Assembly: GCF_035594765.1 (NCBI RefSeq) | Contig: NC_085842.1 | Span: forward strand, 263,113,749 to 263,177,748 | Source of the DNA: Anolis carolinensis | Taxonomy: Eukaryota | Direction: 5' to 3' | Length of the DNA stretch: 64,000 bases | Shown here: positions 1-64,000 of the stretch, one piece after another | Layout of the letters: each line of letters starts with the position of its first letter | Position numbering within the stretch: position 1 is the stretch's first letter | Notes under the pieces: model-generated | Databases searched by the model: none | Seen by the model: only the letters and a program-made list of their open reading frames with translations | Told to the model about the DNA's origin: nothing | Translations under genes and position numbers: made by a program

Positions 1-1810
1 CAAAACGCTCAAAGAATAAAGCCCAGCGCTGTTGCCTCTGATTTAACTTGCGGGCAGTTCTTAGATGTTCTAGATTCCGATGATCAGTATGGATCTCAAT
101 GGGAAATTTGGCCCCTTCTAACCAATGTCTCCAAGTTTCGAAGGCTGCCTTTATGGCCAAAAGTTCTTTTTCCCAAATAGTGTAATTTCTCTCTGGGGCT
201 GTTAGTTGACGGGAGTAAAAGGCACAAGGGTGAAGATGATCTCCCACTGGTTGCAAGAGTACAGCCCCAATTGCCACATCGGAGGCGTCAGCCTGCACAA
301 CAAAAGGGATTTTAGGATCTGGGTGCTGAAGGATTGGCTGGGACGTGAATAATTTCTTTAGTTGCTGGAACCCTTTCTTTGCTTGCTCCGTCCAGCGAAA
401 AGGCTGTTTCCCACGGATGCAGCTGGTGATTGGATCAGACCAGCGGGCAAAGTCTGGAATGAACTTGCGGTAATAGTTCGCGAACCCCAAGAAACGTTGC
501 ACCTCTTTCTTGTTGGTTGGCGCCCGCCATTCCAATACTGCTGAAACCTTTGCCGGGTCCATGGAGAGCCCTAGTGGTGAGACACGGTATCCCAGAAAAT
601 CTACCTCTTGTAGATCAAAAGCGCATTTTTCCAACTTGGCATAAAGTCCATGATCCCGCAATCGTTGTAACACCATTCTGACATGGTTCTCATGTTCTGA
701 TTGTGATCTAGAAAACACCAAAAAATCGTCCAGGTAGATGATCAAGAACCGATCTAGATAGTCCTGAAAGATATCATTGACAAAATGCTGGAAGGTTGCG
801 GGAGCTCCACATAAACCATAATTCATGACCAGGGACTCGAATAATCCGAATTTAGTCTGGAAGGCGGTTTTCCACTCGTCCCCCTCCCTGATGCGAACTA
901 GATTATAAGACCCCCGAAGATCCAGCTTGGTGTAAACCTTGGCCCCTCGTAGCCGATCTAATAGGTCCGAGATCAAAGGCAGGGGATAGCGGTTCCGCTT
1001 AGTGATATTGTTCAATGCTCTATAGTCCACCACCAAGCGTAGGTCCCCTGACTTCTTTTTCACAAACATCACTGGGGAAGCGGCTGGGGATTGAGAGGGT
1101 CTGATGAACCCCTTGCGGAGGTTTGACTCTATGAACTCCCTGAGAGCTTCTTGCTCTGGTTCAGTCAAGGAGTAGAGGTGTCCTCGCGGGATCGGGGCCC
1201 CCTCCACCAAGTCAATGGCACAGTCATAAGGCCTATGCGGGGGTAGTCTCTCGGCTTCCTTTTCATTGAAAACATCCCAAAAGTCTGAGTATTTCTTGGG
1301 CAAGGTGATGATGGATTCAGCGTCTGTGGCGTGACAGACCTTGGCTACAAGACAATGATTTTGGCAATATTTAGAAGCAAACTGCAGTTCTCTGTTGGTC
1401 CAAGAGATGCTAGGGTCGTGGAGTGTCAGCCATGGGATTCCCAAAATCACAGGGAAGTGGGGAACCTCGGTAACAAAGAAGGAGATCTCTTCCATGTGTT
1501 CCCTTATCCACATTCTGGTGGGCTCAGACCATTGGCTTACTGGACCTGTCTTTAGGGGGCGGCCATCTATGGCTTGCACCACCCGGGCGTTCTTGAAATC
1601 GTGATATTGTAATCCCAGAGAGTCGGCATACTCTCTATCAATGAAATTGTTTGTCGCTCCTGAGTCTATCATGGCATGGATCATGACGGGTCCTTTTTTC
1701 GCTGACCACAAGGTGACCACTAGGAGAAATAGGACCCCGGTTGGCGGCTCTTGAGTGGGGTTTTTGACCGGGTTGGCGAGCCTCTCTACGCCCGGTCGGT
1801 GGCTTCCCCC
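1..1810 (-). CDS. pol: Gypsy Pol (protease-RT-RNase H, partial), -1 frame relative to gag
   Basis: Manual translation: AMIDSGATNNF (PR), LPPHRPYDCAIDL, VDYRALN, IYLDDFL (~740-725), VQADASDVAIGAVL and TDHRNL (RNase H). No stop seen; frame runs off the window. Confidence 0.95.
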
Positions 1811-2772
1811 GCCGGCTTTGCGCCAGCTGCCTCGGACGCCTTCGTCTCCACGGAGGACGCCGCCGCCAGACGAGCGGCGGGCTTCCCTTTGGCTGGACAC
1901 TCTCTGGCAAAGTGGCCCCCGTTTCCGCAGTACCAACAGAGGTTTAAACGTTGGCGGCGGGCCTTTTCGGCAAGATCTAGTCTGGGACGCACATTGCCCA
2001 ACTGCATCAGCACCTCCTCGCTTCCTCTGGGGTATGGGGCTGGTGGCGGGGGTCTCCACACTGGACGTGGCTGGATGCCGGGCGGAGCGGGAGGTTTTGC
2101 TCCAGCTCTTCCACTCTGGCCTCGGATCCACTGTTTTCTGTTGGCAAGCATGACTTCAGCTCGTAAACATTGATCAATGAGTCTTTCAAGAGAGTTTGGA
2201 GGGTCCACTTTGGAGATTTCCTCCAACATCTCGATGTTAAGACCCTCCCGAAACTGTCCTCTGAGGGCTATGTCATTCCAGCCGGTGTTTTGGGCCAGCA
2301 CTCGGAACTCGGCTATGTACTGGGACAAGGGCCTGTCCCCTTGGGAAAGGCGCCGGAGTTTGTGGCCGGCCGCCTCTAAATTGTCCTCGATCCCCCAAGT
2401 CGCTTTAAGGTGATCCAAGAAGTTTAGCGCGGAACTTAGATGCGGGGAGGCTTGATCGAACAGTGCCGTCGCCCAATTGGCCGCTGGCCCGTCTAGGAGA
2501 CTATAAATCCATGCCACCTTGATGTCTTCTTGGGGAAACTCGGCATTTCGGGCCTCTAGGTATGCCTGGCATTGGCGACGGAAAACATGAACCTTGGAAG
2601 CCTCTCCAGAAAACTTGGTGGGCAACGCCAGGGCAGGGAGACGGGCTCCACGTTCCTTCAAGCCCCGTATTTCTCCCTCCTGCGCATGGAACATATCACA
2701 GATCCTGTCCACTTCATCCTTGGCGATGGTGTAGCTGAGTGGTTGGTCACCCGGTCTGGCTCCGGTAGACAT
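1786..2772 (-). CDS. gag: Gypsy Gag (328 aa), sushi/PEG10-like
   Basis: LPTKFSG...FRRQC capsid region; QGDRPLSQYIAEFR MHR-like motif; CWYCGNGGHFAREC zinc knuckle. Confidence 0.96.
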   Translation of the reverse strand: MSTGARPGDQPLSYTIAKDEVDRICDMFHAQEGEIRGLKERGARLPALALPTKFSGEASKVHVFRRQCQAYLEARNAEFPQEDIKVAWIYSLLDGPAANWATALFDQASPHLSSALNFLDHLKATWGIEDNLEAAGHKLRRLSQGDRPLSQYIAEFRVLAQNTGWNDIALRGQFREGLNIEMLEEISKVDPPNSLERLIDQCLRAEVMLANRKQWIRGQSGRAGAKPPAPPGIQPRPVWRPPPPAPYPRGSEEVLMQLGNVRPRLDLAEKARRQRLNLCWYCGNGGHFARECPAKGKPAARLAAASSVETKASEAAGAKPAGEATDRA

Positions 2773-2802
2773 TCTGGCCTAGGTTAAATGGTGCTTAGGG
2801 TG

Positions 2803-2812
2803 GCGGAGTCAA
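2803..2812 (-). promoter_or_regulatory. Self-priming primer-binding site TTGACTCCGC
   Basis: Lies 2 nt after the LTR end; exact complement of GCGGAGTCAA at 3309-3300 in the LTR; lacks the TGG of a tRNA-type PBS. Confidence 0.85.
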
Positions 2813-2814
2813 AC

Positions 2815-3726
2815 TGTCACGACCCAGGCTGCAGAGCACCAATAACCATACACAGAGGCCAGAATCTATCTAATATCTTTATTAAGGAAATATGTAAAGT
2901 CAACAAAAATAAGTGTAGAATATAGTTCAGAAGAAGACCTTTCAGGAAAGGTCAATTATAGTCCAGGAAAACAATGTCCAATATAAAATATTAAGGTCCA
3001 AAGTTGTAATCCAGTAACCGAAACACTCACTTTGCCAAGCAAAGTGAGGGGAAATGACAAGGTCCTTTAGTCCATGAAACTTAAGCAAGGCTAGGAAGTA
3101 AACTTGATTCTTGGAACACAAGGCTTGATTCAAGGCAACAAGAAACGAGGAGCAAAAACAAGATCCGTGGTGAATTCGTGGCGAGATCCAGGGAGCAAAA
3201 CAAGGTCCTGGAAAGCAAAAGCAAGGCTGGAAACGGGAACAAGAACTTGAACGCGGGAGCAGCGTAGTCCACACACAACCTACTCCCGGAGCTGACGAAT
3301 TGACTCCGCAAGATTCCTTCGTGGGCAAAACACCTAAGTAGGGTCTCGTTTTCCCGCCAAAGAGCAGTTCTCTGGAGAACCAGAAACGAAAGCTATTCTC
3401 TGAGTCCAGATGCATGACTCCTTAAAGTTTCCCATGGGAAGCAGGCTTAATCAGCTGAATGCTTTGCAGCGATCCTAGCGCTCCTGCGAGACGCCTCCTG
3501 AGCGCCCCTCTGTTGTTTACAATAATCATGGCGAGAAAATGGGGGAGATTTCGGCTCAGGGCTTGTTTGACAAACTTCTGGAAGACAAATCTCCTGCAGG
3601 TGCAAGGGCTCCATTTCTGGCTGAGAAAGCTCCAATTCTGGCTGAAACGGTGGGAAACCTAAGTTTTCCTCTTCATCTGTCACAACAGCGCTAGGAACGG
3701 GACTACATGGCCCATGAGTCATCACA
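2815..3726 (-). repeat. 5' LTR (~912 bp)
   Basis: TG...CA termini (TGTGATGAC...GTCGTGACA); AATAAA at 2883-2878; TATA-like TACTTAGG near 3340; directly precedes PBS and gag. Confidence 0.9.
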
Positions 3727-3749
3727 GGGCCTTAGTTTGGGGACCCCTG
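3727..3749. mobile_element. Terminal remnant of hAT MITE disrupted by the Gypsy insertion
   Basis: GGGCCTTAGTTTGGGGACCCCTG is identical to the end of the hAT element at 31782-31804. Confidence 0.75.
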
Positions 3750-3769
3750 GTTTAGAGGGTATGTTTATC

Positions 3770-3962
3770 ATGTTAGCAGATGACACCAAATTAGGAGGGC
3801 TAGCTAATACTTCAGAAGACAGGATCAGGATTCAAAATGACCTTAACAGATTAAAGAGTTGGGCCAAAACTAGGAAAATGAATTTTAACAAGGAGAAATG
3901 TAAGATACTGCATTCAGGCAGAAAAAAGGAAATACAAAGATACAGGATGAGTGACACCTGGC
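3770..3962 (+). mobile_element. CR1 LINE RT fragment
   Basis: ADDTKLGG...RIQNDLNRLKSWA...MNFNKEKCKILH. Confidence 0.9.
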
Positions 3963-4088
3963 TTATTTTGATGCATCTTGTGCAATTCAACTAGGATCAT
4001 TGCAAAAACATATATATATCTCAATTATAGAAAAACCAGACCTGCGTTATTTGTCACATTTATACAAAATTGCCAATGAACTTCTTAC

Positions 4089-4137
4089 GTTTCACTGCAA
4101 TTTCTTCCATAAGCTCTACAAAATTATCAGCTGGGTA
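4089..4137 (-). CDS. Putative internal exon (YPADNFVELMEEIAVK)
   Basis: Acceptor ...taaatag, donor AAC|gtaaga; only the phase-0 frame is open. Confidence 0.5.
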
Positions 4138-4559
4138 CTATTTAGACATACATGAGGCAGAAATGTTCTAAAATAAATATAAAATTATTTTGGGAATGTT
4201 CTAGTTTTCCAAATTTAAAGTAATCAGCTTGTAAATTAAACATATTTACAAGACAAAGTAAAGAAGACGCCAATATGAGGGGGAAAGCTTATTACTTATT
4301 TTGTGCTGCCATCTAGCAACATTTTAAAGAATCATCTGAGGAAGCTACACTATTTGGTATCACATGTATTGGTGTCAGCTGATATAATCTATCCATTTTT
4401 ACTAAGAAATAAATCCTAATGAATTCAGTGGGACTTGTCCCTATTGTTCAACATAAAGTAAAATACCAGAACTTTAAAGTCCTATTTTCCGGTTTTATAC
4501 ATTTTGGAGGTTATGTGGAATGACAGTCAGAAAAATAATGAGTACTATCTCCTCCTTAC

Positions 4560-4595
4560 CAAACAGGAGGCAAACAATTTGTACATCTCAGAGGG
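4560..4595 (-). CDS. Putative internal exon (PSEMYKLFASCL)
   Basis: Acceptor ctttctgtag, donor TTG|gtaagg, 36 nt, phase 0-0, compatible with neighbouring exons. Confidence 0.45.
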
Positions 4596-4910
4596 CTACA
4601 GAAAGTGTATTGGACAGAGGCATGGCAGCTTCCAACACCAATTTAAAACACTATTAAAGATAGCTCAAACTCCCAGTAACAACCTGTACATATTTATTAA
4701 AGTATTTGAAATAAATTCTTTCTTAATATCCACTGGCATTTGATTCCAGGACTCCCTGTAGCTACCAAAACCTGTAGATGCTCAAGTGCCATTATATACA
4801 ATGGCATGGTAAAAAGGGGTCCCTTATATAAAATAAAAATCAAGGCTTGGCTTTTAAAAAAATATTTTCAATCAATGTATTGAATCCATGGATGCAGGAC
4901 AAACTGTATA

Positions 4911-5233
4911 CAGTAGAGTCTCACTTATCCAACACTCGCTTATCCAACGTTCTGGATTATCCAATGCATTTTTGTAGTCAATGTTTTCAATATATCGTGA
5001 TATTTTGGTGCTACATTCATAAATACAGTAATTACAATATAACATTACTGTGTATTGAACTACTTTTTCTGTCAAATTTGTTGTATAACATGATGTTTTG
5101 GTGCTTAATTTGTAAAATCATAACCTAATTTGATGTTTAATGGGCTTTTCTTTAATCTCTCCTTATTATCCAACATATTCGCTTATCCAACGTTCTGCCG
5201 GCCCGTTTATTTTGGATAAGTGAGACTCTACTG
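4911..5233. mobile_element. Tc1/mariner (pogo/Tigger-like) MITE
   Basis: TIR CAGTAGAGTCTCACTTATCCAA, TA TSD. Confidence 0.92.
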
Positions 5234-5384
5234 TATTTTTAAACTTCATAATTTCTTGCTTAATAATGTAATTTGTATGTAACCAAATCATCAATGAAAC
5301 ATGTCATGTTGCTAAAGCAACACTGTAAGTTTAGATTTGATCCATTCCCTCTTCCTCAAATTTGTTTTTTCAAAAGGGATGAGA

Positions 5385-5934
5385 TCTACAATGGTTTTAA
5401 AATCTCTGGGAGTTATAGTTCACCCACATCCACAGAACACTGAGCATCCAACTGCTGATAGATCTTGACCAAACATGGCACACATACCCAACATGGATAA
5501 CTTTGAATAATGATGGGGTTTGGGAGGATTGACCCAGCATTCACATCCAGAGCCTAGTGACCCCTACCGATGATAGATCTGGACCACACTTGGCACACAA
5601 AACCCCTATGACCAACAGAACATCCTGGAGGTGGTTGAGGGGACTGACGTAGCATAATGGAAGTTATAGTTCACTGTGCAGCCAGAGAGAGCACTCTGAA
5701 CCCCATCGATAAAGGATCTGGAGCAAACCTGGCACACTTACCTAACATGACCAACTTTAAGTACTGGTGGAGTTTCAGTGGGATTAATCAGGCATGATGT
5801 GAGTTGCAGTCCATCCACATACTTATGCATATTCATCATGAGACCATTAATAAAATCCAAAAATAATGACTTTTTCAAATAGTGTTACAAATTACCAAAT
5901 ATCTAACCAGGGCATCGCTGGATGCCTAAGCTAG
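5385..5934 (+). mobile_element. Helitron-like non-autonomous element with about 4 degenerate ~125-bp internal repeats
   Basis: 3' hairpin GGCATC-gctg-GATGCC (5911-5926) then CTAG|T; repeated unit ...gagttatagttcac...gatctggaccaaacttggcaca...; 5' end uncertain. Confidence 0.6.
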
Positions 5935-6114
5935 TATAACTATATTATCAATGAAGTGTTTCATGCCACCTTAAAGACTAACAAATCTATAATGGTATAA
6001 GATGGGTTTTTTGTTAAAAGAGTCCACTTCAGCAATCCCAATTGATGAAAGATCATGATATACTAAATGCATTCGTTTCTGTCACAAGTTGTTTTTCCAA
6101 GAAACAATTAAAGC

Positions 6115-6390
6115 AGTGTTTTGTTGTGGGGCTTCAAATCAACTCTGACTTATGATGAGTTTTCTAGGTAAGATTTATTCAGAGGCCTAAATCACCTGGT
6201 ATTCTTAGTAGTGTTTTTTCCAACTAGAGTAACCTTATCACCTAGGCGAGATTTATTCAGGTGTGGTTTGCCACTCTACTCCTCTGAATATAGCACACAG
6301 CACCTGGCATTTCCTCGAAGCATCTCTTCTAACTATTAACTAGCACTCACTCTGCTTAGCTACTGAGATCAGGATATCACACATTCAAGG
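6115..6390 (-). mobile_element. Degenerate 5S rRNA-derived SINE
   Basis: 6295-6385 resembles the reverse complement of 5S rRNA (ctgcttagctactgagatcag); body similar to 7205-7745. Confidence 0.6.
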
Positions 6391-6452
6391 AAATGGTTAT
6401 ACAAGATACATATAGCACACTTATAGAAAGTCATATTTGTAGTATATTGTAT

Positions 6453-6866
6453 ACAGGCAGTCTCCATGGTATGAACAAAAGAGGTTCTGTAGGTTGTGTT
6501 TTTAAGCTGAATTTGTAAGTCAAAACAGTTACAATTTAAGTGTAACTCCAGCCATACATTAGCTTTGGATAGCGTAAGAAAGGGTTAACACTCCTATGGT
6601 GTTTCTTTTGCTGTCTGTGCCCCTGTTCAGAAGATTTTACCTCACTTTCTGTCCTTGAGATAATTGGATTTTGAAAAAAAATGGCTTGTTGTGGAAATAA
6701 GGATTGGTGACAAAGCTTCAGTGGAGACACCTTTTCCCCATGATAACTCTTTCAGGAGTGAATTTCCCTTCAGAGGGGTAGAGTTCTCTCATTTTCTGTA
6801 GTCTCACCCCAGTTCTTAACTATGAGTAGTTTGTAAGTTGGATGTTTGTAACTTTGGAAATACCTG
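6453..6866. mobile_element. Tigger-like MITE (second family)
   Basis: TA|CAGGCAGTC...TACCTG|TA; inverted homolog at ~15621-16066. Confidence 0.75.
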
Positions 6867-7204
6867 TACTGCTTTGGTAATACTGCTACACTTATAATCC
6901 TATTAAGAAAAGCCTAGGACCCAAAGATTATCCAAACTGACTAGATCAATGATTATTAAACTTTGTTCCTCCAGGTCAGGGATGGGCAAGCTTTGGCTCT
7001 CCAGGTGTTATGGGCTTCAACTCTAACAATTCCTAACAGCTGGTTGAAGACCAAAACAACTGGACAGCCAAAATTTTCCCATGCCGGCTCCAGGTGTTTT
7101 AATTTAATCCCAGAAACTCCAGAAAGTTTGGCCAACAGTCAGGAATTTGGGGGAACTTAAGTCCAAAACATCTTTAGCTGTAATGTTTGGGAACTACTGA
7201 ATAA

Positions 7205-7745
7205 ATTGCAGTGTGTATCTGCCTTCAAAATCACCTGTCGATTGATGGTGATCCAATGAATTTCGTAAGGTTTCATAGGTGGTTTTTACCAGGTCCTTCC
7301 CCTTATATAGGATTCCCAGTGGCGAAGTGCGTTAAAGCACTGAGCTGGAGACCGAAAGGTCCCAGGTTCAAACCCCGGGAGCGGCGGGAGCGCCCGCTGT
7401 TAACTCCAGCTCCTGCCAAACTAGCAGTTCAAAAACACGCCAATGTGAGTAGATCAATAGGTACTGCTCCAGCAGGAAGGTAACGGCACTCCATGCAGTC
7501 ATGCCGGCCACATGACCTTGGAGATGTCTATGGACAACGCCGGCTCTTCGGCTTAGAAATGGAGATGAGCACCAACCCCCAGAGTTGGTCACGACTGGAC
7601 TTAACGTTAGGGGAAACCTTTATCTTTACCCTTATATACAACCTACAGCACCTACTATTCACTGGCTGTCTCCCATCCAAATATTAACCTGGGCCAGCCC
7701 TGCTTAGCTTCCAAGATCAGATGGGATCTGGTGCATTTGGGTATA
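7205..7745 (-). mobile_element. 5S rRNA-derived SINE (SINE3-type) interrupted by a Sauria SINE
   Basis: 7640-7745 is the reverse complement of a diverged 5S rRNA (tctcccatccaa...ccctgcttagcttccaagatcaga). Confidence 0.8.
7310..7628 (+). mobile_element. Sauria SINE
   Basis: tRNA-like head with B-box GGTTCAAACC; ACCTTT-type tail; TSD CCCTTATATA at 7300-7309 and 7629-7638. Confidence 0.9.
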
Positions 7746-7816
7746 AACCCAACTGCCTGCCTGAAGCAAAACAGAGCAGTGTAATGAATGGGATATGATG
7801 GTTGATTAAGCAACTA

Positions 7817-8039
7817 AAGGTGCATCTATACTGCAGAATGAATGCAGTCTGGCATGATTTTAGCTGCGTGGCTCCATGCTATGGAATCATGGGAGTTGCA
7901 ATTGGTGAGGCACCAGCATTCTTGAGCAGAGAAGTTTAAAGACCTTGTAAAACTAGAACTCCAAAGATTCCATAGCATGGAGCCGTGGCAGCTACCGTGG
8001 TGGCAAACTGCATTAATTCTACAATGTAGATGTGCCTTA
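7817..8039. mobile_element. Foldback MITE, Harbinger-like (related copy ~10123-10350)
   Basis: Long terminal inverted repeat aggtgcatctatactg.../...tgtagatgtgcct. Confidence 0.7.
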
Positions 8040-8500
8040 TTCACTATTTAGGGCCCCTTCCACACTGATTAAAATCCCACATTATCTACTTTGAACTGGA
8101 ATATATAGCAGTGTGGATTCAGATAACCCAGTTCAAAGCAGATATTGTTGGATTTTCTGCCTCAATATTCTGGGTTATATGGCTGTGTAGAAGGGCCCTT
8201 GGTCCACTGAAATTGGAACTAGCAAATGAACTCAGACCTAGGGACCCTTCCACACAGCCCTATATCCCAGAATATCAAGGCAGAAAATCCCACAATATCT
8301 GCTTTGAACTGGGTTATCAGAGTCCACACTCAGATAATATGGGATTTTCTTTTTTGATATTCTGGGATATAGGCTGTGTGGAAGGGCCCTTGGTCTTTAT
8401 ACTTAAGAAGTTTTCCCAGGATCTCCAAGAGGTGATCTCAAAGGCTGGATGGTATCCATGTCAAGAGTTAGGAAATGTGTGTATGCATATGTGTATACAT

Positions 8501-8627
8501 CAGGTATGGGCAAACTTTGGCTCTCCAGGTGTTCTGGACTCCAACTCCCACAATTCCTAATACGGTGTTAGGAATGGCGGGAGTTGGAGTCCAAAACACC
8601 TGGAGGGCAGAAGTCTGCCCATGTCTG
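8501..8627. mobile_element. Short hAT MITE (URR1/Charlie-like hairpin); relatives near 6978, 9630, 21875, 27240, 32870, 39255
   Basis: CAGGTATGGGCAAACT...AGTCTGCCCATGTCTG; 8-bp TSD GTATACAT/GTATATAT. Confidence 0.85.
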
Positions 8628-8672
8628 GTATATATGTATGCATGCACATATATATTTATGTATATGTATATA

Positions 8673-8965
8673 GAGTCCTCGGTGGCGCAGCAGATTAAAC
8701 TGCTGAACTTGCTGACCGGGGTGACCTCTTGATGTTAGCTCTAGCTTCTGCTCACCTAGCACTTCAAAAACATGCAAATGTGAGTAGATCAATAGGTATT
8801 GCTCTGGTGGGAAGGTAATGGCGCTCCATGCAGACATGCCAGCCACTCACCTTGGAGGTGTCTACGGAGAACGCCGGCTCTTTGACTTAGAAATGGAGAT
8901 AAGCACCAACCCCCAGCGTCGGACACAACTAGACTTAATGTCAGGGGGAAAACCTTTACCTTTAT
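8673..8965 (+). mobile_element. Sauria SINE
   Basis: Homologous to 7310-7628; ggggaaaacctttaccttta tail. A 3' fragment also lies at 10750-10825. Confidence 0.88.
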
Positions 8966-9311
8966 CTATATGTATGTATAGTGTGTATGTGTATGCATGT
9001 AATATGTATGCATGTAAAATATGTGTGTGTGTATTGCACTGCAGATCCCAGAATTCCTCAAACAGCATGGCCATTGACTGGGGCATCCTGGGAACCGCCA
9101 TCCAATAAACTTGCCTGAGGTTTACCTCTCACATCAGCCCTAGTTCCACCTCATAACACGTCACCCATTGAGCTCCAGCGAGGACCCTCCTCCTCGTCCA
9201 GGGCCTCCTCTCTTCTCCCCAACTTTCCTTCCCTCCTTGCCTCACTTTCCCAGCTGCCACCTGAACCAGGCGAAACTGCTTCCAAAACTGGAAATGACGG
9301 GATAAACTCAC

Positions 9312-9341
9312 CTCATTGTTGAGGTTCAGAACTTGAGCCAT
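9312..9341 (-). CDS. Putative first coding exon of unidentified host gene (MAQVLNLNNE)
   Basis: Good Kozak (gacgATGG); donor GAG|GTGAGT; immediately downstream of CpG-containing promoter motifs. Confidence 0.6.
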
Positions 9342-9354
9342 CGTCCCTCACAAA

Positions 9355-9500
9355 GCCCCTCGCAGGCGCGTTGCTAGGGCAACAAGACACCCCAAACCAG
9401 GGCTTCTTTCCTCCCCTCACGTTTTCTCCTCAGCCCAAGCAAAAGAACGCGCATGCGCCACTTTCGCAAACTCTAGCTCCCTTTCCGGTTGGCGCTCTAG
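9355..9500. promoter_or_regulatory. Promoter with RFX X-box, NRF1 and ETS motifs
   Basis: GTTGCTAGGGCAAC 9370-9383; GCGCATGCGC 9449-9458; TTTCCGG 9482-9488; local CpG enrichment in non-repeat DNA. Confidence 0.75.
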
Positions 9501-23032: not shown

Positions 23033-26000
23033 TCCCCCTCGATGGATTGTCACCTTGCCGTGGTGAGGGGGCTTGCGTGTTCCGATGAACCTGTGGGCAC
23101 AACCACTGGAGTGATGCACTCCCAGGAGTAGCCGCAGGGGAGGTTCCAGACCAAGCACAATCCGAAGACCCAAAGACCTCAACGGCGGAGCAGGCGGAGG
23201 ATAACATGGTACATGTTACAACGGCTGTGAAGGCGGAAGAAGGCTGCAACAGACTGAGAAGCCACTCTCGTTGTGTTAACCACACCACTGCTGGAACCTC
23301 ACTCTGTGAAGACTGTGTGTTGACCGGCCATGCACCGACCTCCACACATTAAAAAAAATCACGCACAGGCGTCTTCCAACAAAAATAAAAACAAACCTAC
23401 AAAAGTCCCATGGTGATCAGCGAGTGGCGACGGGGGCAGGACTGTGAAATCTGGAAGCCCCTAGTCACAGGCTGGCACATGGGCGGTGGATATGGACTCA
23501 GTCGTTCTACCTCAAGGACCGAGGCAGTTGAGTAGTCCGGCAGCTGTATCCATGACTGAGCAGCCCTTTTTAGGATCCGCTCTGCTCACCCCACACGGGG
23601 AAGGGGCTAGAAAAGGTGCCCTAAACATAGTCTGCCTCTCCTACCCTGACTGGACTGCCGCGTCCAGAGGGGTCACCACTCTGCGGCCAAAAAAGAAAAA
23701 TGAACTTTGGAACATGGAACATACGGACATTGTTAGATAACACTGACAGCGAACGCCCCGAACGCAGGACTGCTCTCATTGCAAGGGAGCTGGGACGCTT
23801 TAAGATCGACATAGCAGCCCTTCAGGAGACCCGGAGAGCAGGAGAGGGACAGAGGAAGGAAAAAAAGGGAGGCTACACCTTCTTCTGGAAGGGACTGCCT
23901 GAAGAAGAGCGAAGAATACACGGAGTTGGCTTTGCGATCAGAAACGACCTGGTGAAGCACCTGACTGAAGCACCCACTGGCATCAACGAACGACTTTCAA
24001 CCCTCCGAATTAACCTTGCCAAAAACCAACAGGCAACCATCATATGCGCCTATGCACCAACTCTAGATGCTGACGAAGACATCAAGGAAAATTTTTACTG
24101 TCAGCTGGATACCATCCTATCGGAGATACCTAAGGAGGACAAAATCATCCTCCTGGGGGACTTTAATGCAAGAGTCGGAAGGGACTCTGACCTGTGGCCA
24201 GGGATCATAGGAAAAGACGAGGTCGGAAACAGCAACTCGAATGGCATCTTGCTTCTCACCAAATGCGGAGAGCACAACCTTGTCATCACCAATACGCTCT
24301 TCCGCCAGAAAAACAAGCTCAAGACATCATGGAAGCACCCTCGGTCAAAGCATTGGCACCTCCTGGACTATGTTATCACACGTGCCAGAGACCGCCGCGA
24401 TGTGCTTCTCACAAGAGCCATGACAGGTACTGATGACTGCTGGACAGACCACAGGCTAATCCGATCCACGATGGCTATCAAGATCGTCCCCAAACGCAGA
24501 CTCCAAGGAAGAAAAACAAGGTGCAAAATGAACACCCAAGCCCTTCAGGAGCCCTCCAAATGAGCCCTTCTCCAAACAACACTCAAAGATCATCTACCCA
24601 CAGAACACCCCGAAAATGTTGAGGAACATTGGAACAAACTGAAGACCTCCATCATCACAGCCTGCGAAGAAAGCATTGGATACCTAACTAAGAAACATCA
24701 AGACTGGTTTGATGATAACGACAAAGAGATCCAACAGCTGATTGATAACAAAAGGAAAGCCTTCCAAACATGGCAGAGAGACACCAACTGTGCTGCCAAG
24801 AAAAAGATCTATGCCAGTGCAAAAGCTGAGGTCCAAAGAAGGACCAGAGAACTCAAGAACATCTGGTGGACAAAGAAGGCTGAAGAAATCCAACACCTTG
24901 CAGATACCCATGACGCTCAGGGATTTTTCAAAGCCACAAAGATCATTTACGGACCAAGAAACCATGGCATACAGCCCCTATGCTCATCAGATGGAACCAA
25001 AATTCTGAAGGACAAAACATCAATTGCACTACGTTGGAAAGAGCACTACCAGAACCTGCTGAATCGCAGCTCCAGTGTGGCCGAAGAGACCCTCTCACAA
25101 ATCCAGCAACAACAAACCAGGGATGAGCTTGCAGCACTGCCTAGTTTGGAAGAAGTCAGCAATGCCATCAGCCAACAAAAAAACAACAAAGCCAGCGGAC
25201 CTGATGGGATTCCTGCTGAAATCTTCAAAGAGGGTGGACCTGAGCTGATACAACAACTCCACCAGCTCATTAAAAAGGTGTGGATGACCGAGAAAATCCC
25301 AGCTGACTTCAAGGATGCCACCATCATCACCCTTTTCAAGAAAGGGGACAGAACAGACTGCGGGAACTATCGTGGTATCTCCCTTCTAACCTCGGCCGGG
25401 AAAATCCTTGCAAGAATCCTTGCAAACCGCCTTCTCCCTGTCTCAGAAGACACCCTCCCAGAATCCCAGAATGGCTTCCGTCCCTCCAGAGGAACAGTGG
25501 ACATGATCTTCACTGCTCGACAGCTCCAAGAAAAATGCAGGGAACAAAACCAACCTTTCATTGACCTTGCAAAGGCATTCGACACAGTGAATCACAGCGC
25601 TCTCTGGACCATCCTCCAAAAAATCGGGTGCCCTGACAAATTTGTGAATATCCTGCGGCTCCTCCATGATGACATGATGGCAACAGTCTTGGACAGCAAC
25701 GGCTCCCAAAGTGACCCATTTAAGGCGGAATCAGGTGTCAAGCAGGGATGTGTTATTGCCCCCACCTTATTTTCCATCTTCATCGCTATGATACTTCACC
25801 TTGTTGATGGGAAGCTTCCCACCGGAGTGGAAATCATCTATCGGACAGATGGCAAGCTATTTAACCTCAACAGACTGAGAGCCAAAACCAAGGTCACCAC
25901 AAAATCTGTTATAGAACTCCAATATGCTGATGACAACGTAGTCTGTGTGCATTCAGAAGAAGACCTACAACCACTCTAAACACCTTCGCAGAAGCATACG

Positions 26001-26935
26001 AGAAGCTCGGCCTCTCACTGAACATCGAGAAAACCAAAGTGCTCTTCCAACAGGCACCAGCTAATCCCTCTGCAAAGCCAGGAATACAGCTTAACGGTGT
26101 AACATTAGAAAATGTTGACCATTTCCGCTACCTTGGTAGCCACCTCTCCACAAAAGTCAACATCGACACTGAAATACAACACTGCCTGAGCTCTGCGAGT
26201 GCAGCATTTTTCCGTATGAAGCAGAGAGTGTCTGATGACCGGGACATCCGTAGAGAGACCAAGGTGCTTGTTTATAAAGCCATTGTCCTCCCAACCCTGC
26301 TCTACGCCTGCGAAACGTGGATTGTGTACAGACGTCACACCAAACTCCTGGAGCGTTTCCATCAGCGTTGCCTCAGGAAAATCCTGCAAATCTCTTGGGA
26401 AGACAGGCGGACAAATGTCAGCGTCCTTGAGGAAGCAAAGACCACCAGCATTGAAGCGATGCTCTTACGCCATCAACTCCGCTGGACTGGCTACGTTGTC
26501 CGAATGCCCGATCACCGTCTCCCAAAGCAGCTCCCCTACTCCGAACTCAAGAATGGGAAACGGAATGTTGGTGGGCAGGAAAAGAGATTTAAAGATGGGC
26601 TCAAAGCCAACCTTAAAAACTGTGGCATAGACACTGAGAACTGGGAAGCCCTGGCCCTTGAGCGCTCTAATTGGAGGTCAGCTGTGACCAGCAGTGCTGC
26701 GGAGTTCGAAGAGGCACGAACGGAGGGCTTAAGGGAGAAACGTGCTAAGAGGAAGGAGCGTCAAGCTAACCCCGACCGGGACCGCCTTCCACCTGGAAAC
26801 CGATGTCCTCACTGCAGGAGAATATGCGGGTCAAGAATCGGTCTCTTCAGTCACCTAAGAACACACACCCAAGATACCAAGGTTGGAAGACTATCGTCCT
26901 CGAACGACGAGGGATCGCCTAAGTAAGTAAAGTAA
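23033..26935 (+). mobile_element. Full-length RTE-clade LINE, inactivated
   Basis: TSD GGATCGTAATTT at 23021-23032 and 26936-26947; ~670-nt 5' UTR; single APE-RT-C2H2 ORF; (TAAG)n tail. Confidence 0.97.
23700..26926 (+). pseudogene. RTE ORF (APE endonuclease, RT, C-terminal CCHH finger), disrupted
   Basis: GTWNIRTL, LQET, GDFNA, TDHR; FIDLAKAFD, YADD; CPHCRRICGSRIGLFSHLRTH. TGA at 24561-24563, short in-frame deletion before FIDL, frameshift near 25970. Confidence 0.95.
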
Positions 26936-28228
26936 GGATCGTAATTTACACCAATCACAGCAAATGTCCACTCTTTCTAACTTCTGTAAAATGTCTATAA
27001 AATGTCCATGCCTGTAATGTATTTATGTCAGGACTTTGAAAATATCCATGACATCTTGCCTTGGCCAACGATGCAATAAATTGACTTTTGATCCTGTTCA
27101 CAGTCTCTGATATTTTTACTGGAGCAGATTTAGATCTGGCATGCCAAGAAAGCGAAAGATTTCAGACATTAGCATTATCCTAATCTGCCTGCCACATTTA
27201 TTTGGATTTTTCCCATAAAATTTATAGTGGTAAGAGGTGTTCAAGAAGTTTAAATTCTCAAAAGTCCCAGCCAGGACTGCCAATGGGCATGGATATTGAC
27301 AACTGACATCTAAAAACCTGGGAGTACAAAGGTTGAACATTGCTAATTTAGGACACAATGGTCTCAACCATTCATGCTGTAGCACCATATCAGCAAGACG
27401 CCCGTGTTTCACCTTATTGGAATAAAGCTTCCATATTAGTTGGTCAATCCATTTCTATAAGAGACTGGTATGTTCAAAGTAAGCATGTTGCATTTGGAGT
27501 CCTATTGGATAGAACTGTGCTAATTATTAATTCTTTAATAAGTGCCAAGATTCTGAATTCGGTAGCCTTCAGCTATTTCCAAAAGCATGCAGCGATTATA
27601 TTTTTTCTGATGAAAGGATTGTGTAAGCAGCTAAATTCTGCATGAGCTGAAGAGACAGCACAGATGAAGATTCCATGCATCCATGGAGAATACTTCTTCA
27701 TTAAAGATTTGAGTGAGTGAATCTGCATTCTCATTTATATGCACAATGGCCTCAAAGGATGTTAACAAGTTAAATGGGGAGAAAACCAATCTTTATTTGC
27801 AAATGGTTCTTCGAATTTCCCATCTCCACCCCTCTATCACTGAAACCCTTAAGTGATATCCATCTGCTCTTAATGCCAAGTTAATCCAAATTTCATTTCT
27901 ATAATAATCGTACGTCACTGGAGCAGTCAGATGCGAAGCTCGATGTATAATTGAGTATTTAGGGCAAGTTTTCCACAAGGCCTCCTGTGAATACATTGAA
28001 ATTCCTATTTAATACCTCAGCAATTTTACTGATTTCTATAAATTGTTATCCTTCAATTGTACAAAGTGTGGCAAATCCTTTCCTGCTTTATACGTCTTAA
28101 TGATTCTTGCAGGAAACATTCAATGTCTGAGCATGAGCATTAATATGACCAGCATATTTATCTTATGTATGTATGTGTTTACAGAAGGTGACATCAACAT
28201 CTGTTTATACATCCTGTACTTTTATGTA

Positions 28229-28260
<32 letters not shown>

Positions 28261-28798
28261 CTATCTTTCTGTTTGACAGTTTTTCATGTATTTCATGAAT
28301 TAAAATGACTACAGCCAATCCATGACAAGCACCGTTTCAATGCAACAGATTTTTCTTTTAAAAAATGTAAGAAAAATAGCCCCACATTACTAATGATACT
28401 GGATAGGATAAAACTAATTGAAAATGTGCTTGTGCAAACAGGCACACAAGGGTTATTTCCCAGAAACCTGCATGGACATTGAGTGGGTGTAAAGCCCATT
28501 TATCAACTGAAATAAAGGTTTATGGGGAAATAGATATAAGACATACACACAAAAAAGGAGACAGAAAGACATAAGGCCACCTGCATGGTCACTATCTGCC
28601 TATCAGGCGCACTTGTGTCAGGCACTTAAAGATAACAATAGATCATAGATCCATTCATAAGTACAGTATTCAGTATTTTTTTTAAAAAAAAGATCATGCT
28701 TTTGAGGAATTACATCACAGAAACTTTTATTCTCACATATGAATTTGCCTGCCTTTTGAGTCGTCTTGTAGAGATAAAAAGCAGGGTATAAATAAACA

Positions 28799-28800
<2 letters not shown>

Positions 28801-28846
<46 letters not shown>

Positions 28847-28857
28847 CATTATTATTA
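28801..28857. repeat. (TTA)n microsatellite
   Basis: Direct reading. Confidence 0.95.
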
Positions 28858-29439
28858 ATGAATACTTCTATGATCTCCCTGTTCTGTTTTCTAAGAAGCA
28901 ATTATGTTTATTGGGGAAACTATGCTTTCAGAAAGTTCTGGGACTTCCTTACAAGTAAGAGCATCTCAGTTCTTCACTGATCATTTTCCGTAAGCTGATG
29001 AAAACCTTCCTTTCTAAGAAAACATTTCGTGAGGATTTTAATGTGCCATTTCAAAAACTATAGACAGATAATTTATTCAACCCATTTATGTTTGCTATCC
29101 ATTTTGTTTTTCTATTGCTATTTTTGTGTTTTATATTGTTGTGGTGTGCCTTCAAGTCATGTATGACTTAGGGAGACCCTAGAGTGACCTATCATAGGGT
29201 TTCCTGGGGCTGCAAGTGAGTGACTCATCCAAAGTTATCCAGTGGGTTTACTTGTTTGAGCAGGGAATTGAACTGTGATCTCCAGAATGACAGTTCAGTG
29301 TTCAAACCAATACACCATGGTGGCTCTCATTTTATATTATATAGGAACACATAAACCTTTTTGAGTGATAAGATGAGGTTTACACCTTTTTAAATAAATT
29401 GTAGCAAATATGGGTAGAGATGCAATGAACACCATAGAA

Positions 29440-29880
29440 CAGCAGTTCCCAAACTGTTCCATAGAATCTTAGGGTTCCACAAAGACATCATAGGAGTTAC
29501 ACAAAAAAACTGAAAAATAAAATTTTAAATGGACTTTAAAATAAAACCACACACAGGGTACTTCCCAGACACCAGCTTGGACATTGAGTGGGTGCAAAAC
29601 CCATTTGTCAACTTAAATGCAACTCACATATTGTCAGAGACAGAATATGAAGGTGTTATTGAAATTCAATGTACCTTTGCTTTAAAAATGGAATTTGAAT
29701 CTGTGCCACTGAATGACTTTTGGGTCAGACTGATACATGTTTACCCATCAATAGGGGTAAAGGCTCTCCAAGTTCCCCTTTGTGTCCAGCTATCGATGTA
29801 TTGGACTTTTCAGGTTATGTTTACACCAAAAACAAATATAGGAGTAAGTTGGATGCTGTCCCAGATTTATGTATTTTACT
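29440..29880 (+). mobile_element. Charlie-type hAT remnant with transposase C-terminal fragment
   Basis: YFP...EWVQNPF...LNDFWVRL...YPSIGVKAL; CAGCAGTTCCCAAACT-like end. A second short homologous fragment lies at ~28450-28510. Confidence 0.8.
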
Positions 29881-31001
29881 TTTGGGTCCTGGTCCTTAAC
29901 AATACTGAAACTAAAATCAGCTCTTGAGCTGAAAGTTTTTCCAATCCTGGGCATAACTAGGCTGGTTTAGGATGTATGTGTGTTTGTTACTTCAGGAGGA
30001 AGGAATTGGTAAATCACTTCTGAATAATCCTTGCCTAAAGAAAAAAAAATCTTATGAAATTTACCATAATGTTTACGATAGCACTGAATAATTTAAATTG
30101 ATTTCCTGCTTTCCCATGATAGCAATGGGGCTCCATTCCTCTGAGATTGAGAAGCATCTGCCTGATCCTTGTACACCCTCCTGTGTGCAATCTCCAATGC
30201 AACAGGTCAAAAAAGCAACTATTTTGCAAATTCCCATCACACCAGAGATCATTTATTGGAGGCATTGGATTGTAACATCAAGCAGCTGCTTCTTCATCAG
30301 CAGGAGAATGGAGCCCTGTTGAGCTCAGTGGTTGCTTACTAGTAAATGGGATTTGGGAGCTTAACTATGGGCTAGGATCATGAATACACAGCTATAGGTT
30401 ATGTATTCATAACTGCCCAACAGGATACTAGCAATGAATTTTAAATATTTGTAGTGCAATCACTTACTGCTCACACATAAGCTCAGTTGATTTCAATTGG
30501 ACTCATTTCTGCTGTTCACACAAAGTTGCAGTTTTATAGTGAGTGATTGGAAAAACAGATTGATTTCTGTGCTGCTCATATTCAAACTATTATTTACCAA
30601 TATGACATTGACATGGGAATTCCCTAAGTGTTCAAATGTCTTTTTATTGCAACAAAAGTGTTTCCCACTTCCTATAGCTTGTGAATCAGCTTATTTAGTT
30701 TTGTGCTGCTCAGTCAACAGTAGTTTGTAATTGTGTTTCTGGCATTTTTGTGTGTGTGTGTCAGGAGCAACCGGAGTTGCTTCTGGAGTGAGAGAATTGG
30801 CCTGCAAGGATGTTGCCCAGGGGACGCCCGGATGTTTTTTTGATGTTTTACCATCCTTGTGGGAGGCTTCTCTCATGTCCCTGCATGGAGCTGGAGATGA
30901 TAGAGGGAGCTCATCCGCGCTCTCCCCGCGTGGGATTTGAACCTGGCAGCCTTCAGGTCACCAACCCAACCTTCAAGTCACGAGGCTTTTATCCCCTAGG
31001 C

Positions 31002-31389
31002 CAGGGGTCCCCAAACTTTTTAAACAGGGGGCCAGTTCACAGTCCCTCAGACAGTTGGAGGGCCAGACTATAGTTGAAAAAAAACCTATAAACAAATTCC
31101 TATGCACACTGCACATCTCTTATTTTGAAGTAAAAAAAAACCAAATGGTAAGAAATGCAGCCTCAATGTTAATCATAATCATAATCATAATAAAAATAAT
31201 AAAGAGGGTTGGAAGATACACCTTGGGCCATCTTGTCCAACCCTTTTCTTCCTTTGTGCACCAAAAGCACAAGCAAAGCACCCCAGCCTCAATGTTGTTA
31301 ATCATCATCATCATCATCATTATCATCATACATCACACAGTCCTAAATGCCGGGGAAGTGTTCAACTTGTGATTTTGTGATACGAAATC

Positions 31390-31479
<90 letters not shown>

Positions 31480-31804
31480 TTTGCTGTGTTATACTGTGTA
31501 TTTGTGTCAATAATAATTATAATAATGATAAAAATAAAAAGGATTGGAAAAGACCCCTTGGACCATTTAGTTCAACCCCCTTTTGCCTTTGTGCACCAAA
31601 AGCACTGGCAAAGCACCCCTTAATAAATTATTAATTAAATAATAATTAAAATACCATTAGAAACATGCAAAGCTTTGGAAGGTATGCAACAAGTGAAGAA
31701 GGAGGCGGGAAAGGTGGAGGAGGAGGGAGCCACCGTCACGGGGGCCGGATAAATGGCTTTGATGGGCCGCATGTGGCCCCCGGGCCTTAGTTTGGGGACC
31801 CCTG
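31002..31804. mobile_element. Non-autonomous hAT element
   Basis: Perfect TIR CAGGGGTCCCCAAACT; 8-bp TSD CCCTAGGC at 30994-31001 and 31805-31812. Confidence 0.95.
31393..31477. repeat. (GT)n(AT)n compound microsatellite
   Basis: Direct reading. Confidence 0.95.
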
Positions 31805-33109
31805 CCCTAGGCCATTGGAGGCTCCATAAGAATGTGCTTTCAGCATCTAATGATGTGCTATCTGTAATGATCTGACCCTCAGCTAAATCAAAAGAAGGCA
31901 GATTTTCCCTTATACTGTATGCACGAGCATTGCATATACTAGTGAAAAGAAATCATATAGCTTTGCTTCTGTGAAGTGATGGAATTTTTTTGATTGGTTT
32001 ATAACAGGATTTAATTGTAGAAGACTATTCTCCATAAAAAATGCCCAGAGAAAATGTTGAGATGAATAAAATAAGTATCTACACCCAGGCAAAGAAAGTG
32101 TAGAAACAAAGCTGGAGGTTTATTTCAGCCCACCTTTCTCAAAAGATTGCTTGAGGGAAGGAAAATAAAGGATGTCAACCCGACAGAGCCAACCAAACAT
32201 TACGTAACTGCCAATTAAGGTAGATGTGTGTGGGGAGGTTTTCTCAACTTTTTAATGTCACTGAGCAATTTCTTCAGACTTCAGTCAAAAATCAGGTCTA
32301 ATCATCCATTAGATTATGCCCTACCACAGAAGACCTTTCCTCTGCAGAATAGGTCCAGAACCTTATAATAATCTTGACTCCTGTGAACAAAAGCTGGAAG
32401 CATGTTTTTAGAAGGAAAGAAATGTCAATTAAAGGCAACATCTGAGGTGTTTAAAATTATATGTCGTGTCATTTTGTGGTTCTCTTGCTCAGGTCCTGTT
32501 TATAAATAAAGGAGCAAAGTGTAATTAGGCTCCTGAAAGATTTGACATGGCTAAAAGGGACACTTTTTTTAAAGTTCACACATTCTTTAAAAGGTTCACA
32601 CTGTTCAAATGAATTCTTCCCTTCATGTTTAGATGTGTATCCAAGGTGATATTTGCCTCTGAAGGGGAATTTGGAATTACTGAGCACTTATTTCAGAATA
32701 AACAACTGACGTTTTTGAATTTTACATTCACAAGTATTTTACTCCAAATTATTAGATATACACTTGATCCTGATATTAAGCTAATTGTAACTTCTTGATG
32801 TTTGCCTTGGTTTTATCATTTTATGACATCTGCCAAATAATATCATCGCTGCAGTTGCTGAAAGGATAGTGTTCAACCTACAGCCCTCCAGGTGTTTCTG
32901 TCTCCAACTCCCAGAAGCCCTAGTCAGCTTATTCAATTATCAGGAATTCTGGGAGCTGAAGTCCAAAACACCTGGATAGCCACAGGTTGAAAAGTCCTGA
33001 TGTACAGATCTGTGCTCAGTTGTCCGATATATTGAGCCCCTGAACTATACGGAACAACATTCATTTGAGATAGGTTTCAAGAGACCCTTTTCTCTTGCAG
33101 GGTGATTAG

Positions 33110-35107
33110 TAGGCTTGTCCGATCGATGGAAAAAATGTTTCAATTCTTGTTTCTAAAGTAGGGGGTGCCGGCGCTTCGATATAGAAATTATTTCCGAATT
33201 TTTCACCCAAAAATTTCGGATATTTCCAAAAATTCATAATGATTCTTAATGTTTGTAAAAGGCGGACGCGCATGCGCAATCGCCAAAAAAAAAGGAAACC
33301 GGGGGGGACTTTTACAGGGCTCTCCCACCCTCATTTCTTGAGCTATCCTCATCAAATTTGGTACAGTGGGAGATCACATTCAACACTCTTTGCTCAACAA
33401 ATTGCAGAAAGTTTCCTGTCTCCTATGAATTTTGGCGAATTTTCATAACTTTTTATAATACACTATTTTTCAATATTTGAAGAAACCTGTTCCTGGTTTG
33501 AAAGTCTTATTTCCTGTTCAATTGGGTTCTTATCACTGTAAAAGTCCCTCTTCTACTTGTGTAGACTTTGGATTAGAAACGCAGCACATGCCAAGCAATG
33601 CCTTGGCAGGAGTGCCACTGTCCTTTGGAAACTGGCCTTTGAACCTTTTGATCAATGGTGCCACTGACTGACCTTGTGATTGCAAAAATGAAACTCTGGC
33701 TGAGGACTTTGGATTAGAAATGCAGCACACGCCAAGCAATGCCTTGACAGGATTGGCAATGTCCTTTGGAAACTATAAATTGCTGTGGACCCTCTATTGA
33801 ATCAAATCAATGTCTGACTTTGTGATTGCAGAAATAAAACTCAGCCCAAGGCTTGGGAATAGAAATGGAGCGCAAGGGAAGCAATGCCTTGGCAGGAGTG
33901 CCCACGTCCTTTGGAAACTATAAATTGCTGTGGACCCTCTATTGAATCAAATCAATGTCTGACTTTGTGATTGCAGAAATAAAACTCAGCCCAAGGCTTG
34001 GGAATAGAAATGGAGCGTGAGGGAAGCAATGCCTTGGCGGGTGCCCCACGTCCTTTGGAAACTATTTCTTCCAATGTACCCTTTTAGGTTTGAAAACAAT
34101 GTGTGTCTTTGTGATTGCTGCAATAACACTCAGCCCGGGGGTTTGGGATTACAAACGGAGCGGGAGGGAAGCAACGCACTTGCAGGAACGCAGACATCCT
34201 TTAGAAACTATAACTTCCAATGTCCCCCCCCCCCTTTCAGGATTGCTATGAAGGGCTGATCTAGAGGTTGCAAAAATCAAATAAAAGGCAGAGGGTCTCT
34301 GGAGTAGAAAAGGAGAGGACCCCAAGCACTGCACTTGCAGGAACGCAGACGTCCTTTGGAAACTATAACTTTCAATGTCCCCCCCCTTTCAGGATTGCAA
34401 AGAAGGGCTGATCTAGTGATTGCTAAATTCCAAAAAAAAAAAGGCAGAGGTTTAGAAATGGAGCATCAGGAAAGCAATGCCTTGGTGCCCATGTCCTTTT
34501 AAAAATAAAAATTGCCTAAAGCCACAGCAAGGACTCTGCCACATCCCACAAGCCCCAAGCCAATTTCTCAAAAAAACAAAAAAAAAACAAAAAACACAAT
34601 ATCGAACCAGCAACAACAGATACTCCACCCTCTATAGCCAGAACACTTAGCCCTCTCTCCCCAAGCAGCTTGATTCCCAGCGCGGCGCGATCCACCCTCT
34701 CTGCTCGGTATCCTAGCCCAGAATGGCTTGCCTGGGTTGGGGAGGGGTTTTTTATAGAGATCTTACCCGTGGACGCGGAGGACGCTAGCCCCCACCTTTT
34801 CCAGCCATCGTGGAAGTCTCTGATTGGCCAGGGAGCGGCATCCATTTTAGGCTGCGCTAGGCTCCCATTCAAGTTAGGTTGCAGAAACAAATTTTTTTTT
34901 AATTTTTTTTTTAAAAAAAATTAAAAAAAATTGGGGAGGAAAAAATTTAACAAAACATTAAGAAACAATTAGAGAATGGGCCAACGATGGTTCAAATTAC
35001 GTTGCCAGTTGCGCCCAGGGACAACGTTTCAATACTCGGTTCAAAAAGCAAGAACAATCCGAAATAATTCCAAAATAAGAATCATAACGAAATTTTGGAC
35101 AACCTTA
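33110..35107. mobile_element. 2-kb non-autonomous hAT-like element with internal ~145-bp tandem array
   Basis: 8-bp TSD GTGATTAG at 33102-33109 and 35108-35115; ends TAGGCTTGTCC/GGACAACCTTA; CpG-rich subtermini. Confidence 0.88.
33585..34500. repeat. Tandem repeat, about 7 diverged units of ~140-160 bp
   Basis: gcaatgccttgg...gtcctttggaaact recurs near 33595, 33736, 33881, 34026, 34171, 34330, 34474. Confidence 0.85.
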
Positions 35108-37050
35108 GTGATTAGCTTTCAGATTCAGAATCTAGATTATACAGAGCATCAGTTTGGGTACAGATGAACTAGGAAGTGAAGGACCACTCCATGCTGGGGT
35201 AACTCTGCTAACTTAGAGAAGCTATTGGTTCCTCTTAGATAGGAATACTTCCTGATTCAATTGAGCTGGCCCCAATAACGGTCTTTCTGAGAAGTGATGT
35301 AATTATACTGAATAACCACTGGTCAATATTTGTTCTTGACTTCTAGTATGTCATTTGATTTTGATGTATTTTCTGATTCTAGTTTCATTCCTTGGCTCTA
35401 ATGTCTTGGTTCAACTTTTGGATCTATATTCCTGATTGATCTGGTTTATGGCAGAGTCCTGCTACAGTGGTAATTTAAAATTAACAGAATTGTTATAAAG
35501 CTTATAAAGATATTTATGAAGACACTAGCAGGCATGGGCTCTTTTATATGATTCTTGAAATGGTGACTAAGGAGTGATGTGTAATGAAATTATTCTCCAG
35601 TGTATGAAGAGAAGAAAACTAAATAAGTTGATTTTAGTTGGATTTGGGTTGGTTTTCAATGTTCTTTGCAAAACAAAACAAAACAAAAAAAAACCAACCC
35701 CAACAACAGAACACAGCTGATGGCAAACAAAGCATGTCAAACTGCAGCAGTTCATGCTGGTTAATAATGCATGCAAATTACTTAAAACATCAAAACATGT
35801 CCATAGTAGAACGTGTCCTCTGAAAATTAGTTGGTGAAAGTACGGCTGTACCCTAGCTATATGAAACAGGCATGCTGACAGCTATTGTTATTATTTCTTA
35901 ATTGATATTAATTGGTTCCTGTGTACATTATGGGGGTGGGAGAGAGAAGATGGTAGACAAATAAAGGATGAGATGCAAAGGAAATTAGAACAGACACAGT
36001 ATGAAAGTATCACATACAGTACTGCTAATAACATGTAATGTAAGGTTCTTCATTTTTCATGTCACCATACCATGATCTTGTCTTGACCAGATTTTGCATT
36101 TGAATGCTTCCCAATTATGCAGTCTGTTTCAATTAGGTGCAGGAGTTTGATTTTAAGGTTTGCAGTGGAACATTTGCCTACTATCCTTCCATCCATCTAT
36201 TTTCTGACATTTGTACATTGATCCCATTATTGTTCAAAATAGCCGACCACATTGAAGTATATATAGATGTTCTTTGAAAGTGGTCTCTCTCCATTCAATC
36301 AGAATCCTGAAGAGGTGCATGATTGCACATAGTTGTACATGCAAAGGCTTTGTTGATACTCTCAGATCAACACATAGAAGTTGGGAACTTCCCATTCACT
36401 GCATTGATTATCCATGATTTCAGTCTGAAACTGAATAAGTCATCAGTCTGTTTAAATCTAAATAATTTTCTGCTGAAGCTTGATTTTAAATTTTACTGTT
36501 CTTAGGAAAGCAAATCTGACTTGAATGATTAGCCCTTAACAGAATGATGCGACAATCCAATATACATTTTTTCTTTGAGTGTAAGGTACATTTTTAGTAA
36601 ATACCCTGTTTCCCTGAAAATAAGACATATTTTGCTCTGTTAATTTTTATACATGTGTAGTAGGGCTGTGCAAAACTATTGTTAGTCCTTGTAAGTTGGA
36701 CCAAATTAGTTAAATTTGTACTTATGATGTGATATCCAACATGTGGTCATGGCCCCTGTCAAAAACCTAAGAATGGAAACTTACCAATACTTTTTTTTTG
36801 CGTTTTGTAAACCTTGGAAGCCTCCCAAAGTCAGTTTCATTTTCTGCACAAGCAAGCAAAGCAAAGCCAAAATGGTCGCAATTCCACTTTAAATTAATGG
36901 CCTCTCACCATTAGGAGATGGTAGCAGCAGGGAGAAGCAGAGTTCACTGAGAAAGAGACTGAAAAAGCACAGATTTCTGGGAAATGTAGTTTGGGAAGGT
37001 GAGGAGTCCTATGCCAGAGAATTCAAAAGGCTCTGTCCTAAACTACATTT

Positions 37051-37412
37051 AGAAAGGCTGAGAGGAGACATGATAGCCATGTACAAATACATGAAGGGAA
37101 GTCATAGGGAGGAGGGAGCGAGCTTGTTTTCTGCTGCCCTGCAGACTAGGACGCGGAACAATGGCTTCAAACTACAGGAAAGGAGATTCCATCTGAACAT
37201 TAGGAAGAACTTCTTGACTGTGAGAGCTGTTCGGCAGTGGAACTCTCTGCCCCGGACTGTGGTGAAGGCGCCTTCTTTGGAGGCTTTTAAGCAGAGGCTG
37301 GATGGCCATCTGTCGGGGGTGCTTTGAATGTGATTTCCTGCTACTTGGCAGGGGGTTGGACTGGATGGCCCATGAGGTCTCTTCCAACTCTACTATTCTA
37401 TGATTCTATGAT
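37051..37412 (+). mobile_element. 5'-truncated CR1 LINE 3' end
   Basis: RLRGDMIAMYKY...TVRAVRQWNSLP; 3' UTR; (ATTCTATG)n tail. Confidence 0.95.
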
Positions 37413-37849
37413 TTCCCAGAATTCTGCTCAGCATCAAATAGCCCCAATCAGGAAAGGGAAAGATTTATCCCTTCATGGCAGCCAGCCAGATTTCCCCACA
37501 CACTTAAGTCCTCTGGGAGGCGTCTGCTCCAACCAGCCAGACCTGACTGGCAACTGTCACCCAAAGGACCTTTTCATCAACTGCCCCAAAACTGTAGAAC
37601 GACCTGCCAGTAGAGCTCCGGCAGGCCTACCCAGCCAGTCTTTAAGCATGAATTTTAAATGTGTGTCTTGTGTTTAATCTCTGTTTTGTGTATTTTAATA
37701 TGTATTTTATAGAAATATGCTTTAATATGTAACTTTGATAGAAATACATTTATATGTGGATCTGTAGTACTTTGATAATGTTTATATGTTTTAATTATTC
37801 TGTAACCTATCTCAAACCACAAGGAGAGGCAGGTAAGAAATAAAATTAT

Positions 37850-38017
37850 TTTATTGTATGACACAGCAATCAAGATAGATATGCTGGATTTCATATCACA
37901 AAATCATAAGTTGAACACTTCCCAAGTGTCTAGGACTGTGTGATGTATTTTTGGATGATGCGCACAGATCCCAGTGGCGTGGCCTTTTGCAGTTGGCAGA
38001 TCGTAATTTTGTCAATT
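37850..38017 (-). mobile_element. R4/Dong-clade LINE 3' fragment
   Basis: Minus strand reads IDKITICQLQKATPLGSVRIIQKYITQS*; a related 3' UTR piece lies at 31330-31392. Confidence 0.7.
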
Positions 38018-38904
38018 TCTTAGGTATGTTAAACAATTTTAATTCCCATGGTTATTATAGCATAATCTTTAACAAATTTATTCATTTTCACCCTTTGTAA
38101 TTGGTCTCACCAGATAGTTTCATCAGACAGATTTAGAAAATTCTTGAAGGATAGTTCCACTAATTAGATTTTTAAAGTCTAAAGTTAAAGTTGTTTTATT
38201 TCTACGACTTCCAATGGAAAAAAAATGCAGTTTACCTCTCAGATATGTTTTTCTCAGTGAAGATGGTAAATTTACAGTAAAGGGCATCTTTTAGTTAGTT
38301 TCTTCATAAATATAGTATTTTAAGAAGTGAATTGGAGCTGCTTTTGTCTGCGTCTGTTGGCATGACAATGTTGCTGGGGAGTGAGATGTCTCCCCCTCCT
38401 CTCTCCCCTTCTCCTGTTTCAGTGGGTAAGATGAGAGATCCTTTGAGTCTTGAGGGAATTGCATCTGCCCTTTTTTCTGAAAAAGTCTTTCTCAACTCCG
38501 TATGGTTGATAAATGCACAGGGACATCTCAGTGCTCAGCCAGTTCACTGAGATACTGATCGCAACTCCATTTTCTTCACCAGAAGTCATATTCATTTCAA
38601 AGAACAATGTAAGTAATAAAAGTATTACAACTTTAGTGGATGAAAAGATTGTATTTCATGAGTTTATTTTATTCAAAAATCTTGGTAATATATTCCCAGT
38701 GTCTGGATCTGGACAATAAATGTAAGAAATATATGGCAAAGGATGAAATGGCATTTATTGCAATATGAATTTATCAATCCAAACCTCATATGCTGATTAC
38801 TAAACAGAATTCTGCTCTAAGTAGATGGTCTTATTATAACCAAGAATCAGAAACACATAATTCTAAGGAGAATACTTACCATAAATCTCTAGGATATATT
38901 GCCC

Positions 38905-39243
38905 AAGGACCTCATTCCATGAGAAGGGGAAAGTAGGAGGGGGGTAATAATCTTCTAAGTGTGGTGTTTAGAAGCCTTCCATTTCCAAAGGAAATTGAGA
39001 AGTTAACAATTGTTCCCATCCCACCTCAAGTCTCCTGATTTCAGCTATTTCTATGTGTAGTTAAAGCAGTGAAGTTGATTGTTGTCAGCTTTACAAGTCT
39101 CCGTTTCTCTTCACTTTAATAATGAAATTTACCAGAAACAGTCCTGTGTCATTTGATGGGCTCTATGGGACACCATTTTTAAAGTGAAGAGAAATGATAA
39201 GATGACTCCACTTGCTTTCCCCTCTCATGGAATGAGGTCCTAA
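38905..39243. mobile_element. MITE with ~30-bp TIRs
   Basis: aggacctcattccatgagaaggggaaagta / tgctttcccctctcatggaatgaggtcct. Confidence 0.7.
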
Positions 39244-40917
39244 AATATTGGTGGGCTCATACAGCCTTTCAGATGTTGTTAAGATTGCAGCTCCAGCTTT
39301 CACCATCATTGGTTATACTGGCTAGGGTTGTGGGAAATTTGAAGTTCAGCCTCTGGAAGGCTGCATAAATTCTGATGTTTACCCTCAATCCACTTGATTA
39401 TTCCCAGGGCAACATACTGGATGAATTGCTGAATAATTGTCAATACTTAGGTAGATTCCACTGATTCAACAAATTTGCTCTTAATGAGACTTAGCATTTC
39501 AGTTAAGGTCATTGATTTTTTTGTTTTCACATACAATTTGTACTTAGGTATTCTCACCTCTGCTACAGGATTTGCTTTTCATCCTCCTGTTAACATTAAT
39601 GTTGGGGGTGATCAAAGATATTTCAGTTCCAGGAAACTGCAAGCACAGGATGCTTCAAAAAGATGGACCCAATTTGCAATCACTGTATGTCTGCAACCAC
39701 AAACTATCAATGAGTAAAACTCTTACCACTTGAAAAGGTTGAGCATGGCATTTCAAATGATTACTGCTAGATGCCTCTTCCAGTGCACAAACAGCCCCTA
39801 CCATCAGCAAGATGGCGACCCCACAACATAAGACCAATTAAGATATTGTCCATTTACAGAGTTTGTTTTTAAGAGTTGGTTCTAGCTCAAAATGGTTAGT
39901 AAAACTTGATGACTTGATTACTCATTAAAAGGTAATTTTGGTGTAATTGTAACATGATGCTGTTGTGAAATATACTTGAAATTAGGTCCATCATTTCAAA
40001 AAACCCTGTAGTTCATTCTGTAGTCTTTGCAATGATATTTTTGGTATATTTCATGGAGCCCTTTTATTTTGTGCCATGACATTTTTGAGCACTGTAAATA
40101 AAGCAGTAACAGATTACCTTCTAGCTGGCAATGCAACTTTCATTCCCCTACAGCAATCAAGAAGTAATTTCAAGCAGACTGTCAACAGCTCTCTTTATTG
40201 CTTTTTCATATTTTTACATTTACATCAAACTTAAAATTAAACATGTAATCTGACTGTATATTAAGATTTGAGGCACTGCAATGAGTGAGATGCAGCTAGG
40301 CATCATATCATTTGGTTACCCTCTTCATTAAAATTACTGCAGATAAAAATACTTGGGATCAGGCCTACAGCTTGGACTGTGGGGGTATTGGTCTTTTTCC
40401 TAAAATCTTGCCTGATTGCCAATCATACTCAAAATAGCTTTGGAAGGTATAGCGTGTGTCAAGAATAAGATGGTGATAGCAGACCAAGATAGAAAAGTAG
40501 GTTTTATATATCAGATATTGGAACAATACATATCTGTTCTGTCGGTTTTTCAAAAGTTTCTGCACTCCTATATAGTAAACTTGAGTGGAAAATATAAATA
40601 GTTCCCTCCTTTTGTTCTCCTATTGTTACCTTTATTGCTTTTTCATTGAAATCGTAGGAATATATGTGACAATTTTGAACTGCTGTAGATATATGTGTGT
40701 GAATGATTTACTAGTCCATTATGAGAAAGTGAACAAAACAATCACTGTCCTACAATGGCAGTTAAGAAATGGCCTTCTCTGCTACATAGGCAAATAGATA
40801 TTTCCATGTAAGAATCCATTTTCAAAGGTGCCCCCCAAAGGTGACTGATACACACTTTTTCCAAAAGTTATATAGCTATTTCCCATTCAACCAAGCAAAA
40901 TATAGATAGTTTTGGAA

Positions 40918-41203
40918 GGAGCCCCCGGTGGCGCAATGGGTTAAACCCTTGTGCTGGCAGGACTGCTGACCTGAAGGTTGGGTTGCTGTCCTGAAGGTTG
41001 CTGGTTCGAATCAAGGGAGAGCGCGGATGAGCTCCCTCTGTCAGCTCCAGCTCTCCATGCAGGGATGTGAGAGAAGCCTCCCACAAGCATGATAAAACAT
41101 CAAAACATCCGGGCATCTCCTGGGCGATGTCCTTGCAGACGGCCAATTCTCTCACATCAGAAGCAACTTTTAGTTTCTCAAGTCATACCTGGCATGAAAA
41201 AAA
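40918..41203 (+). mobile_element. Anolis-type tRNA-derived SINE with A tail
   Basis: A-box GGTGGCGCAATGG, B-box GGTTCGAATC, A-rich end. Confidence 0.88.
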
Positions 41204-42101
41204 AGCTTTGGCATCCATCAGACTGTATTGAAGATCTATACTGTGTCTTTCCAACATGTACATGTAGGGGCTTTTAGCTTGCTCAGACTGGACAGCTGCA
41301 TGTTTGTCTGGCTCGGTATTGGGACCATATTTCTGAATTCTTCCTACAATAAAAAAACCCATAAAAACCCTTCAGAATCTGAAAGTCTAGATTTACAATG
41401 TTTTTATTGTTTGAGTTGTATTATAGGCTGGAAACAATGTTTTGGCTTACAAAAAAAGCAGAGAAATGGGCTGATTCATCTCAAGGTGGTGGGAGGCTTG
41501 GCTGGCAGTTCCCTCCTCTGTAGTTAATATCCTGGAAGCCAAGGAATTATTTGAAAGAAATCAGAAGTGGTAACAGGCAGTATAAAAGGCAATAGAATAG
41601 CAAGCAGCCTATCTTGCAATGAGTGAAACATGCAAAGCTTTCAAAGATCAGAGCTTGGAAAAGTTACTTTTCGCATAATCCCACTGCCCTGAGTACTCTC
41701 CAGTAGTCTTGTGCATTCGGGGCAAACCTGGATCTGTTTCTTTTTTTTTTTTTAAATGTATTCTTTATTAAAAGAAAATTTTTCCCATTAATACATTGAC
41801 CTATCTAAAGGAAAGGTTGGGGTGGGAAGGTCGAGGTAAGTGGGTAAGGGAGGAGGTAATGGGTGGTGAAATGGGTAGTCCTATCCTGTATTTGGGGGGA
41901 TGAGGAGGCAAAAAGGTGAACTCTCTAGTGGGCCAGAGAGGGGTTCTGGATTGGGAAGGGACAGGGGAATGTTCGGGGAAGAATAGGAATGGGGGCCGAC
42001 ATTCGACTCCCGGATTGATACCCTATCTACAGTGGGGGGAGGGGTTGATTAGATGGAGGGGATGGACTTCCACTCTTCTTTCTTCCTTCTATTCTCGTGC
42101 T

Positions 42102-44503
42102 TCATTTTCCTTTCATTTCTTCTTGTAGGTAAATTTCCAATTCAGACCAGTCCGTTTGTTTCATTGGTTTCCCTGTGCTTCTTCTTGTCAGATAGGTTAA
42201 TTTATCCATATTTTTGATGTCTAGTAATTTTTCCAACCACATTGTTACCGTGGGGCTCTCTGGGTTCTTCCAGTTTTTTGCTACTACCATTCTTGCGGTA
42301 GTTACTGCATATGTAAAGATTTTTATCTTATTTTCTTTTTCTTTTAAGGAGTCTAATGGATCCTGCTCTTGCATTTCAAGTAACCCTAATAAAAAATATT
42401 CAGGTTTACATTCTAAATTAATTTTTAGCATTTTTTTTACATTCTAAGTGGATTGATTTCCAATAATTTTTAATATTTTTACAATTCCACCATATGTGGA
42501 AATATGACCCAATTTGTTCTTTACACCTCCAACATCTTTTGTCTCTGTTTCGATACATTAATCCCAGTTTTTTGGGGGTTAGATACCATCTATGGATAGT
42601 TTTTAGCCAATTTTCTTTCAAGTCAATTGAATAGCAATATTTTATTTTTTTATTCCAAATATTTTCCCATTCATCCATTGTGATGGGTCTGCCTATATTC
42701 CTAGACCATTTTAACATTGATTCCTTGACTATTACGGATTCTGTATTCCATTCTATTAATTTGTTATATAGAATCGTTACCAATTTCTTGTTTTTCTGAA
42801 GTATATTGTCCCAAAAATTGTTATCCAAATTGAAACCCGTTTCTTTATCTCTGTTATAACTTTCCTTTATTTGGTGGTATTGGAACCAGGATATATTCTT
42901 GTATTTTTTTTGAACTTCCTCTATTTCTTTGATACCTACTATTCCAGATATTAAATTTGATTTTTTAAAGATTTCTTTATATGTTGGCCAATTGTTCCAA
43001 CCCAATAATCTACGTTGGTTAGCCTCTAAAGAGGAAAGCCACAGTGGGGTTTTCTCATATAAATATCTTCTATATTTTACCCATATTTTAATCAAGGATG
43101 ACCTCACAAAATGGTTTCCAAAATTTTTATCAATTTTCATTTTATCGTAGCATAGGTAACCATGCCAACCCCATCGCAGATTGAATCCTTCAATTGTCAG
43201 TAATTTTTTATTTTCCAATTTAACCCAGTCGATTACCCATTCCAGAGCACACGCCTCATGGTAGAGTTGTAAATCAGGCAGTCCGAAACCTCCTCTCCTT
43301 TGAGGGGTGATCATCGTGCTAAATTTTATTCGGGGCTTTTTATTTTTCCAAATAAATTTTGACAGTTCTTTGTTCCAGTCTTTGAATACCTTAGCCCCTC
43401 TAATAATTGGGATGTTCCTGAACAGATATAACAATTTAGGCAAGACATTCATTTTAATAACCGCAATTCTCCCCATAAGTGAAATATTTAGATTTGCCCA
43501 ATTTCCTAAATCTTTTTTTATTTCCTTCCATTGTGCCCCGTAATTCAGATCTAATAGTTGGTTGTTTTTACTAGCTATCCAGATCCCTAAATATTTCATT
43601 TTTTTTACTATTTCCAAGCCCGATTTCTCCTTTAATTCCCTCTGGCTTCTCATAGACATATTTTTAGTAAGGGTTACTGTTTTCTTTTTGTTTAATTTGA
43701 AACCTGCCAGATATCCAAAATCCTCTATTTTTTTAACCAATCTTTTATCGTTTCTTTTGGGTTTTCAATTACACAAATTACATCATCAGCAAATGCTCTA
43801 ATCTTTATTTCTTGTTTGTCCAATTTAATCCCCTTTAAATTTTCATCTTTTTGAATTGAGTTTAACATGATCTCCAATGTAAAGATAAAAATTAGCGGAG
43901 ACAGGGGACAGCCTTGTCTCGTTCCTTTAGTTATTTCAAATTCTTTAGTTAATTGATTGTTTACTCTAATTCTAGCGCTTTGCTGATGATATATTGCGTT
44001 GATTCCATTTTGAAATTGATTTCCTATGTCTATTTCCTTTAATAGTAGTTTTAAAAAGTTCCAATTGACGTTATCAAAGGCTTTTTCAGCATCTACTGCT
44101 AAAAAGCCCACCTCCTTTTGATGATTTACATCGAAATATTCTATCGAATCTATTATTAATCTGACGTTGTTCTTTTACTGTGATTGGGAAGGAATCCAGT
44201 TTGGTCATCTGAAATCCATTCTTTTAGAAATTCGGTAAATCTGTTAGCCAGCACTTTTGTGAAAATTTTATAATCGGTATTAAGTAATGAGATGGGGCGG
44301 TAATTTGATACCTTATTTGGATCTGATCCTTCTTTATGTATTAAAATAATTTCCGCTTTTTTCCACGTCTCTGGAATGATTTTTTTTGTTAGGGCTTCAT
44401 TCATTACCTTTTTCAAATGTTGAATTATTTCATCTAATTGTAATTTATAGAAGCCCGCCGTGAATCCATCAGGACCTGGGGATTTATTGGCGTCTAAATT
44501 TTT
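42102..44503 (-). pseudogene. L1 ORF2 RT and C-terminal part
   Basis: KSPGPDG, NYRPISLLN, DAEKAFD, GTRQGCPLSP, FADD, KYLG, CWRC...HIWWNC; frameshifts near 44170, 43735 and 42430. Confidence 0.95.
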
Positions 44504-45631
44504 CCGGTGAGCGTTCATGGCGACGGACATGCTTCCCCAGGGCTCTGGGAGAAGCGCCCGAGGTTGCACCCAGAGCGAGCCTTAGGCTGCCCCTCGCCTC
44601 GCGGATCGAAGCGGGCGAGGTTGCCAAGTCAGTTAGCGTCCCGACGACCCCAAAAATCATCCGTCCCTCAAGGGCGGATGATCGAGAGGGTCCGGGAGTC
44701 TGACGAAGCAGGGAGCAACCCATGAAGCAGAAGAGGGCTTCTGCACAAGCCGGGCGCCACGCTCATCTCAATGAAGAGCAAAAGTAAGTGAGAGAAAAAA
44801 AGAGACTCCGGGGAACGGGGGGCTCCGGATACAGGAACTTAAGTTCCCAAATGAGAGAATTGGATCTTCTTCTTCTAACAATGGGCAAAGGGAAGAAAGA
44901 ATTATAAAGGGGGATCGCGTAACCCTCACAGAGCCAGATCGTTATACGTTAGAAAACAGAAGAGATAATAAGAGTTAAGAGTATAATAGAGCAATCTAAG
45001 AAACCACTTGTGGTGGGCGAAAGCTTATTTAACGAGCAACAAAGAAAGAGAAATAGAAAAGAAAGGGATTACTTTGCATATCTTTAAAAACAAAGGGGGA
45101 AGGGAAACAGCACTTTTGGTACAGCCTTCTTGATAGGAAACTGGCAAAAAGAGTCAGAGAGCACTGGGGAGTGTTGTAATTTAAACAAGGCTCTTAAATT
45201 CGATACTGCAGAATATAACCACGGGAGGATTATACTAACGGAAGAAGGCCCCCTCAGAGGAGTTGGCGACCGAAAAGACGCCCGCCATATCAGAAGCCAG
45301 CAAGACCTAACTGACCTTGAGAAGGAGTTTGTTGTGTCTATGTAAGTCCCTGCCCCAGCCGAGCGAAGTTTGGGGAGGAGTCCGCAACCGGAGCTGGCTA
45401 GGAGGTGAGACGCGCTTCTGGTGGAACAGGAAGCCGAAGGGACTAATTTCAAGAGACACAAACCATAGAGTTCTGGCAGAAGGCGGAAGGAGGGGCATTA
45501 AGAAAGAGACACCAGGATCTAATCCTCCCATTACCTATATTAAGATAGAAGGCAAATAAGGAACCCAGAGACAAAAAGGCCATTGCAACCCAAAAGAACA
45601 ACTTGTTTAAGTAAATCTTTACTAAGGAAAA

Positions 45632-46708
45632 ATGGACTTCAAAACAACGACCCTTAGGGGGAAAACAGAAAAGGATGTTAGAGACCCTAAGACGCTACAA
45701 AGACGAAACTCAATCCCTGAAGATACCGGGTTCTGTGAATTATTAAAAGAGATGCAGAAAATCTCAGATAAGCAAGACTTGCTTCAAAAAGAGATTCACG
45801 GGATCGCAGTAAAACAGGACTTGCAACAAAAAATATTGCAAGAAGAAATGACTATATTAAAGAAAGAAATAAAAGAGGAAATTTGCACCATTAAACTGGA
45901 AGTGGCAAAAAACGTACAAGAAATTCAAGAAATTAAAACAGACAACATAAGAATAGAGAGGACACAGTTAAAATTACAACAAAAAGTGGAAACCATGGAA
46001 TTCAAGAACACCAAACTGGAAAAAATGCAAGAAAAAATTGAACAAAATGAAGCAGAATACCAACTAAGATTTCGAAATATAGAAGAAGACCCTAAGGAAA
46101 ATATTAAACAAATTATAACCAAGATAACTGCTGAAGTCATACAATGCAGTGAGAGAGAGGCAGCTGAACAAATCGATAGCGTCTACAGACTACATACAAA
46201 TTATGCAAAAAAATATAAAGTGGCCAGAGACGTCATCGCACATTTTGTAAAGAAAAGTTTTAGAAACGAAATATTATACAATTCCAGAACAAAATCAATT
46301 ACCTACAACACAAAAAGAATTATGATCCTCAAAGAATTCCCACCATCCACTATCAATAAACGGAAAAAGTACTTTTTCTTAACGGATGAATTGAAGCGCC
46401 TCCAAATCAGGTTCCGCTGGGAGAAACAAGAAGGTCTCATGTTAACTTATAAAGGGGAAAAAATTTGGATTAAAACAGAAGAAAAAGCAGACCAATTTTA
46501 TAGGAAGCTAAAAAAAGACTTAGCACAAAGACTATCACCACAATCATCGAGTGAAGAGAAAAACCCCAAAAAGGCAAAGAAAAGAAGACAAGAGTCGCCA
46601 AAGGAAGTTGTGGAAGAACAACTCATATCAATTTTAGGCGAAGATCAAGAAGCTCTTTCAGAGGAGGAAGAGGAAGGAGAGAAAATGGAAGATGCCCTTA
46701 ATGAATAG
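45632..46708 (+). CDS. L1 ORF1p (358 aa; coiled coil, RRM, CTD), uninterrupted
   Basis: Long heptad region, then LRFRNIEE, IDSVYRL, ARDVIAHF, ILKEFP, IRFRW; precedes ORF2. Confidence 0.92.
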   Translation: MDFKTTTLRGKTEKDVRDPKTLQRRNSIPEDTGFCELLKEMQKISDKQDLLQKEIHGIAVKQDLQQKILQEEMTILKKEIKEEICTIKLEVAKNVQEIQEIKTDNIRIERTQLKLQQKVETMEFKNTKLEKMQEKIEQNEAEYQLRFRNIEEDPKENIKQIITKITAEVIQCSEREAAEQIDSVYRLHTNYAKKYKVARDVIAHFVKKSFRNEILYNSRTKSITYNTKRIMILKEFPPSTINKRKKYFFLTDELKRLQIRFRWEKQEGLMLTYKGEKIWIKTEEKADQFYRKLKKDLAQRLSPQSSSEEKNPKKAKKRRQESPKEVVEEQLISILGEDQEALSEEEEEGEKMEDALNE

Positions 46709-48078
46709 TTTTACCCAATCAATAAAGATATTTTCGAACAACATTAACGGTTTGAACTCGCCCATTAAGAGACAGAGAACCTACAACTACTTAGGTAAGA
46801 AAAATTATAATATTATTGCTCTCCAAGAAGTCCATATCGCCCAGAAACATTCAAAATATTTAATACATACTAAATTGGGAAAATTATATTACGCTCTGGA
46901 CACAAAGAAAAAACGGGGGGTGGCCTTATATATAGATGAAAAATTTAAATCTGAAGAAATATTTAAGGATCAGGAAGGAAGGATAATAGCAGTAAAAATT
47001 GACCTAGGCATTGAAAAACTATTAATCTGTAACATTTACGTTCCAAATGGCCCCAAAAGAAAATTTGTTAATGCACTAAGAACCAAAATTGGGAAGACAG
47101 ATTTTGACCACATTGTAATTATGGGAGACTTCAACGGAATATTAGATAATAATTTGGATAAATCGGTAAAGAAAAAGAAAAATAATAATAACTCTCTTCC
47201 AATAAATTTTTCACAATTAAAAGATGAATACGATCTAGAGGACATTTGGAGAATACGTAATCCTACACAAAGAGATTATACATTCTACTCCAATCGCCAT
47301 AATTCATGGTCCAGAATCGATATGATCTGGACATCTAAAAGTTTAGAACCTAAAGTAGATGAGATAAAAATCTTAACACGAGATCTTTCAGATCACTGCC
47401 CATTGATTATGAATATAAATTATAAAAAGAAACCGGTAAGTTGGAGATTGGATAATAATTTAATTAAACAGGAAACTGACATTAAAAAAATTAAAAGGAT
47501 GACTATGGAATACTTTCAATTTAATGATAACCAAGAGACAAGTCCACAAACAACCTGGGATGCCTATAAAGCAGTAGCTAGGGGCCATTTCATTCAGCAG
47601 AAAGCACGAAAAAATAGAATTAAATATCAAAAACTACAAGACATACAAAAAGAAATGGAAGCAGAGGAATTACAATTAAAAAAAAAACCCAAGTGATGGA
47701 AAGATTATGAAAAAATTAAAAATATTACACAAACAGAAAAGCAACTTAGAATTGGAGCACTTAGCTAACCAACTGAAATGGACAAAACAGAACGCATTTG
47801 AGAACGCAAATAAACCAGGGAGATGGTTGGCCAGAATGATAAGAAAAAAGAAAAATAAACAACAAATCACAAAAATAGAATCACAAGGGAAATTGATATA
47901 CATAGATGATAAGATAAGAGACATCTTTGAAAGTTTTTATAGCAATCTATATAAAAAAGATAATATAGATTTAGATTTAATTGGCGAATATTTAAGTAAG
48001 CTAAAATTGCAAAAAATTACAGAAGAACAAAGATTAATTTTAAATAAAGAAATTACAGAAAACGAAATAAAAATGGCT
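46692..48078 (+). pseudogene. L1 ORF2 N-terminal part (APE endonuclease and linker)
   Basis: NINGLN, LQE, NIYVPN, GDFN, SRID, SDH; frameshift in the A-run near 47680. Confidence 0.93.
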
Positions 48079-48364
48079 ACCTGGATCTGTTTCTTGTCCC
48101 AGCTTTCAGTGGTGGGCCTCAATCCATTTTTACGGAGCCTCCTGAAATTGGGAGAGCAAATATTTGTTTTTGCTTTTTACTGCTGAAATATAAATTTTCT
48201 TCCATCTATTAATGGGGAGGCTTCCCACCCAGACTCCCCTTCCCGGTGAATGCTTTAAGGAGGCTTTTTATTGGGGTTTGCCTTACCTTCATCTGGGGAG
48301 TTGAAGGGCTCCTTGGCTGGGGATGAAGACCCATCACATTTGCCGGTGAACTTGCTCCGTAACC

Positions 48365-48654
48365 ATGCAGGCTCAGAAAGGCACTGGCAGGCCTGGGTGC
48401 TTTCTGGGTCTGCATGCCACACACGCACTCGCTTTCCAAGGAGAATGCAGGTGTGGTGTGCAGGCCCAAAGCACCCATGTCTGCCAGGGCCTGCAACCAA
48501 GCTTCTTTTACTCTGTGCTCGGCTGTAGGCCCTGGCAGGCGCAGGCTCTTTGGGTTTGCAAGCCGCACACACTCTCTCTTTCTAAGGAGTGTGGGTGTGT
48601 GGCATGCAGGCCCAGAAAGCGCCCATGCCTGCCAGTGCCTTTCTGTGCCTGCAT
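48365..48654. repeat. GC-rich compound foldback (A-A'-A-A')
   Basis: 48365-48430 is reverse-complementary to 48587-48654; internal copies at ~48445-48495 and ~48525-48575. Confidence 0.8.
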
Positions 48655-51600
48655 AGTCACAAAGCAAGGCCAACGGCAAACGTGATGGAGCGCAAGCCAG
48701 CAAGCCGCCAGTGAATGCTGCACATCCCAGCCCTGCACTAAGGATCCCACCATGGGTCCACCCCTAGCTTTGATGAAAAGACCTCAGCAGTGGCACAAGG
48801 TAGATTTCCCACGTCAATCCCTCTTCTCTCCTCTATAACTGTGATGCCAAAAAGCAGGCTTGGAGCCAGTACCCATTCCTGTCTGCTTTTGTGTAGAATT
48901 TTTGTACCACGAGGGGCCTTCCCATTCCGTGCATCTGAAGGAACGAAACAAACAAACAAAAAACAAATGAAATGGGAGAAACAAATTTTGCACACATGAC
49001 TACTCTCCAGTGAGAAGAAATTAAAGAAGATGTCACTGTATATCCAGATCAGAAAGGAAGAAAAAGCTTTATGAGGTGTTGGATCCTTCCATTTCAAGTT
49101 AATTTGCTGAAAGGACAGAAAGTTTGGTAACAGCTGGTGAAGCATTTAGAAGCATTTTTTTTTGGTCTTGTTTTTTTTGTTTGTTTGTTTGTTTTGCAGG
49201 GACTTTATGTAAGTAGGGTTCTCCCTCTCTTTCCCTCTCTTCTTTTCTACTGTCAGAATCCTTGGGCAAAAAACGCAGCGGGCACTAGACTTTGATTACT
49301 CCTCTTTCCCTGTTCTTCACTCATTATGCAAATGAAAATAGAGGTTTTTCAAAATAATAATTAAAAACTCCAAATCTGGAAAACTGTTAGTCTTCAACAT
49401 TCTGAGGAAGGTAGACACAACCTGTATTTTTAAAAAAATGAATAAAAGGCAGGTCTCAAAAGTGACAAAACAAGTGGTGGCCTAAGGGCAGCAGAAATTG
49501 TGGTCCTTCAAATTTTGAATTTGGCAGACAGCTTTGGGAAGGAAAATATTCTATAAATATATTAAACAAAATTCAGAGAGTCTGGAGGAGTATGTATTTA
49601 AAAATGTTAACTGATGATAAAAGTGTATGTTCACAAATCAACACATTTCCATTTATTTTTATACTTATTTAAAGGTTGTCGACAATGAGCTAAACTTAAA
49701 ATAATTGAAAGGGTAAGTAGAAATTAAACAGAGAAAAATTGTAACAAAATGTAACAGCTGAGTGTTTATATTTTTGTAACATATAAAAAAATCAAACCAT
49801 GCTGACAAAGAGAAATCTGTCTTTGTGGAATAGAATAAGCTTTTACATTTCCATAATATGATAATTTTTGGATTCTAGAGATGTGAATGAATATTCATTT
49901 CAAAATATACAAAGAAAATGTGATGTTTATAACAATAAGCAACATGAAAGACTTGAAGGCATACAAAGGTCTTCATAGGGTGTTTTCTATATCTCCTATT
50001 GTTCCATGAACTATAAATTTAATGAGTGTAGATTTAATTCACTCTTTTTGAAAACTGAAACAGATAAAGATAATTGAAAGAAAATTGAAATAGTTAAAAG
50101 TAGTAAGACAGTACTCTACTGAAATTCTGCCAGTTGAGGACAGCAGAACGTTGTAGAAATCCCAGCACAAAGATGAAGCTTAAGATATGCAGCAAACATA
50201 AGAAATAACACCAGCAGAATATCCTAAATATGCAGGTATAACAGCCAATGGCAGGTAAATGTTTTGAGTGTGCCTGGGGTGCTACAGGGATGAACACAGC
50301 TGCATTGCAGGTTGGACCTCTGCTATCAGGCAAATGGGGTTACAAGCATTTAATATTCTAAATCCAAAATGACATAAGATATGCTCCAGCCCAATAGCTT
50401 TTTTCACAACTTGCGATGAAATTTTTATTTTGTAATATGCAACTGAGTAAAATTCAATTGGAGTGTAAAGAGTAAGCAGAAAGAACAGGGTTACTGTCTT
50501 CTAATAGATTTTCAAAACACTTAAATTCTCTCTTATATAACACAAAATGCATTCAAAAGCACTAAAAGAAATTGCACTGGAACACATAATCAAAACTGTA
50601 TTACAACTAAATTGATAAAAAATATTGAATTTGTAAAATACCTTTATTGTGCTTTTCAAATCTGCCACACAAAAATAGATTTAAAACAACTATAATATTG
50701 GGGGGGGGGGGTTCATTATAGGCATGTGTTATAATTCAGAAAAGTATTATATTGGACACAAGAGGATAGTTGTCACATTTGATAAACCAGAACAGCCATT
50801 TCATAAGATTACATGTTATTAAAATTTTTTTACCATTAGTGACAGGGAAAGAAACAAGCCTCTGTTTCATTTAACAATAAGAGAGTCATTGCATGACAAT
50901 ACTGTGACATCCCCTGTAGGATGTCCAAAATAATGACTGAGTGTCAAAATGAAAACTGCTCATCCTTTTTGTATTTTCTTCTTAGAAATTTTCAGTCACT
51001 ATAATCTCCTGAGCAATGTTATTGATTTGCTCTTCCATTCTGTCAACAAATTACACCTCAGATGAAGCAATCCTGAGATTCTATGCACTAGAGAAGGGAT
51101 ATTTCATATTGCAGTTAGGTGCATTGGTGTAAAGATTTGTATAACATTTGAACAATAATGTGTCCATAAATAAAATTGTCATGTTGGTGCTCAATATTCC
51201 CTCTTTGGATTCCATTACATCACAAAATCCTTGGGGACTGATGGGGCTGAGTGGCATGTGGGCAGGGCAGTCTTGCCAATCAGGAAAGTTGTGGCTTTCT
51301 TTGGTTTCTTCCCCAACAGGCCCCCCATCCCTTCGCGTAGTCCCTCCCCCATGCCTGCTTGAGGCAAATGGGAACTCGCTTTCCCAGTAGCACTTTATAC
51401 GGTGCAAGCATTGAAGGAGCCCTGAGCATGATGGGGCATGATGGTAGTTGAAGTTTTTTTCTCTGTGTGTTTCTCACTTTCTTTCTCAGCCAGCCAGAGG
51501 CCTGGTTGACTGTGTCCATCTATTCTCCTCCCTTCTCATGGCATATCCTTGGGACTTCAATTCCCAGAACTCCCTCTTGTTGTTTTTTTAGAAATGTCAT

Positions 51601-52496
51601 GGTAAAAATTTCCAAAAAAAACCCTTAATGAATTGGTGAAACATACTGAAACTTGGCAAATTGCTCACCCCTAGTATATATAAATGCAATGGTTAAGGAT
51701 ATGATTAGGAGAATTCTTGGCTCTTCATTTCACAGAAGAAACACCCAACACTGAAAGCCTCCTCAGTTTCAGTGGGGATACCTTTCCATATAGGAAGAAT
51801 CACAGCAAAGAAGGTTCTTCTTCATACACAGCCAAATGATTTTCATTAGTCAGCAGTCAACTATTCAGACACACCTTCTTTGAAATATAGAGTGGGACAT
51901 TTGTCAAGGGGGAAATATACAGTCCACACATGTCACTCTTTAGTAATGTTGCAATTAGAAATTGAACCTCTTTAATCCAGTGCATACAGGAATCATGAGA
52001 TTGTATTACTCTTTGGGAATTGACTATTTCAGTGGGCTGTCCACCAAAAATTAGAGGCTTCACAATGACAAGGGGGCTGTTTCAACCTCTTCTGTTATCA
52101 AATTGTTCCATCCAAATGAGGGGAAAAACCCAAATGGAGAGAACGTTATGCCGTGTGCATTGGTTATTGCCAAGTTTCTTTCTAAATTTAGTTTTCGCAT
52201 TTTTGCTTACAGAAGTTGCTTGCCAATTAGCCAGCTATAAAAGCATGCAACGTACATTTAGAATTGACACAGGCACTATTGTTTCTTCTTCTTCTTCAAA
52301 GCATTATGGTTCCTGAGAAGGCACTAGTACAGGAAGCTTCCTAGGGAGGGCTAAAAACGGGACAGACATTACGTATTCCATCAATTGTTCCTATTTCTTT
52401 GATAACTCTGTTAATTTGAGCTCCAGCTGATTCTATCTATATGTGAAGAAGAAAGGGGGTGTGGAAACTGCCACAATGTCTTTGAAGGCCTAGAGT

Positions 52497-53171
52497 AGGG
52501 GTGCCCAAACTAAGACCCACAGACCAGATGTGGTCCTCCAAGGTCATTTACCCAGGCTCTGCCCTAGACCAATGACCTCATCAGATCACGGAAGAATCAG
52601 GGGCATGCTCCACTTCATCACCCCTTTAAGCATGGAGCCCACCAGCACACAACTACCTCCGGTGGGGCTCCATGCTTAAAAGGGCAGCGAAGTGGAGCTT
52701 GCTGATGCAGTGGCAACACGATCAATGCTCCCCCCACCCCTGCCATGAGATGCTTAGCTGGGTGAGTCAGGGGATGCAGGACATAGAGCGATGGGTTCCC
52801 CATGCCCCGTGATGTGCACTGCCAGAATCATCAGAATGTGTTCCAATTTCGGTGGCTTTTACAATGAGGTCATTAGGGTTTCCTTAAGTCTGGACATTTG
52901 AAGGCATGCAAGAAAAACAACAACAATCCTAATTAACTTGACTATTTCACCAGCCAAAAGCAGGCCTACACTTCCCATTGAAATAGTGTAAGTTTATGTT
53001 GGTTAAAATTGTTCTTCATTTTAAATATTGTCTTGTTCTTTCGTTATTATTTTTTTTGCAGTGTGCATAGGAATTGGTTTGTGTTTTTTTTTTTTCAAAC
53101 TATGGTCCAGTCCCCCAATAATCTGAGGGACTGTGAACTGGCGCTTTGCTTTAAAAGTTTGAGGATCCCTG
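52497..53171. mobile_element. Older non-autonomous hAT element related to 31002-31804
   Basis: TAGGGGTGCCCAAACT...AGTTTGAGGATCCCTG termini. Confidence 0.8.
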
Positions 53172-53225
53172 GCCTTGAGGGCTATTTAAGCAGTGTAGAA
53201 GTTCAAGTAAAGTGAGGGATATCGC

Positions 53226-53435
53226 CAGGGCTGTAGCCAAGGTTATCAATGGAGCCTGATTTCTAAATAATTTTGTGTTAAGAAACTACTCTTCATGATT
53301 CACTAAAAAAAGTTTCATAGAAACATAGAATAGGAGAGTTCGAAGAGACCTCATGGGCCATCCAGTCCAACCCCCTGCCAAGAAACAAGAAATTCAACCC
53401 CCCCCTCCTGATTTTTTTTTCTGGCTAGGGTCCTG
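53226..53435. mobile_element. hAT MITE related to 16178-16451, carrying a short CR1 3' end (minus, ~53315-53385)
   Basis: Degenerate TSD GATATCGC/GACATCAC; CAGGGCTGTAGCC/GGCTAGGGTCCTG. Confidence 0.7.
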
Positions 53436-56400
53436 GACATCACTATCTTGGCATGAGTGAGTTATCCCAAGATAAGACCTTAGCCTAATGATTGAGGTTG
53501 AGACCCAACCATCTTTTTAGTTACAACAGAAGGAGTTAATGAGTTGCTGAGGTAAGAAATTAGCAACAGCCTTGAATATAGAATGGCAGGAAGGTTGAAG
53601 AAAGCTTGATTTGACCTTTGGGTATTCTTGTAAGTGCGGATATAATACTTGTCAGAACACTGAGGTTGTGTACAGTGGTATGCCCAGTTTACAGTTGGGA
53701 CCACCTGCGTCTGATTCTAACATATGATGGGCAAGATTGAGAAGGTTTTCTCTGAAATCTTCTCTAAAGCTCTTCACCCAGTCACTAGGCAACACAAATT
53801 GGTTGTCATGGTGTAGTCTTAGCTAAAATATAGCATGGGGTGAGGAAGAGCCAGATCAATTGCGGCCCCAAACTCATTTTTATCCCCTCTTCTAGGATAC
53901 TCGCAAAGCTACAATGCCCTCATTTTCTTTAGGTAGGAAAGTAATTTGAAGTCAGTGAAACTGCTCCAAAATGTGGCATTTTGCTTGTTTCTCCCCCCCC
54001 ATAACATCTAAATGTTTTCGTGTGGGAGGAAAAAGCAGATGATTTTTAGATACTGAAATTAGAAATGTCATTGCATTACTTCCTGAAATGAAACAGTATG
54101 TCCCACTAGCGAGGTGTAGGGGCAAATAAAATGCCACTGTTATTCAGTGACTTTCAAATACCCATTCATTCTTTTGTTTCAGTTACCCCATCATGCTCTT
54201 CATCCAGTAATTTCCAGTTGCCCTTTCATGGTGGAGTGAGTCAGGACTGAGGGAGACAGCAAAGAAAGGGTAAGCCTTACTCACAATCACCCTCATGATT
54301 TAAATATTTGAATATTGCTTCGAGGCCCCCTTATCCATTCCTCCCATAGATAAATATAGTGACTCACATAGAGATGGGATTCTCAAGGATTCCCGCCCCC
54401 CCTCCTATATTTCTCAGTTTGCTAACATCTTGAACAGTAATGCTGAGAACTAGAAAGCCATATAAAACAAAAAATTACTATTATTGTAAAAATAAGTCAG
54501 CAATATTTCTTTCTATGCTTCGAAAAGTATATTCCTGTTACCCCATTTTCTGTGTCACCGCATAGTTTGCTATCCGCTGTTAGTTATCCAACATCATTTT
54601 CAGGAATTGCTGCCACATATCTAGTAGTGTTAATAGCCATTGTGGTATCATGGTTTGAGTGTTGGACTAGGACTCTGGGACACTAGGTCCCCAGTAACCT
54701 GTAGAAACCCATTCCTGTAGAAACCCATTAGTTGATCTTGGGCATGTCGCACTGTCTCAGCCTTAGATGAAGGCAATGATCTATTCTGAATAAATCTTGG
54801 CAGTAAAACTTCATATTAGAATAGGCATAAGTTTGGATGAATTTGAAGGAGCACAGCAACAAATTTTCCTAATATGAACACACATATAGGTGGAGAATGC
54901 AGATCTTCTTCCTTGCATTTGACTTTGCTGAATTGGATTCTGCGACTTTGTAGTCTTTTGTCACCACCTCACCTCATTTCTAAAATCTTGCTTTTATCTC
55001 ATATATTTTAAGGCATGAGGGAAACATCAAAAACAACCTGATTTATCAGTTCTTTTAAAACAAATGTATTATATCTCTCTCAAATGAGATGTTGCTACCT
55101 GAGACTCATGTATGATGTTTATACATTATTCAGTGTTCTGCTAGTATAACAGACTTATGATATTAATAAATGATGTTAATTTGTTAATGCACTTCAACAG
55201 CTTTCTAAAATGTAATCAGTTTAGAAGACATATTACTAAGCAGCATAATGCCTGAGGGTGTAAATATTTGTCCTATAATTAGAAGGCTTTAAACGTTATG
55301 AAAATAGTCATGTACAGGTCAGAAGTTGAAACATTAGAGTGTGATTTAGGGGCATTCATTCATGTCAGGTTTTGCAGGTTCTTTTATTTATTTAAAAGTC
55401 ATGCTGTTTACAAGATGCATCTGTACTTCAAAGTTATATTCTATGTTTTAGAAGTGGACCTCTATGACATTATATAGTTAATGTAATAAAGGGCACTATT
55501 ATAAGCTATTATAACTATAACTATTATAAGTATATGGGTGAGATTTCATTATATTAGTAACTAACACCATAGTAAATGTGGTAGATTTTATTTGTTTAAG
55601 ATGATTTATGGAAATGATTCAGTTTTTACTAAGAATTTATCCAAATTCACACATCAATTCAATGGAAAGAACATGAGCAAATTGGAACATGGGAAAAAGC
55701 AAAATGGAGATATTGCGGCACAATGCTCAGTTCTTAAAACTTCTGTTCCAATCTCACTGTATTGAGTTATGCTTGTGGAGCCAGTGATTTGGAATCTCCT
55801 CCTTCAAAAACTATGTAGCATGCAAGTTTAAGCATGATTGTTTCCGTATTGGAATTGTTGTACGTGTTGAATTTGACCAGTGCAGAATGGATGAAAAATT
55901 ATTAATTCTCTTAATTATTGGTAAGAACATAACAAAATCTACAATTTTTAAAAAATAATTTGATCAGAAGGAAATTGTGATCTTTTGAAGTAATTGAATT
56001 GGGAACTGGGAAGCAAAATGGACAGACCTATTCATTGCTCATCTTGTTATGCACTATAATTTTGGGCAAAGGGAATTCTGAGATTTCTGTGTGAAATAAG
56101 CAAAGGTATCTTATCTTCAAAGTGCAATTTAAGTAATCTAACATTTGTGCTGTGCAGCATGTGTGGGTGCAGCTTTGCTAGAGAGGGAAACGGGGAATAA
56201 ACCTAGAAGGAATGGTGCTAAAGAGTGCTTGCTTAACAGGATTTTTTTGGGTACCATTATTCATTCAAGCCTTGTTATGTTTCTTCTGGAAATTTGCCAA
56301 CTTGTGTCTAACATCCCCATAGGGGTTTCTACAGCCTAATGTGTAACATGACATGACAAAATGACAAAATGTTGGCTTCCTACTAAAATGTCGTGCTGCA

Positions 56401-59400
56401 TACATCTTGTTTCAGAGACAAAGGCAATAATTAATTCAGTCACTTGACCAATTCATGTAAAATCAAGCAGCAAATGCATTAAATTGAGGCGTATTCTATG
56501 GAAGGTAGTCCTGTTCAGATGTTATTTAAGTGTGAAAAAGTAAATCAGCAAAAGGTGTGTGTGTGGGGAGGGGGGCAACATCTAACTATTGGCATTTCCA
56601 CTATCCTATGCACATAGAGGATGCATTTTTGAGGGGAAGAGGCATTCTTACAATTTCATCAGATGGGCTCCTATCATAGGCTTTCTCTCCTCTTTCCCAA
56701 CAGAGCCCATTACACCGACACACGTGTACTTCCGGCTAGGCTCTGCTGGGAATAGGGAGAGCAAGAGATGTATGTTGGTGCCATGGCAACACAGGAGTCT
56801 TCCTGTGTTGCCTTCAGGACAATGGGGGAAGCCAGGTGCTGCCGCTTCCCCCTATGTGATGGGGTCCCAGGTAAGTCACGCAATGTGGGACGTGGAGCGA
56901 CAGATCCTCCACACCCTCTGCCAGGACCTCATGGATGTGCCACAATATGTGGCAAATCCATGGACCTGTGTGATGAAGTCCCTAGCTGTGGAATAACCTT
57001 TCTTCCTTAACGAACCCCTTTGGTTACATTCTTGTTTTACCCATTTACCTAGACTGTACTGAAATTCATTAGGTGGTAAATCTGAGTAAACATGTAAAAT
57101 ACTGCTCTGCTAGAGATTTATCAAATTATTACCAGGATAAAGATGGGGGGAAGAATCACTTCTATCTTTTACCAATTTCCTTGATTCTCAAATGGACATA
57201 AAACAATATCAACTTCTTATTGTATTTACTCAACCATATTTTTAAGTCAGATACTCTGGCAAGTTTTCCTGGTCATTTTCTTCAGTTTCTTCAGAACATA
57301 GTGACATAGTTTTAAAGAAAATGAGTGAAAGACAAACGTCCCAAACTGTTTGGGCATAAACAGTGAGCCTGGTAAATTTGTACTAATCATACCTTGAATT
57401 AAGAATAAAACAAATAGGCAACCCCCCCCCCCCCCCGCAAAAAAAAAAAACCATAGGAAGGGACAACAGAGACATCAACAAGAGTCATCTAATCTATCCT
57501 AATCTACCCTATCAAATTCCCTAAATTGCAGTACTCTGCCTTGAAGCTGCCCCAGAGTCCCCCCTTGCCATGCTGCACCTTCTAATAATACACTGCATTG
57601 ATTTGCACACATTTCCCCTGCCCAAATTCAGATCAAGACCACTTTTTTTCCTTCTTTCTGGGGCTACCACTTGCTTTCCAGCCAACCTCAGCCATGAGAA
57701 GCTAGATTGGGGCTCTCCCTGTTGAAAAGACAAAATGATCTGTGAGTCGCTTGCCACCACAATCCTTAATGTGGCTTTCCCGCAAGTTAAGCTAACTCTG
57801 GGGAAAACCTGAATCCTATACCAGGATCTGGGGTCTCTTTTGAGTTAGGGATTGTCAAAACAGCTGGGGTTGTGTTGACTGCCATCCTGTGTTCCCTGGG
57901 ATCAGGCAGTCTGGAGACACTAGATGGCAGTTCTTTCTCATTTCCTCCCCTATTGTTATGGCTGGTGAAAGCCACAACACCCCACCTACCTTTTTGTGAG
58001 TGGTCTAGTTGCTGAGCTGTTTAAGATCAGGATCCTACTGCAGATAGAAATACTTTTTTTAAGTTTTAGGGTTTTTTAAATTATGATTCCTGATCATGAG
58101 AATGGTTCCATGAGCCTGTTTTGAGAGCCTTGCTTTTATACTGTCTGAAGAGAACAAGTGTCACTCTATCCCCCTCTTGCCTGCTTTTAAAATCATTGCC
58201 AAATAAAGAAATCTGCAATTCTCACAAGTTGAACAGAGATTTTTGTGCTTTTTTGTGGGCCTAGCAATGGTATTAATATACTGTCACAGTTTGAAGGAGT
58301 GTATAATTACACATTGTCTCACTAGTTTGTTAAGAAAATGTGTAATCAATTTTCATAAGTCTTGCCTCTGTCACAATTCAACACAGTACATTAAAACAGT
58401 CCAGACCTTCAGGGATCACTTCATCACTACATCTAATTTAAATGTCATATGTGTGAAGAGTTCTGGCTCATCATAACGAAGGATCTGCTTAATTACTTAC
58501 TACCCATGTCATACTGGGCATCTCTGTTGTGGTGCTCTTTGGCATGCAAGCGATAAGCAGTTGTCAGGGCACCTCTAAATAATGGGCATCAACAAAACTT
58601 TCCATATTAAAACTTCAACAGCTATGTTGCCTGGAGAACTGGCTGATTTGTGGGTTTTGAATCACACAACAATACAGAATAATTTAGCATGCATAGCTTT
58701 CAGTTATATTTATTTGGGTCTTTTTTTCTGACTTTGTAATCCAAACCAGACATGTTATTTATGCAGGTCAGAACTGAATGTGCGCCATTTTGGCATAGAT
58801 ATTTATACGGATGGCCATGGAGGGACCTATGTACTGTCACTTTGTAATCAACAGTAGTTTCTAACAGAAGTTTTATACTGGAAATGCCTTTTGGACTGAA
58901 TTAATGCTGAGTCTTTAAAAGGATGCCAGTTTGCATAAAATTTGGGATAATGCTGTTTCCACACCAGTTGCTATAGTTTGTTTGTGCTATTGGGAAATAG
59001 AAAATTGTACAATTAAGTTTCATTTGGCTTAAATATAGCGCTGCAAGGCCAGTCCCTGGGATTTAATTGTCCAAGCTCTGAAGCCTAGGGAAGGTCTCGA
59101 GTGATGTTTGAGGAAGCATGAGCAAGGGAAGAAGCAGGACAAGAAGCTGTCACAGAGAGTTTTCACCAGTCATTCCAAAGCATTCTACAGCAGGGCCAAT
59201 AAAATACAGTACAGTATGAACCCCGTATCCTAAAGGAATATGATTTTAGACTTAGGACCTCTTCACACTAGATCCTGGATCCACTTTAAATCCACTTTAG
59301 GGAAGGGGCTTTAAACAGCTCAGCCAGACAGGTCCTAGGCCTCACCAAACTACAAACCCCAGAATTCTGCAGAAGGCATAAACCAGATTTAAAGTGGATT

Positions 59401-61510
59401 CATGCTCTAGTGTGATGTGAACATTAATGTGAATATGCTAAAAATACCATAGTTACATGCTGCACCTAGGAAATGCCTAGAGAGGACATATATTTGTTGA
59501 ATGTAGATAATTGAAATTGTGGGTACTGGTTTCATAGATTGGGGGCTGTACTATATAATGTACACAGATGCATGCTTACATACGCACAAACACAATTGAG
59601 TATTGCCTGAAATCGTGAGATTTCACATTACTATTACTGCATAGTAGTTACCCTTAATTAAAAAAATAAAGGAAAAGAAAGCAATATCGGTGGATGAAGT
59701 GGGCGATTGCTGTTGAAATGATTGGAGTCTATAACGTGTGATGAAGTAGACTAAATTCTCCATTTTCCAACAACACGGAAAGGCACTGAATTCTATGAGA
59801 AGACCACGGTTCCCCCTGCTTTCACCCGCTTTCTCACCAAATGAGATTAGGTCCTTGTCAGATTTGTTGGTTGTTCTTAGTTGAAGCTTTCTAAACAGAG
59901 GTTGACTGACTACCTCTCAATACCCTTCCCACTTGCACAAAATGTGGGATGAACTGGCATTAAAAATGCCAGTTGAGCACGGCACCTTGGTCAAACATTT
60001 GTGCAAAAACCCATCTCATTAGTGGGGGACAGGCCTTACAGGCCAGCTGTGCTAACGCCAGTGCCTCCTTCTCTTCCCTGCCTCCCCCTCTTCCTCCCCC
60101 CCCCAAATGAAAAATGCAGGAGGTTCTCCGTCCCCTGGATCATGGTCAGTGGAGACATGATGGAGCTCTGAATAGGGAAGCTAATGCAAGACCTACACCA
60201 CACCATATGACAGTGTAGATGGGGCTTCAGAGATGTTTTAGTACTGGCAGTTGATTGAGCTGAATGGTGCTGGAAAACCTTGCAACACCATAGCTGGATC
60301 AGACAAACAGTGTTTTATTATGCCTTTAATATTTCAGTTTTCAGGATCTTCCATTCCTTGGTCATTCTTTTTGTCCATCCAGATTTCTGAAGGATCAGGA
60401 TCACAATCTCTAGTCATAGTTTCCCATGCATTTTTTTGGTAGTATAGATCATAATACATCACACCATAATCCTGACATAATCTGCACTACTAATTGCATT
60501 TTTGTTGTATCCTTTCCATATCAGTTGGAGATATCACAGTAGGGATAGATGAAAATACAATTTTTGCCACGACCAGTTCTTTATATTCTTATTTATATTC
60601 AACATACGTGTGATGTAAGATCCTCCCCCCCCCAAAAAATTAGCAGTCTTGGGGGAAGAGTACAAAAATAGAATAACAAAACAAAACATTTGTGGAAGAA
60701 GAGCATCTTTAATAGAGGAAAAATTCAAAGCCCAAAATATTGAGGTCTGTGTGAAAAATCGATGACATGGAGGGGAAATAGAATTGCATGTTGTCGAGTG
60801 GGCATGACAGGTGGCTGGGTGAATATTTAAACAGGAGTATCCCACACTGGAATATTTTGTTGCAAGTGTTATTTGTATGGATCAATTATTAAAATGTGTT
60901 AATTGACACAGGAGAATCTCTATACCAAATATTATAAATGTGACCTTTTGTTTTTTGTCAAATAAAATATGACAGATAATGGATGGAAATTCATATTAAC
61001 GATCATTTTCACCATTTGCTGTCATAATTTGAGTGATTCAAATTTTGAGTGGCATGTCTGCTATATATCTGAATGTGTCAAAGTAGTGTGAAAGAAACAA
61101 CCAGCCTGTAGGCGGAATTGCTTCTGCAGCCAACTCCCAAATTCTGTCAACAAAAACATATTTGCATGCAGGAAATGTAGCACTGTAATCGTACATGTCA
61201 AATGAACAAAAATGTGTCTTCATGCACAATTAAGCTCCCGGTTGTAGGCTTTGTCTTTTTTTTTCTGTAAACTGTTTGATTAATTATCTGAAAAGTGCAA
61301 TTCTTGTTTGTTCTCCTAAAAATATTCTTCTTCACTCCTATGCTCACAGAGGGAAAGCTGATCCTGGAATAGGTGAACTCTAATACAATTAAGCAAGAAA
61401 ACAATTAAAATGTTATGTGCTTTCACATGATTTCCAACTTAAGACCATGCTAAGGTAAACTTATGCCAGAGTTTTCTTGGCAAGATTTATTTTGGTGAGG
61501 TTTCCTATTA

Positions 61511-61818
61511 CAGTAGAGTCTCACTTATCCAAGCCTCTGGATAATCCAAGCCATTTTTGTAGTCAATGTTTTCAATATATCGTGATATTTTGGTGCTAAA
61601 TTCGTAAATACAATAATTACAACATAACATTACTGCGTATTGAACTACTTTTTCTGTCAAATTTGTTGTATAACATGAAGTTTTGGTGCTTAATTTGTAA
61701 AATCATAACCTAATTTGATGCTTAATAGGCTTTTCCTTAATCCCTCCTTATTATCCAAGTTATTCGCTTATCCAAGCTTCTGCCGGCCCGTTTAGCTTGG
61801 ATAAGTGAGACTCTACTG
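61511..61818. mobile_element. Same Tc1/mariner MITE family, inserted in an older SINE remnant
   Basis: TIR CAGTAGAGTCTCACTTATCCAAGC, TA TSD; body nearly matches 4911-5233. Confidence 0.92.
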
Positions 61819-64000
61819 TACTATCATCTGAGGCTGAGAGAGTGTGACTAGCCCAATGTCACCACTAGGTTTCTATGTCTGAGAGGATTTCCTCAGAGTT
61901 CTAGTACCACACTCAAACCACCACACAACATTTACAATTACATATATTTTAGCATGTGCCATAACAAACATTTCCTAACTCGATACTTGGGAAGCTTCAA
62001 CTGGAAGGTAGAAATTGGACAAAGCTGTCTCATTTCTGTCACAGCATGGAGATTTGGGCCAATATGTACTGTTTCAGTGAGACTTAAGGCTTTTTCCATT
62101 CATAATGCTGCTGGCAATAGCGGGTTTGGAAACTGATATGGAAAAGTTACATTTTGAACGATAGCTTCTGGATTCCTCCAAATAGGATGGAAACTAACCA
62201 GTGCCAGGCTGACTGGGAGATTCTGGAGCTTGCAGTCAATTTCTGTTTGGAACCTTGGGGTCATATTCCTCATCAGATTCACACAACTCCAAGATAATCA
62301 GCCAGGATGAATTCAAGTTTAAGAATCTACCAATGTTCTATAAGTATTAATTAAAATCATGGGCATCTCTGACCGTGTCTCCCCCTTCCCCCCACCCCTT
62401 TTAAAACAGATACCTGTACAAAAATTAAAAGTATGGCTAACTATCAATAAAATTTAAACAAACCATTTAATTCATTTAAACAGTTGAAACAAAAAGATAT
62501 TTAGCTGCCTAATAACGTATAACAAGAATGGTGCCAATTTTAACCCCTCTGAGGAGTCTGGGAGAAGACCTTATGTGTACAGAATTGTGGTGCAATAATT
62601 TTTATTCATGCATTTCAAAATTGCTTTCTAATTCTGAATGGTTTTCAATTGTTCAATGATGTTCTGAAATTTTGTCCTTTTAAAAAAATCTGTGTATCTG
62701 TAATGTTTAACTACACCTGTAAAACTTCCATATATTTTTTTTGGATGTCAGTTCTGGGATAAAAGCAGGACACAAGTCAAGTAAAAAATTAAAGCTCTTA
62801 TTGTTGAAAAAGTTTCTTGTCTTCATAATAATTAAAGCCCCCAAATTTCATTGTTATTTATTCTTTTTCATGCCATATCTTAGAAAAGGAGGCAGTCAGT
62901 ATAATTATACATCTAGATTTTATCGTCATTTCTAGAAAACATTCTCTGAGGTTTCCTTTACAGTTCTTATTTGCATTACATAAATACTTCACTGCTATGT
63001 TTACAATTTTGATTGAAAGAAGTAAAATGTATACAAGGTACCTCTTTCACCCAAACTATAAACATGGTGATGAATTTTTCATGTAATGCAAAACATATGA
63101 TAATGTACCTTATCATAAACAGAACACTTTTTCATTTGCTGACATATTCATGATCCTGGAGGATTAAATGTTGAATCTATCACCCAAGGACAAAAAGTTT
63201 GGAGATTCTCACACCTCAGTTTTGTCTTTACATTAATTCTTCAGCCTGATGATTTTGCTGATTTGGCTTCTTCTGAGAACAATATCGACCAGTTATGCTA
63301 TTTTTTAAAAAAACAATTAATTCCTACACTAAAAAATGAAAGTAGAAGTTGCACAAATTTGAGTAATCCTAGCCCCAATAAACTGTTGTTTGTTATATTT
63401 CTATCCAAAGATACCACACATATATCTCATTTTCTCTATGTATTTTTGCTTACCACAATTCTGTAAACTTTGAGCTAAAAGAAAACTAGAGAGAGTTTCA
63501 AACCTATGAGAGAGCTCCTGCCCCCAGATCATCCCAAGGGTTTACATGAGTGGGAATTTGAACCCAGGTGTGAAGGATCACATCTCCAGTTTGCCTTACA
63601 GTTACAACTTTTCTGTAACTCACCTTGCCTCTTTCCTTGTCTTATTCCCTTCTTGGATTGTATACTTGAGCTCAAGGTGTCCCCAATGTGGACCAGTGGA
63701 TGTGTTGTTCTGTGGCTTCACTGTGGTAAGCATAAGCAGACCTCCTTCCAAACTTAGTTAGAAGAGCTAAACTCAGTTGTAAGAAAATTAAATTAAACAA
63801 GTAGTCATTGGTTAAGACACAGTAAGTTAACACATTAACTCCCGAAGTATCTAATAATTTATGGCACCCCAAAATGCTTTTCAGTTTTTCTCCCTGGTTA
63901 ACTGTCTTAGCCCTATTATAGCTTTTTGTTATCTCTATGACATCTTTCCCCTTATCTGACTTATGTCAGAGACAAGCCCTAGTTTTATCACATTTCTTTC

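What the first reader, a model, noticed from the sequence alone, without database searches (positions are those of the whole stretch)
3447..3726. U3 of the Gypsy LTR is an open frame ending in an HMGN-like RRSARIAA motif: possible LTR-encoded chromatin-binding tail of integrase
Seen: a 92-codon frame is open from base 2 of the LTR. It is acidic and Pro-rich first, then basic (...QEASRRSARIAAKHSAD*). Known: RRSARLSA is the HMGN core that binds the nucleosome H2A/H2B acidic patch, and pol frames of some Gypsy elements run through the PPT into the 3' LTR. Inference: in the 3' LTR (outside this window) Pol may read into U3, giving integrase an arginine-anchor nucleosome-targeting tail encoded by the LTR.
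Basis: partly seen in the sequence, partly recalled or inferred. Interest (0 to 1): 0.75.

Follow-up and report, generated by a model that had tools for sequence, protein, structure and literature searches.

The report
LTR-encoded nucleosome anchor on lizard integrase
In a family of lizard jumping genes the integrase protein reads on into the element's terminal repeat and ends in a conserved RRSARIAA motif, nearly identical to proven nucleosome-gripping motifs, which likely tethers the insertion machinery to chromatin (binding untested).

Summary
The stretch is U3 of the 5' LTR (3726-2815, minus strand) of a Tf1/sushi-type chromovirus of Anolis carolinensis. In annotated copies of this family, Pol runs through the chromodomain and the PPT into this 92-residue frame. 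Of 52 junction-bearing proteins seen, 47 reach the motif. The frame is under protein-level selection: 10 of 14 listed variable sites are synonymous, and no net frameshift is listed. RRS[A/L]RIAA is the least-changing window of the tail. A Podarcis family with only 56% Pol identity has an otherwise unalignable acidic tail ending PRRSARLK. Yeast Dot5 RRSARIAT, 7 of 8 residues identical, is a proven acidic-patch binder (PMC13347269). Best reading: chromodomain, a disordered spacer of about 70 residues, then an HMGN-like arginine anchor. Binding is untested, and AlphaFold draws the motif as a helix. An LTR-encoded integrase targeting domain is known from plant CRM elements, and acidic-patch tethers from retroviral Gag. 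My searches found no retrotransposon integrase with an HMGN-like motif. New variant of a known kind; interest 0.66.

The parts
2815..3726 (-). 5' LTR, 912 bp, TG...CA, of a Tf1/sushi-type chromovirus
   Evidence: loose ends of contigs pile at 3726
3447..3725 (-). U3 frame, 92 codons plus stop; in the 3' LTR of family copies it is the C-terminal tail of Pol/integrase
3543..3698 (-). acidic, Pro-rich spacer (tail residues 10-61), predicted disordered, length-variable in frame
3465..3488 (-). RRSARIAA motif (tail residues 80-87), HMGN/Dot5-like
3300..3309 (-). 10-nt complement of the PBS; inferred RNA start (U3/R border) used for self-priming
   Evidence: PMC6317226 passages
2878..2883 (-). only sense AATAAA in the LTR, likely poly(A) signal, downstream of the tail's stop
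2803..2812 (-). primer binding site, self-priming type (inferred)
1786..2772 (-). gag (Retrotrans_gag, zf-CCHC), 328 aa
2..1786 (-). pol, -1 frame relative to gag: protease, RT, RNase H; runs off the window before integrase

Best explanation
Pol of this lizard chromovirus family reads through the polypurine tract into U3 of the 3' LTR, so integrase ends in a chromodomain, a predicted disordered acidic spacer and a conserved RRS[A/L]RIAA motif that likely grips the H2A-H2B acidic patch with an arginine anchor, as HMGN, Dsup and Dot5 do. SHOWN: the fusion in sister copies, selection on the frame, and conservation of the motif in Anolis and Podarcis. INFERRED: the genomic RNA carries the 3' U3 upstream of the poly(A) signal, so the tail is translated only from the 3' LTR; the identical 5' copy seen here lies upstream of the RNA start. 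Also inferred: the tail stays on integrase after protease processing. The motif's arginines would take the type-1 and anchor positions, and with the chromodomain (probable methyl-lysine reader) they would hold the pre-integration complex on nucleosomes, raising capture efficiency or steering site choice or mitotic retention.
For: (1) Six of 7 hits among 48 candidates are Anolis SH3/chromodomain proteins ending in the tail, five of them with the integrase core. Of 52 junction-bearing family proteins, 47 reach the motif; 5 more also do. (2) DNA variation among copies in four runs: 14 of the 40 listed sites fall in the frame; 11 are at third positions (p about 7e-4) and 10 are synonymous (p 1e-4 to 1.4e-3; crude pN/pS 0.11-0.17). 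The only listed indels in the frame are a +1/-1 pair of equal depth, while 10 lie in the non-coding LTR, 9 of them not a multiple of 3. Two synonymous sites fall inside the motif, so the constraint is on the protein. (3) Tail lengths are mostly 85, 87, 92 or 97 residues and end in the same motif. (4) In 45 proteins the motif is the lowest-change 8-residue window of 76 (1.1 changes per column against 2.5-3.3 in the flanks). The anchor R, I and last A are 45/45, and no lysine appears at the three motif arginines although neighbouring basic sites swap R and K. (5) Podarcis family, Pol 55.7% identical: 5 of 5 complete tails carry PRRSARLK near their end, and the rest of the tail does not align (shuffle p 0.35; only the motif pairs). 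Such a motif arises in 4e-4 of composition shuffles. The squamate elements form a clade, 99/98. One of 124 non-squamate chromodomain proteins has even RxSxR[LIV] there. (6) Dot5 RRSARIAT binds nucleosomes through the acidic patch and needs R6, R7 and R10 (PMC13347269 passages). The HMGN2 density is RRSAR with R23 and R26 as contacts (PMC12487698).
Against: No binding or localisation experiment exists for this peptide. AlphaFold2 draws the last 27 residues, motif included, as one helix (pLDDT about 64-74), whereas the solved HMGN and Dsup segments are short pieces straddling H2A; the conserved I-A-A could be a helix face for another partner. The fourth motif position is Leu in 16 of 45. The 'any window' test for conservation gives only p = 0.08 (0.002 for the window named beforehand). 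The phase contrast against the non-coding LTR is not significant (10 of 21 sites there share the phase; Fisher p 0.09). Only 40 of 169 sites and 12 of 15 indels were shown, chosen by support. Two Rhineura proteins of the same clade lack the motif (one has the acidic tail), and the single Salvator protein has only a variant, RQSSRL, at the tail's start. The proteins are gene predictions, biased to open frames, and only 59 of 430 cluster members were listed. The shuffle figure ignores local clustering of basic residues. LTR borders outside Anolis are inferred from the protein junction; no DNA was seen.
Confidence: 0.62

Rival explanations
1. The tail is translated and selected, but its last 27 residues form a helix that binds something else (a host targeting factor, integrase itself, or Gag/capsid). 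The likeness to HMGN is incidental.
For: AlphaFold helix 289-315 in P0009; invariant small hydrophobics I, A, A; the wheat CR domain is also a helix with a basic motif, modelled on CENH3 (PMC11302176 passages).
Against: In Podarcis a proline directly precedes the motif, as in Dsup PPRRSSRL, and only RRSAR[I/L] is shared between the two lizards. Dot5 has the same I-A and binds the patch.
Confidence: 0.17
2. The basic end is a nuclear localisation signal or a non-specific DNA/RNA-binding patch, like the C-terminal NLS of Ty1 integrase.
For: Last 32 residues are net basic (7-9 K/R against 2-4 D/E). Frog chromoviruses have basic LTR-read tails without the motif. Ty1 NLS papers appear as titles in the reference list of PMC3605345.
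Against: No lysine at the three motif arginines in 45 proteins, and the uncharged S, I and A are conserved. The motif does not fit a classical lysine-rich NLS (recalled).
Confidence: 0.12
3. The tail is cut off by the element's protease and acts as a separate small chromatin tether, like MLV p12, rather than as part of integrase.
For: A long exposed disordered spacer (pLDDT under 50, residues 216-288). p12 is a cleavage product that probably targets the acidic patch (PMC9040877 passages).
Against: p12 has a second, capsid-binding domain. No second conserved block of that kind is evident beyond the LTR-end codons and short DEEEN and LHLQ islands. This rival shares the acidic-patch mechanism.
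Confidence: 0.06
4. Only the open frame matters (for example to shorten the 3' UTR and avoid RNA decay), or the conservation is DNA-level (promoter elements), and the peptide is neutral.
For: Read-through into the LTR with unrelated tails is common in frog and fish relatives. The tail as a whole evolves about four times faster than the chromodomain (2.6 against 0.6 changes per column).
Against: Synonymous excess, including two synonymous sites inside the motif; the same motif in Podarcis in an unalignable tail.
Confidence: 0.03

Closest known systems
Plant CRM group A chromoviruses, CR motif / putative targeting domain (Neumann 2011, PMC3059260; Weber 2013, PMC3605345; wheat RLG_Cereba, PMC11302176; passages read)
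   Same: [quoted passage not shown]
   Different: The CR motif stands in place of the chromodomain and is tied to centromeres; its partner is unproven (CENH3 modelled). Here an intact chromodomain is kept upstream of the PPT, and the LTR adds an HMGN-like motif, in a vertebrate Tf1/sushi lineage.
HMGN core motif RRSARLSA, tardigrade Dsup RRSSRLTS, yeast Dot5 RRSARIAT (PMC12487698 parts 1-2 of 5; PMC13347269 passages)
   Same: RRSxR[L/I] inside a disordered protein; 7 of 8 residues identical to Dot5; the solved HMGN2 segment RRSAR is matched exactly by the commonest variant.
   Different: Those are host proteins with shown binding. Here the motif ends a retrotransposon Pol, no HMGN Pfam match is found, and binding is untested.
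Viral acidic-patch tethers: foamy virus Gag CBS, MLV p12, KSHV LANA, HCMV IE1 (PMC9040877 passages; PMC12125541 abstract)
   Same: An arginine anchor tethers a mobile genome or pre-integration complex to nucleosomes; in foamy virus it shapes integration sites.
   Different: Those tethers are on Gag products or herpesvirus proteins, not on integrase, and are not LTR-encoded. The passages I read do not describe them as HMGN-type motifs.
Vertebrate Tf1/sushi (V-clade) chromoviruses (PMC6317226 passages)
   Same: Gag, -1 pol, Tf2-type SH3, chromodomain, self-priming PBS. Frog and fish relatives also read into the LTR.
   Different: Their tails are shorter or lack the motif; the long acidic tail with RRSxR[I/L] was seen only in squamates.

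Membership tests
Tf1/sushi chromovirus (Ty3/Gypsy) | PR-RT-RH-IN order with C-terminal chromodomain | tested here: met
   Window Pol has PR, RT, RH; the 97%-identical P0057 adds Integrase_H2C2, rve, SH3_Tf2-1 and Chromo above cut-off.
Tf1/sushi chromovirus (Ty3/Gypsy) | PBS complementary to the element's own LTR (self-priming) | tested here: met
   Exact 10-nt match 2812-2803 to 3309-3300; comparison with tRNA 3' ends not run.
Group I (HP1-like) chromodomain | three aromatic cage residues | tested here: inconclusive
   Read by eye as F/W/F in Anolis and Y/W/Y in Podarcis against the YWY description in PMC3605345; no alignment to HP1, ligand unknown.
CRM group A (CR motif) | [quoted passage not shown] | tested here: met
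CRM group A (CR motif) | CR motif in place of a chromodomain; plant CRM clade | tested here: not met
   Chromodomain present upstream of the PPT; groups with vertebrate elements (no plant CRM was in the tree). Works like it, is not a member.
CRM group A (CR motif) | centromeric localisation | not testable with these tools
   No genome held.
HMGN-like motif proteins | RRSxR[L/I] with three conserved arginines | tested here: met
   R 44/45, R 44/45, S 44/45, R 45/45, I 45/45; Podarcis 5 of 5 complete tails.
HMGN-like motif proteins | motif sits in a disordered context | tested here: inconclusive
   Spacer pLDDT under 50, but the motif segment is drawn as a helix.
HMGN-like motif proteins | acidic-patch-dependent nucleosome binding | not testable with these tools
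   Needs a binding assay.
HMGN protein family | homology to HMGN proteins over their length | tested here: not met
   No Pfam family at E up to 1, no PDB match at E up to 10, no HMGN-named hit. Not a member; the resemblance is motif-level.

The most novel reading that the evidence does not exclude
Squamate chromoviruses evolved an HMGN-type acidic-patch anchor inside their LTR and have kept it while the spacer turned over beyond recognition. This makes integrase a two-point nucleosome reader (methyl-lysine plus acidic patch), the first retrotransposon case. Because the frame has its own ATG at LTR base 5, every solo or 5' LTR is also a ready-made exon for a 91-residue acidic-patch competitor. 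One Anolis gene model (XP_062826559.1) already ends in it. That extension is much less likely (about 0.1) than the integrase part.
Probability: 0.5. Interest if true: 0.8.

Novelty: new variant of a known kind. Interest (0 to 1): 0.66.

Why it matters
How vertebrate chromoviruses choose or hold chromatin is little studied, and proven HMGN-like motifs outside HMGN are few (Dsup, Dot5). This gives a short, directly testable peptide with natural variants and evolutionary support from two lizard families. If it binds, acidic-patch tethering (known for retroviral Gag) was reached independently by a retrotransposon integrase. It would also mean that an LTR-encoded targeting tail arose in vertebrates as in plant CRM elements, and that U3 does double duty as promoter and coding exon. 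It suggests looking for the same arginine-anchor logic in the unexplained CR motif and in other LTR-read tails.

Tried and rejected
No whole genome was held, so this copy's 3' end, TSD, age and genomic distribution were not obtained. No second LTR copy lies in the window.

Complex prediction of the last 32 residues with stand-in H2A/H2B from a metagenome contig (L043): 'no answer', score 0.02. It is not used either way; PMC12487698 reports that AlphaFold 3 also fails on HMGN2-nucleosome.

The ESM Atlas gave only generic chromodomain clusters or nothing. The PDB sequence search was empty. phmmer over 1.84 billion representatives gave 7 hits: 4 Anolis and 3 weak ones; of the weak ones, two were read and look unrelated, P0066 was not read. 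The tail has no detectable homologue outside Anolis.

Sequencing runs: no RNA holder listed; contigs say nothing on expression. The loose-end cells are not used as sequence evidence. ARAGORN found no tRNA in the window (uninformative).

Earlier scan findings: nothing by sequence, place or the HMGN words. The 8 shown of 24 concern other elements.

Literature searches without a matching paper, judged by listing: retrotransposon + integrase + acidic patch + arginine anchor, 0; chromovirus + chromodomain + Anolis + LTR, 5; integrase + acidic patch + retrotransposon + chromodomain, 3, all on retroviruses; gypsy + integrase + 'extends into the LTR' + polypurine tract, 0; 'HMGN-like motif' + transpos, 2 listed, on Dsup and Dot5.

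Rejected: chance ORF, annotation artefact alone, DNA-only constraint.

Full report
WHAT IS IN THE WINDOW. The minus strand holds the 5' part of a Ty3/Gypsy element: a 912-bp LTR (3726-2815, TG...CA), a PBS, gag (2772-1786; Retrotrans_gag, zinc knuckle) and pol in the -1 frame (protease, RT, RNase H), cut by the window edge before integrase. The PBS is the exact complement of LTR 3309-3300 (10 nt; about 0.004 expected), the self-priming arrangement that PMC6317226 (passages) gives for Tf1/sushi elements. This puts the RNA start near 3309 (inferred), so the frame lies wholly in U3 and its stop is upstream of the LTR's only sense AATAAA (2883-2878). Alone the frame is modest evidence: 2.9-4.7% of 2000 shuffles match it from the LTR start. 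No genome was held.

POL READS INTO THE LTR. A search for longer proteins gave 7 hits among 48 candidates. Six carry SH3 and chromodomain and end in this tail; five of them also hold the integrase core, and five are named Anolis carolinensis, the sixth unnamed with Anolis members in its cluster. The seventh is an Anolis gene model ending in the tail alone. Their clusters hold 430 members, of which 59 were listed. Among P0005-P0070, 52 have both chromodomain and PPT junction (51 by pattern plus P0057). Of these, 47 reach the motif and 5 end or diverge earlier. Five more complete tails carry it, one as RSSARIA; one further member is truncated mid-tail. The window's Pol is 97.1% identical to P0057 over 561 residues, and its tail 91%. 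The read-through is therefore shown for sister copies and inferred for this one. These are gene predictions and favour open frames.

THE FRAME IS SELECTED AS PROTEIN. Contigs of four public runs were laid on 2700-3760; 40 of 169 variable sites and 12 of 15 indels were shown, chosen by support. Fourteen sites fall in the frame: 11 at third positions (p about 7e-4) and 10 synonymous against 22-30% expected (p 1e-4 to 1.4e-3; crude pN/pS 0.11-0.17). Two synonymous sites are inside the motif. In the non-coding LTR 10 of 21 sites share that phase, so the direct contrast is only p = 0.09. The two indels in the frame are a +1/-1 pair of equal depth; ten lie outside, nine not a multiple of three (p about 0.04). 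Subfamily tails are 85, 87, 92 or 97 residues, with two singletons of 91 and 94.

THE MOTIF IS THE CONSERVED PART. On a tree of 45 proteins (P0063 and P0057 dropped because anchors were missed), parsimony changes per column are 0.6 in the chromodomain, 2.5-3.3 in the three spacer blocks and 1.1 in the motif. The motif is the lowest 8-residue window of 76, with the first nine codons excluded (p 0.002 for this pre-named window, 0.08 for any window). Counts: R 44, R 44, S 44, A 29 / L 16, R 45, I 45, A 43, A 45 of 45. No lysine occurs at the three arginines, while nearby basic sites swap R and K.

OUTSIDE ANOLIS. A chromodomain profile found 1739 proteins; the best 120 were listed. A Podarcis muralis family (Pol 55.7% identical over 578 residues) has the same layout: chromodomain, G-rich junction, a 117-residue acidic Pro-rich tail, and PRRSARLK near the end. 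Of its 15 members, 5 have complete tails and all 5 carry the motif, in two length types; 1 stops before the junction and 9 lack the region. A further Podarcis model diverges mid-tail. The Anolis and Podarcis tails do not align beyond the motif (shuffle p 0.35), and such a motif appears in 4e-4 of composition shuffles, an underestimate because basic residues cluster. Anolis, Podarcis and Rhineura elements form a clade (99/98; 31 rows, IN-chromodomain), so inheritance is more likely than convergence. Against: two Rhineura proteins lack the motif, one with the acidic tail. The one Salvator protein has RQSSRL at the start of its acidic tail. Frog and fish relatives also read into the LTR, with shorter or basic tails and no motif. 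One of 124 non-squamate chromodomain proteins had RxSxR[LIV] within 170 residues; many of those are chimeric models, so this control is lenient. LTR borders outside Anolis are inferred from protein only.

MECHANISM. AlphaFold2 on P0009 with 17 relatives folds SH3 and chromodomain, leaves residues 216-288 at pLDDT under 50 and draws 289-315 as a helix at about 64-74. Cryo-EM shows HMGN2 RRSAR and Dsup RRSSR on the H2A-H2B acidic patch, with the last arginine as anchor on H2A E61/D90/E92 (PMC12487698, parts 1-2 of 5 read). Yeast Dot5 carries RRSARIAT, 7 of 8 identical to the window's RRSARIAA; its nucleosome binding needs R6, R7 and R10 and is lost on acidic-patch mutants (PMC13347269, passages). 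I therefore put 0.62 on a tether: integrase - chromodomain - spacer of about 70 residues - arginine anchor, holding the pre-integration complex on nucleosomes. Fusion, selection and conservation are shown. Binding, retention on processed integrase, the chromodomain's mark and any effect on site choice are inferred. Rivals: a helix for another partner (0.17), NLS or nucleic-acid patch (0.12), cleaved p12-like tether (0.06), neutral tail (0.03).

COMPARISON AND NOVELTY. An integrase targeting domain encoded in the 3' LTR is known: plant CRM group A elements, whose CR motif replaces the chromodomain (PMC3059260, PMC3605345, PMC11302176; passages). Acidic-patch tethering of pre-integration complexes is known for foamy virus Gag and probably MLV p12 (PMC9040877 passages; PMC12125541 abstract). 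The element works like CRM in layout and like Dot5/HMGN in motif, but is neither a CRM element nor an HMGN protein. Five searches listed no paper on an HMGN-like motif in a retrotransposon integrase; the library is incomplete and no supplements were read.

Noticed in passing
P0004 (XP_062826559.1), P0065; window 3720-3722: An Anolis gene model ends in the tail (99% identical to the window's) with no integrase; its upstream 74 residues are not in the window. Another model fuses a LINE RT piece to the tail. The frame has an ATG at LTR bases 5-7, so solo LTRs could supply the peptide.
   Followed up: partly
P0124, P0280: Two Anolis models join this family's chromodomain, at the PPT position, to an HP1-type chromo shadow domain (Pfam): a gene-model chimera or a captured HP1 fragment that rebuilds an HP1-like protein.
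   Followed up: partly
P0078, P0079, P0083: Oryzias and two fish-like chromovirus Pol proteins also read past the G-rich junction and end in SPEF, SPTY or SPEY, perhaps a different conserved LTR-encoded end motif.
   Followed up: no
P0172 (Salvator merianae): A Dsup-like RQSSRL sits at the start, and RRQTRL near the end, of an acidic tail after the junction; single sequence.
   Followed up: partly
window 2803-2812 and 3300-3309: Exact 10-nt PBS/LTR complementarity (self-priming); contig depth peaks at 3276-3311.
   Followed up: yes
window 3727-3945: The element is inserted next to a LINE RT fragment open on the plus strand (DDTKLGG; CR1-type by recall).
   Followed up: no
window 23631-26926 (+) and 19448-20972 (-): A near-complete LINE (endonuclease-RT, broken by a stop and a frame change; RTE-like by recall) and an inverted older copy about 80% alike.
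   Followed up: no
window 42418-44581 (-) and 45626-48186 (+): Two L1-like fragments (by recall) in opposite orientation: RT part, and ORF1 plus endonuclease.
   Followed up: no
window 33562-34485: Tandem array of about seven 141-155-bp units.
   Followed up: no

Follow-up and report, generated by a model that had tools for sequence, protein, structure and literature searches.

Twin priming, a model which is said to go back to Ostertag and Kazazian in 2001, has to our knowledge been described almost exclusively for mammalian L1. In 5'-inverted mammalian L1 insertions (PMC2912911, PMC11702581, PMC4245944, bioRxiv 2024.08.27.596794), a 5' piece in antisense and a poly(A)-bearing 3' piece in sense lie within a single target-site duplication (TSD) of 10-20 bp, with a T-rich nick site, a short inner deletion and short microhomology at the inversion junction. 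For human 5' inversions, TSD lengths of 10-20 bp (PMC4245944) and 12-18 bp are reported, the latter range also being that of full-length insertions (PMC11702581). Pairing of at least 2 nt at the second priming site was found in 71% of human cases (PMC11702581) and pairing of 2-5 nt in about 70% (PMC2912911). The share of 5'-inverted L1 in human and chimpanzee is about 31% (PMC2912911). In a human tumour set, a 5' deletion was assigned to every one of the 1,836 inversions, for which the median lengths were 0.54 kb for the inverted and 1.51 kb for the forward piece. One cell-culture study, in which human L1 gave zero 5' inversions in chicken DT40 cells, links twin priming to L1 and human host factors; a single 5'-inverted insert of the zebrafish element Nimb-2_DR in chicken DT40 cells is also on record (PMC4245944).

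The element described here lies in the window, i.e. the whole 64-kb stretch of Anolis carolinensis DNA that was analysed, and is a 6.3-kb LINE-1 whose front 3.6 kb are flipped relative to its 3' 2.8 kb. It has in common with twin-primed mammalian L1 the TSD around both pieces, the antisense 5' piece and sense 3' piece with poly(A), the T-rich nick site, the short inner deletion and the short microhomology at the inversion junction. Unlike them, it has a lizard host, an inverted arm which extends to the 5' tip and is the longer of the two (3,578 nt, against 2,761 nt in the forward arm) and a primer pairing of about 1 nt. The inverted piece also lacks the 5' truncation that is typical, not defining, of twin priming; measured on the clade consensus, it lacks about 3 nt. 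The Nimb-2_DR insert is likewise a 5' inversion of a non-mammalian LINE, but it belongs to another clade and was engineered in cell culture, whereas the lizard case is a natural germline L1. No reptile case of twin priming was found in the literature searched, which left out key older papers.

From left to right, the first TSD copy (17 bp, 41726-41742) adjoins the forward arm, which is the minus-strand 3' half of the element and ends in an 11-nt poly(A) tail (41743-41753) with 2 further T common to the TSD. A C-rich 3' UTR of about 347 nt (41754-42101, AATAAA at 41764-41769) and the non-inverted 3' part of ORF2 (42102-44503) follow on the same strand, the latter with RVT_1 matches, an alignment to residues 254-1053 of the Anolis ORF2 protein P0022, the end of the Z region, the RT domain (FADD) and a C-terminal CX2CX8HX4C. 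Beyond the head-to-head inversion junction (44502-44503), the inverted arm carries the 5' half on the plus strand, with a 5' UTR of 1,130 nt (44502-45631) comprising 48 CpG and two CpG-rich zones, an open ORF1 of 358 aa (45632-46708) and the 5' part of ORF2 (46701-48079), and it is closed by the second TSD copy (48079-48095). ORF1 is identical at 356 of 358 positions to an Anolis carolinensis protein (P0001) and gave no Pfam match; its end is overlapped by the start of ORF2, with an ATG at 46692 or 46701. This part of ORF2 encodes an APE-type endonuclease and linker (Pfam Exo_endo_phos, E 2.8e-13; P0022 residues 1-252).

The likeness to the clade-1 L1 of Anolis carolinensis (Boissinot and Sookdeo 2016, PMC5381506) comprises the 5' motif, the 5' UTR's length (range 792-1,465 nt) and its approximately 48 CpG, ORF1 of 1,077 nt overlapping ORF2, the CX2CX8HX4C, the C-rich 3' UTR and the total of about 6.3 kb, with ORF1 and ORF2 (APE endonuclease, RT, CCHC) lacking a long spacer between them. 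A 13-nt motif of the 5' UTR is absent from the 12 lizard consensus sequences over the portion covered, their first 400 nt (PMC5381506), a comparison that yielded no match to a named L1_AC family. Self-BLAST found no second copy of the L1 within the window, and an Rfam search gave 0 hits. Four frameshifts, unmentioned in the first-pass annotation of this DNA, interrupt ORF2: one in the plus half near 47678 and three in the minus half near 44175, 43727 and 42431, as seen in the alignment to P0022 and as indels against contigs from sequencing runs. Because ORF2 is split across strands and carries these frameshifts, the copy cannot mobilise itself in its present state.

The first-pass annotation had described a 17-bp TSD around two opposite halves and a nick site TTCTT/G. 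The two TSD copies are indeed identical and are the only ones in the whole window, and when 2,000 pairs of random regions at a distance of 5.5-6.9 kb were compared, none had 17 or more identical bases in common, the longest match being 16. Their length is one that human 5' inversions also show (10-20 bp). The T-rich nick site is present at 48091-48096, with the nick at 48095/48096. TTCTT/G is a variant of the human TTTT/AA, and the preference of the lizard enzyme may differ. The candidate view that the target was exonic was unsupported, the longest stop-free frame over the modelled empty site being 60 codons.

Regarding the inner breakpoints, the positions read earlier were borne out: the plus half has ...EITENEIKMA as its last residues (48078), and the minus half starts KNLDANKSPGPDG at 44503. 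Residues up to 252 of P0022 align to the plus half and those from 254 onward to the minus half, residue 253 (Ile) being absent, which agrees with the earlier estimate of about one missing codon. As the first base of the TSD (48079, A) also fits the element and is thus common to both, the net inner loss, deduced from the Ile codon, would be refined to 2 nt. At the other end, the sequence of the 5' tip, from 44502, is TTCCGGTG-N7-ATGGCG; for lizard clade 1 the terminus has been published as GACTTCCGGTG-N8-ATGGCG, with N7 in two of the families (PMC5381506). By this comparison, about 3 nt would be missing and the TT at 44502-44503 would fit both halves, as previously claimed. The claim that the inverted half reaches the 5' end therefore stands as to the matching tip and falls about 3 nt short as to completeness, relative to a clade consensus from which the family's own terminus may differ. 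Over the flipped copy, about 5 bases have probably been lost in total. Assuming the published terminus, the microhomology at the inversion junction is 2 nt (TT), short enough for chance. At the second priming site, the TSD end pairs with the RNA over about 1 nt, which chance gives about one third of the time; the site used is not among the best-pairing ones, a 6-nt complementary site at 47553 having been bypassed.

The flipped piece is not flanked by inverted repeats of more than 8 nt, and 8 nt, the maximum for inverted matches near the junctions, is in the chance range (mostly 5-8 nt for direct matches). This bears on the scenario in which a collinear full-length L1 was inserted first and a double-break repair later inverted its 5' part. 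The identical end product would be expected, full-length insertions share TSDs of 12-18 bp (PMC11702581) and blunt joining would agree with a match of just 1 nt at the TSD junction; however, a break would be needed within about 3 nt of the border between TSD and 5' end with the TSD left intact, by inference at one of a few positions among thousands, and no repeat is there to promote inversion. Such a later inversion is considered very improbable.

The two halves were compared with short-read contigs of four runs (X15, X1, X7, X10). Among the contigs listed, the joint 44503-48079, on opposite strands in the window, was carried by one contig each in X15, X1 and X7 at depths of 148-330, and by none of the contigs listed for X10. 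Because P0022 and one contig in each of three of the four runs carry both halves collinearly, the halves belong to one family, and the notion that they derive from different subfamilies, named earlier as a refutation of the inversion, was rejected. The family is multicopy and less than 1% divergent. Relative to the run contigs, divergence was 0.55% in the 3' half (15/2,749 nt), 0.36% in the 5' part of ORF2 (5/1,371 nt) and 1.06% in the 5' UTR, the X15 contig over 44526-45766 showing 14 substitutions and 3 gaps. Of the 39 differences listed, 4 were CpG losses on the side of the window and 5 on that of the run contigs; dating by CpG decay was rejected on this near equality, by which part of the 0.6% divergence is put down to a different source element. 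Two RNAs or insertions of the same family, one 5'-truncated and one opposite and 3'-truncated, might also have been joined at one target, given that in human cells two templates can end up joined in opposite orientation at a single site (PMC11702581) and that the 5' UTR is more divergent than the 3' half. Against this, the inner ends lie no more than 2 nt apart in element coordinates, for independent templates a coincidence of about 1 in 1,000 by arithmetic on 6.3 kb, the ORF2 parts of both halves diverge similarly, and there is a single TSD and a single poly(A); this is the least probable of the alternatives.

An empty allele, which the first-pass annotation had asked for, was found in X10, from a related species, where record 13 runs over 41197-41724 and then 48079-48243. 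In two conspecific samples, the depth remaining at 48113 (23.5-12.4 = 11.1 in X15; 69-48.5 = 20.5 in X7) equals that of the left-flank contigs, and both are therefore inferred to cross an empty site; the X1 contigs speak neither for nor against one. The insertion is probably recent and polymorphic. Neither filled junction appeared among the contigs listed for the four runs, contigs in which rare forms are dropped; therefore, the inverted structure rests on this assembly. A high-copy SINE lies left of the L1 at 40917-41160 and crowds the contig listing, so that the lack of filled-allele contigs is no evidence of absence. An assembly artefact would consist of a collinear full-length minus-strand L1 whose 5' 3.6 kb owe their orientation to an assembler error or to chimerism in a read or clone. 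The unlisted filled junctions and the multicopy, closely similar family speak for it, as does the altered homopolymer length in 5 of the 7 indels listed, which suggests imperfect base calls and possible local assembly errors. However, the junction overlaps are just 2 nt and 1 nt, the longest inverted match is no longer than chance allows, and a random flip would not hit the TSD with one end and the 5' tip with the other while dropping bases at both. An artefact is thus judged very unlikely, if slightly less so than a later inversion.

Taken together, the duplication, the orientations, the poly(A), the adjacent inner breakpoints, the origin of both halves from one family and an empty site very probably reflect a single L1 insertion made when one full-length RNA underwent twin priming, as first proposed. 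In this model, the L1 endonuclease would nick the plus strand at TTCTT/G (48095/48096), the T-rich end would prime on the poly(A) tail and the first cDNA would extend about 2.76 kb, as far as the point where the RT region begins. A second nick 17 nt off would free a 3' end which, with only about 1 nt of pairing, would prime on that RNA 2 nt in front of the first cDNA; the second cDNA would reach the RNA 5' end or stop within about 3 nt, and the cDNA ends would be joined via the 2-nt TT/AA match and filled in. Counted against twin priming are the pairing below the usual human 2 nt or more, the arm ratio opposite to the human medians, the inverted form known from this assembly alone, the zero 5' inversions of human L1 in DT40 cells (PMC4245944) and a review according to which the model still awaits experimental validation (PMC10760644). 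A candidate "cDNA tether", based on a single sense-strand recurrence in the element, 24 nt away from the inner break, of the 6 nt that end the top-strand overhang, was dismissed as weak and post hoc, as 48 of 3,000 random 17-mers match so and 220 of 3,000 pair equally by energy. The earlier description of the case as unusual holds for the full-length inverted arm and the host; the near-lossless inner junction is ordinary, inner deletions of 1-10 bp having been found in 22 of 32 twin-priming cases (PMC11702581), and the tiny inner loss is therefore less of a surprise. The likely mechanism is a known one; the novelty lies in the unusual completeness of the example and in its host.

A head-to-head "split L1" with a bidirectional promoter could conceivably have expressed both ORF2 halves at birth, although we regard this as a long shot. 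On the plus strand, the CpG-rich promoter is intact and points towards ORF1 and the endonuclease, two antisense ATGs of the 5' UTR (44530 and 44518) share the reading frame of the RT half, which retains its 3' UTR and poly(A), and split fragments of human ORF2p can complement in trans, with a working split at 347/348 (PMC4889948). Against this idea, a frameshift now stops the RT frame after 124 aa, ORF2 is split near residue 460, later than the working split, and the antisense firing of a lizard L1 promoter that it needs is hypothetical. If true, inverted full-length copies would not be dead on arrival but would supply ORF1p, endonuclease and RT from a hidden source.

A single locus gives no frequency estimate; L1 surveys that go by length might record such a copy wrongly, as a single full-length element or as two truncated ones. 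Lizard clade-1 L1 is a lineage apart from mammalian L1, and a natural, TSD-bounded lizard case suggests that twin priming requires neither mammalian L1 nor human host factors, and that the second reverse transcription is able to cover 3.6 kb, up to the 5' end of the RNA.

The L1 at 41726..48095 is bordered by a 17-bp exact direct repeat (41726-41742 and 48079-48095), for which no other copy was found in the window on either strand, and among 2,000 random region pairs at similar distance none had 17 identical bases, the longest match being 16. The 6,336 nt between the copies of this target-site duplication (TSD) form two head-to-head halves. The minus-strand half comprises an 11-nt T run adjoining the left TSD copy, a 347-nt 3' UTR and the reverse transcriptase (RT) and C-terminal part of ORF2 up to 44503, and the plus-strand half comprises the 5' UTR, ORF1 and the ORF2 endonuclease part to 48078. 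The single TSD around two opposed halves reported in the first-pass annotation was thereby confirmed, as was the L1-like nick site, which reads TTCTT/G on the plus strand at the right TSD copy, a variant of the human TTTT/AA (consensus from the available part of PMC2912911).

The linker piece, used as protein query, listed at least 20 ORF2 proteins, the best being the Anolis protein P0022, whose residues up to 252 align to the plus half and from 254 onward to the minus half. P0022 reads ...EIKMAIKNLDANKSPGPDG... across the break, with one Ile absent from this L1. When contigs from four public short-read runs were compared over 40900-48330, one contig each in X15, X1 and X7 (three of the four runs, all organism A; depth 148-330) joined 44503 to 48079 on opposite strands, which is the collinear form of the family. 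The join shows that the right TSD copy shares its first base with the element, and therefore we infer a net inner loss of 2 nt, refining the earlier estimate of about one missing codon. Misassembly of a collinear L1 is very unlikely, since no repeat longer than 8 nt lies at the breakpoints.

The possibility that the halves come from different subfamilies was also examined; P0022 and single contigs of X15, X1 and X7 carry both, and the two are of one family. In a protein search ORF1 was identical at 356 of 358 positions to a predicted Anolis carolinensis protein, while the remaining 20 matches had 38-61% identity and all of those with a named species came from Anolis. The host would accordingly be the green anole or a very near relative. 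The layout, with a 1,130-nt 5' UTR (48 CpG, two CpG-rich zones), overlapping ORF1 and ORF2 and a CX2CX8HX4C motif, agrees with the lizard clade-1 L1 as described in the accessible sections of PMC5381506; no named family match was found within the first 400 nt of 12 lizard L1 consensus sequences in the portion of its supplement seen. Counted over the 39 in-element differences listed, divergence from the run contigs was at least 15/2,749 nt in the 3' half, 12/1,130 nt in the 5' UTR, 7/1,077 nt in ORF1 and 5/1,371 nt in 5' ORF2.

The inverted arm begins TTCCGGTG-N7-ATGGCG at 44502, and the clade-1 terminus is given as GACTTCCGGTG-N8-ATGGCG in the same sections of PMC5381506, with N7 spacing in lizard families AC12 and AC14 in its supplement as seen. 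Against this clade consensus (the listed run contigs reach 44526), about 3 nt would be absent from the 5' tip, and the TT at 44502-44503 would serve both halves. Given this terminus, the microhomology noted before is upheld; the arm carries the clade-1 motif at its presumed 5' end but falls slightly short of the consensus.

Twin priming, already proposed in the first-pass annotation, very probably produced this L1, and one such event would cover every feature, including nick, poly(A), opposed halves and adjacent breakpoints. Following the human model (PMC2912911, PMC11702581, PMC4245944 and bioRxiv 2024.08.27.596794, each in excerpt), the target would be nicked and primed on poly(A), giving a first cDNA of ~2.76 kb; the other target end would prime the same RNA 2 nt ahead of it, the second cDNA would extend to the RNA 5' end, and the cDNA ends would be joined via 2 nt. 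The weak points are that the second priming site pairs over ~1 nt and that a 6-nt pairing site at 47553 was left unused. For an inversion to have arisen after insertion, the DNA would have had to break no more than 3 nt from where the TSD borders the element, and such an event is slightly less probable than misassembly, and the joining of two templates, for which the 2-nt adjacency would have to arise by chance, is the least probable of all. The overhang of the top strand ends in 6 nt (41726-41731) that recur once in the element in sense, at 44474-44479 (minus), 24 nt from the inner break; such recurrence occurs in ~1.6% of random 17-mers, and although it might have tethered the second primer, it is probably due to chance.

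Most full-length Anolis L1 insertions are polymorphic according to the part of PMC3787681 consulted, and this one probably is as well. A 710-nt contig of X10 (organism B) runs from 41197-41724 into 48079-48243, that is, one target copy with no L1. The left-flank contigs of X15 and X7 continue for another 85 and 134 letters, respectively; since residual depth at 48113 equals their own depth (11.1 and 20.5), they would cross the empty site. No filled junction, the border of the inverted L1 in an occupied allele, was found among the contigs listed for the four runs, and this assembly alone shows the inverted form. The X1 left-flank contig (41336-41724) ends 18 letters past 41724, which would coincide exactly with the limit of the target copy; this may be a branch point that betrays a carrier, or simply a gap in coverage.

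In this copy ORF1 is open, and ORF2, besides being split, shows four frameshifts when aligned with P0022 and with contigs of the runs (near 47678, 44175, 43727 and 42431), three of them within homopolymer runs, where they may be base-call errors. The endonuclease frame is open over 331 codons and has the conserved motifs of a list that we take from human L1. The promoter of the inverted arm faces ORF1, the endonuclease and then the right flank. Two antisense-5' UTR ATGs on the minus strand (44518-44530) share the reading frame of the RT piece across the junction, with a stop after 124 aa. Human ORF2p that is split can still mobilise Alu, though inefficiently, and a non-overlapping 347/348 split is among the working cases (PMC4889948, in part); this supports only the improbable idea that such an inverted copy, at birth and with its promoter firing both ways, could supply both ORF2 halves.

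Other repeats occur in the window. A MITE-like foldback element (48331-48688) lies 235 nt right of the insertion, its 172-nt inverted arms being 78% complementary and both containing an internal pair of 25-nt hairpin segments. A very high-copy SINE-like repeat at 40917-41160 (summed depth >600,000 in all four runs) has a second copy at 30775-30980. A near-complete LINE at 23631-26926 (+), presumably RTE/Bov-B-like, has endonuclease and RT Pfam matches, one stop and one frameshift, and a decayed relative, 71-80% identical, lies at 19448-21154 in opposite orientation. An open Ty3/gypsy-type gag frame of 330 codons (Retrotrans_gag, zf-CCHC) was found at 1786-2778 (-), a tandem array of period 145 bp (at least 3.8 copies, 82% match) at 33563-34515, and a dense cluster of small repeats, direct as well as inverted and 60-200 bp long, at 7800-10560, probably nested small non-autonomous elements.

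The insertion had been described as near-lossless and called unusual for keeping its whole 5' UTR and ORF1 in a non-mammal. Human twin-primed inner junctions show 1-10 bp deletions in 22/32 and duplications in 10/32 (PMC11702581, in part), and tumour L1 inversions have deletions in 66%, median 14.5 bp (bioRxiv 2024.08.27.596794, in part); because short deletions are usual there, the near-lossless inner junction is ordinary. In the same portion of the preprint all 1,836 tumour inversions are classed with 5' deletion, and the inverted arm has a median of 0.54 kb against 1.51 kb for the forward arm, whereas the inverted arm here is full-length and hence atypical. Human copies with a full-length inverted arm may nevertheless have been recorded, for example among the germline conformations of PMC12350158. 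In chicken DT40 cells, human L1 gave no 5' inversion and zebrafish Nimb-2 gave one 5'-inverted insert (PMC4245944, as excerpted). No reptile L1 inversion was found in the literature searched; Novick 2009 and the work of Ichiyanagi and Okada on vertebrate LINE junctions may cover such cases. In the available text of Anolis L1 papers (PMC3787681 and PMC5381506 among them) the matches to a word search for inversion were one reference title and the word 'invertebrates', and there were 0 matches in that of a reptile Bov-B paper. The 5'-inverted L1 is real and tidy, and what makes it notable is its lizard host together with an inverted arm extending to the 5' tip.
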